In this document: in pieces, positions 1-20,169 of the stretch
How positions within the stretch are numbered: position 1 is the first letter of the stretch
How the letters are laid out: each line of letters starts with the position of its first letter
From: a virus
Taxonomy: Duplodnaviria; Heunggongvirae; Uroviricota; Caudoviricetes
DNA length: 20,169 nt
Virus record (IMG/VR): IMGVR_UViG_2879759574_000001
Strand: one strand, 5' to 3'
The notes under the pieces: generated by a model
Database searches by the model: none
Told to the model about the DNA's origin: nothing
The model's input: the letters and a program-made list of their open reading frames with translations, nothing else
Made by a program: the position numbers and the translations under genes

Positions 1-105
1 ATGTTACGTTTCTCTGCTAATTTATCGATGTTATTTGGTGAATATGATTTTCTCGCCCGTTTTGAGAAAGCTGCGCAGTGTGGTTTTCGCGGCGTTGAAT
101 TTATG
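1..105 (+). pseudogene. hyi: 5' fragment (35 codons) of a hydroxypyruvate isomerase-like gene, truncated by IS1
   Basis: 1-105 translates to MLRFSANLSMLFGEYDFLARFEKAAQCGFRGVEFM, which I recognise as a Hyi N-terminus; the frame is interrupted at 106 where the IS1 terminal repeat begins. Confidence 0.55.
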
Positions 106-160
106 GGTAATGCTGCCAACTTACTGATTTAGTGTATGATGGTGATTTTAAGGTGCTTGC

Positions 161-436
161 GTGGCTTCCATTTCCATCAGATGTCCTTCCTGCTCCGCTA
201 CTGAAGGCGTGGTGCGTAACGGCAAAAGCACTGCCGGACATCAGCGCTATCTCTGCTCTCATTGCCGTAAAACATGGCAACTACAGTTCACTTACACCGC
301 CTCTCAGCCCGGTACGCACCAGAAAATCATTGATATGGCCATGAATGGCGTCGGATGCCGCGCCAGTGCACGCATTATGGGCGTTGGCCTCAACACGGTT
401 TTCCGTCACTTAAAAAACTCAGGCCGCAGTCGGTAA
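161..436 (+). CDS. insA: IS1 InsA (91 aa, GTG start)
   Basis: [43 protein letters not shown]... with zinc-finger CxxC...CxxC and HTH, typical InsA. Confidence 0.85.
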
Positions 437-858
437 CCTCGCGCATACAACCGGGCAGTGATGTGATTGTCTGCGCTGAAATGGACGAACAGTGGGGCTA
501 CGTCGGTGCTAAATCACGTCAGCGCTGGCTGTTTTACGCGTATGACAGGATACGGAGGACGGTTGTGGCGCACGTCTTCGGTGAACGCACTCTGGCCACA
601 CTGGAGCGTCTTCTGAGCCTGCTGTCGGCCTTTGAGGTCGTGGTATGGATGACGGATGGCTGGCCGCTGTATGAATCACGCCTGAAGGGAAAGCTGCACG
701 TTATCAGCAAGCGTTACACTCAGCGCATTGAGCGACATAATCTGAATCTGAGACAACATCTGGCAAGGCTGGGACGGAAGTCACTGTCGTTCTCAAAATC
801 GGTGGAGCTGCATGACAAGGTCATCGGGCATTATCTGAACATAAAACACTATCAGTAA
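355..858 (+). CDS. insB: IS1 InsB' frame (expressed as InsAB' transposase by -1 frameshift at the A6C motif)
   Basis: ORF ...[21 protein letters not shown]...[52 protein letters not shown] overlapping insA in the -1 frame; TTAAAAAACTC at 410-420. Confidence 0.8.
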
Positions 859-880
859 GTTGGAGTCATTACCCAAGTAA

Positions 881-905
881 ATAAAAACCCGCTCAACAGC
901 GGGTT
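881..905 (-). terminator. rho-independent terminator (tR'-like) downstream of the Q-like gene
   Basis: On the minus strand AACCCGC-TGTTGA-GCGGGTT followed by TTTAT; lies about 45 nt downstream of the predicted promoter at 952-980. Confidence 0.55.
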
Positions 906-951
906 CGTGAAAATTATCAACGGCAGACATACAAAGCCCATCGTTGAGAAA

Positions 952-980
952 ATCTTATCCATGTTTTTTGAAAAATGCAA
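952..980 (-). promoter_or_regulatory. sigma70-like promoter immediately downstream of Q (pR'-like late promoter candidate)
   Basis: Minus strand reads TTGCAT-17 nt-TAAGAT (plus-strand ATGCAA at 975-980, ATCTTA at 952-957); position between Q stop and a terminator mirrors the lambdoid pR'/qut/tR' arrangement. Confidence 0.4.
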
Positions 981-1011
981 GCTTCATGTCGCCATCTTCG
1001 GCGAAAATCAC

Positions 1012-1764
1012 TTATCTCGTCACCTTTCTCAATTGTGTTTCAGCATATGCTTCTTCCTGCCAGCACTTTGTTACTAGTTTATCAATTACGTCTGCATATC
1101 CTTTGTACCACTGATAATCAGTCAGGTCTGGAACCAGCTTCTGGACATGACGTCGTGCCAGTGTAGTTGGTAAACGGCTAAACCGGTTTCCATTGCAACG
1201 CCCACAAATCTTATAAACAGGCGTGCCATGAAGCCGGGTCCTTTTTTCATCCAGGACAATACCTTTACCCTTACACCCTCTGCACGCTGTGCTGACTTCT
1301 CCCTTACCATGACAATGCTGACATAGTTCCTTCACCCACTCTTCCTTGATAACAGATTCCCCGCTTCTGGAGTGTTTCACCACCTCGCGCAATACATTAT
1401 GAAATCCAGTACCAGCACAATGCTCACAGCGAGCCTTACTTGCCGCAGACCTAGAATAATCAGCAAAGGCAAAATTCACAAGGTAAGGAATGATCTGTAG
1501 CCGGGTTTCTTCACTCAATTTATTCAATGTCGGGTTATCCAGTGCCATCGCGTAATTGAGCAGACCTTCAATCGCAAACTGAGGATCCTGAACACCAACT
1601 TTTGCCAGGAATAAGGCAAACCCAAGCGGTGCTTTCGACTGCACCATCCCCTGCGCAGCCATCACATCCGTAATCGTTAAACCACCAGAGCCTGTCGCCG
1701 GTGCGTCATCGCTCAGTTTTGGAGATTTCGGGGAGTAATATTTCGGTAAGGCTTCAAGGTTCAT
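1012..1764 (-). CDS. lambdoid antitermination protein Q-like (250 aa, QuuQ/YdfT-like)
   Basis: 250-aa ORF with Cys clusters (CEHCAGTG, CQHCHGKG, CRGCKGKG, CGRCNG); length, zinc-binding motifs and position before a pR'-like promoter match Q-type antiterminators of Qin-like prophages; from memory, not searched. Confidence 0.5.
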   Translation of the reverse strand: MNLEALPKYYSPKSPKLSDDAPATGSGGLTITDVMAAQGMVQSKAPLGFALFLAKVGVQDPQFAIEGLLNYAMALDNPTLNKLSEETRLQIIPYLVNFAFADYSRSAASKARCEHCAGTGFHNVLREVVKHSRSGESVIKEEWVKELCQHCHGKGEVSTACRGCKGKGIVLDEKRTRLHGTPVYKICGRCNGNRFSRLPTTLARRHVQKLVPDLTDYQWYKGYADVIDKLVTKCWQEEAYAETQLRKVTR

Positions 1765-1824
1765 GCTCGTTCTCCACTTACGCCAGTACGCCTATTGCCA
1801 GCGCACGATCGATAAAACGAAATA

Positions 1825-2730
1825 TCAGCTCCAGCTGGGAACCATACTTCTCTTCAAATGCCACGGTATCCGCATGCAGCTCGTCGTGATGCTTTCTGCA
1901 CAAAGGCAACACAAAGAGGTCATGCGCTTTTGTACCCATTCCCCCTGACCGTGGCCTATCAGGTGGAGGGGATCATCAGCAGGCTTTCCACAACATGCAC
2001 ACGGCTGTGTCTTAACCCAGCGTGTGTACTTTTCATTAACCCAGCGGCGACGTTTTGGGCGTAACATAAAAGACTCCGGCGACTCCGGATCCACTTTCAG
2101 CGCCAGCACCTTTTTCACCTTATCCTGGATGATGCTGGTGGCAGGAACCGAAGGCACAAGGTCACTTTCCCGGGTGACAGACGGCACAACAGGCTTCGGT
2201 AATCTCAGTGCCTTACGGGCTGCACTTTCCGGTAAGGCATCCGCCAGGTCATTACGAATCAGCCACCAGCACAGTTCCGGCATTGTCACAACGTGACTAT
2301 CATCAAAACCGAGATCCCGACGCACAACAGACAACACCCAGCGGGCACAGTTATCCGTTGCCATTGATTCCAGCCGTTCCGTGAACTGATCGCGCAGCTG
2401 GTTATCGCAGTGCCAGCACAGACGGATTGCGCCCGGCGCGTGTCGCATTGTTGTCATGTTCTCGCTGTGCCAGTCGGAATGAGGCCACTGGCAGCCTTTT
2501 TCACGAAGTAACCAGCTTTCAAGACATTCCACGCCACCAGCACGACGGATCACTGCCTCATTGCGGAACACGGCCCGAACGTCAGGATCATCCGCCAGCG
2601 GTTGTGATGCCGCCGGAACAGCACCACTGGCGAAAGATGAATAACGTTCCGGCTCAGGCTCCAGCAGGACACGCCCCTGCATAAACAGGGGCATCAGCTC
2701 TGAACCTGGTCTGAACAATACGATCCCCAT
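1825..2730 (-). CDS. DUF968 (YdfU-like) prophage protein
   Basis: 301-aa ORF directly upstream of the Q-like gene as ydfU is in Qin-type prophages; C-terminal Cys/His-rich segment (CACCGKP...HLIGHGQ) consistent with DUF968; the C-terminal tail may be frameshifted. Confidence 0.4.
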   Translation of the reverse strand: MGIVLFRPGSELMPLFMQGRVLLEPEPERYSSFASGAVPAASQPLADDPDVRAVFRNEAVIRRAGGVECLESWLLREKGCQWPHSDWHSENMTTMRHAPGAIRLCWHCDNQLRDQFTERLESMATDNCARWVLSVVRRDLGFDDSHVVTMPELCWWLIRNDLADALPESAARKALRLPKPVVPSVTRESDLVPSVPATSIIQDKVKKVLALKVDPESPESFMLRPKRRRWVNEKYTRWVKTQPCACCGKPADDPLHLIGHGQGEWVQKRMTSLCCLCAESITTSCMRIPWHLKRSMVPSWS

Positions 2731-2771
2731 ACGCGGGCAATTTCAGGGGCAGTAGTGCTCTCACGGTCACC

Positions 2772-2975
2772 TCAATGAACGGTATCGAGCAGCTTTAACA
2801 GCTCAGGGAATCGGGATTCGAAGAAATGCGGCTGCGTCTCACGCGGATTTGCGGGACTGGTGATATTCTTGCCGAACATGCAGCCTTTCGCTGTCAGCGA
2901 CCAGAATTTTTTGATGTTGTTAATCGCTGTACGGCTGTATCGTTCGCGCTGTTCGACGATCCCCAGCTTCGCCAT
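2772..2975 (-). CDS. hypothetical 67-aa protein (possibly the displaced C-terminal segment of the upstream KilA-N gene)
   Basis: ORF only; sits in a different frame immediately downstream of the KilA-N ORF, whose own tail looks non-protein-like. Confidence 0.25.
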   Translation of the reverse strand: MAKLGIVEQRERYSRTAINNIKKFWSLTAKGCMFGKNITSPANPRETQPHFFESRFPELLKLLDTVH

Positions 2976-3031
2976 CTGGTGATATGCCTGATTAGCCGTA
3001 AGGCGGATACCATACTGCTTCAGCAGTGCAC

Positions 3032-3568
3032 TCAGTGACAGCGTGGGCGGCTTGAGCCATCAGGCGCGTCAGCAGGAGCATCAATGGCATAGCGCGGTGC
3101 CAGATTCGGTAAGCCAACAGCCTCCTGGAGTTTCTGACAGGCTCCAAGCACTGAAGAGTTAGACAGGTTTAATTCCCGGCGCATAAAGTCCAGCAGAATC
3201 ACACCAGCCTGCATCTTGTCAGCAGCCTGTCCGGATAATTTTTCCGGTGCACTGGTTACCATGTCGAAAGTACGGATCACCTTCAGATGGAATGACGGGC
3301 TGATCCACATTGCATAGGCATACACCAGTTCTTTGCAGACATACGTCCCTTGGTTATTTCCGCCACGAATAACGTTAACTGGTTCTATATTGACCGAGTT
3401 GCAAATCTGCAACTCGCTTATTAAACGTTCAGTTTGCTCATTGCGGAGCCAGAATGCAGGCTTATGCTTATCCAGAGAACCAGCAGCCCTGTGCAGATCG
3501 TTCAGGCTGTAACGCCCATAAGCATCACGACGAACTTCAATTCCATCAATAACCATCAGATTATTCAT
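3032..3568 (-). CDS. KilA-N domain protein (Roi/antirepressor-like)
   Basis: N-terminus MNNLMVIDGIEVRRDAYGRYSLNDLHRAAG...KPAFWLRNEQTERLI...YAYAMWISPSFHLKVIRTFD fits the KilA-N DNA-binding domain signature. Confidence 0.5.
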   Translation of the reverse strand: MNNLMVIDGIEVRRDAYGRYSLNDLHRAAGSLDKHKPAFWLRNEQTERLISELQICNSVNIEPVNVIRGGNNQGTYVCKELVYAYAMWISPSFHLKVIRTFDMVTSAPEKLSGQAADKMQAGVILLDFMRRELNLSNSSVLGACQKLQEAVGLPNLAPRYAIDAPADAPDGSSRPRCH

Positions 3569-3587
3569 ACTTCGTTTCTCCTCTTAA

Positions 3588-3977
3588 TCAGGCTGCTGCA
3601 CCCGCCGGTTTCTCGTACTTACTGATAGTGATCTCGACCTTCCCTTCCGGGATAACCGGTCCCCACTCCACCAGCATTCTTTTCACCTGACTGTCGTCTT
3701 CCCACACACCCGCGTGGGTCAGGGCGTCAAACAGCGCCTTGTTATAGTTGTTCAGATCGCGGATCCGGTTATCCGGAGGAAACAACACGATCTCCACTGA
3801 AGCAGGTGCCGACGTTGGTTTTGGCAGACGACGTAACTGCTCAACTATTGCTGCACACGCCGCGCTCTGGAATTTGCGCCCCGCTGCGCTTATCAGGCTC
3901 TTACCAGCAAACGCCCCTTTGTTGGGGTGTCGCCAGTACGTGTTCACGCTGGGCGGAAAAGGCAGTATTAGCTTCAT
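3588..3977 (-). CDS. rusA: RusA-family Holliday junction resolvase
   Basis: LPFPPSVNTYWRH...RDLNNYNKALFDALTHAGVWEDDSQV matches the RusA motif pattern (LPWPPS.N.YYRH...RDLDN..KA.FDALT.AG.W.DD.QV); start overlaps upstream stop (ATGA). Confidence 0.85.
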   Translation of the reverse strand: MKLILPFPPSVNTYWRHPNKGAFAGKSLISAAGRKFQSAACAAIVEQLRRLPKPTSAPASVEIVLFPPDNRIRDLNNYNKALFDALTHAGVWEDDSQVKRMLVEWGPVIPEGKVEITISKYEKPAGAAA

Positions 3978-4300
3978 ACTTTCAGGCCCCTCTCATGTAA
4001 CCAGTGGGCTGCACGCAGCTTGGCGTTTTCCTCACCGGCAAGCAGTGAGCGGATAATCCCGACCGCCTCGCTGTCGTCGTCCTTCACCGCGGTATGAAGA
4101 GTGATACCACGGGCCACACCACGCTTTATCGTGATGACGCCTTTTTTCTCCAGTGCTCTAAGATGCTCCACCGCTGCATTCACTGAACGGTATCCCAGCA
4201 TGGTTGCCACCTCCTGATTGGTTGGCGGGAAGCCACGTTCTTTCTGGTAAGAAATCAGCATATCCAGCACCTGCTGCTGGCATTGAGTTAACGTCGTCAT
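3974..4300 (-). CDS. LexA N-terminal DNA-binding-domain-like protein without S24 peptidase domain (108 aa)
   Basis: LTQCQQQVLDMLISYQKERGFPPTNQEVATMLGYRSVNAAVEHLRALEKKGVITIKRGVARGITL aligns at roughly 40 percent identity to my recollection of the E. coli LexA N-terminus ([65 protein letters not shown]); protein ends about 40 aa later with no Ser/Lys protease domain. Confidence 0.6.
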   Translation of the reverse strand: MTTLTQCQQQVLDMLISYQKERGFPPTNQEVATMLGYRSVNAAVEHLRALEKKGVITIKRGVARGITLHTAVKDDDSEAVGIIRSLLAGEENAKLRAAHWLHERGLKV

Positions 4301-4950
4301 GCCGCCATCTCCCTGACAAGTTTTTCTGCCTGCTGGCGAACTTGCGCCAGAAAGGCCTCACCACATGCCTCAAGTTCATCGCGCCCGATGTAGCTGATTG
4401 CCGGTCCCTTCCAGGTCTTGTCGAAAACGGCAATAGCACCAGCGAAGAAAGCACCGGTTGGCACCTGCTTCTCGTCTTTCGGGATAAACCAGGCAGGCAG
4501 TTCAAAACCAATACGCCCGCGAATAAAAGCAATATGATCCGCATCTTCCGGCCACCACACTTCGCTGGTGGCAGCTTTGATCAGGAAAACATAGCGCCCG
4601 CCCTTATCACGCATGGCACTGGCATGTTTCATGATGTAACGCATGCCGGTGATGTATTGCCCCTCATGCTGACTGGCGCGGCTGTATGGAGGATTTCCAA
4701 AGGCAGCACCTTTAAGCTCCGCAAGACGTTCTGACCAGTCATGCGCCAGCGCGTTGTCTTCCGCCGTGTAATACGCGGCACATTTGGCGTTATCACCGTC
4801 AGTAAACAGATCCAGAACAAACGGGCCAAACAGGGTGTTAATTCCCCAGAAAATGTTGTCCGGTGTGCGCCACTGATCGCCCACTTCCTTCAGTTCATGG
4901 GCTGGTTTGTTTCGCAACTCCACCAGCGCCTGGCAATATTTATTACTCAT
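4297..4950 (-). CDS. phage N6-adenine DNA methyltransferase (Dam family)
   Basis: FGNPPYS motif (NPPY catalytic signature), QWRTPDNIFWG N-terminal motif typical of phage Dam; preferred start is ATG at 4950 (MSNKYCQ), overlapping the upstream stop (TAATG); the track start at 4983 is a GTG. Confidence 0.75.
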   Translation of the reverse strand: MSNKYCQALVELRNKPAHELKEVGDQWRTPDNIFWGINTLFGPFVLDLFTDGDNAKCAAYYTAEDNALAHDWSERLAELKGAAFGNPPYSRASQHEGQYITGMRYIMKHASAMRDKGGRYVFLIKAATSEVWWPEDADHIAFIRGRIGFELPAWFIPKDEKQVPTGAFFAGAIAVFDKTWKGPAISYIGRDELEACGEAFLAQVRQQAEKLVREMAA

Positions 4951-5438
4951 TAAGCCCCCACGTAATTCCCTGACAGATACCACTCATCACCCGATACAGC
5001 GCGCTTGCTGCTTTTCCGTAAGCACCGCTCACGACGCGCCAGAAAATTGTTTCGTTCTGGCTGGGAGTGGCTTTCACGGAATGCCGCCATCCACACCGTT
5101 GCAGCACGACGGTATAAGCCCCTGGACTCCAGTTCTTCAGCCTGGCGGGTCAGGCACAAAATCACCCGGGGATCGTTAGTGCCGACATAGAAATTGCGCA
5201 CAGGTCTGGTTTCTCGAACTGATTGTGGTCCCGGTTCCTGCGCTCTCTCAGTCAGGCGCGGGAAATGTCTGCGTGTATCTCCTTCACAACGGTGAGCCAC
5301 ACGCCCACTCTGACGTAACTTGCTTGCAGACTGCAGAACGCGCTGCCGTGAGTAACCTGCAAAAGCATCCGCAATGTCTCCGGAAGTACACCCCGGATGG
5401 GCTTCAATGAATTTCTGAACGTCATTCAAAAGACTCAT
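4950..5438 (-). CDS. YfdN-like protein with C-terminal PerC-like motif (163 aa)
   Basis: Start set at ATG 5438 (MSLLNDVQKF...); the longer track ORF has a low-complexity N-extension overlapping the rep gene. C-terminal AEELESRGLYRRAATVWMAAF shares the PerC-type motif with the ORF at 9181-9462. Confidence 0.45.
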   Translation of the reverse strand: MSLLNDVQKFIEAHPGCTSGDIADAFAGYSRQRVLQSASKLRQSGRVAHRCEGDTRRHFPRLTERAQEPGPQSVRETRPVRNFYVGTNDPRVILCLTRQAEELESRGLYRRAATVWMAAFRESHSQPERNNFLARRERCLRKSSKRAVSGDEWYLSGNYVGA

Positions 5439-6006
5439 GCTCACCCCTGAATCCTGCCGGGATCTGGCTGTAGTCCACGTTGTCGTAACTGGCTTTGAAG
5501 TACGGGTCTTCACGTTTTTCTGTGTGCGTGCAGACGGACGGCGATAAGCGCAGGGAAAGCTCATCCCATTTTTCCCGCAACTTCGACGGGCTGAGCACGT
5601 TACGGCACCAGAACGGATCGCGGCTGACGCGGCTGTACATCTCGCAGATTTGTTTGTGAGTACGGCCATCCTGTACACACATCAGGCGAATTTCGTTTGC
5701 CCAGGCTGTCCAGTTCGGTTCTTTGGGACGAACCACCTCGCCGTCACATTCGGCAGCCTGCTCGTACAGGGCGATGATTTTTTTCCAGAGCCACTGTGCG
5801 CAGGTCAAATCATCCTGCGTCCCCCACTGGCGCTTTTTAGGGCTGAATACAACCGCATCAGGATGGCGAGTTAAAAAATCCTGTTCAGCCGTCTGCGTGT
5901 CCGGTTGCGAAGCGTCCGGACGAGAAGGTTTTTTATCTGACGGATCATGTTTTGATTTTACTGACGGATCCCCGCCAGATTCTGACGGGTGAAAACCCGC
6001 TTTTTT
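5422..6006 (-). pseudogene. 3' portion of phage replication-initiation gene, separated from its 5' portion (13478-13860) by IS66
   Basis: Frame continues in phase from 13860 across the 8-bp duplication: ...SKSGKKA | GFHPSESGGDPSVKSKHDPSDKK...; the track start at 6021 is a TTG inside the IS66 end. Confidence 0.65.
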
Positions 6007-6043
6007 GTAAGCGTGCAGCAAGAACCGTATTGACGGGGATGTG

Positions 6044-7580
6044 TTATTCAGTCGGCAGTGCTACGCGCCAGGGGAGCAGTTCGCCGACCCGGTTTATCGG
6101 CCAGTCGGCTATGACGTCAAGTACATAGCGGAGGTAGCTTTCTGGCTCCACTCCGTTCAGTTTGCACGTCCCGATCAGGCTGTACAGCAGCGCTCCCCGC
6201 TCTCCTCCATGATCCGAACCGAAGAACAGGTAGTTTTTGCGGCCCAGACTGACCATCCGCAACGCATTTTCAGCGATGTTATTGTCCGCCTCAGCCCAGC
6301 CATCATCTGCATAGTACGTCAGCGCCGGCCACTGGTTCAGGGCGTATGCGAACGCTTTCGCCAGTTCTGAGTGTCGCGACAGGGTTTTCATCTTTTCACG
6401 CAGCCAGCTTTCCAGGGATTTCAGCAGCGGTTTCGTTTTCAACTGACGTTCGGCAAGGCGCTGCTCCGCCGTCATTCCCCTTATCTCTGCCTCGATGGCG
6501 TACAGTTCGCCGATCCGTTTCAGCGCTTCCTCCGTCAGGGCTGACGGGGTGCGAACGTGCACATCGTGGATTTTACGGCGGGCGTGAGCCCAACAGGCGG
6601 CTTCCGTTATCCGGCCATCCCGGTACAGCTCGTTGAACCCGGCGTATGCATCCGCCTGCAGTACACCACTGAACCCCGCAAGATGGGTCTGCGGATGGAT
6701 GCCTTTTCTGTCCGGGCTGTAAGCGAACCACACCGCCGGCGCCAGCGTTGACCCGGCGTTACGGTCGTCACGAACGTAGGTCCATAACCGCCCGGTCTTC
6801 GTTTTCTTATTGCCTGGCAACAGCACCGGGACAGGCGTGTCATCAGCATGGAGCTTACCGTCAGTCAGCACATAGTCCTGAAGCGCTTCTTCCAGCGGTG
6901 ACAGTAGCCGGCAGCATGCATCCACCCAGCCCGACAGCAGTGAACGACTCAGCTCCACGCCCTGGCGGCCGTACATTTCAGACTGGCGGTACAGCGGGGT
7001 GTGCTCTGCATACTTTGAGATCAGCACGCGGGCCAGCAGCCCCGGTCCTGCGATACCCCGCTCGATGGGCCGTGAAGGCGCGGGGCCTGCACGATGGCAT
7101 CGCACTGAGTACAGGCATGCTTTTCACGTACAGTCCGGATAACCCGGAAGACGCTGCGCATCAACTCCAGCTGTTCGGCGGCATCCTCACCCGGATAGCT
7201 CAGTGAGCCTCCACATTCCGGGCAGCATGACGCTGCCGGCAGCAGCCGTTTTTCATCGCGGGGGAGTGATTCGGGAACGGTTTGCGGGTGCGGGTTTGAC
7301 GCAGCGGGCGCTGCACGGCCGGGTCGTCAACCCGACCGGTAAGGGTATCACTTTCTTTCTGAAGTGCCTTCAGGTCAGCTTCCATCTGTGCGATACGACG
7401 GGAGACTTTTTCGGAGCGGCTGCCGAAGTTCATCCGGCGCAGCTTATCCAGCTGTGCCTGCAGATGGTCTATTTCGCGTTCACGCTCGTTCAGCTTTTCC
7501 AGCAGGGCACGGTTCAGCGCCTCCTGTTCGGCAAGGAGACGTTTCAGTGCATTGATATCGTCAGGAAGTGAGCTGCTCAT
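6044..7580 (-). pseudogene. IS66 tnpC (transposase) disrupted by two 1-bp deletions
   Basis: Split into ORFs 7200-7580 and 6044-7105; compared with intact copy 2, one G/C is missing in the homopolymer run at 7273-7275 and one in the run at 7082-7085. Confidence 0.8.
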
Positions 7581-7628
7581 ACCGGGTATATTACCAGGCT
7601 CATTCAGCGTCGACCAGGATAAAGAGGC

Positions 7629-7976
7629 TTACAACATAGTCAGGGACGTAAGCAGTCTTTTAGGCTGCCGCCAGTCGATACCTTCAAGGAGCATCGCCAG
7701 CTGTGCCGGTGTGAGGAACACTTTGCCATCCCGGGCTGACGGCCAGGCGAAGCGGCCGCGCTCCAGCCGTTTGGTCAGCAGACACAGTCCATCGCCGGTA
7801 GACCAGAGGAGCTTTACCTGACTGCCATTACGCCCACGGAAGATAAAAACGTGACCTGACATCGGATCGTCTTTCAGCGTCGTCTGCACCTTTGCCGCCA
7901 GGCCGTTGAAGCCATTTCTCATATCGGTGATACCGGCAACCAGCCAAATTTTGGTCCCGGAAGGTAACGGGATCAT
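7629..7976 (-). CDS. IS66 TnpB (Orf2), 115 aa
   Basis: Identical protein to ORF 14329-14676; typical IS66 orf2 position with ATGA overlap to tnpA. Confidence 0.85.
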   Translation of the reverse strand: MIPLPSGTKIWLVAGITDMRNGFNGLAAKVQTTLKDDPMSGHVFIFRGRNGSQVKLLWSTGDGLCLLTKRLERGRFAWPSARDGKVFLTPAQLAMLLEGIDWRQPKRLLTSLTML

Positions 7977-8374
7977 CGCTTCAGTTCCTGTATCAGCAGA
8001 GTCAGGAGCTTTTCGCTGACATTGCCATTGAAGCGGAGCGTCCCGTGCCGGAACGTTACCTCACAGCTGATACTGAGGGTTTCCGGATCCTCTGCGAGCG
8101 ATTCTGGCTGTTCGGCAGCTGCATCGAGAGTCACAGGAAGTAGCTGGGGGCTCTCTGAAGAAGGTAATAGCAGCTTTCCCTCGCGCCATTGTTGTCGCCA
8201 TTTGAACAACAGATTGGCGTTAATGCCATTTTCAAGAGCAAGTTTTGAGATGGATATCCCGGGTTCACAGGAGGCAGCAACGAGCTGCTGTTTAAATTCG
8301 GGAGGATAATTAGGGCAGCCTTTTCGCCTGCCGGGATTCACATTTTTCTGCATATCTGACACTTTGGTTCCCAC
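7973..8374 (-). CDS. IS66 TnpA (Orf1), 133 aa, intact in this copy
   Basis: 133-aa ORF; the copy-2 counterpart is broken into 80-aa and 78-aa ORFs by a 1-bp deletion. Confidence 0.8.
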   Translation of the reverse strand: MGTKVSDMQKNVNPGRRKGCPNYPPEFKQQLVAASCEPGISISKLALENGINANLLFKWRQQWREGKLLLPSSESPQLLPVTLDAAAEQPESLAEDPETLSISCEVTFRHGTLRFNGNVSEKLLTLLIQELKR

Positions 8375-8465
8375 TACTTATTTGGTGGACACCACTTTGT
8401 CTAATTCGTCAGATTCTGACCAGACGGTTCAGGCTGTACGCTTACTTTCCAATGGGCACTCATGT

Positions 8466-8909
8466 TTATACGCTGACCTTACAATCAATCACCGCTTTTA
8501 AATTTTCAGCATTGCTTCCCTGACGCTTCCACGCGCTGTAAATATCTTTATCCCACGCTTTACCAGCTTTTGTTTGATAGCCTGCTTCATTGATCCGTTC
8601 AGCTATCACACGCCCATTATCAAATCCCTGTTGGATGGTATCGGCAATGATCTTTATAACTGCCGTTTCGTTATATGGCTTTGGTGGGATGTTCGGCTTT
8701 CCGGCAATAAGCGACGCAGCGGCTTTTTCCATGCGCTCCACCAGCCCAAGCATTCGTGAATCAATAGACTTTTCCGGCTGTCCCAGCTTCATGCGAATCG
8801 CATCAACAAGCCAGGAGGTTTTATCCCCTCCAGAAGCGAGAACAGACCGATTAAACTCATCCTGCAATTCAGATGGGATGCGGAACGCGATCAGATTAGA
8901 TTTGCTCAT
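8466..8909 (-). CDS. hypothetical DNA-binding protein, putative ribbon-helix-helix N-terminus
   Basis: MSKSNLIAFRIPSELQDEFNRSVLASGGDKTSWLVDAIRMKL has a strand-helix-helix pattern like Arc/CopG-type RHH; divergent from the iteron array and PerC-like gene; start ambiguous (ATG 8921 or 8909), weak RBS. Confidence 0.35.
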   Translation of the reverse strand: MSKSNLIAFRIPSELQDEFNRSVLASGGDKTSWLVDAIRMKLGQPEKSIDSRMLGLVERMEKAAASLIAGKPNIPPKPYNETAVIKIIADTIQQGFDNGRVIAERINEAGYQTKAGKAWDKDIYSAWKRQGSNAENLKAVIDCKVSV

Positions 8910-8940
8910 TGCAAAGACCATATCAGTGAGTAATATCCAT

Positions 8941-8970
8941 ACAGTATACCACTGTATAACACTGTTATAC
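8941..8970. repeat. three tandem ~10-bp repeats ACAGTATAC / CACTGTATAA / CACTGTTATAC in the promoter region of the RHH-like gene
   Basis: Direct reading of sequence; half-site-like CTGT/ACAG elements but not a canonical CTGT-N8-ACAG LexA box. Confidence 0.3.
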
Positions 8971-9022
8971 GCTCAAATATCAGCCAGAAAATAACGGACC
9001 AATCACAAAGCTATCGCTGTGT

Positions 9023-9145
9023 TGTTGGTTCAGAGCTGGGCTGTGTTGGTTCAAAATGAGTTGATGTTGGTTCAATATTTTAGAAAAAACATAATAAAAA
9101 CAACGATCTTTACAAATTGAACCAACTGAACCAACTGAACCAACA
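9023..9145. repeat. iteron array: 3 direct TGTTGGTTCA repeats at 21-bp spacing, AT-rich spacer, then 3 tandem inverted copies TGAACCAAC
   Basis: Direct copies at 9023-9032, 9044-9053, 9065-9074; inverted copies at 9118-9126, 9127-9135, 9136-9144; the inverted set overlaps the -35 region of a TATAAT (9162-9167) upstream of the PerC-like gene. Confidence 0.6.
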
Positions 9146-9180
9146 CCTTTTTGCTTATCTATATAATCTGAGAGGCAGAA

Positions 9181-9462
9181 ATGATAAGGGACAGGAAAGC
9201 TGAAGAGCTGGAGTCAAAAGGGCTATACCGGAGAGCTGCCGCACGATGGATGGAAGTCATGCTGTTATGCACCGAGGACGATGATCGGGAATGGATAAAG
9301 CGCCGCCGTGAAACGTGTCTGGAGAACGTGAAGCGCCCGCCCGTGAAGGTTGAGGAATTTGGCGACCTGCATAAAGCTGTTACCGAAACGCAACACCGCA
9401 TGGGGATAGCGCAACCGAACGGTAACGCCTTCCGGTTAAATGGCGGCAAGAGGCAAAGGTAG
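9181..9462 (+). CDS. PerC-family transcriptional activator-like protein (93 aa)
   Basis: MIRDRKAEELESKGLYRRAAARWMEVML...RRRETCLENV matches the PerC/Pch signature as I recall it; good RBS (GAGAGG) before ATG. Confidence 0.5.
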   Translation: MIRDRKAEELESKGLYRRAAARWMEVMLLCTEDDDREWIKRRRETCLENVKRPPVKVEEFGDLHKAVTETQHRMGIAQPNGNAFRLNGGKRQR

Positions 9463-9758
9463 ACCACCAGAGGGAAATCATCCTCTGGCTGGCGGTTTCT
9501 GGTATTTCGGGACAAGTACGCGCGCGCGTAGCACCCAATCGGTGAGGAAATAGCGGCGACCTGAATGGTCAAAATCACAACGCAGCTATCCCCGTAAGCA
9601 GCGCTTAACGGAATAGCAGTAACCTGAATCCAGTGGGGAGGGGGTAGTCAAATCTCTACAGCCCTGACTATCCGGGACTGCCCGCCCATCGTTTTTTTAT
9701 ACCCGCGAAAAATGAAATTTAATCCGGGCGTGTTTCATCCTTCCAGAGGGTATGACGT

Positions 9759-9944
9759 ATGACACCACGCGAAATAGCCTTATTGACCATCGCCAAACTT
9801 GAGCACGGAGGCCACCAGCTTACACAGGCAGATCAACGGGAGATAGAACGATCAGTTAATGCCGATATAGCCCGGCGCGACAGGTTCCGCGAAATGATGC
9901 GAGCACCTGCCTACCAGTGGAAGAAGCCAGCGCCGCGCAGGTAG
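9759..9944 (+). CDS. hypothetical 61-aa basic protein
   Basis: ORF with possible RBS AGAGGG upstream; no recognisable motif. Confidence 0.25.
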   Translation: MTPREIALLTIAKLEHGGHQLTQADQREIERSVNADIARRDRFREMMRAPAYQWKKPAPRR

Positions 9945-10064
9945 ATATGGGATTATTCCACATGTACCTTATGCGTATTAAGCAAATTTCCTTTATTCAC
10001 CTTTACAGAATTGTGAGTACGTCAGTATCGTTATCCTTCCGATTCGCATTTATTCAGGATTTGC

Positions 10065-10607
10065 ATGTACCAGCTAAAGATAACCATCCGAGACAGCAAA
10101 CCACCTATATGGCGGCGTGTGCTGGTTCCAGAGCAAATCCCCTTTAGTAAACTTCATGCCGTGATCCAGTTAGCTTTTGGCTGGAATGACGAACACCTGT
10201 ATATGTTCGAGAAAGGGCGTAAAGGTGATCCAGGTAGCGAGTATCGCGTATGGGGTGAGGATGAAAGCATGGGTAACGCGGCAATCACGCCACTATGGGC
10301 GGCGCTCCAGAATGAGGGTGACAAGCTGGTTTACACGTATGACTTTGGCGACTGGTGGGATTGCGTCATTGTGCTGGAGAAGCAAACACACGATACGAGT
10401 AATCAGCCCATTAGCTGCCTGCGTGGGAAAGGCACCACCCCGGCGGAAAACTCAGGCGGCTTGCATGGTTACAATGAATTGCTATTACAGGCCAGAGAGT
10501 CTGATAATCCTGAGCAGGCCGAGATCCACAATTTCCTGATGCTGGATATTGAACGCCGGGTTTACGACCTGAGCCGCATCAACGACAGATTGCAGGCTAT
10601 TAACTGA
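10065..10607 (+). CDS. pRiA4b ORF-3-like family protein (180 aa)
   Basis: N-terminus MYQLKITIRDSKPPIWRRVLVPEQIPFSKLHAVIQLAFGWNDEHLYMF matches the characteristic start of the pRiA4b ORF-3-like family (YxLKxTL...PPIWRR..VP...F.DLH..IQ...GW...HL.F); RBS AGGA present. Confidence 0.6.
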   Translation: MYQLKITIRDSKPPIWRRVLVPEQIPFSKLHAVIQLAFGWNDEHLYMFEKGRKGDPGSEYRVWGEDESMGNAAITPLWAALQNEGDKLVYTYDFGDWWDCVIVLEKQTHDTSNQPISCLRGKGTTPAENSGGLHGYNELLLQARESDNPEQAEIHNFLMLDIERRVYDLSRINDRLQAIN

Positions 10608-10959
10608 CCCGCATGTATTCACCTGATATTGCGTTGTCAGCGCCGCCAGTATCGCGCATAACAGCGCACTGACCGGGTAAACCGTAGCGCACGACCGTTG
10701 CGTTAGTATCACCGCCGCGCCGTATCTGGCGCGATTCATACACTGTCACCCGCTCAAGCAGTCCACCAGCAACCATGCTTTCCAGTGTGCGCCGGGTTGA
10801 TTCGAGCTGGTGACGCTTATCGAACGACACCATGCCATGAAGCAGGTAGGCCACACCCGACACATCGAACGGCGGCGCACCAATCTCACCAGTCACCCAT
10901 TCGAGGTTATCCGGTTCAAAGTAGCTAAGTATCTCTTTTTTGCGACTGGTCATTCTCAT
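10600..10959 (-). CDS. hypothetical 119-aa protein, convergent with and overlapping the pRiA4b-like gene by 8 nt
   Basis: ORF with RBS AAGGA; segment RTLESMVAGGLLERV could be a winged-helix recognition element, but that is unverified. Confidence 0.3.
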   Translation of the reverse strand: MRMTSRKKEILSYFEPDNLEWVTGEIGAPPFDVSGVAYLLHGMVSFDKRHQLESTRRTLESMVAGGLLERVTVYESRQIRRGGDTNATVVRYGLPGQCAVMRDTGGADNAISGEYMRVS

Positions 10960-11187
10960 GGCTGGCTGATTCCTTATTGTGGGATAGCACTATCATACAA
11001 TAAGTGGGTTAAAGGGAGAGCGTTACCGCCTGATATGCTGTATGAATAACAACCAAATTTCAGGGGCGGAAAAAGATATGGGGGTACTTTTGGGGGTATC
11101 TATAAAAAATGAACAATAAAAAAGGCAACAAAAACAAAGCTTATCGCCTATGTGTATTGTTCCCATTATCCCATTTAAATCAATAAG

Positions 11188-11691
11188 TTACACATCATTA
11201 GTACGTTCCTTATTTCTTGACTGGGACAAATTTGGGACCGATGGGTTCAGAATCGAGTCTATTTGCCGTGCGTGTTCGGTAAGGTGATTAGGTGCGAGGT
11301 GAGCATATCGACGAACCATTTCGATAGACTCCCAGCCTCCCATTTCCTGTAACACTGATAACGGGACTCCGGCTTGAACCAGCCAACTTGCCCAGGTGTG
11401 TCTCAAGTCGTGAAATCTGAAATCATCAATACCTGCTCGTCTCAGCGCCGCTTTCCAGGCTGTGTTTGCGTCATACCGCATCTTCCTGACTGTTGGCGCT
11501 TTCGTTCCGTCTGGTTTGGTACAGCTTTCCTTATACACAAATACCCAACGGTGATGATTCCCGATTTGTTTTTTCAATACGCGACATGCAGTATCATTCA
11601 GCGCAACGCCAATTGCGCGGTTTGATTTACTCTCTTCCGGGTTTATCCATGCCACCCGGTGAGGTGTACTGGCAATAGCGGACACTACCAT
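11188..11691 (-). pseudogene. tyrosine recombinase (phage integrase), C-terminal catalytic half only
   Basis: Contains HDLRHTWAS (His-x-x-Arg box) and VRRYAHL (catalytic Tyr); the N-terminal roughly 200 aa expected for an integrase are absent and the ORF abuts an IS3-family fragment. Confidence 0.75.
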
Positions 11692-11699
11692 TTGTTCTT

Positions 11700-12221
11700 T
11701 TTTTAAGCAGCCATCTGATGATATTTTTCCCTGAAGGCTGCCGGGGAGATATTCCCCAGACGAGAGTGACGACGCTGACGATTGTAGAAAATCTCAATGT
11801 ATTCCCGTATTACTGAGATGGCTTCATCCCGGTTATTAAAACGATAGTGGCTCAGGCTCTCATTTTTCAGCGTCCCCAGAAGCTTTCCATCGGAGCGTTG
11901 TCGTAACAGTTACCTTTACGCGACATTGATGTTTTCAGACCAGACTGCTCCTGTATGACCCGGTAATCGTATGCGCAGTACTGTGAACCTCGATCAGAGT
12001 GGTGGATTAGCCCGGCAGGTGGGCGCTGGCTCCTGAGCGCCATAAACAGGGCTTTACCTGTCAGCTCTTTTGTCATGCGCTCTCCCATGGCGTAGCCGAC
12101 AATTTCGCACGTATAAACATCTTTGATGCCAGCGAGGTACAACCATCCCTCCTGTGTGGCAACATACGTCAGGTCCGCCACCCAGACCTGATTTGGTGCT
12201 GTAGGAGCGAACGTCTGGTTC
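11700..12221 (-). pseudogene. IS3-family (IS407-group-like) transposase OrfB, 3' fragment with internal frameshift, truncated by IS911
   Basis: ...HHSDRGSQYCAYDY...MSRKGNCYDNAPMESFW then, in another frame, [56 protein letters not shown]; the 5' side ends exactly at the IS911 left end (12222). Confidence 0.6.
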
Positions 12222-12293
12222 TGAAGTGGCACACTGAATTTGGCCACCTGAACAGAGGTGATATGCTCACCTCAGAACAACACAGGTGCTCCA

Positions 12294-13861
<1,568 letters not shown>

Positions 13862-13931
13862 TAAGCGTACAGCCTGAACCGTCTGGTCAGAATCTGACGA
13901 ATTAGACAAAGTGGTGTCCACCAAATAAGTA

Positions 13932-14332
13932 GTGGGAACCAAAGTGTCAGATATGCAGAAAAATGTGAATCCCGGCAGGCGAAAAGGCTGCCCTAATTAT
14001 CCTCCCGAATTTAAACAGCAGCTCGTTGCTGCCTCCTGTGAACCCGGGATATCCATCTCAAAACTTGCTCTGAAAATGGCATTAACGCCAATCTGTTGTT
14101 CAAATGGCGACAACAATGGCGCGAGGGAAAGCTGCTATTACCTTCTTCAGAGAGCCCCCAGCTACTTCCTGTGACTCTCGATGCAGCTGCCGAACAGCCA
14201 GAATCGCTCGCAGAGGATCCGGAAACCCTCAGTATCAGCTGTGAGGTAACGTTCCGGCACGGGACGCTCCGCTTCAATGGCAATGTCAGCGAAAAGCTCC
14301 TGACTCTGCTGATACAGGAACTGAAGCGATGA
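13932..14332 (+). pseudogene. IS66 tnpA with 1-bp deletion
   Basis: CTTGCTCTGAAAATGG here versus CTTGCTCTTGAAAATGG in copy 1; ORF split into 13932-14174 and 14096-14332. Confidence 0.75.
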
Positions 14333-14676
14333 TCCCGTTACCTTCCGGGACCAAAATTTGGCTGGTTGCCGGTATCACCGATATGAGAAATGGCTTCAAC
14401 GGCCTGGCGGCAAAGGTGCAGACGACGCTGAAAGACGATCCGATGTCAGGTCACGTTTTTATCTTCCGTGGGCGTAATGGCAGTCAGGTAAAGCTCCTCT
14501 GGTCTACCGGCGATGGACTGTGTCTGCTGACCAAACGGCTGGAGCGCGGCCGCTTCGCCTGGCCGTCAGCCCGGGATGGCAAAGTGTTCCTCACACCGGC
14601 ACAGCTGGCGATGCTCCTTGAAGGTATCGACTGGCGGCAGCCTAAAAGACTGCTTACGTCCCTGACTATGTTGTAA
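14329..14676 (+). CDS. IS66 TnpB (Orf2), 115 aa
   Basis: Identical to 7629-7976. Confidence 0.85.
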   Translation: MIPLPSGTKIWLVAGITDMRNGFNGLAAKVQTTLKDDPMSGHVFIFRGRNGSQVKLLWSTGDGLCLLTKRLERGRFAWPSARDGKVFLTPAQLAMLLEGIDWRQPKRLLTSLTML

Positions 14677-14724
14677 GCCTCTTTATCCTGGTCGACGCTG
14701 AATGAGCCTGGTAATATACCCGGT

Positions 14725-16263
14725 ATGAGCAGCTCACTTCCTGACGATATCAATGCACTGAAACGTCTCCTTGCCGAACAGGAGGCGCTGAACCGTGCCC
14801 TGCTGGAAAAGCTGAACGAGCGTGAACGCGAAATAGACCATCTGCAGGCACAGCTGGATAAGCTGCGCCGGATGAACTTCGGCAGCCGCTCCGAAAAAGT
14901 CTCCCGTCGTATCGCACAGATGGAAGCTGACCTGAAGGCACTTCAGAAAGAAAGTGATACCCTTACCGGTCGGGTTGACGACCCGGCCGTGCAGCGCCCG
15001 CTGCGTCAAACCCGCACCCGCAAACCGTTCCCCGAATCACTCCCCCGCGATGAAAAACGGCTGCTGCCGGCAGCGTCATGCTGCCCGGAATGTGGAGGCT
15101 CACTGAGCTATCCGGGTGAGGATGCCGCCGAACAGCTGGAGTTGATGCGCAGCGTCTTCCGGGTTATCCGGACTGTACGTGAAAAGCATGCCTGTACTCA
15201 GTGCGATGCCATCGTGCAGGCCCCCGCGCCTTCACGGCCCATCGAGCGGGGTATCGCAGGACCGGGGCTGCTGGCCCGCGTGCTGATCTCAAAGTATGCA
15301 GAGCACACCCCGCTGTACCGCCAGTCTGAAATGTACGGCCGCCAGGGCGTGGAGCTGAGTCGTTCACTGCTGTCGGGCTGGGTGGATGCATGCTGCCGGC
15401 TACTGTCACCGCTGGAAGAAGCGCTTCAGGACTATGTGCTGACTGACGGTAAGCTCCATGCTGATGACACGCCTGTCCCGGTGCTGTTGCCAGGCAATAA
15501 GAAAACGAAGACCGGGCGGTTATGGACCTACGTTCGTGACGACCGTAACGCCGGGTCAACGCTGGCGCCGGCGGTGTGGTTCGCTTACAGCCCGGACAGA
15601 AAAGGCATCCATCCGCAGACCCATCTTGCGGGGTTCAGTGGTGTACTGCAGGCGGATGCATACGCCGGGTTCAACGAGCTGTACCGGGATGGCCGGATAA
15701 CGGAAGCCGCCTGTTGGGCTCACGCCCGCCGTAAAATCCACGATGTGCACGTTCGCACCCCGTCAGCCCTGACGGAGGAAGCGCTGAAACGGATCGGCGA
15801 ACTGTACGCCATCGAGGCAGAGATAAGGGGAATGACGGCGGAGCAGCGCCTTGCCGAACGTCAGTTGAAAACGAAACCGCTGCTGAAATCCCTGGAAAGC
15901 TGGCTGCGTGAAAAGATGAAAACCCTGTCGCGACACTCAGAACTGGCGAAAGCGTTCGCATACGCCCTGAACCAGTGGCCGGCGCTGACGTACTATGCAG
16001 ATGATGGCTGGGCTGAGGCGGACAATAACATCGCTGAAAATGCGTTGCGGATGGTCAGTCTGGGCCGCAAAAACTACCTGTTCTTCGGTTCGGATCATGG
16101 AGGAGAGCGGGGAGCGCTGCTGTACAGCCTGATCGGGACGTGCAAACTGAACGGAGTGGAGCCAGAAAGCTACCTCCGCTATGTACTTGACGTCATAGCC
16201 GACTGGCCGATAAACCGGGTCGGCGAACTGCTCCCCTGGCGCGTAGCACTGCCGACTGAATAA
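14725..16263 (+). CDS. IS66 TnpC transposase, intact (512 aa)
   Basis: Uninterrupted 512-aa ORF with N-terminal coiled-coil/leucine-zipper region and CxxC...CxxC zinc motif (CCPECGG...CTQCDA). Confidence 0.85.
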
Positions 16264-16300
16264 CACATCCCCGTCAATACGGTTCTTGCTGCACGCTTAC

Positions 16301-16382
16301 CGATATCCTCGATATAAATATCGTCAATGGTGGAGTTGATATAATTGAACTTCTTACCGGTAAGAGTCTGGATAAAACTCAT
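16301..16382 (-). pseudogene. 5' stub (first 27-28 codons, MSFIQTLTGKKFNYINSTIDDIYIEDI) of an unknown gene truncated by the IS66 right end
   Basis: Strong RBS AAGGAGA 7 nt before ATG at 16382; frame runs directly into the IS66 inverted repeat. Confidence 0.35.
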
Positions 16383-16539
16383 CGTTAGTTCTCCTTAATT
16401 GGTGCGCTGCACCGCACGATTTTTGGTTGCACGAATCCCTCGCCATAAGGCGATTAAAAGTTTTGGTTTCGTTTCAGTAAATGCCCCATCCAGAGGCACT
16501 TAGTGCAACGGGCGGCTGCCATCGCCAGTTATTTTCCCC

Positions 16540-16624
16540 ACTCAATTGAAAGCGCGTTCCGGAGGTTTTGGACTTAACGAACTGGCACTTAATGACAAGG
16601 GACAGAACGCGCTTTCAGTTGAGT
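16540..16624. repeat. 20-bp inverted repeat (19/20 match) separated by a 45-nt spacer
   Basis: Left arm ACTCAATTGAAAGCGCGTTC (16540-16559), right arm GAACGCGCTTTCAGTTGAGT (16605-16624); not followed by a T-tract on either strand. Confidence 0.5.
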
Positions 16625-16775
16625 AAAAAGGTGGCTATTCATCAGAACATTGTCGCCTTCATTAGGTTTATCTGTTGAAGATCTGTAAGCCGCTTATAAA
16701 TAAGTAGATATAAGATATTAGGAAAAGAAGAAGGACGTTATAGTTTTATTTGTGATGTGCAAAGTATATTTGAAT

Positions 16776-16796
16776 AGAACCCGCCCAGCGGGTTCT
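16776..16796 (-). terminator. 9-bp GC-rich stem-loop overlapping the stop codon of the 201-aa gene (weak terminator candidate)
   Basis: AGAACCCGC-CCA-GCGGGTTCT; no clear U-tract afterwards. Confidence 0.3.
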
Positions 16797-17400
16797 AAAG
16801 TGTTTTAATGATTGTCGTGATAATTAATTGGCTCATCATTTTTTGGTCTGGTATAGTTATGGACCACTTTATATTCTTTAGGCTGTTATGTTTTTTATTG
16901 ACCTTAAGCTCTCTCTTTGCTTCAGAGATAATATCGTCTAGTAATACTTTTAATTTATCAAGTCTTGACTTGTGGGCATCTATCAACTCTATACTATCAA
17001 ACTCCCATTGTATAAATAGATTTTCTTCATTTTCAATGAATGAACGGATTTTATCCCCACACTCTTCTGTTAAGAATAATGAAGATAGCTCACCTATTCT
17101 ACTGAGTTTTTCAAGCTCATTAGAGAAAGATTTGCTAAGGATTTCATTTTCTTCTTTTGATTTGTAACTAAAGTAGGTTGGGAATTGTGAAGCGTGATGT
17201 AACTCATGTTTATACCAATAGTCAGCTGTGTTTTTTAGAAGATAAACACAGTCAACTAATTGCGTATACAAATCTATTCTTTTGTCCCACCATTTTTCTT
17301 TATAATAACGGCCGAGTGCATATCGCGCAGTTAAGTAAGCTGCGATTGAGCCTGTAACAAGTCCGATAATTACCTTTGATATAAGGTCATGCCAATCCAT
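16795..17400 (-). CDS. hypothetical membrane-anchored protein (201 aa, one N-terminal TM helix, AT-rich)
   Basis: ORF MDWHDLISKVIIGLVTGSIAAYLTARYAL... has a single hydrophobic helix followed by a charged, Lys/Glu-rich soluble region; codon usage and base composition are clearly more AT-rich than neighbours; RBS AGGA. Confidence 0.5.
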   Translation of the reverse strand: MDWHDLISKVIIGLVTGSIAAYLTARYALGRYYKEKWWDKRIDLYTQLVDCVYLLKNTADYWYKHELHHASQFPTYFSYKSKEENEILSKSFSNELEKLSRIGELSSLFLTEECGDKIRSFIENEENLFIQWEFDSIELIDAHKSRLDKLKVLLDDIISEAKRELKVNKKHNSLKNIKWSITIPDQKMMSQLIITTIIKTL

Positions 17401-17852
17401 TTTTATTTTTCCTACATTATGTTATATAATTGTTCATATCATACAATTGTTGAGTATAGATGTCTCGTTATTCATCAACATTTACTCCTGTTAAATTAGG
17501 GGGAGTATGTATTAAAAATATTCATCTGGGTCGTCTAAATATTTTTGATAAACTAATAGCAATAACACTATCAGTATTGCCTGCCCTCACGTCGTTCTTG
17601 CTCTCGCGCGATTTTTAACTAAACACTAGCAGGATTTATCATGGTGCTACGCTACATTTACTTGTAGGGAGCTAAACAGATCATTGACGCTGAAAATATT
17701 CAAATTGTTAAAGAGCGAAGCGTCCTATGGGCGTTTTGTTGCTAACGAATCATCTTGGACTTCATATGCTCCAGGCGGCTACTTCGTGGGCATCCTGCCT
17801 GTTTGTTGTTTCGTTTTGGTACATTGTGTGTCCATGGGTACATTGTCAAGTA

Positions 17853-17876
17853 TAAAAAAACCTGCCGAAGCAGGTT
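17853..17876 (-). terminator. rho-independent terminator downstream of the cI-like gene
   Basis: Minus strand AACCTGC-TTCG-GCAGGTT followed by TTTTTTTA. Confidence 0.6.
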
Positions 17877-17888
17877 CATAAATATTGA

Positions 17889-18563
17889 TTAGGCCTTTAT
17901 TTTGTATCTTCTTGGTTTTCCCGAGAAAATCACAGTGCCAATTATAGAGCAATTACCGTTAATCTTAATGTAGGGCTCAGGCCAGTTTGGGTGTAATGCT
18001 TTGAGATAACGCTGTGTTCCATCTTCTATCAATCGCTTGAAGGTGATTTCGCCTGTATCGTGCATCAACGCAATAACGTCGTCACCGTGGCAAGCAGGGA
18101 CTTCAGGATCAACAAAAATCATGTCTCCCGGACGGTACTCATCAATCATTGAATCACCAATCACCCGCAAGATATAAGTCATTTCGCCACAGGGTACAGG
18201 GCAGGGATAAGTTTCTGCTGTGCTCAAATCAACCTCAGAATAGCCAACTTCTTTCCATGCTCCGGCCTGTACCCATGATATGACAGGGACTAACGTTATT
18301 TGTTTGTTAGTGATTGAAACATCAGGTTTTTTTGTGATGTTCGTTGTCTGGTGTTCTTGATCGAGCCATCCGATAGGCAAGTCGAAACATTTTTCAATGT
18401 GTCGTGCCATGCTGTCACCGATATTTTTAGTAGCACCATCTCCCATAAACCTGCTGGTCTGGGTTGGCTCGCGATCAATCATAGTGGCAAAGGAAGAATT
18501 CCCGCCAACACCATCTCTCAGTTTTCTGGCGTTAGACCGCCGGATGTCATGGATTGTTTTCAT
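17889..18563 (-). CDS. CI-like phage repressor with C-terminal S24 (LexA-type) peptidase domain
   Basis: C-terminal half has VIGDSM (catalytic Ser) and FKRL (Lys) with ...GDMIFVDPE...; N-terminus resembles phage CI HTH domains; divergent from a Cro-like gene. Confidence 0.8.
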   Translation of the reverse strand: MKTIHDIRRSNARKLRDGVGGNSSFATMIDREPTQTSRFMGDGATKNIGDSMARHIEKCFDLPIGWLDQEHQTTNITKKPDVSITNKQITLVPVISWVQAGAWKEVGYSEVDLSTAETYPCPVPCGEMTYILRVIGDSMIDEYRPGDMIFVDPEVPACHGDDVIALMHDTGEITFKRLIEDGTQRYLKALHPNWPEPYIKINGNCSIIGTVIFSGKPRRYKIKA

Positions 18564-18580
18564 AACGAAATTAAAACCCT

Positions 18581-18647
18581 TGTACCGCTAAGGTACAAGT
18601 ATCTTGAAGGTTCATTTCAATCATGTAACATGTACACTTGAGGTACA
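18581..18647. promoter_or_regulatory. divergent cI/cro control region with two TGTAC-N7-GTACA palindromic operator candidates
   Basis: TGTACCGCTAAGGTACA (18581-18597) and TGTACACTTGAGGTACA (18631-18647) lie between the cI start (18563) and cro start (18654). Confidence 0.45.
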
Positions 18648-18653
18648 TATTGT

Positions 18654-18854
18654 ATGAAAGCGTATTGGGACTCTTTAACCAAAGAACAGCAGGGTGAGTT
18701 GGCCGGAAAAGTTGGCTCAACACAAGGCTACTTACGGCTGGTTTTCAATGGCTATAAAAAAGCCAGTTTTGTGCTGGCTAAAAAACTTGAGCAATGCACG
18801 TCAGGTGCAATTACGAAATCTGACTTAAGACCGGATATCTATCCGAAAGATTAG
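18654..18854 (+). CDS. Cro-like small HTH regulator (66 aa)
   Basis: Position divergent from cI; STQGYLRLVFNGYKKASFVLAKKLEQCTSGAITKSDLRPDIY resembles Cro/YdaS-type proteins. Confidence 0.55.
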   Translation: MKAYWDSLTKEQQGELAGKVGSTQGYLRLVFNGYKKASFVLAKKLEQCTSGAITKSDLRPDIYPKD

Positions 18855-18885
18855 CAGAACACTTTCAATTTTTAACCACAGAACG

Positions 18886-19455
18886 ATGAGGCTAATCGTG
18901 GGTAAGCATCACTGGAAAATAGAAAAACAGCCTGAGTGGTACGTGAAAGCTGTCAGAAAAACTATCGCAAAGTTGCCGGGTGGTTACGCTGAAGCGGCTG
19001 ACTGGCTCGATGTAACAGAAAACGCTTTATTCAACCGCCTTCGTGCAGATGGCGATCAGATTTTCCCGCTGGGATGGGCAATGGTTTTACAGCGTGCTGG
19101 TGGCACTCACTTCATTGCTGATGCTGTGGCGCAGTCTGCAAATGGCGTCTTTGTGTCTCTTCCTGACATCGAGGATGTGGACAACGCCGATATTAACCAG
19201 CGTCTGCTGGAAGTCATTGAACAGATCGGCAGTTATTCAAAACAGATTCGTTCAGCAATCGAAGACGGTGTAGTGGAACCGCATGAGAAGACAGCAATTA
19301 ACGACGAGCTGTATCTCTCAATTTCGAAGCTGCAGGAGCATGCAGCACTTGTCTACAAAATTTTTTGCATTTCAGAAAGTAATGACGCCCGCGAGTGTGC
19401 AGCTCCGGGCGTCGTGGCGTCGATTGCTTCTGGTTGTGGAGAAACTAACGCATGA
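18886..19455 (+). CDS. CII-like/early regulatory protein (tentative)
   Basis: Position right after cro; 189-aa ORF; start uncertain (ATG 18886 has a poor RBS, GTG 18898 has GAGG upstream); family assignment is from weak recollection only. Confidence 0.3.
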
Positions 19456-19790
19456 ACAGTTTAACAACACACTACCGTCGCTCGCAACTGATTGCGCTTT
19501 CTGTACCGGGTGGAAAAGCGAAGGTGGAATATTGCTATGCAGTGAATGTACCAGGTGACAGGGAAATTGTAACCCACAGCTTTGCAGAGTGGGCTGTGGG
19601 TGATTTCAACCGGCAGAAGGAGACAGTCCTTTGCGACAAGTTAACCGCTGGTTCAAAGATCACTACGGAGTGCCCGTCAGAGTCATTCGTTGGGAGCCGG
19701 AAACACAACGGGTTATCTACCTCCGCGGAGGTTATGAGCATGAATGCTTCAGTCCGCTCGAACAGTTTCGTCGTAAATTCAGGGAAATAG
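19452..19790 (+). CDS. hypothetical protein; likely frameshifted, with an alternative frame open to the IS911 junction
   Basis: Annotated frame ends [32 protein letters not shown]; the -1 frame reads [53 protein letters not shown] and looks more protein-like. Confidence 0.3.
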
Positions 19791-19794
19791 AGGT

Positions 19795-20169
<375 letters not shown>

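Follow-up and report, generated by a model that had tools for sequence, protein, structure and literature searches.

A phage-encoded LexA-type DNA-binding protein without a protease domain and its possible role as a RecA-insensitive stand-in for LexA

The LexA-like gene lies in an SfV-like operon

The window, the whole 20,169-nucleotide stretch of DNA analysed here, carries a LexA-like gene on the minus strand at 3974..4300, encoding a protein of 108 aa followed by a TGA stop. It corresponds to orf42 of phage SfV and to mEp460_046 and is a member of PHROG 362. Upstream of it, also on the minus strand, lie a gene for a phage N6-adenine methyltransferase (Dam; 4297..4950) and a PerC-family or YfdN-like gene of 162 aa (4950..5438) that corresponds to SfV orf40; the gene for a RusA Holliday-junction resolvase (3588..3977, minus strand) follows downstream. 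As the original prediction had described, the stop codon of each gene in this series runs into the start codon of the next. The TAA stop of the PerC-family gene overlaps the ATG of dam in TAATG (4948-4952), the TGA of dam overlaps the ATG of the LexA-like gene in ATGA (4297-4300), and the LexA-like TGA overlaps the rusA ATG in a second ATGA (3974-3977); all three can be read from the sequence. The LexA-like gene lacks its own promoter region, through which it could regulate itself.

These genes are part of an SfV-like block on the minus strand (883..5515) that is collinear with SfV 29048-33697 at 95% identity (blastn) and has IS elements at its bounds. The SfV counterpart comprises the end of orf39, orf40, dam, orf42, rusA, orf44, orf45 and Q, and the gene order in the window is PerC, Dam, LexA-like, RusA, KilA-N, DUF968 and Q. 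The block is inverted relative to a cI-cro-orf36 block at 17744-19465, which lies in direct orientation. The SfV-like blocks are separated by a foreign island and by ORFs of IS-transposase type, assigned by inspection and not by family search. A fragment of int was found at 11171-11659, and the nearby genes for KilA-N and DUF968 seem to be disrupted. The window is an IS-scrambled, defective SfV-like prophage remnant in which the operon has been severed from pR. The LexA-like gene in this genome is intact but, being cut off from pR, probably silent. The earlier statement that it is co-expressed with its neighbours does not apply to this copy, whose operon is inverted and has IS elements between it and cI-cro-pR.

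The protein has a LexA-type DNA-binding domain and no protease domain

In a Pfam profile search, residues 1-65 matched PF01726 (LexA_DNA_bind) with all 65 profile positions covered (E=3e-19), confirming the LexA winged-helix domain that had been recognised from the sequence alone. The same search gave no match to Peptidase_S24 (PF00717) in the 108-aa protein, which stops at residue 108, and the claim that it has no S24 peptidase domain also holds. E. coli LexA residues 1-86 aligned with the protein at 43% identity in BLASTP (E=8e-22), and the NCBIfam lexA equivalog (TIGR00498) aligned over positions 1-91 of 203 only, with a score of 70.9 bits where the cutoff is 110.95. The closest solved structure was the LexA DNA-binding domain 1lea (E=7e-16). 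A PADLOC run on the protein returned only weak generic winged-helix matches.

An AlphaFold2 model was made with 34 family sequences as input (pLDDT 82.7). It shows helices at residues 6-22, 28-35 and 40-52 and a two-strand wing (strands 56-58 and 66-68), which form the LexA-type winged helix-turn-helix of residues 1-70 (4091..4300, minus strand), then a linker at 71-76 and two further helices at 77-87 and 93-103. The modelled domain superimposed on LexA structures at 1.0-1.6 Å, with fold matches to 1leb and to the LexA-DNA crystal structure 3jso (1.0 Å).

Compared with E. coli LexA (TIGR00498; PDB 1lea, 1jhh, 3jso), the protein is thus alike in its winged-helix domain, 43% identical, in its fold and in residues S39, N41, A42 and E45. 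LexA differs in having an S24 peptidase/dimerisation domain, the Ser119/Lys156 dyad, an Ala-Gly site and Glu44; the dyad is absent from the 108-aa protein. The phage protein in turn has a two-helix tail of about 35 residues that LexA lacks. The lexA gene is chromosomal and autoregulated whilst the LexA-like gene sits in a phage early operon. On structural grounds, the ORF almost certainly encodes an intact LexA-type DNA-binding domain protein without a protease.

The recognition helix keeps four of five LexA base contacts

The recognition helix region (residues 39-52; 4145..4186, minus strand; SVNAAVEHLRALEK) was aligned to its E. coli LexA counterpart. LexA contacts bases in helix III through S39, N41, A42, E44 and E45 (PMC3091678). 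In the phage protein these positions read S, N, A, V and E, so that four of the five are kept and E44 is replaced by Val. Within its recognition helix, SVNAAVEHLR, the E. coli subfamily departs from LexA at only three of ten positions. Across 20 non-redundant family members there is essentially no variation at S39 and N41 and very little at A42. None of the 20 has Glu at position 44, the residues listed being Ala (7), Phe (4), Thr (3), Val (2), Leu (2) and Asn (1). Position 45 is Glu in 11, Asp in four and some other residue in five, so that 15 of the 20 have an acidic residue there; in the Klebsiella branch 44 and 45 are both Leu. Among the S24-bearing LexAs recovered by the same search, 10 of 12 have Glu at position 44.

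Differences of this kind at positions 44 and 45, between subfamilies whose hosts have one SOS box in common, would suit operators diverging with the phages better than a fixed SOS box. All named top family members are from Enterobacteriaceae with an identical SOS box, so that they offer no contrast for asking whether the recognition helix follows the host LexA helix.

A conserved helical tail stands where LexA has its protease domain

The winged helix is followed by an acidic linker, AVKDDD (residues 71-76; 4073..4090, minus strand), modelled at low confidence (pLDDT <50), and by the C-terminal two-helix tail (residues 77-108; 3977..4072, minus strand). Conservation of the tail is family-wide. 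In the non-redundant set (n=20) it is as well conserved as the domain, at A79, L82/83, L86/87, A93, A97 (invariant), F/W/Y100, L101 and G105. We infer that the tail may be a dimerisation or partner-binding module in place of the S24 domain. Operator recognition by LexA requires dimerisation via its C-terminal part, and the charge-removing substitutions E45K and E71K make LexA bind DNA more tightly (10.1101/2020.07.07.191791). Both a replacement dimerisation tail and an uncharged residue 44 are reasonable given these properties of LexA. The tail helices had no significant amphipathicity by hydrophobic moment, and structure comparison found no structural analogue of domain plus tail.

Both HMMER and BLASTP place A88-G89, in the segment LLAGEE, opposite the LexA cleavage site A84-G85 (VAAGEP), in an alignment that runs on through LexA residues 75-86. 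Ala88-Gly89 varies in close homologues (LLANEE, LLAKEE, LLVGEE) and is missing in distant ones (VERES, LTRKE, IDDQP). The segment is predicted by AlphaFold2 to be helical, not strand-loop. We rejected LLAGEE as a relic of a cleavage site because its Ala-Gly is unconserved in the family. With no S24 domain and no conserved Ala-Gly site, the LexA-like protein cannot be inactivated by RecA-stimulated self-cleavage.

The gene belongs to a widespread and conserved phage family

The protein matched phrog_362 ('transcriptional repressor') over its full length (residues 1-108 on profile 1-106 of 106, E=6.1e-59), and relatives from Cronobacter and Klebsiella matched this profile too. A protein 95-99% identical is found in SfV (orf42), SfII, SfIV, mEp460, phage cdtI, Stx2a and Stx2c converting phages and others, with 61 matching phage records. 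Structurally, the copy studied here does not differ from the PHROG 362 genes of SfV (orf42), mEp460 (mEp460_046), cdtI and the Stx2a/Stx2c phages; it differs in lying in a rearranged, defective prophage. Plaque-forming phages are among the carriers of the gene. Of 5426 complete E. coli genomes, 1352 (about a quarter) covered 80% or more of a 3.4-kb query taken round the gene. An exhaustive phmmer and profile search revealed a wider family of proteins of about 105-135 aa and 40-60% identity in Cronobacter, Klebsiella, Enterobacter, Atlantibacter, Kosakonia, Salmonella and Citrobacter, all of which bear the same C-terminal tail. Its members occur in lambdoid phages and prophages of Enterobacteriaceae, those of E. 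coli and Shigella included.

The objection that this might merely be a truncated ordinary repressor, which had been raised against the original prediction, found no support. Close homologues (64-99% identity) are all 104-108 aa long and none has PF00717. Longer database entries are fusions with Dam or RusA that arise at the overlapping codons, none of them with S24, and in the nearest S24-bearing proteins the alignment is limited to the DNA-binding domain, at no more than 58% identity. Pairwise dN/dS was 0.15-0.3. Judged from these comparisons, the family is established and under purifying selection and did not arise by recent truncation of a repressor.

Public annotation already covers the gene, the domain that it encodes and the family: the NCBI cluster name is 'LexA family transcriptional regulator' and the mEp460 annotation is 'LexA DNA binding domain protein'. 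Phage-borne truncated homologues of LexA have likewise been described before. The LexA-like gene is an ordinary, already catalogued phage gene. The names 'SOS-response repressor and protease LexA' and 'RecA-mediated autopeptidase', used in some records, are, by the predicted domain content, wrong because the protein is without a protease domain. Both of these names, like 'transcriptional repressor', are homology transfers.

Relatives occupy the same place between the replication genes and Q

In SfV the gene order is cI, cro, orf36-39 (replication), orf40 (PerC-like), dam, orf42, rusA, orf44 (KilA-N), orf45 (DUF968) and Q, and mEp460 has the same order. Cronobacter has PerC, Dam, LexA-like, RusA, Rha/ANT, DUF968 and Q, and Salmonella has PerC, Dam, a C5 methylase, LexA-like, RusA, KilA-N, DUF968 and Q. 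In Kosakonia the order is PerC, a D12-class methylase, LexA-like and RusA, and in SfIV a PerC-family gene adjoins the LexA-like gene instead of a methyltransferase. Enterobacter has an 85-aa ORF, LexA-like, a 67-aa ORF, RusA, DUF968 and Q, with no adjacent PerC, methyltransferase or KilA-N; this homologue is also located between the replication genes and Q. Klebsiella has DinI, an 85-aa ORF, LexA-like, a 67-aa ORF and DUF968, again with no adjacent methyltransferase, and its 85-aa ORF is homologous to that of Enterobacter (55% identical).

A methyltransferase lies directly upstream in four of the six subfamily contexts and belongs to one of three unrelated families, PF05869 Dam, PF00145 C5 and PF02086 D12. 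Its junction with the LexA-like gene is preserved as a 4-nt overlap or a 9-nt gap. By its gene order, the LexA-like gene, which lies between the replication genes and Q, is assigned to the nin-like accessory cluster of delayed-early genes that would be transcribed from pR. Position is kept among the relatives and alleles are swapped, and translational coupling is usually to RusA downstream.

SOS-type boxes occur in carrier phages and near distant homologues

A search of the whole window for CTGT-N8-ACAG with at most one mismatch gave 11 matches against 7.3 expected. The window was also scanned with a position-weight matrix made from 20 E. coli SOS boxes; nothing scored above 10.1 bits and no canonical SOS box was found. 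When 300 randomised 37-kb sequences were scored with this matrix, a score of 20 bits was never reached.

Klebsiella prophages have a perfect SOS box (26.9 bits) ahead of dinI, two genes upstream of the LexA-like homologue, and terminator prediction found none intervening before the ORF. In Enterobacter prophages a 20.8-bit SOS box lies right after a -10-like element and heads the cluster of 85-aa ORF, LexA-like, RusA, DUF968 and Q. Strong SOS-type boxes also lie inside cI-like genes of mEp460 and Cronobacter prophages, and another is found at the first codons of a late-region adenine methylase in SfV, mEp460 and Kp4866-6, where in Kp4866-6 the right arm differs and CAG is kept. The phage SOS-type boxes include TACTGTAAAAATAAACAGTG (SfV 34170-34189) and TACTGTTTTTACATACAGTA (mEp460 31970-31989). 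The methylase-start box is present in phiNP as well, with no LexA-like gene annotated within the 14 kb of flanking sequence examined, and so need not be the LexA-like protein's site. Among perfect palindromes with 7-nt arms in the early-right and late regions of SfV and mEp460, none was both shared and LexA-like beyond the SOS-type box.

Repeats at 8941-8970 of the window, which had been put forward as a binding target, contain three ACTGT-type half-sites in a non-SOS arrangement. The DNA at 8445-10050 occurs in no phage of the collection; in 115 E. coli genomes it is part of an island that adjoins yagU/ykgJ. These repeats were rejected as a target: they belong to this unrelated island, are not linked to the gene, and are absent from every sequenced phage that carries it.

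A proposed role as a LexA stand-in and its alternatives

We tentatively propose, whilst stopping short of calling it probable, that the protein is a RecA-insensitive stand-in for LexA that would act at a limited set of CTGT-type sites after LexA cleavage. It would be made only upon infection or after loss of the prophage repressor; in the Klebsiella/Enterobacter branch it might be expressed from a LexA-controlled promoter instead. The protein would dimerise via its helical tail and bind LexA-like (CTGT-type) half-sites with the helix that keeps S39, N41, A42 and E45. Once host LexA is destroyed, it could replace LexA, insensitive to RecA, at some LexA-type operators in the host, the phage or co-resident prophages. 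Given the substitution at position 44, a limited, altered set of sites would be likelier than the whole SOS regulon. The stand-in reading is favoured by the four of five base contacts kept, together with the SOS boxes near the Klebsiella and Enterobacter homologues and the strong boxes in carrier phages. Against it weigh the loss of Glu44 throughout the family, the variable position 45 and the finding of no canonical SOS box in the window. As a whole, the comparative data neither demonstrate it nor clearly favour it. The uncleavable SOS-box binder of the original prediction is, by comparison of protein and operator sequences, plausible.

The best-studied analogue, and the only phage LexA-domain protein so far characterised, is gp6 of GIL01, a truncated LexA homologue that recognises its own palindrome (GaCACAnnTGTGaC), at about -43.5 of the late promoter P3, and activates this promoter (PMC6182141). 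Like the PHROG 362 protein, gp6 is a phage-encoded LexA DNA-binding domain without a protease, is expressed from an early region and is RecA-insensitive. Unlike it, gp6 has only 66 aa and no helical tail and comes from a tectivirus of a Gram-positive host (Bacillus). The function of gp6 was shown by experiment, whereas that of the PHROG 362 protein is proposed here from sequence. The two gave no BLASTP alignment at E <= 100, and this lack of sequence similarity points to independent captures from different host lineages. A full-text search of a literature that is incompletely searchable found no study of the PHROG 362 LexA-like family, only the gp6 analogue.

With gp6 as experimental precedent, the LexA-like protein could be a phage-specific regulator in which the LexA fold has been re-targeted to a subfamily-specific operator of the phage's own. 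It would there repress or activate a phage promoter, for example in the timing of Q, late or moron genes, and would have no direct action on host SOS. This is a real possibility, though one we lean away from. It would account well for the differences at positions 44 and 45 between subfamilies in hosts with identical SOS boxes, for the family-wide loss of Glu44 and for the constant position of the gene shortly ahead of Q and the late region. Yet no candidate operator emerged from the palindrome search of the early-right and late regions of SfV and mEp460, the gene lacks its own promoter region for autoregulation, and the E. coli subfamily helix is only three of ten positions off LexA. Moreover, gp6 shares no detectable sequence similarity with the protein, and the analogy is one of architecture only. 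A tie to the methyltransferase is improbable: the protein would either regulate the upstream enzyme in the manner of a C protein or blunt the SOS response that follows methylation-dependent restriction. Foreign methylation is said, in work by Heitman and Model in J Bacteriol in 1987, to provoke SOS induction by this route. A methyltransferase of one of three unrelated Pfam families fills the upstream slot in four of six contexts, with its 4-nt overlap or 9-nt gap kept, but none is adjacent in Klebsiella or Enterobacter and SfIV has a PerC-family gene there. Mosaic lambdoid genomes in any case normally keep gene order with allele swapping, which does not imply functional coupling.

Two further readings are essentially excluded. 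That the gene is a decaying relic, a functionless truncated lexA pseudogene in prophage junk, is very improbable. The state of this prophage, degraded, with KilA-N and DUF968 apparently disrupted and the operon off pR, would suit such a relic, but the protein is kept at full length, tail included, from E. coli to Klebsiella at 40-50% identity, its dN/dS is 0.15-0.3, the gene occurs in plaque-forming phages and it has no close S24-bearing parent. Scarcely believable is a cleavable decoy whose LLAGEE segment LexA, CI or proteases of UmuD type would cut in trans on RecA filaments. The HMMER and BLASTP placement of A88-G89 opposite LexA A84-G85 speaks for it, and against it stand the variation of this pair in close homologues, its absence from distant ones and the predicted helicity of the segment.

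Should the LexA-like protein bind SOS-type boxes, a repressor that is proof against RecA and acts on LexA-controlled promoters would be present in about one in four complete E. coli genomes, with Stx2-converting prophages among its carriers. This would bear on competition between prophages, on the induction dynamics of Shiga-toxin phages and on SOS-dependent mutagenesis under antibiotics. If it binds an operator of its own instead, it would be one more small phage regulator. The LexA stand-in reading can be extended to a broader and rather unlikely one, in which lambdoid phages, including Stx2a/Stx2c and Shigella serotype-converting phages, would deploy an uncleavable LexA surrogate that, after the destruction of host LexA, re-silences LexA-type operators without regard to RecA and in which coupling to a methyltransferase would offset methylation-triggered SOS. 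Under such a surrogate, recA and other SOS genes, the LexA-controlled antirepressors of rival prophages, or SOS-inducible defence or lysis functions could be held down, and the induction of Stx phages in multi-prophage strains could be shaped by it.

If the surrogate reading is right, the protein would share its purpose, the damping or reshaping of the host SOS response, with DinI-like phage proteins, plasmid PsiB and GIL01 gp7. Those proteins act on RecA or LexA protein, whereas the LexA-like protein would act on DNA and, in the broader reading, be a DNA-level counterpart of PsiB and DinI. A dinI homologue is itself found two genes upstream of the Klebsiella LexA-like relative.

Methyltransferases upstream of the LexA-like gene

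The position directly upstream of the LexA-like gene was a methyltransferase slot in the window (4297-4950) and in three comparison loci: L007, a Cronobacter prophage (6826-8004), L013 (3403-6004) and L014 (5125-5991). Its occupants belong to three unrelated Pfam families, PF05869 (Dam), PF00145 (C5) and PF02086 (D12). The junction with the LexA-like gene was tight in every case: the two genes either overlap by 4 nt or are 9 nt apart.

SOS-headed gene strings and SOS-type boxes

In the family branch whose members are 130-135 aa long, the LexA-like gene sits in a co-oriented gene string led by a predicted SOS-box promoter, as found in Klebsiella (L004, 7385-8393) and Enterobacter (L016, 5531-6408). 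DinI comes first in the Klebsiella string. After the head, an ORF of approximately 85 aa is followed by the LexA-like gene and a 67-aa ORF; RusA and/or DUF968 come next, with Q last. The ~85-aa ORF is conserved, with 55% identity between Klebsiella and Enterobacter. This arrangement suggests that the S24-less paralogue is expressed in an SOS-inducible manner.

We also found SOS-type boxes elsewhere, scored with a position-weight matrix made from 20 E. coli SOS boxes. A strong box of 22 bits, TACTGTAAAAATAAACAGTG, falls within codons 3-9 of the gene for a DNA adenine methylase in the late region, between Q and the holin gene. Boxes at this methylase were located in SfV (L002, 34170-34189), mEp460 (L003, 41021-41040), phiNP (L011, 7106-7125) and the Klebsiella phage Kp4866-6 (L010, 7111-7130). 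The right arm of the Kp4866-6 version is ATCCAGCA, and CTG-N10-CAG is still satisfied. No sigma-70-like promoter was detected immediately upstream of the methylase box. Near-perfect boxes were intragenic in the cI-like S24 repressor genes of mEp460 (31970-31989; 25.5 bits) and the Cronobacter prophage L007 (4190-4209; 26.7 bits), approximately 55-80 codons from the gene start. They could point to a LexA-controlled promoter, either internal or antisense.

Architecture of the window

The window is an SfV-like prophage remnant that has been scrambled by IS elements; its host was probably a Shigella or something closely related within E. coli. Its SfV-like blocks lie at 883-5515, 11171-11659 and 17744-19465; the nin/Q and cI-cro blocks have opposite orientations, and a fragment of int has been left stranded between them. 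The prophage blocks are kept apart by ORFs (161-858, 6044-8374, 12258-13864, 13932-16266 and 19831-20169) which resemble IS1-, IS66-family and IS3-family transposases, as judged by eye from their translations. When window 2700-6100 was used as a 3.4-kb query, the best coverage in any complete E. coli genome did not exceed 97%, at 97.5% identity.

In the window, the genes for Dam, the LexA-like protein, RusA and Q are all intact. The flanks of the Dam/LexA-like/RusA trio are apparently damaged, at 3032-3568 and 1778-2730 on the minus strand. The KilA-N ORF encodes only 178 aa, compared with 269 aa in SfV orf44. The DUF968 gene is present as two overlapping minus-strand ORFs (1825-2730 and 1778-1939), suggesting that it is frameshifted.

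Window 8445-10050 is an island unrelated to the prophage. In 115 E. coli genomes it adjoins yagU/ykgJ, and it had no match in any phage record searched. The island carries repeats at 8939-8970 and 9023-9146: three ACTGT-type half-sites precede a 151-aa gene, and six copies of TGTTGGTTCA (three direct with 21-bp spacing, three inverted) lie ahead of a PerC-family gene. By its arrangement, this pattern looks like iterons or operators.

A 201-aa ORF (16795-17400, minus strand), rich in lysine and asparagine and with a hydrophobic segment at its N-terminus, is flanked by an IS66-family copy and the cI-like gene. Moron or exclusion genes often occupy that place in lambdoid prophages.

Annotation and other domain architectures

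Some deposits (KF030445.1, LR595862.1, AB285204.1) label the 108-aa LexA-like protein 'SOS-response repressor and protease LexA' or 'RecA-mediated autopeptidases'. These names are wrong, because the protein has no peptidase domain. Among the proteins retrieved by our searches, P0131 and P0147 carry two LexA_DNA_bind domains in tandem, and P0158 joins a LexA_DNA_bind domain to a DUF968/HNHc_6 C-terminal part. Dam-LexA-like and LexA-like-RusA fusion ORFs were also recovered (P0121, P0254 and P0253), and are probably products of frameshifts at the ATGA overlaps.

Follow-up and report, generated by a model that had tools for sequence, protein, structure and literature searches.

In the prophage DNA described here, a gene for a Lambda O-like replication initiator (rep) is split by an IS66-family insertion sequence, with the 8-bp target duplication still recognisable, and its two parts have ended up on different strands, one next to each copy of the element. 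A sister genome, PSSQ01000001.1, differs from this arrangement by a flip alone. Probably, IS66 inserted into rep and the DNA between two inverted copies of the element was then flipped by recombination between them. The window, that is the whole stretch of 20,169 nucleotides that was analysed, contains the following features.

1-105, plus strand: 5′ fragment of hyi, cut by IS1 (an ORF at 1-132 begins 13 nt past gcl in the source contig)
106-873: IS1 of 768 bp, bounding the prophage remnant on the left (matched by IS1 copies over 768 bp)
874-5998, minus strand: prophage block S3, inverted relative to the cI-cro block (genes labelled from Pfam)
5422-6006, minus strand: 3′ part of rep, whose start at 6006 adjoins the right end of IS66 copy 1
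5999-6006, minus strand: 8-mer of the target duplication (GCTTTTTT; along the gene's own strand, AAAAAAGC), abutting the right end of copy 1
6007-8445, minus strand: IS66-family (ISEc22-like) copy 1, with its right end at 6007 and its left end at 8445
8446-11691, plus strand: segment M, holding the terminal part of a P4-like satellite island and an integrase fragment
11188-11691, minus strand: C-terminal fragment of a thrW-prophage integrase, within segment M
11692-12221, minus strand: IS600 fragment (99.8% to annotated IS600), truncating the integrase gene and itself cut by IS911
12222-13469, plus strand: IS911 copy 1 (99.8% to annotated IS911)
13470-13472, plus strand: GGT, half of the 3-bp IS911 target duplication
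13478-13860, plus strand: 5′ part of rep, with a winged-helix HTH_36 N-terminus and an iteron-like repeat region
13853-13860, plus strand: the other 8-mer of the target duplication (AAAAAAGC), abutting the left end of IS66 copy 2
13861-16300, plus strand: IS66-family (ISEc22-like) copy 2, with TnpB (115 aa) and TnpC (512 aa) intact
16301-19794, plus strand: prophage block S1 (100% coverage, 98.1% to intact prophages)
19792-19794, plus strand: GGT, completing the IS911 target duplication
19795-20169, plus strand: IS911 copy 2, 375 nt identical to copy 1 and continuing beyond the window

A preliminary description of this DNA had proposed that the two parts of rep form a continuous frame when joined over one copy of the 8-mer. 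This is borne out, as 13478-13860 followed by the reverse complement of 5422-5998 gives an ORF of 960 nt and 319 codons, which reads SKSGKKAGFHPSESGG. Comparison with uninterrupted rep genes, which had been suggested as a check, shows the halves to be contiguous in intact homologues: the joined ORF aligns end to end, without a break, to intact annotated genes (100% of its length, identity up to 99.5%). At least 80% of it is covered in 1,576 E. coli genomes. The 3′ end of the gene had been placed at 5422 and the ORF does run to this position, but the stop there is owed to a 1-bp homopolymer deletion at 5443, unique to the source assembly, which extends the frame; the real stop is probably near 5440, giving a protein of 313 aa that matches intact homologues. 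Residues 1-313 of the protein align with positions 1-298 of the 298 in the PHROG 391 profile (‘replication initiation O-like’; E = 7e-135).

In intact prophages the gene order is cI, cro, ymfL, DUF4222, rep, PerC, and onward to Q, and the IS66 insertion site in rep is surrounded by repeats of the form GTCA(A/G)AAT(C/T)TG(A/G) with a spacing of ~15 bp, which are candidate origin iterons. The joined gene shares with Lambda O-type initiators its full-length profile match, an N-terminal winged-helix domain and an internal iteron-like array, as well as its position downstream of a cII-like gene and upstream of nin-like genes. Unlike these initiators, rep in the window consists of two non-functional pieces. 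Initiators of the Lambda O type include yfdO, which is defective in the CPS-53 prophage of K-12. Caution is called for in annotation, as gene callers give a chimeric IS911-rep ORF plus two rep fragments.

The inverted repeat pair is made up of two copies of a 2,441-bp IS66-family element, found at 6007-8445 (minus strand) and 13861-16300 (plus strand), just where they had been reported. The two arms, of 2,439 bp and 2,440 bp, differ solely by three 1-bp homopolymer indels: two C's are absent from tnpC homopolymers in copy 1 and one T is absent from tnpA in copy 2. These frameshifts are probably consensus errors. The termini of the element begin GTAAGCGT, and its terminal inverted repeats are of the GTAAGCG type (left end GTAAGCGTACAGCC; right end, reverse-complemented, GTAAGCGTGCAGCA). 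TnpC matches PF03050 (E = 7e-107) and also PF13817, PF13007 and PF13005, while TnpB matches PF05717 and TnpA matches PF01527. Over 2,440 bp the element is 99.7% identical to E. coli copies labelled ‘IS66-like element ISEc22 family’ by PGAP. It is like ISEc22, whose relatives are ISEc8, IS679 and IS66, in its tnpA/tnpB/tnpC genes, its GTAAGCG-type ends, its 8-bp duplication and its length of 2,441 bp, and does not differ from this type in kind.

The 8-mer at 13853-13860 and its reverse complement at 5999-6006 abut the two IS66 copies as the preliminary description had it; the random odds of two given 8-mers being reverse complements are about 1.5e-5. In PSSQ01000001.1, rep5′, IS66 and rep3′ are collinear on a single strand, and GCTTTTTT is found as a direct duplication on either side of the copy in rep, where intact genes carry one such 8-mer. 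A second, inverted IS66 copy lies 5.4 kb away in this genome, with unmatched flanks, ATTGGAAA and CGATATCC. Positions 6007-16300 of the window align in reverse to 26300-16012 of PSSQ01000001.1 at 99.7%, and both outer flanks are collinear. The sole difference is the direction of the intervening segment, the breakpoints lying within the IS copies, with no gain or loss of DNA. As regards the proposal that an IS66 insertion was followed by a 5.4-kb inversion, the duplication is confirmed and the flip is supported, PSSQ01000001.1 having the form predicted for the precursor. The order of these events is inferred; the four junctions between IS ends and flanks are identical in both orientations and the flank sequences therefore give no order.

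An ISEc22-type element of 2,441 bp would have inserted in the O-like initiator gene of the degraded lambdoid prophage, duplicating its 8-bp target, AAAAAAGC, with a second, near-identical copy present in inverted orientation 5.4 kb off. Recombination between the 2.4-kb inverted copies would have flipped the 5,415-bp segment at 8446-13860, so that rep5′ and rep3′ came to lie on different strands, one by each IS copy, with the 8-mers now inverted. The flip may be attributed to host homologous recombination, and the insertion probably preceded it. The flipped segment is composed of satellite-island and integrase remnants, the IS600 fragment, IS911 and rep5′, and not of the phage DNA normally adjacent to rep.

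The second IS66 copy has its right end against the yfdR-like gene of the prophage and its left end against the satellite-island remnant. The corresponding flanks in the window are TTTCCAAT, at 8446, and CGATATCC, at 16301, and their mismatch had been noticed earlier. The conclusion then drawn, that this copy was not a simple insertion, also stands, since unmatched flanks are already present in the unflipped PSSQ01000001.1. As its flanks never matched, the second copy is itself the outcome of earlier IS-mediated events.

The remainder of the window is also much rearranged. Homology to intact prophages ends at ~874, at IS1, and the hyi′-IS1 junction recurs in many sister assemblies. Block S3 comprises the rep 3′ part together with genes for PerC, Dam, a LexA-like protein, RusA, KilA-N, DUF968 and antiterminator Q. 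In block S1, IS66 has left the first 82 nt of a yfdR-like HD-hydrolase gene, on the minus strand; the block also holds a 201-aa ORF and genes for a cI-like repressor (minus strand), cro-like, YmfL/cII-like and DUF4222 proteins. The island ORFs of segment M are a 151-aa ORF, a PerC-like ORF, a pRiA4b ORF-3-like ORF and a 119-aa ORF. Other assemblies have a full-length IS600 at the position of the window's fragment, and a truncated ecp operon lies downstream of IS911 copy 2. In the reconstructed order S1+S2+S3, the blocks align with the intact ECONIH4 prophage in one HSP of 9,014 bp and 98.2% identity, and the 40-mers across both reconstructed junctions occur exactly in the intact prophage.

A second rearrangement, overlooked in the preliminary description, is visible in the 3-bp duplication of IS911 (GGT), which is shared out between the two IS911 copies. 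This separate, IS911-mediated rearrangement shifted the cI-cro-cII block away from rep5′. The remaining IS911 flanks do not pair as a 3-bp duplication (TTC versus TCC in the source, TTC versus GTT in PSSQ01000001.1), and thus further IS911 events were involved. IS1, IS600, IS911 and IS66 are all situated at synteny breaks, and the gcl region and the ecp operon lie on opposite sides of the window. The load of insertion sequences, chromosomes of 4.3-4.8 Mb and the decay of ecp, gcl and allS suggest a Shigella. A multi-step history was drafted, with six insertions, several inversions and one deletion; it is not unique and is not claimed.

The flipped linkage, rep3′-IS66-M, is shared by the source assembly and eight others (99.7-99.8% identical), making nine in all, and the rep5′-IS66-cI linkage across copy 2 occurs in the source assembly only. 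PSSQ and PSST differ by 3 substitutions in ~8 kb. The window's IS66 copies are identical at every informative site, so that no crossover point can be mapped there; in PSST01000003.1 the chimera expected of a crossover is weakly matched at one site, alignment column 1573. The rep::IS66 junction was found in 0 of 5,426 complete E. coli genomes, and none was found in a scan of species-representative genomes. Exact-protein matching of the IS911-rep5′ fusion, rep5′ and the yfdR′-IS66 junction ORF, in which a single residue difference suffices to miss a relative, gave no match beyond the source and a contig of 496 bp.

An alternative, which we regard as unlikely, is that an existing copy, flanked by ATTGGAAA and CGATATCC, transposed replicatively into rep on the same molecule in the inversion mode. 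The second copy, the 5.4-kb inversion and the inverted 8-bp duplication would then have arisen in a single event, and PSSQ01000001.1 would represent a later, homologous flip-back. Worked through on paper, this route predicts the four junctions of the window, including the pairing of IS ends with flanks (as inferred from the flanks), and it needs one event fewer to reach the window state. It also draws support from a small SNP tree of the sampled genomes, in which both clades include flipped genomes and the one collinear genome has flipped neighbours. However, that tree rests on a handful of SNPs, and flips between 2.4-kb inverted repeats are cheap, so that parsimony weighs little. Intramolecular replicative inversions by Tn3, Mu and IS26 produce the same anatomy, with two inverted copies, an inverted segment and an inverted target duplication, but the IS66 family is not known to use this pathway, and here a collinear sister with a direct duplication exists. 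Nor is any cointegrate or replicative pathway known to have been demonstrated in this family.

Parsimony on the SNP tree makes the flipped orientation the root state among the genomes sampled, in which case the segment flipped more than once or the flipped state came first. There is a small chance that the 5.4-kb segment flips repeatedly in this lineage, and is possibly mixed within cultures, or that it had a one-step replicative origin.

Insertion followed by recombination, the reading preferred here, takes the arrangement of the window to be real, and it is very improbable that wrong flanks were joined across the 2.4-kb repeat during assembly. The source assembly does contain many 1-bp homopolymer deletions, suggesting an unpolished long-read consensus, and it is the only one with the rep5′-IS66-cI linkage. 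Nevertheless, the read type suggested by such errors easily spans a 2.4-kb repeat, and the eight other assemblies that carry the complementary rep3′-IS66-M linkage are independent. Given one real linkage, moreover, the remaining two flanks must pair together or with further copies. The assembly error which the preliminary description had named as a possible undoing of its proposal is thus contradicted by the flipped linkage in nine assemblies.

A programmed invertible switch bounded by the IS66 copies is scarcely credible: although orientation is polymorphic among very close relatives, neither an invertase gene nor a short recombination site is present, the segment has nothing in it beyond degraded island DNA, IS911 and part of a gene, the prophage is without the N-terminus of its integrase, an intact rep and late genes, and no flanking gene is a candidate for orientation-dependent expression. 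The prophage is a defective, degraded lambdoid element and is dead, and the flip consequently carries no function.

Inversions driven by insertion sequences abound in chromosomes of the Shigella type (Seferbekova et al. 2021, PMC8072062). The inversions in Shigella and IS-rich Escherichia described there follow the same principle as the flip preferred here, in that inverted IS copies recombine and the DNA between them flips; unlike the megabase inversions across the replication axis of the Shigella type, the flip in the window covers 5.4 kb within a dead prophage. The rearrangement is ordinary for an IS-crowded chromosome, and nothing in it is new in kind. A new biological question would arise only if the one-step route were true, which would then be the first indication of a replicative intramolecular pathway for an IS66-family element. 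The orientation of the segment may serve as a marker to distinguish close strains. The locus provides a clean case, its flank logic checked both against an intact prophage and against a sister genome without the flip, of insertion sequences inactivating and then scrambling a prophage in an IS-rich chromosome of the Escherichia/Shigella type.

The window carries the remnant of a lambdoid prophage fragmented by insertion sequences (IS). Its source is the 4.59 Mb NCBI contig CP026842.1, where gcl, allR, allA, allS and selU lie to its left and a truncated ecp operon to its right; from the IS load, the chromosome's size and its decayed genes, we infer a Shigella-type chromosome. The junction of the hyi fragment (hyi') with IS1 (1-873) is common to many related assemblies, with a right-hand partner that varies (phage Q, folD or allF), and is an IS1 rearrangement hotspot.

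Features of the window
1-105: hyi fragment
106-873: IS1
874-6006, minus strand: Q, DUF968, KilA-N, RusA, LexA-like gene, Dam, PerC and rep3', the 3' part of the replication-initiator gene rep
6007-8445, minus strand: IS66-family copy 1
8446-12221: segment M, 3.8 kb
12222-13469: IS911 copy 1
13478-13860: rep5', the 5' part of rep
13861-16300, plus strand: IS66-family copy 2
16301-19794: cI block (yfdR-like gene start, 201-aa ORF, cI-like repressor, cro-like, YmfL/cII-like, DUF4222)
19795 to window end: IS911 copy 2

The two IS66-family copies are indeed inverted repeats, and three single-base indels are their sole differences. Their ends start GTAAGCGT. The element is of the ISEc22 type, being 99.7% identical to annotated copies of that type; with three genes encoding IS66-family domains, GTAAGCG ends and an 8-bp target duplication, it is a member of the IS66 family on every feature tested.

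The left end of copy 2 adjoins AAAAAAGC (13853-13860), while the right end of copy 1 adjoins GCTTTTTT (5999-6006). Fusing rep5' and rep3' across a single 8-mer gives a 960-nt open frame that aligns over its whole length, in one piece, to intact annotated genes (up to 99.5%), with at least 80% of it covered in 1,576 E. coli genomes. The encoded protein matches the full profile of PHROG 391, 'replication initiation O-like' (E = 7e-135), and its N-terminus is an HTH_36 winged-helix. Thus the two parts of rep are as the preliminary description had them, except for the stop at 5422: this lies after a homopolymer deletion at 5443, private to the source assembly, and the true stop is near 5440.

In the middle of the joined gene (13760-13860 and 5900-5998), repeats of the form GTCA(A/G)AAT(C/T)TG(A/G), about 15 bp apart, look like putative origin iterons. 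The IS66 insertion point is an A-rich spacer between them, and the left end of the element (13861-13900) contains a similar stretch, GTCAGAATCTGAC, a likeness that could reflect chance or target preference. Upstream, the IS911 orfB frame continues straight into rep5' (12623-13864), and gene callers predict a 351-aa 'rve + HTH_36' chimera, almost certainly a spurious annotation brought about by the IS911 insertion.

A collinear sister genome, PSSQ01000001.1 (PSSQ), was found via two exact-protein look-ups; the loci they gave share an identical overlap of 3,338 bases and were merged into one set of coordinates. Seen in the window's direction, its order is gcl, hyi', IS1, Q to rep3', IS66-A, rep5', IS911, IS600 fragment, M (reversed), IS66-B, cI block and IS911. 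IS66-A has GCTTTTTT directly repeated at both sides and is therefore a simple insertion in rep.

Alignment of the window with PSSQ
Window 1-8445, PSSQ 10001-18452: collinear, 99.8%
Window 6007-16300, PSSQ 26300-16012: reversed, 99.7%
Window 13861-20169, PSSQ 23860-30170: collinear, 99.9%

It follows that the two differ here only in the flip of a 5,415-bp segment, with breakpoints inside the IS66 copies. The preliminary description had proposed just this, an IS66 insertion with an 8-bp duplication followed by inversion; its observation is confirmed and its interpretation supported. It had also held that the remaining flanks, ATTGGAAA and CGATATCC, do not match and that the second copy was no simple insertion. 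The same two sequences flank IS66-B in the unflipped PSSQ, and they are hybrid, one belonging to the yfdR-like gene (16301) and the other to M (8446).

The ancestral order was examined by concatenating 16301-19794, 13473-13860 and the reverse complement of 1-5998. Against the intact prophage of E. coli ECONIH4 this gave one 9,014-bp HSP (98.2%), and 40-mers spanning either reconstructed junction had exact matches there. The two parts of rep were therefore once joined, sharing a single 8-mer, and the cI-cro-cII-DUF4222 block once directly preceded rep. With this order the unmatched flank at 16301 is accounted for: the prophage itself carries a yfdR-like HD-hydrolase gene, and the position falls 82 nt inside it. 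The IS911 insertion point is 6 bp ahead of the start codon of rep, and the 3-bp target duplication made there, GGT, now has one half beside each of the two direct copies of IS911 (13470-13472 and 19792-19794); given the former adjacency of the cI-cro-cII-DUF4222 block and rep, a second, IS911-mediated rearrangement took place besides the flip. The remaining IS911 flanks (TTC and TCC) showed no match when examined for pairing.

The unmatched flank at 8446 falls within M, which combines the terminal part of a P4-like satellite island with a C-terminal prophage integrase fragment. The integrase gene is cut by the IS600 fragment, itself cut by IS911. Other assemblies carry an identical 167-aa integrase fragment, there directly adjoining thrW-proA, the integration site of this prophage's intact relatives. 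The satellite tail (8446-11691) carries PerC-like and pRiA4b ORF-3-like genes, and in E. coli relatives a P4-like island and the lambdoid prophage are arranged in tandem at thrW.

The flipped linkage rep3'-IS66-M occurs in eight further assemblies (CP026834.1, CP026823.1, PSST01000003.1, UYIT01000003.1, CP026807.1, CP026840.1, CP026805.1 and CP045784.1), collinear with window 1-13469 at 99.7-99.8%. CP026805.1 has an extra IS110-family element (13249-14768) at the boundary of the IS66 left end and M (window ~8441-8445).

All four IS-end/flank junctions are identical in either orientation, so the flanks alone give no order of events. The favoured order is that a simple IS66 insertion in rep came first and that homologous recombination between the 2.4-kb inverted copies would later have produced the flip. 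An improbable alternative is that a pre-existing IS66-B transposed replicatively into rep, in the intramolecular inversion mode, PSSQ being a later flip-back. Worked out on paper, this single step yields exactly the window's arrangement, including which end adjoins which flank. A small SNP comparison, covering rep3'-Q and M, placed PSSQ with the flipped PSST and CP026840 assemblies in one group, and the source with six flipped assemblies in another. Parsimony thus roots the sample in the flipped state, so that either the segment flipped at least twice or the single-step route applies. Only 3 substitutions in about 8 kb separate PSSQ from PSST, which implies at least one recent flip. Insertion followed by recombination is nonetheless preferred because we know of no replicative pathway in the IS66 family, inverted repeats 2.4 kb long readily allow flips and the SNP tree is built on few sites.

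That wrong flanks were misjoined at the repeat is very unlikely, given the recurrence of the flipped rep3'-IS66-M linkage in eight further assemblies. Short-read contigs stop exactly at IS boundaries, as repeats would predict, and the complementary linkage, rep5'-IS66-cI block, is found in the source assembly only. Each indel between the source and sister assemblies is a 1-bp homopolymer deletion, mostly in G or C runs (1940, 2734, 2745, 3044 and 5443; near 7086 and 7276 in IS66 copy 1; near 14070 in copy 2). These create apparent frameshifts in DUF968, KilA-N, the 3' end of rep, tnpC and tnpA, and are probably uncorrected long-read consensus errors, not real pseudogenes.

The gcl and ecp regions have been brought together across the window; this joining, the hybrid flanks of the second IS66 copy, the split GGT and the unmatched IS911 flanks show that IS elements mediated several more events. 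CP026840.1 is consistent with a deletion that arose later, in the flipped state, between two IS911 copies in direct orientation. A full history can be drawn up, though not uniquely, and none is claimed. IS-driven inversions are the dominant rearrangement of Shigella chromosomes, with 103 of 114 reconstructed inversions placed on Shigella branches (PMC8072062). With its integrase truncated, rep split and late genes replaced by IS1 and the hyi fragment, the prophage is dead already, and so the flip has no evident function; a split, flipped rep is an ordinary feature.

Follow-up and report, generated by a model that had tools for sequence, protein, structure and literature searches.

Remnants of an EcCIMP1-type phage satellite and of a lambdoid prophage, very probably joined natively at thrW and later truncated by insertion sequences

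Results

Genes and sequence features of the segment

The DNA analysed here (IMG/VR record IMGVR_UViG_2879759574_000001; the whole stretch of 20,169 nucleotides is termed the window) contains at 8446-11700 a segment of six open reading frames bounded by insertion sequences. The six, which an earlier note had placed between the first IS66 copy and an IS fragment and had called cryptic cargo, are all found there in the ORF list. The leftmost gene is on the minus strand and encodes a protein of 147 aa (8466..8909). The ORF itself extends to an ATG at 8921 and would give 151 aa (8466-8921), the true start being probably the ATG at 8909, with a product beginning MSKS, as in RefSeq and all homologues. 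The protein is 98-99% identical to WP_001344215.1 and WP_001409589.1 of EcCIMP1-like islands, and full-length homologues with 61-72% identity are present in 9 loci of other species, besides two partial or weaker matches, most of them lying near a 119-aa gene. The N-terminus looks like a ribbon-helix-helix domain, with the strand-helix-helix pattern seen by eye only; no match was found in Pfam, NCBIfam or PDB, even with a 9-sequence profile, and residues 5-49 match weakly phrog_30270 (E=4e-4), a PHROG without assigned function. The product is a putative DNA-binding protein. The divergent intergenic region between this gene and the next contains TGTTGGTTCA three times in direct orientation, at a spacing of about 21 bp (9020..9078; repeat families D4 and D6), and these repeats are a candidate operator.

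Two small genes follow on the plus strand. The first (9181..9462) is a PerC/ANR-like small regulator, corresponding to EcCIMP1_025, with residues 1-85 of its 93 matching the PerC family (PF06069, E=3.7e-30) at 104.5 bits against a Pfam gathering cut-off of 22.6 bits, while its score with the ANR subfamily model, 31.1, is just below the cut-off of 32. The second (9759..9944) encodes a conserved basic protein of 61 aa. Its family comprises 115 protein clusters in Enterobacterales, nearly all of 61 aa, and about 21 of 28 species loci have its gene beside that for the 119-aa protein. Next on the plus strand is a pRiA4b ORF-3/MM3350-like gene (10065..10607). Its product belongs to PF07929 (PRiA4_ORF3; E=1.1e-42; 146.2 bits against a gathering cut-off of 26.6 bits) and matches PDB 2I1S over residues 1-167 with E=3.2e-21; of 50,697 phage records, only 4 contain a homologue. 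All three products are 100% identical to proteins of Escherichia coli MP1, namely WP_000617443.1 (93/93 residues), WP_000188903.1 and WP_000284450.1, respectively.

The fifth gene, on the minus strand (10600..10959), encodes a 119-aa protein identical to its MP1 counterpart at 118 of 119 residues and, as the anchor gene, marks the conserved right-hand edge of these islands. The family comprises 542 clusters, all from Enterobacterales, with only 90 representatives among 1.84 billion proteins, and one relative carries a fused T5orf172/MUG113 domain. No significant match was found by Foldseek or in Pfam or PDB, the Pfam matches being sub-threshold only. Two AlphaFold2 models, both of low confidence (pLDDT 57), have helices followed by a beta-hairpin; the best PDB match by Foldseek is weak, with an E-value of 0.05, and several of the top matches are winged-helix proteins (RTP, DnaD-N, PadR, TFIIE). 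An imperfect palindrome, CTTATTGTGGGATAG-CA-CTATCATACAATAAG (10973..11004; inverted repeat I2), lies 13 nt upstream of the start codon and is present at the same position in 27 of 27 loci examined from other species and in the O157:H7 island, with the identity to the window being 78-92% in the palindrome, 65-94% in the coding sequence and only about 50% immediately upstream. The 119-aa protein is probably a small DNA-binding, winged-helix-like autoregulator and the palindrome is a candidate operator; the protein would bind this conserved element across the promoter region of its gene and so regulate its own expression.

The last ORF, of 167 aa (11188-11691, minus strand), matches PF00589 (E=5.6e-32) and represents the C-terminus of a tyrosine recombinase. 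The integrase homology extends no further than 11659, and codons 1-11 of the ORF derive from the IS; alignment to a 372-aa prophage integrase shows that the fragment proper (11188..11659) is the C-terminal 156 codons, residues 217-372. It retains HxxR (HDLRH) and the catalytic Tyr (RRYAH) and is without the TGLRR box that holds the first catalytic Arg, which precedes residue 217, and without any of the N-terminal domains. The full R, K, HxxR, H/W, Y set and N-terminal DNA-binding domains of a functional tyrosine integrase are thus not present, and the fragment is predicted to be non-functional. None of the six proteins matched a PADLOC-DB v2 HMM, with 0 families at E<=0.1; EcCIMP1, a PICI that has an immunity phenotype, is also negative in published PADLOC and DefenseFinder searches.

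Linkage of the pRiA4b-ORF3 and 119-aa genes

It is noted that the pRiA4b and 119-aa genes are convergent, with their 3' ends overlapping by 8 nt, and that within E. coli the close alleles are nearly always together (pRiA4b in 371 genomes and the 119-aa gene in 379). Such an arrangement would fit a system dedicated to these two genes, e.g., an effector and its regulator or a toxin-antitoxin-like pair. However, about 20 of 28 species loci with a 119-aa gene have no pRiA4b; the 61-aa and 119-aa genes are there convergent neighbours or are separated by other cargo. In addition, 112 E. coli genomes, including O157:H7, have a diverged 119-aa allele and no pRiA4b. Moreover, PF07929 is broad and extends far beyond Enterobacterales (e.g., the archaeal 2I1S), in contrast to the 119-aa family, which is confined to them. 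A dedicated pair is therefore quite unlikely, and the co-occurrence within E. coli arises because the genes are inherited as one block. The co-occurrence that the earlier note had proposed to check is thus not conserved outside the closest relatives. What stays constant in related islands of other species of Enterobacterales is the 119-aa gene. The position between it and the 61-aa gene varies, containing pRiA4b in only 8 of about 28 species loci and being elsewhere empty or occupied by other cargo. The two are not obligate partners, and pRiA4b would be exchangeable accessory cargo in a hotspot rather than a partner of the 119-aa gene.

The satellite end and the attachment core

EcCIMP1 is a phage-inducible chromosomal island (PICI) in the tRNA-Thr gene thrW that was characterised in E. 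coli MP1, where its helper-dependent excision, circularisation and transfer were shown with phage Kapi1 (Pick, Stadel & Raivio 2025, ISME J, PMC11773190; GenBank OR778291); its PerC-like protein represses LEE1 (LEE1-lux) when expressed in Citrobacter rodentium (PMC11773190). Window 9023-11173 is 98.6% identical at the nucleotide level over 2,153 bp to the right (attR) end of EcCIMP1. In the inverse direction, 11173-9023 aligns to 8706-10857 of the MP1 locus (L040) and stops no more than 3 nt from the experimentally sequenced island boundary. Both the identity and the synteny with this experimentally delimited island place the five non-integrase genes in a PICI. The claims that these genes are a linked set and are unrelated to the lambdoid backbone are thus borne out, since they match the end of EcCIMP1-type islands in sequence and in order.

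At the boundary there is a degenerate thrW att core, TCCCATTATC followed by CCA (11161..11173), where the satellite attR and the prophage attL meet. TCCCATTATC (11161-11170) has 1 mismatch to TCCTATTATC, the 3' end of tRNA-Thr, and the core as a whole differs from thrW by one mismatch and a 4-nt deletion. The 10-mer on its own is not statistically significant, with at least 2 hits in 20 of 100 shuffles, and its weight rests on position: it sits exactly where the island homology ends. The homology to EcCIMP1 stops at 11173, that to the thrW prophages begins at 11161, and the experimentally defined island end in MP1 (3,565,708) maps to about 11170.

MP1, P15-25, EC17GD31 and CP131_Sichuan have the island at thrW, flanked by proA and yagU, and in all four int is followed by alpA, antA, ash/icd, primase and, last, the module present in the window; the island's own integrase, of P4 type, adjoins thrW at the other end. 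We looked in the window for the core PICI genes, i.e., integrase, the alpA master regulator and primase/replication genes, and found none; the P4-type integrase is absent from it and the island's antirepressor and ejection-protein genes are missing from it. Everything to the left of 8446 has been replaced by IS66. The segment is thus a remnant of a PICI member and not a functional member. Since int, alpA, antirepressor, primase and ejection genes are not in the window, the remnant as seen there is predicted to be unable to excise, replicate or be packaged.

Origin of the integrase fragment

The earlier note had treated all six genes, including the integrase, as what is left of a single small integrative element or satellite, with its integrase interrupted by an IS. 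It is true that the six genes are contiguous, with the integrase only about 230 bp from the 119-aa gene, and that in two Symbiopectobacterium loci (L015 and L032) a related integrase (~62% identity) lies within the module, between the 119-aa and 147-aa genes. By contrast, the homology to the experimentally delimited EcCIMP1 stops at the att core, short of the integrase, and the satellite has an integrase of another kind, of P4 type, encoded at the far end of the island beside thrW. In most genomes the module match ends at window 11191 and is followed by a different integrase remnant or by yagU. Furthermore, intact lambdoid prophages that occupy thrW without any satellite have an int about 99% identical to the fragment. 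A single element is thus already contradicted by these data, and we regard it as very improbable. A search for intact relatives with full integrase and att sites, as that note had suggested, does find intact islands at thrW, but with the P4-type integrase at their opposite end. The remnant proposed in the note stands for the five genes, as the attR-proximal end of a PICI, and not for the integrase.

The fragment belongs to the int of the lambdoid prophage itself. In E7476 an intact prophage lies directly at thrW, and its int is 98.8% identical to the fragment in nucleotides and 99.4% in amino acids; this prophage also matches window 16301-19794, 13469-13861 and 6007-2916 at 97-99%. The immunity region (16301..19794, plus strand), with cI-like ymfK, cro-like ymfT, ymfL and DUF4222, is 98.1% identical to those of the E7476, CX21 and ECONIH4 prophages, all of which carry the same int beside tRNA-Thr. 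CX21 and ECONIH4, too, have intact prophages at thrW that hold both int, with about 99% identity, and the cI/cro/replication backbone, with about 97-99% identity. The 5' part of an O-like replication gene, with its HTH domain, is at 13469..13860 (plus strand), and the 3' part is inverted at about 5422-6006: positions 15013-15405 of the E7476 locus (L003) correspond to window 13469-13861 and positions 15396-18489 to window 6007-2916, inverted.

Insertion sequences and rearrangement

Two IS66-family copies, of about 2.44 kb each and 99-100% identical, form an inverted repeat. Copy 1 (6007..8445, minus strand), with TnpA, TnpB and TnpC ORFs, ends exactly at 8445, which is the left truncation point of the satellite remnant, and copy 2 (13861..16300, plus strand) is inverted relative to it. 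The integrase is cut by a fragment (11660..12221, minus strand) that the earlier note had called IS407-like and that is annotated as IS600-family, i.e., IS3 family. Neither the 8445/8446 junction nor the IS600/integrase junction occurs in 5,426 complete E. coli genomes. An IS911-like element (12222..13468, plus strand), annotated as IS911 family, follows, and a second copy starts at 19795, giving a 300-nt direct repeat (12222-12521 and 19795-20094); an identical 4-bp stretch of the E7476 prophage (L003 15013-15016) flanks IS911 at 19791-19794 and 13469-13472. An 8-bp target duplication, GCTTTTTT, in the O-like gene is split between 5999-6006 and, reverse-complemented, 13853-13860, and no target duplication is present at the flanks of the second IS66 copy.

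The least likely reading, with hardly any credit left, is that the segment is a passenger of an IS66 composite transposon moved by these two nearly identical, inverted 2.44-kb copies flanking 8446-13860, because the outer flanks (GCTTTTTT and CGATATCC) have no 8-bp target duplication as a composite transposon requires, a single insertion site in the O-like gene of the prophage is divided between the left flanks of copies 1 and 2, which points to recombination between the copies (inversion) and not to transposition of a unit, the DNA between them is colinear with a native satellite-prophage junction, and no IS66-bounded 7.9-kb unit was found at other sites, with its junction absent from the 5,426 genomes. 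The scrambling includes at least one inversion between the IS66 copies. The order of the prophage pieces is not explicable by a single inversion, and the rearrangement history is only partly reconstructed.

Discussion

The "cryptic cargo" segment is two elements and not one, the end of an EcCIMP1-type satellite and a prophage integrase remnant, and is a known kind of element, mostly explained by the published satellite EcCIMP1. Very probably, it is the native junction of two mobile elements that integrated in tandem at thrW (tRNA-Thr) and were both later truncated by insertion sequences. An important point to note is that in CP131_Sichuan an intact satellite and an intact prophage are adjacent and colinear with window 9636-11659 (98.6% identity), and thus the idea that IS activity captured the segment does not hold. 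The chromosomal location, deduced from the genomes of relatives, would be thrW.

In this two-element reading, the satellite and the lambdoid prophage would integrate side by side at thrW, sharing one att core. The left part (8446 to about 11170) would be the attR-proximal portion of an EcCIMP1-type PICI, i.e., its regulatory and accessory tail with the 147-aa, PerC/ANR-like, 61-aa, pRiA4b-ORF3 and 119-aa genes, and the right part (11161-11659) would be the attL side of a lambdoid prophage using the same core. The remaining window would consist of more pieces of that prophage, shuffled by IS66 and IS911, with both elements truncated in place through IS insertion and rearrangement.

Comparison with known systems

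The lambdoid prophages at thrW (E7476, CX21 and ECONIH4) have the integrase C-terminus, immunity region, O-like gene and nin-region genes in common with the window at 97-99% identity. Unlike them, the window is without the N-terminal 216 codons of the integrase and the region from xis to the HD-hydrolase gene, its O-like gene is split by IS66 with the halves inverted relative to each other, IS911 lies between the DUF4222 and O-like genes, and the pieces are reordered. MM3350 of Methanosarcina mazei (PDB 2I1S), the structural representative of PF07929, is matched by the pRiA4b protein over the full length and belongs to the same Pfam family, whereas the E. coli protein is a single-domain version borne as satellite cargo.

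The Gram-negative PICIs EcCICFT073 and EcCIEDL933 and the O157:H7 yicC-dinD island are alike in int, alpA-type HTH, antirepressor, primase and PerC-like genes (PMC6092414) and in having a member of the 119-aa family encoded on the opposite strand close to the island end, and differ in integration sites and packaging modules; the O157:H7 island also lacks pRiA4b, and its 119-aa homologue is only about 64% identical. With respect to EcCIMP1 itself, the window keeps only the last ~2.7 kb of a 12-20 kb island, its att core is degenerate, and in place of the alpA_1 of MP1 it has the 147-aa gene, a trait shared with the P15-25 and EC17GD31 variants. It shares with EcCIMP1, however, both the integration-site core TCCTATTATC in tRNA-Thr and the order at the island end, PerC-like, 61-aa, pRiA4b-ORF3 and 119-aa.

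Gene content of the segment

All six ORFs that the earlier note had listed for the segment at 8446-11700 were found at the places claimed for them. The Pfam scan gives PerC at 9181-9462 (E=3.7e-30), PRiA4_ORF3 at 10065-10607 (E=1.1e-42) and the C-terminal part of a tyrosine recombinase at 11188-11691 (E=5.6e-32), and the 151-aa, 61-aa and 119-aa ORFs have zero matches in Pfam, NCBIfam and PADLOC. None of the six proteins matched in the PADLOC scan, and the NCBIfam and PHROGs scans gave nothing beyond generic labels. The Rfam and tRNA scans across the window were empty, and the promoter and terminator scans gave a number of hits not above that for shuffled sequence. The pRiA4b and 119-aa genes are convergent, with their 3' ends overlapping by 8 nt.

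Since all its homologues begin with MSKS, the protein of the 151-aa ORF probably starts at 8909 and has 147 aa. By eye its N-terminus is plausibly RHH-like, an assignment that no profile supports. Between this gene and the divergent PerC-like gene there are three direct TGTTGGTTCA repeats, at 9020-9078, with a spacing of about 21 bp.

The five non-integrase genes as the end of EcCIMP1

The suggestion that the set is the remnant of a satellite holds for the five non-integrase genes, which form the terminal module of an island of the type of EcCIMP1, the phage-inducible chromosomal island (PICI) that resides in the tRNA-Thr gene thrW of E. coli MP1. The five-gene block is contiguous at no less than 99% identity in 84 complete E. 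coli genomes, and in the annotated records it always forms the distal end of a thrW island, about 12-20 kb long, that lies downstream of proA. The gene order of the island is a P4-type integrase, an AlpA-type HTH gene, an AntA antirepressor, DUF4222, Ash/Icd, a P4-family or TOPRIM-DUF927 primase and, last, this module, with P22-like ejection proteins additionally present in some variants.

For EcCIMP1 itself, excision and transduction have been shown by experiment to occur, with the helper phage Kapi1 being required, and the ends of the island have been sequenced, giving the att core TCCTATTATC (PMC11773190). Window 11173-9023 is 98.6% identical to 8706-10857 of the MP1 locus, and the published island end at MP1 3,565,708 (position 8709 of that locus) corresponds to window position ~11170. 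The PerC-like, 61-aa and pRiA4b proteins are identical to those of MP1, and a single residue separates the two 119-aa proteins. The five genes are the end of an EcCIMP1-type island.

As the PerC-like protein is identical to the MP1 protein, it is EcCIMP1_025. In Citrobacter rodentium EcCIMP1_025 silenced LEE1-lux, and an ANR-like nature was proposed for it (PMC11773190). Our NCBIfam scan gave a sub-threshold ANR match for this protein, in agreement with that proposal. Its gene is identical to one for which repression of the LEE virulence island has been shown, so a satellite remnant, though dead, may go on influencing the gene expression of its host.

The integrase fragment and the tandem junction

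The truncated integrase, which had been counted as part of the cargo set, belongs instead to the lambdoid prophage. Homology to the EcCIMP1 island stops in the core TCCCATTATC at 11161-11170, and window 11161-11659 is 98.8% identical to the left end of the intact lambdoid prophage at thrW in strain E7476, where the thrW 3' end comes first, followed by int reading towards thrW. The same prophage matches 16301-19794 (cI-like ymfK, cro-like ymfT, ymfL and DUF4222) at 98.1%, 13469-13861 (the 5' part of the O-like replication gene) at 99.2% and, inverted, 6007-2916 (the rest of the O-like gene and the nin-type genes) at 97.4%. As one prophage matches both the fragment and these pieces of the backbone, the fragment is the backbone's own integrase. 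It comprises residues 217-372 of 372, without the first catalytic arginine and without any N-terminal DNA-binding domain. The integrase homology ends at 11659, and the element on the right, which had been called IS407-like, is actually IS600, of the IS3 family.

In CP131_Sichuan an intact satellite and an intact prophage stand in tandem, colinear with window 9636-11659. The segment spans this natural satellite-prophage junction. With the EcCIMP1-type element already published and the neighbouring prophage being common, the finding is explained. For annotation, this means that the cargo island, mysterious as it looks, is a place where two known elements meet, and that the truncated integrase is to be credited to the prophage rather than to the cargo.

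Beyond the thrW satellite, E. coli strain P15-25 (L001 15907-23861) carries an integrase remnant, a type I restriction-modification system and an AbiEi/AbiEii pair, with thrW serving as a locus where mobile and defence elements pile up.

Damage and rearrangement by insertion sequences

The two IS66 copies, at 6007-8445 (ending where the segment begins) and at 13861-16300, are in inverted orientation. The 8-bp sequence GCTTTTTT lies to the left of copy 1 (5999-6006) and its reverse complement to the left of copy 2 (13853-13860), and the two left flanks adjoin each other in the intact O-like gene. As the left flanks are halves of one O-gene site, there was one IS66 insertion and then recombination between it and a second, inverted copy; the split GCTTTTTT duplication shows an inversion through recombination between the IS66 copies. 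The other two flanks, beginning at 8446 and 16301, have no common duplication.

A single IS66 inversion as the whole history accounts for the split O-like gene but not for the immunity region beyond copy 2, which implies more than one event. That region (16301-19794) and the 5' part of the O gene (13469-13860) stand in swapped order relative to the intact prophages. Moreover, an IS911-like element is present at 12222-13468, between the DUF4222 and O-like genes, and a second copy at 19795-20169, in direct orientation relative to the first, both bordering on an identical 4-bp stretch of the E7476 prophage, at 13469-13472 (right end of the first) and 19791-19794 (left end of the second). The swapped order together with the IS911-like copies requires a duplication or several rearrangements. 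A composite transposon bounded by the IS66 copies is very improbable, as it fails the target-duplication test.

A 413-aa ORF at 12623-13864 runs stop-free from IS911 orfB into the 5' part of the O-like HTH gene of the prophage, and is a chimeric frame made by the IS911 insertion. Note also that the junction of IS66 with the 147-aa gene and that of int with IS600 are both absent from 5,426 complete E. coli genomes, and that the window taken whole has no match at 80% or above.

The 119-aa gene and the right edge of the island family

The 119-aa family is small and confined to the Enterobacterales: clustering at 90% identity gives 542 clusters, and 1.84 billion proteins include 90 representatives of it. 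A species scan with one genome per species gave 34 loci in Enterobacterales and 1 in Pseudomonas. The last, a contig labelled Pseudomonas lundensis I31 (L024), carries the 119-aa/61-aa module outside Enterobacterales at 62% protein identity, which could be transfer or contamination.

An imperfect 15+15-nt palindrome is located at 10973-11004, 13 nt upstream of the 119-aa start codon, and it occupies the same position in O157 and in each of the 27 loci examined from other species. In divergent loci it is better conserved than the 119-aa coding sequence (78-86% versus 65-72%), and just upstream of it homology falls to background. Across the Enterobacterales the conserved palindrome is the exact end point of homology between different islands (loci L005-L032 and L041), and in five loci the thrW core is found about 200 nt beyond it. 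The 119-aa gene and this palindrome mark the conserved right border of an entire family of enterobacterial PICIs.

The AF2 models of the 119-aa protein, made with 18 and then 62 homologues, were of low confidence both times (pLDDT 57) and show helices followed by a long beta-hairpin. Searching the PDB with Foldseek gave nothing significant for the model, several of the top matches being winged-helix proteins, and profile searches of the 119-aa and 147-aa families against PDB sequences gave nothing. Pfam scans of 62 family members and 10 distant representatives gave sub-threshold matches only, with the exception of one fusion, the 200-aa P0381 from the representatives search, in which 119-aa-like residues 1-114 are joined to a T5orf172/MUG113 domain at residues 116-191. 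We infer that the 119-aa protein is a putative small DNA-binding protein whose target is the region of its own promoter. Once the island has excised and circularised, the 119-aa gene would stand opposite the island integrase across attP.

The slot occupied by pRiA4b

Linkage of pRiA4b with the 119-aa gene was borne out within E. coli, where a near-full 119-aa gene is present in 379 genomes and pRiA4b in 371, but not across species, where pRiA4b is present in 8 of about 28 loci with a full-length 119-aa gene. The co-occurrence in E. coli arises because one block is inherited. In another 112 E. coli genomes, O157:H7 included, pRiA4b is lacking and the 119-aa allele is 60-80% identical; in O157:H7 this allele belongs to a different PICI-like island, located at yicC-dinD, where it lies close to the end, in the company of PerC genes and on the opposite strand.

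Here pRiA4b fills the gap between the 61-aa and 119-aa genes, which in four loci measures 26-30 bp and in one more 6 bp. In other loci it holds the 147-aa gene, Panacea-domain antitoxin pairs, an M78/CapP-like peptidase accompanied by a small membrane protein, a DUF2280 protein, an IS256-like transposase, or proteins matching nothing. Since the content varies and the 119-aa gene stays, this gene serves as the anchor, with pRiA4b as one exchangeable cargo among several. For satellite research, this gap is a hotspot of accessory genes. The two-gene cassettes with a SocA/Panacea antitoxin domain and the M78 peptidase are at L009:8939-10068, L022:1363-2399 and L014:5835-6727, the peptidase, which adjoins the small membrane protein, matching the PADLOC CapP model at E=6e-26.

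Homologues of pRiA4b are very rare among phages (4 of 50,697 records), and it is no ordinary prophage early gene. Papers mentioning pRiA4b, PF07929 or MM3350 did so only for plasmid vectors or annotation, and no functional study was found. EcCIMP1 protects Kapi1 lysogens from superinfection, with no recognisable defence system in the island (PMC11773190), and immune systems are known at the 3' ends of PICIs (PMC11364771). It is conceivable, if improbable, that pRiA4b, possibly controlled by the adjacent 119-aa regulator, is an anti-phage or superinfection-immunity determinant of EcCIMP1-type satellites. If this is true, it would be the first role for the widespread, function-less PF07929 family. 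The EcCIMP1 setting supplies a concrete phenotype for testing pRiA4b-ORF3 proteins.

Comparison with known systems

Every E. coli PICI analysed reportedly encodes a small regulator, RgdR, of 99 aa, with a pI of 10 and an RGD motif at residues 20-22 (PMC6092414, PMC3378721). Neither the 61-aa nor the 119-aa protein fits this description, and none of their homologues is named RgdR in any database source.

In two Symbiopectobacterium loci (L015:8417-8818 and L032:8420-9552), the module itself contains an integrase gene, in convergent orientation to that of the 119-aa protein. These integrases are about 62% identical to the lambdoid thrW integrase, the one in L032 being a full 378-aa ORF with an AlpA/Xis-like gene close to it and the one in L015 a C-terminal match only. 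The arrangement with the integrase in the module differs from that in E. coli.

Follow-up and report, generated by a model that had tools for sequence, protein, structure and literature searches.

The stretch of DNA analysed here, hereafter the window (20,169 bp), is an E. coli-like mosaic composed of pieces of a lambdoid prophage (Q, RusA, Dam and an O-like C-terminus), a CI/CII region and insertion sequences, namely IS1, two IS66-family copies and one IS3-family element. Within it, an RHH-like gene and a divergent perC-family gene lie on either side of an array of short repeats (Table 1), in which the 9-mer GTTGGTTCA occurs six times within 123 bp, with no further copy in the window. The largest 9-mer cluster (both strands, 130 bp) found in 200 dinucleotide-preserving shuffles of the sequence held two copies in 199 cases and three in one, compared to the six observed.

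Table 1. Positions of the repeat array, its neighbouring genes and the borders of the island remnant in the window
Feature	Position	Strand	Remarks
ISEc22 (IS66 family) copy	6044..8444	-	island homology ends at ~8444, 21 bp past the stop of the RHH-like gene
RHH-like gene, 147 aa	8466..8909	-	longest ORF 151 aa, start 8921
Palindromic block GTATAACAGTGTTATACAGTGGTATACTGTATGG (gene's strand)	8939..8972	-	30-63 bp upstream of the RHH-like gene
Spaced (inner) iteron set, 3x GTTGGTTCA	9024..9074: 9024-9032, 9045-9053, 9066-9074	+	21 bp start to start
AT-rich spacer, presumed DNA unwinding region	9075..9117	.	43 bp, ~20% GC; right part AAAACAAnnATCTTTACAAAT conserved
Abutting inverted (outer) iteron set, 3x TGAACCAAC	9118, 9127, 9136 (9118..9144)	-	head to tail
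Outward-facing flank ACCTTTTTGCTTATCTATATAAT	9145..9180	+	-10-like TATAAT 9162-9167; Shine-Dalgarno-like GAGAGG before the perC ATG at 9181
perC-family gene, 93 aa	9181..9462	+	first gene after the module; PF06069, E 3.7e-30
Tyrosine integrase C-terminal fragment	11188..11691	-	PF00589, E 5.6e-32; interrupted by the IS3-family element

Most of what the first-pass annotation had described can be found in the sequence. The three copies of TGTTGGTTCA at 9023, 9044 and 9065 are present at the exact 21-bp spacing that it claimed, as are the three contiguous inverted copies at 9118-9144, which abut on the other strand, and the ACTGTATA-type repeats at 8941-8970, which take the forms ACAGTATAC, ACTGTATAA and ACTGTTATAC. 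The AT-rich spacer is also there (GC is 0.20 over 9060-9119), but it measures 43 bp and not the 40 bp given. The label PerC-like agrees with the Pfam match, and relatives of the gene carry the RefSeq name ‘PerC family transcriptional regulator’. The two-helical-turn phasing, which had been taken as a sign of either a cooperative operator or an origin or partition site, is real and strictly conserved, and we would read it as the iteron geometry of an origin.

The geometry of the array is more constant than much of the DNA within it. Across 33 distinct homologous modules, both the 21-bp spacing and the 43-bp length of the spacer are invariant; the DNA between the iterons diverges among these modules, and the right half of the spacer is at least 90% conserved. 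The 23-mer TTTACAAATTGAACCAACTGAAC, which spans the junction, has exact matches at 41 loci of species-representative genomes, distributed over ~20 genera of Enterobacterales (Erwinia, Rosenbergiella, Pantoea, Serratia, Yersinia, Rahnella, Leclercia, Cedecea, Citrobacter, Pectobacterium, Brenneria, Lonsdalea, Morganella, Proteus and others). When sought in other genomes, the module was thus found in ~20 genera. In E. coli, the array lies upstream of a perC-family gene in 87 complete genomes, and its alleles (L253, L250, L252 and L040, compared over window positions 9010-9180) have two, three or four abutting units and an A-run that varies by one base in either direction; in one allele, 108 bp are deleted, and with them the third spaced iteron, the AT spacer, the abutting units and the -10 element. 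This gain and loss of units and the deletion are compatible with relaxed constraint on an orphan or distal copy. We found nothing relevant to the motif GTTGGTTCA itself in the searchable literature. The array had no Rfam match at gathering thresholds, and a structured RNA over the array was rejected as a candidate, as a permissive threshold gave only sub-threshold miRNA and sRNA models that reflect the inverted repeats. The region downstream of perC had a folding z of -1.6.

Intact islands and the remnant in the window

An intact relative is found in E. coli SWHEFF_68, in which an island of ~20 kb adjoins tRNA-Thr (thrW). This island begins with an integrase, a small HTH regulator, AntA/B, Ash and a 918-aa Rep with a Zn-ribbon, a TOPRIM domain and DUF927, continues with genes annotated as encoding DNA ejection/injection proteins and three small genes, one of them RHH-like, and ends with the array, perC, a pRiA4b ORF-3 family gene and an integrase fragment. 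It carries a further cluster of the same 9-mer, and we call the rep-proximal cluster module A and the array found in the window module B. Module A begins 26 bp after the TOPRIM+DUF927 gene and consists of three abutting copies, an AT-rich stretch and three inverted copies; in the E. coli thrW island, the two modules are 7.4 kb apart and mutually inverted. The order rep, module A, cargo, RHH-like gene and module B recurs in Cedecea davisae, with the modules 6.7 kb apart, and in Serratia fonticola, with the modules 2.1 kb apart, and an island with a 68% identical Rep (L101) has its modules 8.4 kb apart. As judged by these sequence comparisons, the window's copy is the second, inverted module that intact relatives in Escherichia, Cedecea and Serratia carry 2-8 kb from the rep-proximal one. 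The two modules can also be adjacent: in the GenBank record of Klebsiella phage P12620-1, 11 copies directly follow a gene for a 711-aa DUF927 protein (71% identical over the helicase and the C-terminus), and modules A and B lie side by side, followed by a TATATA box and then by capsid genes.

The window retains only one side of such an island. Collinearity with the intact island L001 is limited to positions 8445-11190, where identity is 99.7%, and ISEc22 truncates the island just beyond the RHH-like gene; the rep side is absent past ISEc22. Because a tblastn search gave no Rep homologue in the 20-kb window, we consider the array to be orphaned; the first-pass annotation had overlooked this lack of an initiator gene. 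What is left of the integrative island is the distal block and the integrase fragment, which forms the right-hand end of a conserved block running from module B and perC through a 119-aa ORF to the truncated integrase gene; Erwinia and E. coli relatives have comparable integrase fragments past the module. A search for repeats of the thrW 3′ end that might mark attR found none of at least 12 nt, and the junction with the IS66 element does not occur in any complete E. coli genome. In E. coli O111:H8 strain 8E, an independent event had the same outcome: a deletion associated with IS3 took everything between the integrase and an injection-protein gene.

Several smaller features of the window deserve mention. 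The lambdoid O-like replication gene is apparently split: its C-terminal part (5422-6021, minus strand) abuts ISEc22, and an HTH_36 domain, the O-type N-terminus, is fused in frame to the IS3 rve ORF (12623-13864, plus strand), which is adjoined by the second IS66-family copy (~13.9-16.3 kb, in the opposite orientation). This arrangement suggests an IS-mediated inversion or rearrangement. The window has two PerC-domain genes, because a 242-aa ORF in the lambdoid fragment (4950-5678, minus strand) also ends in a PerC domain (E 8.8e-9). Two ORFs downstream of perC, of 61 aa (9759-9944) and 119 aa (10600-10959), recur in islands of other genera (L072, L228, L235 and L238); family searches gave no assignment for either.

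Association and covariation of the iterons with Rep

We examined the relation between the iterons and Rep in two samples. In the first, 80 viral-contig loci were picked only by homology to Rep (at least 77% identity). Nearly all of them (74 of the 80) have three or more exact copies of GTTGGTTCA within 450 bp after rep, in an array that begins 27-59 bp from the end of the Rep match, and almost no GTTGGTTCA is found elsewhere in the ~7.7 kb of the Rep-chosen loci. The six exceptions use other 9-mers and keep both the layout and the flank TTTTTGyTTATATAC. In the second sample, viral contigs were scanned for two abutting iterons, which yielded ~120 loci; in nearly all of those with at least four copies, a Rep homologue (55-100% identity) ends 25-70 bp from the array, and in many, modules A and B merge into one quasi-palindromic origin of ~270 bp. 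The module lies directly 3′ of rep at 15 of the 41 genome loci.

The sequence of the iteron varies together with the C-terminus of Rep. The 70 GTTGGTTCA loci retain the Rep motif (S/N)GRG(Y/F)Q(R/K)K(S/G)PR(I/V), represented by the wing motif SGRGYQRKSPRI, and each of five alternative 9-mers is paired with a changed motif: DGKKFQRKSPRI with GGTGGTTCA, DGRGYQRKTPRI with GTCGGTTCA, SGRGYQGRVREG with GTTGTCTC, KDRFKKKAVRV with ACGGGTTCA and QDRYRRKALKRI with ACGGGTTAC. The relationship is graded, in that small changes in the C-terminal wing motif accompany changes of one or two iteron bases and large changes accompany large ones. Graded covariation of this kind is what characterises an initiator and the site it acts on. 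It also provides a working rule for this satellite family, which spans ~20 genera: origin specificity is predicted by the 9-mer that follows a TOPRIM/DUF927 gene, taken with the wing motif of Rep.

The same features are found in origins that have been described for other satellites. SaPI Reps are self-loading helicases with a C-terminal winged helix that binds iterons located just after rep (PMC9371898), and SaPI origins have an AT-rich centre flanked by oppositely directed iterons, no fewer than two on each side, with one hexamer thought to assemble on either side (PMC9371898). Our Rep and its modules resemble them in the iterons directly downstream of rep, in the central AT-rich region between opposed sets of at least two iterons, in the specificity set by the C-terminal domain of Rep and in a homologous helicase core, as the DUF927 part matches a solved ‘Pathogenicity island protein’ (8tch, E 1.8e-11); this part also matches the SCCmec Cch helicase (5dgk). 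They differ in that the iterons are 9 nt long, compared to 5-6 nt in SaPIs, whose hosts are Gram-positive, and in that the C-terminus of this Rep is a putative winged helix; its profile had no sequence match to a solved winged-helix domain in the PDB.

A close counterpart is the origin of EcCICFT073, the rep-ori segment of which was shown to replicate, in a study that also reported perC on some PICIs (Fillol-Salom et al. 2018, PMC6092414). We examined its sequence and found CTGTCTACC units arranged in the same way, with short iterons in two opposed sets around an AT-rich region and abutting 9-bp units at the outer edge. As in EcCICFT073, the module of the relatives lies directly 3′ of pri-rep, on islands of the type int-alpA-pri-rep that often carry perC. 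However, the iteron is GTTGGTTCA here and CTGTCTACC there, the initiator is a 918-aa TOPRIM+DUF927 Rep and not a protein annotated as ‘DNA primase family protein’ (1755 bp), and the copy studied here is detached, being 2-8 kb from rep in intact relatives and without rep in the window. No thrW island appears in Table S1 of PMC6092414. A more general likeness is to the iteron origins of theta plasmids and phage lambda, in which repeated initiator sites also stand beside an AT-rich unwinding element, but in our case the initiator is itself a helicase-primase and opposed iterons lie on both sides of the AT-rich region.

Because both its layout and the homology of its Rep match published origins, we place the array with the PICI/SaPI-type origins, as one with its own iteron and Rep lineage. 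The array has the opposed iteron sets around an AT-rich region (3 + 3, 43 bp, 20% GC) and an iteron that covaries with the C-terminal domain of the cognate Rep; it lacks the position directly 3′ of rep, a defining feature of these origins, since the 20 kb holds no rep gene, but homologous modules have it. We consider it highly probable from these comparisons that the array represents a complete origin module of PICI-like satellite islands of Enterobacterales, whose iteron GTTGGTTCA is read by Rep. Of the possibilities raised in the first-pass annotation, an origin and a link to an integrative element thus find support, in that the same iteron/AT-rich/iteron module follows pri-rep in PICI-like islands and covaries with the Rep C-terminus. 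The array is a recognisable element of a known kind rather than a new regulatory site. This leaves the current understanding of PICI replication unchanged, and gives a name to a repeat array that stands unannotated before perC in many E. coli genomes.

From the analogy with SaPI Rep, we infer that one Rep hexamer would assemble on each of the two iteron sets, which face each other across the 43-bp AT-rich stretch. This stretch would then melt, and the helicase would load itself and prime synthesis. The orphan array would be active only if a Rep of the same specificity arrived in trans. Such a trans-acting partner is plausible, because close relatives of the Rep gene with module A are present in 365 of 5,426 complete E. 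coli genomes.

Type Ib centromeres and attP arms also contain phased short repeats, both direct and inverted, and the array might therefore be a partition (centromere-like) site, as the first-pass annotation had suggested, or might provide a small integrative element with arm-type sites for its integrase. An integrase fragment does lie 2 kb away. However, we found no ParA/ParB or ParA/ParG domains, nor any other match to a partition protein, among the scanned neighbouring ORFs, and the suggestion of a partition site was dropped on this ground. The repeats follow Rep and not integrase, as they are found after rep in islands with differing integrases and attachment sites, and both putative arms are adjacent in the integrated state, unlike attP, which is split by integration. 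A role as partition or arm-type sites is thus extremely improbable.

Palindromes upstream of the RHH-like gene

The RHH-like family has an N-terminal strand-helix-helix pattern and a nearly invariant C-terminal helical domain, and is conserved in these islands. The RHH-like label that the gene had received is plausible, one homologue being named ‘Arc-like DNA binding domain protein’ by its source, but unproven, with only a weak PHROG match and no Pfam or NCBIfam match. In a structural model of moderate confidence, the protein has an extended N-terminal segment and then two helices, and a fold search with the model gave no significant match. The C-terminal domain (residues ~78-140, IAERLNEAGYQTKAGKAWDKDIYSAWKR) is confidently modelled and likewise had no significant structural match. 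The family is confined to the Enterobacterales and has no name in databases.

Just upstream of this gene is a palindromic block that includes a perfect 8-1-8 palindrome, GTATAACA-C-TGTTATAC, at 8954-8970. The block is kept beside RHH homologues of 62-77% identity whose other upstream DNA is unrelated. It becomes CTGTAAGACAGTGTAAGACA where the N-terminal strand of the protein reads LSVTFRV, not NL(I/V)AFR(I/V), and the iterons at these loci stay GTTGGTTCA. We take the palindromes as the operator of the RHH-like gene because they covary with the protein and the iterons do not. The ACTGTATA/GTATAAC palindromes (8939-8972) are thus, on the pattern of their conservation, likely to be the auto-operator and promoter of this gene, separate from the origin.

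These observations bear on the suggestion in the first-pass annotation of a cooperative multi-site operator, for which the RHH-like and the PerC-like protein would be the candidates. If the array were an operator of the Arc/Mnt, CopG or omega type for the adjacent RHH-like protein, controlling both the RHH and the perC promoters, the adjacency and divergence of the RHH-like gene would be accounted for. Omega-type sites, with their abutting short repeats, look alike. In addition, in 11 or more Enterobacterales species, a B-type module has an RHH homologue (52-68% identity) 70-250 bp away on its spaced-iteron side, and a genome scan with this result ruled out that the adjacency is an accident of E. 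coli. However, among 40 RHH loci chosen by protein homology, in which iterons were sought within 400 bp, 32 have no iteron, and all of these keep CGTATAACAnnGTTATACAGTGGTATACTGTAT, with its GTATAAC palindromes, just upstream of the gene. A changed N-terminal strand goes with changed palindromes and not with changed iterons; conversely, in islands with ACGGGTTAC iterons (L263 and L269), the N- and C-terminal domains of the RHH-like protein are unchanged, which also led us to reject the invariant C-terminal domain as the reader of the iterons. Moreover, the distance from the RHH operator to the first iteron ranges from 8 to ~165 bp, most loci have iterons beside rep without any RHH gene, and the module precedes many different genes. 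The repeats that covary with the RHH-like protein are the ACTGTATA/GTATAAC palindromes and not the GTTGGTTCA array. An operator role of the array for the RHH-like protein is thus very improbable and, by comparison of sequences, largely refuted, and one for the PerC-like protein is not supported either. Adjacency to an RHH-like gene is conserved across 11 species or more, and the module might serve a purpose other than initiation.

A GC-rich box, ACAAGTACGCGCGCG, lies after perC at ~9512-9526, and was also found at positions 690 and 2080 of L024 and 994 of L218. Some relatives have two copies, separated by 1390 bp, on either side of a block made up of a 73-aa ORF, the RHH-like gene, the array and perC; the box of Serratia fonticola is situated between the RHH operator and the array.

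The rep-distal module and perC

Two points go beyond the known picture of these origins: a second module, distant from rep and next to the RHH-like gene, is conserved, and it overlaps the promoter region of perC. The repeats had been said to overlap the -35 region of a promoter that feeds the PerC-like gene. Because the TATAAT is 17 bp downstream of the last iteron, the -35 position does fall inside that iteron, but no -35 hexamer can be recognised there, and a sigma-70 consensus scan found no promoter at threshold. The flank ACCTTTTTGCTTATCTATATAAT is homologous to the distal end of the contiguous origins beside rep, and in islands with iterons of other types the last iteron is followed by TTTTTGyTTATATAC; in the rep-proximal orientation, the place of the flank is taken by the 3′ end of rep. 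Because the flank is shared with the distal end of contiguous origins, the distal module has a conserved, outward-facing -10-like element, with iterons at the -35 position. We infer that Rep binding could affect the -10 element that faces perC.

This raises the question of whether the module is mainly a Rep-controlled transcriptional switch for the outward operon, perC in this case, rather than an origin that fires. Rep bound to the three abutting iterons would then repress or activate perC, coupling the expression of cargo to the replication of the island; such a function can coexist with that of an origin. It would fit the flank TTTTTGCTTATCTATATAAT, which lies at a fixed distance from the last iteron in distal modules beside rep, across iteron types, and is missing in the rep-proximal orientation, as well as the presence of perC after the module both in E. 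coli and at a divergent locus with a 50% identical PerC. Nevertheless, the failure to detect a sigma-70 promoter weighs against a switch, the genes downstream differ widely among genera, some modules (L101) are without the TATA flank, and a simple operator does not need the full iteron/AT-rich/iteron geometry. We therefore regard a mainly regulatory function as unlikely.

Two iteron regions separated by kilobases are also a feature of phage P4. Like these islands, P4 is a satellite, and it has a primase-helicase initiator (alpha) and short iterons at two cis sites, ori and crr, which lie 4.5 kb apart. In our set, two such regions are found in the relatives only (2.1-8.4 kb apart), and the window holds one. 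The type I iteron of P4 is TGTTCACC, which is bound by the alpha protein, unlike the GTTGGTTCA iteron here. A tblastn search of Rep against phage records gave no match that covered at least 80% of Rep, and P4 was absent among the matches listed. The parallel between P4 and PICIs has been drawn before (PMC6092414).

In one subfamily, the origin could be deliberately bipartite, with a rep-proximal module and an inverted one beside the RHH-like gene that bracket variable cargo, although we hold this only tentatively and consider it somewhat doubtful. The distal module would then be a crr-like or second initiation site and also a Rep-sensitive promoter for outward genes such as perC, and the bracketed cargo would comprise ejection or tape-measure genes captured from phages, together with P4 Beta-type genes and a toxin-like gene. 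A co-resident island of matching Rep specificity could fire the orphan in trans or switch the perC promoter. If this were true, satellite induction would be tied to the expression of a virulence-regulator gene or to its local amplification. Whether or not the distal module has such a role, IS-mediated decay leaves orphan origins beside perC, on which a resident satellite of the same specificity might act.

The stretch between the two modules looks like a variable cargo slot. In E. coli (L001, 5909-10567) it holds annotated DNA ejection/injection genes and a DUF2824 gene, and in Cedecea (L232, 1998-6396) a P4 ‘Beta protein’ gene (PF14350) and a gene for an SLT-domain protein. The island L101 carries genes for SSB, ProQ/FinO, PerC, a superinfection-immunity protein and a tape measure protein, and has a chloramphenicol acetyltransferase gene (13426-14103) directly after its distal module. 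In Pantoea coffeiphila (L214, ~4438-6391), a segment consisting of a 208-aa ORF, the RHH gene and the origin module is tandemly duplicated, in units of 1251 bp.

Follow-up and report, generated by a model that had tools for sequence, protein, structure and literature searches.

The stretch of DNA analyzed here (20,169 nt, referred to below as the window) carries two genes of the PerC family, which are probably unrelated copies that belong to two separate mobile elements and became neighbors through an inversion between copies of an IS66-family element. One gene, encoding a protein of 93 aa, lies in the remnant of a PICI-type satellite, while the other, yfdN-like, belongs to a lambdoid prophage. 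The identity, family and context of both genes are close to certain; the mode of action that we propose for them is put forward more tentatively. The central facts are already known or annotated, i.e. both genes are of the PerC family, one is yfdN and the other encodes a protein characterized in 2025. The only new leads are the duplicated origin found beside perC and the graded likeness of the proteins to the ANR family.

Family assignment of the two proteins

The two genes are located as follows:

9181-9462, plus strand: perC-family gene (93 aa, 11.0 kDa, pI 9.6)
4950-5438, minus strand: yfdN-like gene (162 aa, 18.5 kDa)

The earlier note had claimed that both genes are of the PerC family and that their products have a motif in common, and it had called for a profile search, which bore the claim out. 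Profile PF06069 (PerC; gathering score 22.6 bits) matched the 93-aa protein with 104.5 bits (E 3.7e-30; residues 1-85, profile positions 1-85 of 90) and the YfdN-like protein with 38.1 bits (E 1.8e-9; residues 98-151, profile positions 5-58 of 90). The match of the 93-aa protein is full-length and includes the C-terminal half of the profile; that of the YfdN-like protein is confined to the N-terminal core, and the C-terminal half is not matched. Direct BLASTP aligned the two proteins with 43% identity over 56 aa (E 4e-11), and the motif quoted in the earlier note falls within a set of columns (A7, L10, E11, G14, R17, R18, A19, W23, R36, R43 and C46) that did not vary when both proteins were compared with EPEC PerC, a homologue of Pch length (104 aa) and two further sequences. 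The profile matches, the alignment and the invariant columns together indicate that the common motif is no chance resemblance. Both genes are already assigned to the PerC family in RefSeq.

A profile search of 1.84 billion representative sequences yielded 370 clusters (at 50% identity) of PerC proteins, which shows that this is a narrow, well-delimited family. The top match of the representative search, P0265 (1346 aa), was discarded as spurious, since this protein has tandem repeats and owes its score to the sum of 20 weak matches. A sequence search of the PDB found no relative of the 93-aa or of the YfdN-like protein, PADLOC found no defense system match in perC and its neighbors, and Rfam gave no matches in the whole window.

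WP_000617443.1, encoded within the phage-inducible chromosomal island (PICI) EcCIMP1 of E. coli MP1 (L013, 9535-9816), has exactly the sequence of the 93-aa protein (100% identity). We equated this protein, via RefSeq, with EcCIMP1_025, because it is the product of the only PerC-family gene annotated within the published EcCIMP1 coordinates. The same protein is also annotated in an O111:H8 strain (L021). Expressed from a plasmid in a heterologous host, Citrobacter rodentium, EcCIMP1_025 silenced a LEE1-lux fusion in a dose-dependent manner, whereas EPEC perC activated the same reporter, and the authors propose that EcCIMP1_025 is really an ANR-type repressor (PMC11773190). LEE1 is reported not to respond to the PerC-like genes of EcCIEDL933 or EcCICFT073 (cited in PMC11773190). 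In MG1655 carrying ler::lacZ, activation of ler by 4-fold or more was seen only with the group-1 Pch proteins (PchA, PchB and PchC); the effect of PchE stayed below 2-fold, and PchD was without effect (PMC5931665). Membership of the PerC family is thus not predictive of activation, given that PchD and PchE are inert or weak and that a protein identical to that of the window silences LEE1.

The likeness to the ANR family is graded. The ANR model of NCBIfam (NF033650) matched the 93-aa protein with 31.1 bits (E 1.6e-7; profile positions 7-52 of 54), i.e. 0.9 bits short of the cutoff of 32. The scores were 26.1 bits for the 95-aa allele of the L020 island, 23.4 for the YfdN-like protein, 18.2 for EPEC PerC and 16.2 for an 89-aa homologue of EDL933; the 104-aa Pch-length protein gave no match. 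The model was matched (E < 1e-3) by 20 of the 24 clade members, and for a homologue 78% identical to the 93-aa protein (P0018), NCBI uses the name “ANR family transcriptional regulator”.

In the AlphaFold2 (AF2) model of the 93-aa protein (pLDDT 80.6), helices were predicted at residues 5-13, 16-29, 33-50 and 61-73, the three N-terminal ones with a pLDDT of about 87-92. BFVD proteins of 60-61 aa, one of them named ANR, superposed on this model at 0.8-1.0 Å over 43-47 residues (the predicted ANR protein at 0.8 Å over 43), such structure matches of small helical folds being unspecific. ANR proteins are defined by a size below 10 kDa and three conserved α-helices (PMC4983702); the 93-aa protein is predicted to have three N-terminal helices, but its mass is 11.0 kDa and it carries a fourth helix and a C-terminal tail. 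The three-helix core resembles ANR proteins (Aar of EAEC; Rnr of EPEC and C. rodentium) in matching their profile, and the repressive effect on LEE resembles that of Rnr, whereas ANRs lack the PerC-type C-terminal extension (helix 61-73, with the motif MGI..P.G.AFR).

EPEC PerC (pMAR2, WP_000405638.1) and the group-1 Pch proteins of EHEC are of the same Pfam family and of similar size, they share with the 93-aa protein the motif A-x2-LE-x2-G-x-[YW]-RRA-x3-W...R...C, and all are encoded on mobile elements; identity is 37% to EPEC PerC and 36% to the 104-aa Pch-length protein. In contrast, their effect on LEE1 is the opposite (PMC11773190), and the ANR profile gives 18.2 bits or no match with them, compared with 31.1 bits for the 93-aa protein. 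EPEC perC, moreover, is part of the perABC operon, which includes an AraC-type gene.

Rnr, a member of the ANR family, binds both H-NS and Ler and is a repressor of LEE (PMC10148876). For Pch, the published mode of action is relief of the silencing exerted by H-NS; the protein did not co-precipitate with H-NS or Ler, and the authors favor competitive DNA binding (PMC4764244), so that action through protein-protein contacts alone cannot be taken as given for PerC-type proteins.

The satellite remnant and its putative second origin

The segment surrounding perC consists of the following features:

8466-8921, minus strand: orf151 (151 aa), divergent, adjoining the IS66 cut as the final PICI gene
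9024-9144: iteron cluster, with three copies of GTTGGTTCA, an AT-rich spacer and three copies of TGAACCAAC
9162-9167, plus strand: −10-like TATAAT (perfect match, read from the sequence), 13 nt before the perC ATG
9170-9175, plus strand: Shine-Dalgarno GAGAGG (read from the sequence), just 5′ of the perC ATG
9759-9944, plus strand: orf61, a conserved companion of perC
10065-10607, plus strand: gene for a PRiA4_ORF3 family protein (PF07929, E 1.1e-42)
10600-10959, minus strand: orf119, a conserved companion of perC
11188-11691, minus strand: tyrosine integrase gene, reduced to a C-terminal fragment by an IS3-family element

The window retains no more than the right end of a PICI, from 8446 to about 11700, in the order orf151, origin-like iteron cluster, perC, orf61, PRiA4_ORF3 and orf119. 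The full PICI set (integrase, AlpA-type regulator, primase/initiator and origin together) was not found within the window, the remnant lacking the integrase, AlpA and primase of the island; the primase is missing because IS66 cuts the island at 8445. At the DNA level, the integrase fragment at 11188-11691 is 97-98% identical to the integrase genes carried by the Shigella phages SfII, SfIV, SfI and SfV.

In complete E. coli genomes, the perC segment occupies the far end of satellite-type islands located by tRNA-Thr (proA-thrW). Besides an integrase and a primase, these islands encode an AlpA-type regulator, an antirepressor and an Ash-family protein; L001, L002, L013 and L020 are complete examples that have this perC module. 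The segment comprising perC and the iterons was matched at ≥80% coverage in 214 of the 5426 complete E. coli genomes and in 634 at any coverage (4-12%). The genes orf61, PRiA4_ORF3 and orf119 follow perC in the loci of E. coli, Kluyvera, Enterobacter, Shimwellia and Atlantibacter. In the elements of the last four genera perC stands directly after ssb, and in one of them (L004) a P4-like primase gene is located 5′ of ssb.

EcCIMP1 encodes the same 93-aa protein followed by the same orf61, PRiA4_ORF3 and orf119 (PMC11773190), and the iterons upstream are the same as those of the window from position 9044 on. It differs in carrying an orf61 paralogue and an AlpA-like gene where the window, L001 and L020 have orf151; it is not truncated by IS66 and it resides in another host, at another genomic location.

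The protein encoded by orf151 is ribbon-helix-helix-like at its N terminus, as judged by eye; it matched phrog_30270 weakly and had no Pfam, NCBIfam or PADLOC match. The gene lies beside perC in the E. coli islands L001, L002 and L020 and is absent from EcCIMP1 and from the other genera. Its exact sequence has a UniRef name ending in _SHIDY.

The iterons of the cluster are arranged in two sets. The copies of GTTGGTTCA start at 9024, 9045 and 9066 (21-bp spacing), and those of TGAACCAAC follow in tandem, inverted, at 9118-9144; the spacer between the sets (9075-9117) is 43 bp long with 16% GC. All six copies of the iteron that the window contains fall within 9024-9144, compared with 0.15 expected, and in none of 100 shuffled sequences was this number reached. 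The same structure occurs directly 3′ of the TOPRIM/DUF927 primase gene in L013 (18392-18513) and L020 (780-894). Alignment revealed that the perC-side and primase-side clusters are oppositely oriented and share about 50 identical nt.

The origin of PICIs was described as two iteron sets flanking an AT-rich region, 3′ of the initiator gene (Fillol-Salom et al. 2018, PMC6092414). Both the position and the architecture of the primase-side clusters agree with this description, which points to the cluster beside perC as a second origin copy, in inverted orientation. This copy has the iteron sets and the AT-rich spacer of a PICI origin, but it abuts the start of perC and is not placed immediately 3′ of an initiator gene. 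In intact islands it lies about 8 kb from the primase, and its role as an origin is predicted from the sequence. Neither PMC11773190 nor PMC6092414 mentions a second inverted origin copy, and the former does not mention the iterons.

Analogous inverted iteron sets of different sequence were found 5′ of ssb-perC in the elements of the other genera: in L004 they lie between primase and ssb, and in L007 just 5′ of ssb. In island L002, half of the iteron cluster is lost and perC is intact.

The earlier note had placed perC under an iteron-controlled promoter. The iterons are real, but a consensus scan of 8850-9800 for σ70 promoters and terminators found no sites. The TATAAT at 9162-9167 appears to be too near the Shine-Dalgarno sequence for an obvious promoter and lacks a matching −35 hexamer. 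With no σ70 promoter recognized and this hexamer only 13 nt from the ATG, the proposed promoter is unproven. Binding of the iterons by the orf151 product, as an operator, was also considered and set aside, because EcCIMP1 and the primase-proximal origin copies keep the iterons in the absence of orf151. Coupling of perC expression to the initiator of the satellite is possible but speculative.

The yfdN-like gene, its prophage and the IS66 inversion

The prophage parts and the IS66-family elements that separate them are as follows:

4297-4950, minus strand: phage Dam methyltransferase gene (PF05869, E 1.1e-45; TIGR01712, E 1.7e-76), directly 3′ of the yfdN-like gene
5422-6006, minus strand: C-terminal part of the O-like replication gene, whose stop codon overlaps the yfdN-like start
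6007-8445, minus strand: IS66-family copy A, transposase frameshifted, left flank GCTTTTTT (5999-6006)
13478-13860, plus strand: N-terminal part of the O-like replication gene, fused upstream to IS911 sequence
13861-16300, plus strand: IS66-family copy B, with an intact 512-aa transposase, left flank AAAAAAGC (13853-13860)

The start of the yfdN-like gene is most likely the ATG at 5438, which is preceded by a Shine-Dalgarno sequence (AGGGG) and produces a 17-nt overlap with the O-like gene at its stop codon; a mechanically predicted ORF of 242 aa reaching 5678 was rejected. The protein matched phrog_1324 (E 9.5e-78) and is 97-98% identical to the commonest alleles. RefSeq labels it “yfdN: PerC family transcriptional regulator”, and the gene occurs in 2547 of the 5426 complete E. 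coli genomes (47%). The 162-aa protein is 97% identical to the common 164-aa allele, to which RefSeq gives the label yfdN, and corresponds to YfdN of the K-12 cryptic prophage CPS-53 (KpLE1), where Dam likewise follows; we noted no difference of substance. In the literature yfdN was described as “the K12 unique PerC homologue” (PMC5931665).

The earlier note had stated that this copy is fused to an extra N-terminal domain, and structure prediction agrees. The AF2 model (pLDDT 76.4) comprises a winged-helix domain of the helix-helix-helix-strand-strand type (aa 1-60; nt 5259-5438), a disordered linker (aa 63-84) and a PerC/ANR-like three-helix core (aa 90-148; nt 4995-5171). Foldseek related the N-terminal domain to winged helices of the ArsR, MarR and MecI types (about 2 Å over about 60 residues, with weak E values of 0.07-0.2), and PHROGs and NCBIfam gave weak MarR-type matches to the same region. 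Judging from the model, the extra domain most likely binds DNA, with the PerC/ANR module tethered to it.

The placement of the yfdN-like gene in a nin-like operon, also proposed in the earlier note, was confirmed by intact prophages (L014, L016 and L017) that encode a YfdN-like protein identical to that of the window. Their gene order is cI(S24), cro, CP76 (cII-like), orf112, O-like, YfdN-like, Dam, LexA_DNA_bind, RusA, KilA-N, DUF968, Q and holin, with an intact O-like gene (313 aa, HTH_36) preceding the yfdN-like gene. This is the order of a lambdoid early (replication/nin-like) operon, and the same pieces are present in the window in rearranged form. The KilA-N and DUF968 genes of the window are shorter than those of the intact relatives; the prophage retains an intact cI-like repressor gene.

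The rearrangement left a signature. The two IS66 copies are mutually inverted and 99.9% identical, and GCTTTTTT is the reverse complement of AAAAAAGC (an 8-bp duplication). The halves of the O-like gene (13478-13860, plus strand; 6006-5422, minus strand) rejoin in frame across AAAAAAGC. These three observations strongly suggest recombination between inverted IS66 elements, one of which had inserted into the O-like gene. The history of the rearrangement must have been more complex than a single inversion, since only one of the two expected pairs of target duplications could be reconstructed. Copies of IS911 add further rearrangement to this region, in which IS1, IS66 and IS911 elements are abundant.

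As a result, the satellite remnant is now located between the two halves of the prophage. Positions 1-11438 of the window are 100% identical to CP026842.1 (GCA_002950175.1), a chromosome of 4.59 Mb, the contiguous window occurs in no complete E. coli genome, and the chimeric IS911/O-like ORF is not on record. The idea that the two PerC genes form a functional pair was considered and rejected, because of the signature of an IS66 inversion and because the distributions of the genes, which belong to different elements, are independent (47% versus 4-12% of genomes). The pairing of perC and the yfdN-like gene is an accident of rearrangement and not a unit.

Possible roles of the two genes

According to the explanation that we favor, the 93-aa gene is the accessory gene at the end of an EcCIMP1-like PICI of the thrW type. 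The conserved N-terminal 50 residues of its product are predicted to fold into three TPR-like helices, a unit with homology to Aar and Rnr of the ANR anti-activator family. The most likely mode of action would be that the protein modulates silencing complexes of the H-NS/Ler type, or activators of the AraC type, rather than acts by classical sequence-specific activation, and the net effect of this allele would be repression. The 162-aa gene is the YfdN orthologue of a lambdoid prophage, coupled translationally to the O-like gene and followed downstream by Dam, a LexA-like gene, RusA, KilA-N, DUF968 and Q; the winged helix probably brings its PerC/ANR module to specific DNA. The six iterons 5′ of perC represent the second, inverted copy of the satellite origin and not a demonstrated operator.

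Other explanations were weighed against this one. That both genes encode Pch/PerC-type activators of host virulence loci (LEE/ler or equivalent) appears very improbable, even though both proteins match PF06069, the residues of the core motif are all kept in comparison with EPEC PerC (37% identity) and the 104-aa Pch-length protein (36%), related families are labeled “transcriptional activator” in PHROGs, and group-1 Pch (PMC5931665) and EPEC PerC (PMC11773190) do activate LEE1. The dose-dependent silencing of LEE1-lux by the identical protein (PMC11773190) contradicts the view, taken in the earlier note, of the 93-aa protein as an activator of a virulence locus; PchD, PchE and the other PICI PerC-like proteins do not activate ler, and in the YfdN-like protein the second, C-terminal half of the PerC profile is missing. 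The source chromosome, moreover, is likely that of Shigella dysenteriae, as judged from the _SHIDY UniRef name and the crowding of ISs. To our knowledge, this species has no LEE.

Both genes could instead be silent leftovers in this DNA, carried by a truncated satellite and by a prophage shattered by IS1, IS66 and IS911. The island is cut at 8445 and lacks integrase, AlpA and primase, the replication gene of the prophage is split, its KilA-N and DUF968 genes are shorter than those of intact relatives, and no promoter was found 5′ of perC. We nevertheless regard this as rather unlikely, as neither ORF is disrupted, the product of the 93-aa ORF is identical to a protein with activity in an assay, the 162-aa ORF is 97-98% identical to the commonest alleles, the region upstream of perC is conserved with intact islands, and the cI-like repressor gene has survived.

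It is also conceivable, but unlikely, that the PerC/ANR genes serve primarily their own elements, either by counter-silencing or tuning H-NS there or as part of a replication module. Host virulence islands would then be affected only incidentally, and the origin copy would couple perC to the primase/initiator. The location of the genes is consistent with such a role: both adjoin replication functions, the yfdN-like gene overlapping the O-like stop codon and perC directly following ssb in Kluyvera, Enterobacter, Shimwellia and Atlantibacter. A primase and iteron origin (L004) or an iteron cluster (L007) stands just 5′ of ssb, and in E. coli PICIs an inverted origin copy, about 50 nt of which are identical to the primase-proximal origin, abuts perC. 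Furthermore, the perC module is kept across genera irrespective of LEE. On the other hand, the EcCIMP1 paper treats the gene as accessory and leaves the iterons unmentioned (PMC11773190), accessory genes are typically found at the ends of PICIs (PMC6092414), and L002 retains an intact perC with half of its iteron cluster gone.

A bolder variant, to which we assign a low probability, is that PerC-family proteins are replication-coupled factors of mobile elements, switched on by the initiator at the origin copy, and that their target is H-NS-type silencing in the element or in its helper. If this were true, the effects on LEE would be a by-product, and the window allele, the most ANR-like of those compared, would bridge the “activator” PerC and the “anti-activator” ANR proteins as members of one superfamily with opposite outputs.

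Returning to the explanation that we favor, namely two unrelated copies on two mobile elements, the identity of the 93-aa protein with a LEE silencer is a caution that “PerC family” does not mean “virulence activator”. The presence of this protein in an O111:H8 strain and on a probable Shigella chromosome suggests that it may influence virulence regulons controlled by H-NS or AraC-type proteins beyond the commensal strain that served for its characterization. Finally, the inverted origin copy before perC offers a testable idea of how expression of this gene may be tied to induction of the satellite.

Paired origin copies and variation 5′ of perC

In intact PICIs of the EcCIMP1 type, a single iteron/AT-rich origin structure is present as two inverted copies approx. 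8 kb apart, one located directly 3′ of the primase gene and the other directly 5′ of perC, the gene of the 93-aa PerC-family protein. The copies analyzed were as follows:

Window, 9024-9144: iteron/AT-rich origin structure
L013 (PICI EcCIMP1 of E. coli MP1), 18392-18513 and 9851-9978: iteron/AT-rich origin structure
L020 (E. coli island with the same perC module), 780-894 and 9014-9137: iteron/AT-rich origin structure

Alignment of these sequences revealed approx. 50 nt that are identical in all five copies (one from the window and two each from L013 and L020). There is no mention of the second, perC-proximal copy in the PICI papers PMC11773190 and PMC6092414.

A natural deletion variant of the perC-proximal iterons was found in another E. 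coli island with this module (L002, 15520-15576). Direct iteron 3, the AT-rich spacer and the whole inverted set of three iterons have been lost, and the second iteron is joined straight to the Shine-Dalgarno region of perC, which is itself intact.

In EcCIMP1 (L013 10040-10520, minus strand) a paralogue of orf61, a gene found 3′ of perC in the window, is located just 5′ of the perC-proximal iterons, and three GGTATCCA-type repeats lie between this paralogue and a divergent AlpA-like gene. In contrast, the window carries orf151 at this site. The stretch just 5′ of orf151 (8925-8975) contains a series of half-sites resembling ACAGTAT / ATACTGT (CCATACAGTATACCACTGTATAACACTGTTATAC). These half-sites differ from the iterons and could be the operator for the RHH-like orf151 product.

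IS66 and IS911 copies in the window

An IS66-mediated inversion has occurred in the window. The left flanks (5999-6006 and 13853-13860) of the inverted IS66 copies A (6007-8445) and B (13861-16300) have in common, as reverse complement, the 8-bp duplication AAAAAAGC, and the halves of the split O-like replication gene rejoin with the reading frame maintained. On the right side, the flanks TTTCCAAT and CGATATCC mismatch, and therefore at least one further event beyond the inversion must have taken place. Other features of this region are:

12222-12596 and 19795-20169: IS911 copies, in direct orientation
16795-17400, minus strand: 201-aa ORF, function unassigned, with IS66 copy B on one side and the gene for the prophage repressor on the other

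One IS911 copy lies after the prophage gene orf112, the second before the O-like gene. The IS911 copies have created a 413-aa chimeric ORF (12623-13864), in which IS911 OrfB is fused to the O-like N-terminus; no record of this chimera was found in the assembly collection. The site of the 201-aa ORF is a typical moron position, and PADLOC gave no match for this ORF.

perC and its flanks in other genera and strains

The 1346-aa tandem-repeat protein P0265 matched the PerC profile with an E value of 9.4e-34 through 20 weak matches, which fall on the C-terminal half of the profile (DFG..H...M.I.PN...F pattern); this score is probably a summed-score artefact.

In elements of Kluyvera, Enterobacter, Shimwellia and Atlantibacter (L003-L009; e.g. 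L004 4528-5312), perC starts 12 nt 3′ of ssb (end ...DDEDPF), and in L004 the ssb-perC pair is located downstream of a P4-like primase gene. The iteron sets upstream of ssb differ in sequence from that of the window (TATCCCTAC in L004, TGTTGTCTCA in L007); there are two mismatches between the L007 motif and TGTTGGTTCA of the window. The perC-orf61 gap in these genera is approx. 1.3 kb and contains a 203-aa ORF, whereas in the window it is non-coding and only 296 nt long (9463-9758). The latter contains a hairpin (CCAGAGG...CCTCTGG) directly 3′ of the perC stop codon and a T-run near 9693-9699; compared with shuffled sequences, its predicted fold has slightly greater stability (z −2.05), and Rfam gave no match.

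An identical PerC protein is also encoded at the following locus:

L021 (E. coli O111:H8 strain 08-4347), 9138-9419: WP_000617443.1

Here perC is accompanied by orf61, PRiA4_ORF3 and orf119 within a remnant that lacks the primase gene. Serotype O111:H8 is usually LEE-positive.

Follow-up and report, generated by a model that had tools for sequence, protein, structure and literature searches.

SieB of phages lambda and P22 is a superinfection exclusion protein of the abortive-infection type, and is reportedly membrane-associated and expressed from a promoter of its own that is active in lysogens. Lactococcal Sie2009, HK97 gp15, P22 SieA and T4 Imm are single, small membrane proteins of phages or prophages that block injection, and some blockers of this type adjoin the repressor gene and act alone at the inner membrane. 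RexAB, an accessory function in the immunity region of lambda near cI, is encoded by two genes between cI and PL that are read with cI from PRM. In phi80, a nutL site with a boxA and a core hairpin lies downstream of pL and is followed by N.

We have analyzed a small gene beside the cI repressor in a 20,169-nucleotide stretch of prophage DNA (the window). Phage exclusion or defense is our best guess at its role, a plausible reading to which we give a probability of roughly 0.4. The positive hints are the position of the gene, its architecture as a moron and the defense genes beside a minority of its distant homologues, and nothing else; the evidence against this reading includes the fact that the product has no homology to any known exclusion or defense protein. 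The host element is an SfV/e14-type prophage of the E. coli/Shigella kind, now cryptic and riddled with insertion sequences. Homologues of its repressor are annotated as cI or as LexA family proteins in SfV, SfIV, PhiR29_1 and E. coli genomes, and the repressor is the anchor of the immunity region, outside the cassette that carries the gene (Table 1).

Table 1. Features of the cI-proximal region of the window, in window coordinates
Feature	Position	Strand	Basis and remarks
HD-family hydrolase 5' stub, 27 codons (SfV orf30 homologue)	16301..16382	-	phrog_21461 and phrog_318 matches; outside the cassette
Predicted cassette terminator, GC-rich hairpin overlapping or directly after the stop codon	16775..16797	-	Scan and folding, -16.2 kcal/mol
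ORF, 201 codons, ATG start	16795..17400	-	Residues 1-185 a phrog_17948 member; 186-201 out of frame
Frameshift site, A6 run (A7 in intact alleles)	16839..16844	-	DNA alignment with E. coli ECONIH4 and protein alignment
Shine-Dalgarno AGGA	17410..17413	-	9 nt 5' of the ATG; sequence inspection
Own sigma-70-type promoter (predicted)	17438..17466	-	GAGACA 17466-17461, 17 nt, TATGAT 17443-17438; promoter scan
phi80-type nutL leader (putative)	17555..17717	-	boxA, 'nutL core' hairpin, conserved tail ending at about 17555
Putative PL/OL-like leftward early promoter and operator half-sites	17818..17849	-	Sequence inspection; function inferred
cI-transcript intrinsic terminator	17850..17877	-	Hairpin GAACCTGC-TTCG-GCAGGTT, then T7; terminator scan
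CI-type repressor (LexA/S24 family, ymfK-like, 224 aa)	17889..18563	-	Pfam Peptidase_S24 E 6e-25 and phrog_4

The ORF is a real gene, since dN/dS in unsaturated comparisons across genera is 0.09-0.21, which indicates purifying selection. An earlier, sequence-only reading of the window had described a 201-aa ORF downstream of a CI-like repressor and its terminator, and we recovered all three, namely the ATG ORF on the minus strand, the S24/LexA repressor and a hairpin with a T-run (17877-17858). Judging from the alignments, however, the 201-aa product is a frameshift product and not of native length. A one-base deletion in the A7 run swaps out the last 13 residues of the family; intact relatives are 198 aa long (WP_001764244.1; C3F40_RS11595 in E. 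coli ECONIH4) and end in ...QKNDEPINY(Y/H)DNH, whereas the window protein ends in ...QKMMSQLIITTIIKTL, and the stop codon in the family frame would be the TAA at 16805-16807.

Deprived of its native C-terminal tail, the window copy may be weakened or inactive, and it is possible, though on balance doubtful, that it is a decaying relic, i.e. a pseudogene in a cryptic, IS-scrambled prophage that is inactive now whatever the family does elsewhere. Besides the frameshift, this explanation draws on the state of the putative PL, which has a spacer 1 nt shorter than that of its relatives and a weakened -10 element (CACAAT; CATAAT in relatives), and on the damage to the prophage as a whole, where the next gene is cut by IS66 and the right arm by an IS911-like element, with rearrangements in the left part of the window. 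Sister copies, found beside cI genes that are 99-100% identical, are likewise damaged, by Q47* or by IS1 inserted at codon 44, and further truncated alleles occur in databases (P0006, P0009, P0010 and P0012). The frameshift, on the other hand, alters only those 13 residues, and the model shows the lost tail as disordered (pLDDT about 40); beyond the closest relatives this tail is little conserved. The window and the intact ECONIH4 allele do not differ in the transmembrane (TM) helix, the motif that follows it, the helical bundle, the promoter or the ribosome-binding site. Based upon the frameshift in the window and the lesions in the sister copies, the gene appears to be dispensable in this lineage.

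The gap between cI and the ORF, previously taken for some 480 bp of AT-rich non-coding DNA, is indeed of that length (488 bp), but only the 154 bp proximal to the ORF are strongly AT-rich (26% GC, versus 40-44% in the remainder), and regulatory elements fill the rest. In order from cI, the gap is predicted to contain the cI terminator, a PL/OL-like promoter-operator, a phi80-type nutL and the ORF's own sigma-70 promoter. A counterpart of the cI terminator is annotated as a terminator at the homologous site in SfV and in phage Ayreon, and Ayreon also has a promoter annotated at the position equivalent to the putative PL of the window. This candidate PL/OL has TTGACA at 17849-17844 and TGTACC motifs at 17842-17837 and 17823-17818, with matching TGTACC-N5-GGTACA palindromes in the cI-cro intergenic region (18581-18597 and 18631-18647).

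The leader 3' of the putative PL has the makeup of a phi80-type nutL, that is, a boxA (CGCTCTTTAACAA, 17717-17705) followed by a core hairpin (CTACA-AGTAAA-TGTAG, 17667-17652), together with similarity to the annotated phi80 site. The window aligns to the pL-nutL region of phi80 across about 150 nt, and divergence begins where phi80 runs on into N. The corresponding leader of another locus (L008) shares 92% identity with the stretch of phi80 that carries the nutL boxA and nutL core annotations. A nutL-type leader is kept 5' of the family gene in six divergent loci, among which the core hairpin shows compensatory changes. In phi80 N comes after nutL, whereas in the window and four other loci (L007, L008, L012 and L016) the membrane-protein cassette takes its place and an N homologue is undetectable; a search of the window for an N homologue found none. 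A small ORF in the leader, MLMNNETSILNNCMI (17482-17435, with AGGAG upstream), is not kept as an ORF in L012 or L004 and was therefore treated as a chance occurrence. An Rfam search of positions 16200-18700 gave nothing meaningful, the sole match being rsmX at E 0.92. What looked like a striking "non-coding" stretch is thus ordinary lambdoid regulatory DNA.

At the level of its sequence, the gene is a classical moron, a self-contained cassette of promoter, gene and terminator of about 0.75 kb. The sequence-only reading had called it one on account of its low GC content, and the comparison with flanking prophage genes bears this out: GC is 33.3% in the ORF and 26% in the promoter region, versus 44.6% in cI, 46.9% in cro-ymfL and 50.8% in the whole window. 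A predicted promoter, a predicted terminator and a patchy presence among related prophages complete the picture. The proximal promoter sits 35-65 nt 5' of the ATG, and its hexamers, (G/A)AGACA and TAT(G/A)(A/G)T separated by 17 nt, are kept in six divergent loci while the sequence of the spacer varies; they occur at the homologous position in L004 (with TATAAT), L007, L008, L012 and L016, where the spacer sequence is unrelated. Of the 9 contexts examined, 7 have a GC-rich hairpin terminator after the stop codon, and canonical hairpin and T-run terminators are found there in L004, L012, L020, L034, L008 and L001. Compared with ECONIH4 (UUUUAUUC), the window has a poorer, imperfect U-tract in the putative cassette terminator (UUCUAUUC).

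The slot itself had been compared with those of rexAB and sieB. The second comparison holds in that the gene lies near the place of lambda sieB, to which its site between an N-like gene and cIII in a lambda-like relative (L020) is also close, but the slot is not that of rexAB, because the cI terminator, the PL/OL-like promoter and nutL precede the gene, which sits after PL-nutL at the position of phi80 N. Its position is constant even though the immunity type differs, since it is found directly 3' of at least four different S24 repressors in E. coli, Citrobacter, Raoultella and metagenomic prophages. It is nonetheless an infrequent occupant: of 80 IMG/VR prophages whose cI is 99-100% identical, 5 have it and the others have different ORFs or nothing in the slot, and among 5426 complete E. 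coli genomes it occurs in 16.

A site behind PL-nutL would suit an early lytic gene just as well. The fuller form of this alternative, which we consider unlikely, is an accessory gene of the PL operon, transcribed from PL via nutL after induction or infection and without a role in the lysogen; its product would target the host membrane, or host factors associated with it, during lytic growth, as lambda Kil or cIII do. That the gene is the first ORF past PL-nutL speaks for such a role, as do its orientation, which is that of the early-left operon in every context examined, and its place between an N-like gene and cIII in the lambda-like prophage (L020). An operon gene would, however, have no need of a conserved promoter and terminator of its own. 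The gene is also missing from 75 of the 80 prophages with the same cI and is therefore not needed for the lytic program, and distant members of the family occur outside prophages.

The protein, which the sequence-only reading did not recognize, was assigned by profile search to phrog_17948, a PHROGs family of unknown function (E 3.2e-94, residues 1-185 across all 185 profile positions). This was the only match to the ORF product among PHROGs, Pfam, NCBIfam and PADLOC; neither Pfam nor NCBIfam gave a match, PADLOC-DB v2.0.0 held no family for the protein at E<=1, and 69 relatives gave only scattered PADLOC matches with E>7e-4. All 69 of these aligned superfamily members match phrog_17948, and a search with the family profile returned 365 representative clusters of full-length proteins of 150-200 aa. 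We found no literature on phrog_17948 or WP_001764244, and a broad search of work on prophage defense hotspots gave none on the family.

The product is predicted to be a bitopic inner-membrane protein with about 5 residues outside, one TM helix and a cytoplasmic bundle. The single N-terminal TM helix and the helical tail that had been noted in the ORF were both recovered, the former as a hydropathy peak (best 19-residue window at residues 6-24, Kyte-Doolittle 1.71) and the latter by AlphaFold2, which modeled a long helix at residues 3-70 followed by helices at 82-109, 112-134 and 139-178 (mean pLDDT 78.8). A hydrophobic N-terminal segment is present in 65 of the 69 superfamily members, and in every one of the 69 more Lys+Arg lie C-terminal to the TM helix than N-terminal to it, a bias that points to an N-out, C-in topology with the putative four-helix bundle in the cytoplasm. 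An aromatic-basic interfacial motif follows the TM helix (RYYKEKWWDKR in the window, conserved as RFYxEKWWEKK across the wider family), and E35, K36, W37, W38, Y45, A161 and L165 are near-invariant. No conserved catalytic residues are visible in the family, and a PDB sequence search with the family profile gave no significant match, the best (E 0.008) being to a coiled region. The four-helix-bundle fold gives no functional clue. The ligand-binding domains of 4HB_MCP chemoreceptors, NarQ and QseE are periplasmic bundles of large receptors that share the fold class only, at 7-12% identity without sequence similarity, and de novo designed bundles score equally well.

Two other assignments were rejected. 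An i-spanin of the Rz type is a bitopic, N-in/C-out protein with a periplasmic coiled coil, whose gene shares the lysis cassette with that of an o-spanin lipoprotein; here the charge bias predicts a C-in topology for 69/69 members, the model is a compact four-helix bundle, and the locus lies beside cI and not in a lysis cassette. An analogue of N was rejected because the product has a TM helix and is without an arginine-rich motif, because the family reaches far beyond lambdoid phages, and because L020 has a separate N-like gene right upstream.

The family is taxonomically broad but sparse, extending from Enterobacteriaceae to Planctomycetes and candidate-phyla bacteria, with 49 loci among 100,044 species genomes of many phyla. 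In Enterobacteriaceae the gene occurs nowhere but in the immunity-proximal region of prophages, and distant members lie partly outside prophages. Some of the distant members adjoin defense genes, which include Shedu SduA, an Mrr-type nuclease, a set of methyltransferase, helicase, SLFN-AlbA_2 and AAA_21 genes, type III restriction-modification, SNF2/HKD helicases and OLD-TOPRIM/AAA_15; these are a minority of the distant homologues, counted without a background comparison, and many other neighbors are housekeeping genes. Among 229 flanking ORFs no conserved partner was found, no family recurring more than four times, and the gene is therefore viewed as a single-gene module. The slot was also considered as a known defense hotspot. 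Its alternative occupants in sister prophages are likewise unknowns, and the location therefore lends no guilt by association with known defense genes; when ten alternative slot occupants or neighbors were compared with PADLOC, none gave a match except a DUF7946/7947 protein, which occupies the rex position in L020 and matched PDC-S42 weakly.

Any accessory function would be compatible with a patchily distributed moron, and the gene might thus encode a factor for lysogenic conversion or host fitness that is unrelated to defense, e.g. one that alters envelope physiology, stress tolerance or a host membrane complex. The resemblance of the fold to membrane-tethered sensor bundles and the housekeeping neighbors of many distant homologues fit such a role. 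We nevertheless regard it as quite improbable, given that no signal connects the family to any metabolic or envelope pathway, that it is without a conserved neighbor, and that the enterobacterial copies are so strictly confined to the immunity-proximal region.

Downstream of the gene, the sequence-only reading had noted a neighbor cut off by IS66 and had supposed that it was a destroyed partner. The first point is correct, as the neighboring gene starts at 16382 and is interrupted after about 27 codons; homology to the intact HD hydrolase stops at 16301, and positions 16264-16300 match the element that abuts the IS66 transposase ORF (14725-16263). The stub is, however, a backbone early-left HD hydrolase, annotated as an intact 178-aa protein in ECONIH4, VREC0761, SfV, SfIV and PhiR29_1, and the proposed survey of the slot for intact two-gene versions did not uphold co-occurrence across genomes. 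A two-gene system is accordingly very improbable: nothing speaks for it except that the two genes adjoin and point the same way in the window and in 16 E. coli genomes, whereas the HD hydrolase occurs without the gene in SfV, SfIV, PhiR29_1, Ayreon and most of the 80 prophages with the same cI, the gene occurs without the HD hydrolase in Raoultella, Citrobacter and other prophages (L004-L008, L012, L020 and L034), a 412-bp gap and a terminator separate the two, and no family recurs among the neighbors of the distant homologues.

Returning to phage exclusion or defense, the closest parallel is SieB (PF14163), which is likewise prophage-encoded, of roughly 185-200 aa, PL-proximal and, in the lambda record, next to N. 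In that record sieB lies on the strand opposite N, whereas the window gene is co-oriented with PL. Homology to SieB was rejected, as the product did not match PF14163 at E<=1 (lambda SieB itself matches the Pfam model at 1e-29) and hhalign of the 69-member profile against lambda SieB gave a probability of 0.15%. The likeness to Sie2009, HK97 gp15, SieA and Imm is by analogy only; HK97 gp15 and Sie2009 have their bulk outside the cytoplasm, whereas the charge distribution predicts a cytoplasmic bulk for the window protein. With RexAB the gene shares an accessory function in the immunity region near cI, but it is a single gene past the cI terminator, PL and nutL; no rexA-rexB unit co-transcribed with cI lies between cI and PL, and the gene matches neither RexA nor RexB in PADLOC.

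It is hypothesized that in a lysogen, where PL would be repressed, transcription of the gene would start constitutively at its own promoter and the cassette terminator would keep the early-left genes insulated. Once the prophage is induced, Nus-modified transcription that starts at PL could run past this terminator. The protein, probably non-enzymatic, would probably counter superinfecting phages from the cytoplasmic side of the inner membrane. It may interfere with genome entry or with early membrane-associated steps, which would amount to superinfection exclusion; alternatively, it may oligomerize and damage the membrane when triggered, which would amount to abortive infection. We put forward only tentatively the wider possibility that the gene is the enterobacterial-prophage branch of an undescribed, widespread family of single-gene, membrane-tethered, non-enzymatic four-helix-bundle anti-phage proteins, carried in PL-nutL cassettes here and in defense islands elsewhere.

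For the window itself the message is modest, as the prophage is decayed and its copy of the gene is frameshifted. The locus nevertheless shows a terminator-flanked cassette within an early operon, directly behind a nut site, and a boxA at which a mosaic junction between phages falls. Should the family prove to exclude phages, the known range of prophage defenses would gain a very small membrane protein that is encoded by a single gene and is not an enzyme, and a family that has no domain model in Pfam, NCBIfam or PADLOC would gain a name and a testable function.

The descriptive statements of the sequence-only reading are correct. An ORF with a hydrophobic N-terminal segment (top 19-residue Kyte-Doolittle window, residues 6-24, score 1.71) lies beside a CI-like repressor and its terminator, and its GC content (33.3%) is lower than that of cI (44.6%), cro-ymfL (46.9%) and the whole window (50.8%). 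The neighboring gene with a good ribosome-binding site is indeed cut by IS66; comparison with intact relatives places the break at the onset of sequence abutting the transposase ORF.

Features of the window and of comparison loci (L-numbers)
Feature	Location	Strand	Remarks
Family ORF	16795-17400	minus	201 codons, ATG start; read from sequence
S24/LexA-type repressor (cI)	17889-18563		Pfam Peptidase_S24, E 6e-25
cI terminator	17877-17850		hairpin + T7, directly after cI; terminator scan
PL/OL-like promoter region	17818-17849		TTGACA at 17849-17844
boxA	17717-17705	minus	CGCTCTTTAACAA; then structured leader
nutL core hairpin	17667-17652	minus	compensatory substitutions among seven sequences
phi80-type nutL (boxA + core hairpin)	17555-17717	minus	also L007 7680-7850; L008 3254-3425; L012 1528-1700; L016 518-690
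Sigma-70-like promoter	17466-17438	minus	GAGACA-17 nt-TATGAT; within 154-bp stretch
Ribosome-binding site			AGGA; in 154-bp stretch upstream of family ORF
HD hydrolase gene start	16382		good ribosome-binding site; homology to intact relatives lost at 16301
IS66-family transposase ORF	14725-16263		
Disrupted family-gene loci	L032 3357-3953; L033 3932-4528; L036 5836-5979		
242-aa opposite-strand ORF	L017 3756-4484		PhiR29_1 XSB42132.1; split in two in L018 3584-4281 (SfIV_35, SfIV_36)
SfV orf33	L003 3678-3974		

The protein matches phrog_17948 (E 3e-94), an already catalogued family of unknown function whose RefSeq name is "hypothetical protein". Profile searches with the window protein gave no Pfam, NCBIfam or PADLOC match, and literature searches for phrog_17948 and WP_001764244 found nothing. 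A family profile search (E<=1e-3) returned 365 full-length matches of 150-200 aa among 1.84 billion cluster representatives; a 5.8-billion-protein collection held only ten 90%-identity clusters, with source-named members from Escherichia, Citrobacter and Raoultella. All 69 family members matched phrog_17948 and none matched Pfam, while PADLOC gave scattered, insignificant matches only. For intergenus orthologue pairs with unsaturated dS, dN/dS (Nei-Gojobori) was 0.09-0.21, and therefore the family is a real protein-coding gene under constraint, but the window copy is damaged. The run at 16839-16844 is A6 in the window and A7 in relatives (alignment to E. coli ECONIH4 DNA; protein alignment), and the frameshift swaps the native last 13 residues (...QKNDEPINYYDNH; WP_001764244.1) for 16 unrelated residues. 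The previously proposed 201-aa product thus stands as an ORF but not in its C-terminus, the intact form having 198 aa. Elsewhere, the gene carries Q47* in two IMG/VR prophages and an IS1 after codon 44 in a third, all three with a cI 99-100% identical to that of the window, and four database entries (P0006, P0009, P0010, P0012) are truncated or frame-switched. These varied disruptions could mean that a cryptic prophage lineage is decaying generally, or that a costly gene is being selected against. That the window copy specifically is an inert relic is a serious alternative, if a somewhat unlikely one.

The family signature consists of an N-terminal hydrophobic helix, an interfacial motif ALxRFYxEKWWEKK (W38 invariant; E35, K36 and W37 nearly so) and a C-terminal AKxxLKV. 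AlphaFold2, given a 45-sequence alignment, predicted (mean pLDDT 78.8) one helix at residues 3-70, comprising TM segment and stalk, with which helices 82-109, 112-134 and 139-178 pack to form a four-helix bundle; the model leaves residues 170-198 disordered. Every one of the 69 members has more Lys+Arg in the 15 residues that follow the TM helix than ahead of it, so the bundle is predicted by the positive-inside rule to be cytoplasmic. The family alignment has no conserved polar residue set suggestive of catalysis.

The gap between cI and the family gene had been described as AT-rich and non-coding. Its spacing of about 480 bp was confirmed (488 bp), but it is not featureless, and the strongly AT-rich part covers 154 bp (26% GC). 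Leftward from cI it holds the cI terminator, a PL/OL-like promoter, boxA with a structured leader, and the AT-rich stretch adjoining the family ORF; judged from sequence, this is ordinary lambdoid control DNA. The PL-like promoter is interleaved with TGTACC, the half-site of 17-bp palindromes (TGTACC-N5-GGTACA) in the cI-cro intergenic region, and a promoter is annotated at the corresponding place in phage Ayreon, consistent with this being the expected PL/OL. In relatives the spacer is 16 nt and the -10 reads CATAAT; in the window the spacer is 1 bp shorter and the -10 is CACAAT. Compared with ECONIH4, PhiR29_1 and SfV, the window lineage carries this 1-bp deletion inside the operator/promoter spacer, and L032 and L036 share the shortened spacer and CACAAT; in this lineage, function of the early-left promoter and its operator may be impaired.

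The leader of L008, used as a blastn query, matched 109 phage records, and in phi80 the matched DNA (92% identity) bears the annotations "nutL boxA" and "nutL core", N coming next. The window aligns to phi80 for ~150 nt from boxA and diverges exactly where phi80 continues into N. A phi80-type nutL follows PL in the window and four related prophages, yet no N homologue is detectable in them. Homology to PhiR29_1 and SfIV stops at boxA, which behaves as a mosaic junction, and RNAalifold predicts pairing between boxA (GCTCTTT) and an invariant GAGAGC further downstream.

Both hexamers of the sigma-70-like promoter are kept in six divergent loci with unrelated spacer sequence, and a promoter scanner independently detected the site in L004, L007 and L008. 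The stop codon is followed by a GC-rich hairpin, slightly weaker as a terminator in the window and a textbook terminator in L004, L012, L020, L034, L008 and ECONIH4. Conserved promoter, gene and hairpin thus point to a promoter-gene-terminator cassette immediately behind PL-nutL, and the evidence as a whole best fits a classical moron encoding an orphan bitopic inner-membrane protein. In the lysogen, the gene would be transcribed constitutively from its proximal promoter, the transcript ending at the cassette's own hairpin; after induction, Nus-modified RNA polymerase from PL would read through the cassette. A role as an early lytic accessory gene is, in our estimation, unlikely.

The family gene does not occupy the rexAB slot that had been proposed, and it differs from Rex in organisation: lambda rexAB lies between cI and PL, whereas the family gene lies beyond PL-nutL, where phi80 has N. 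In L020, a lambda-like prophage, a homologue of 44% identity sits between cIII and an N-like gene (89-aa product ending RGKSIPLI, as lambda N does), the neighborhood where the lambda record has sieB. The protein itself does not belong to the SieB family (hhalign gave a probability of 0.15%). The gene is found in the repressor-proximal left arm with at least four different S24 repressors in several genera. The rex position of L020, between cI and PL, holds a 288-aa DUF7946/DUF7947 protein (6397-7263) with a weak PADLOC match to candidate system PDC-S42 (E 2.4e-5); phi80 gene 40A (L037 1188-2054) equals it in length and position.

A survey of 100,044 species (one genome per species) gave 49 loci with relatives, in Gammaproteobacteria, Deltaproteobacteria, Planctomycetes, Verrucomicrobia, Bacillota, Deinococcota and candidate phyla. 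No Pfam family recurred more than four times in the 229 flanking ORFs, so there is no conserved partner. Neighbors comprise mobile-element genes (integrases, Mu-like GemA and Mor, capsid, ERF, transposases), defence-type genes (type III R-M, two SNF2/HKD helicases, two OLD-TOPRIM/AAA_15 proteins, HipA, AAA_21) and plain housekeeping genes. In single look-ups, homologues adjoined Shedu SduA or an Mrr-type nuclease, or lay inside a MTase/helicase/SLFN-AlbA_2 cluster. This mixed context is suggestive of an accessory, possibly defensive role. A conversion factor unrelated to defence is, overall, improbable. Two distant members in a single Vreelandella maris genome (L073 and L076, two contigs) belong to Mu-like prophages, where GemA, Mor, a 3-TM holin and an M15 endolysin are nearby; lambdoid immunity regions are therefore not the only setting of the family.

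The stub at 16301-16382, previously put forward as a destroyed partner gene, is the 5' end of an HD-family hydrolase gene (phrog_21461, phrog_318; SfV orf30 homologue) belonging to the early-left backbone (HD, EaE-like, YfdT-like, xis, int). A two-gene system with this hydrolase is essentially excluded because each gene occurs without the other: SfV, SfIV, PhiR29_1 and Ayreon have the hydrolase and lack the family gene, and other prophages show the converse. Between the cassette terminator and the hydrolase gene is a 20-nt inverted repeat (16540-16559/16605-16624; 95% complementary, 45-nt loop), beside which ~70 nt (16622-16693) share 71-74% identity with DNA upstream of early-left genes in L007, L008 and L009; the region may form an RNA structure or serve to regulate the early-left operon. 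The window prophage is scrambled: an IS66-family element (~13.9-16.3 kb) interrupts the hydrolase gene, an IS3-family (IS911-like) orfA begins at 19831, soon after ymfL, and prophage late-regulation genes (DUF968, KilA-N, antiterminator, Dam-like methylase) in the left 13 kb are oppositely oriented. The whole window was found in no complete E. coli genome of the collection.

The slot that follows cI, PL and boxA varies in content among 80 IMG/VR prophages whose cI is 99-100% identical to that of the window. The family gene occupies it in five, and the commonest occupant is the 242-aa opposite-strand ORF, intact or split; others hold SfV orf33 or are empty, with YfdP-YfdQ-HD directly next, and some hold both the 242-aa ORF and orf33. 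PADLOC matched none of the alternative occupants, and the 242-aa ORF and orf33, which have no Pfam assignment either, add more uncharacterised morons to this site.

Position, architecture, accessory distribution and part of the distant context lead us to propose tentatively (probability about 0.4) that the family protein excludes superinfecting phages at the inner membrane. In this proposed mode of action it would be closest to SieB and to the small Sie proteins encoded in lysogeny modules; it is not represented among PADLOC systems. Functional support is circumstantial and the window copy is damaged. The family is wide and unnamed, and its gene is a prophage moron and a candidate exclusion gene.
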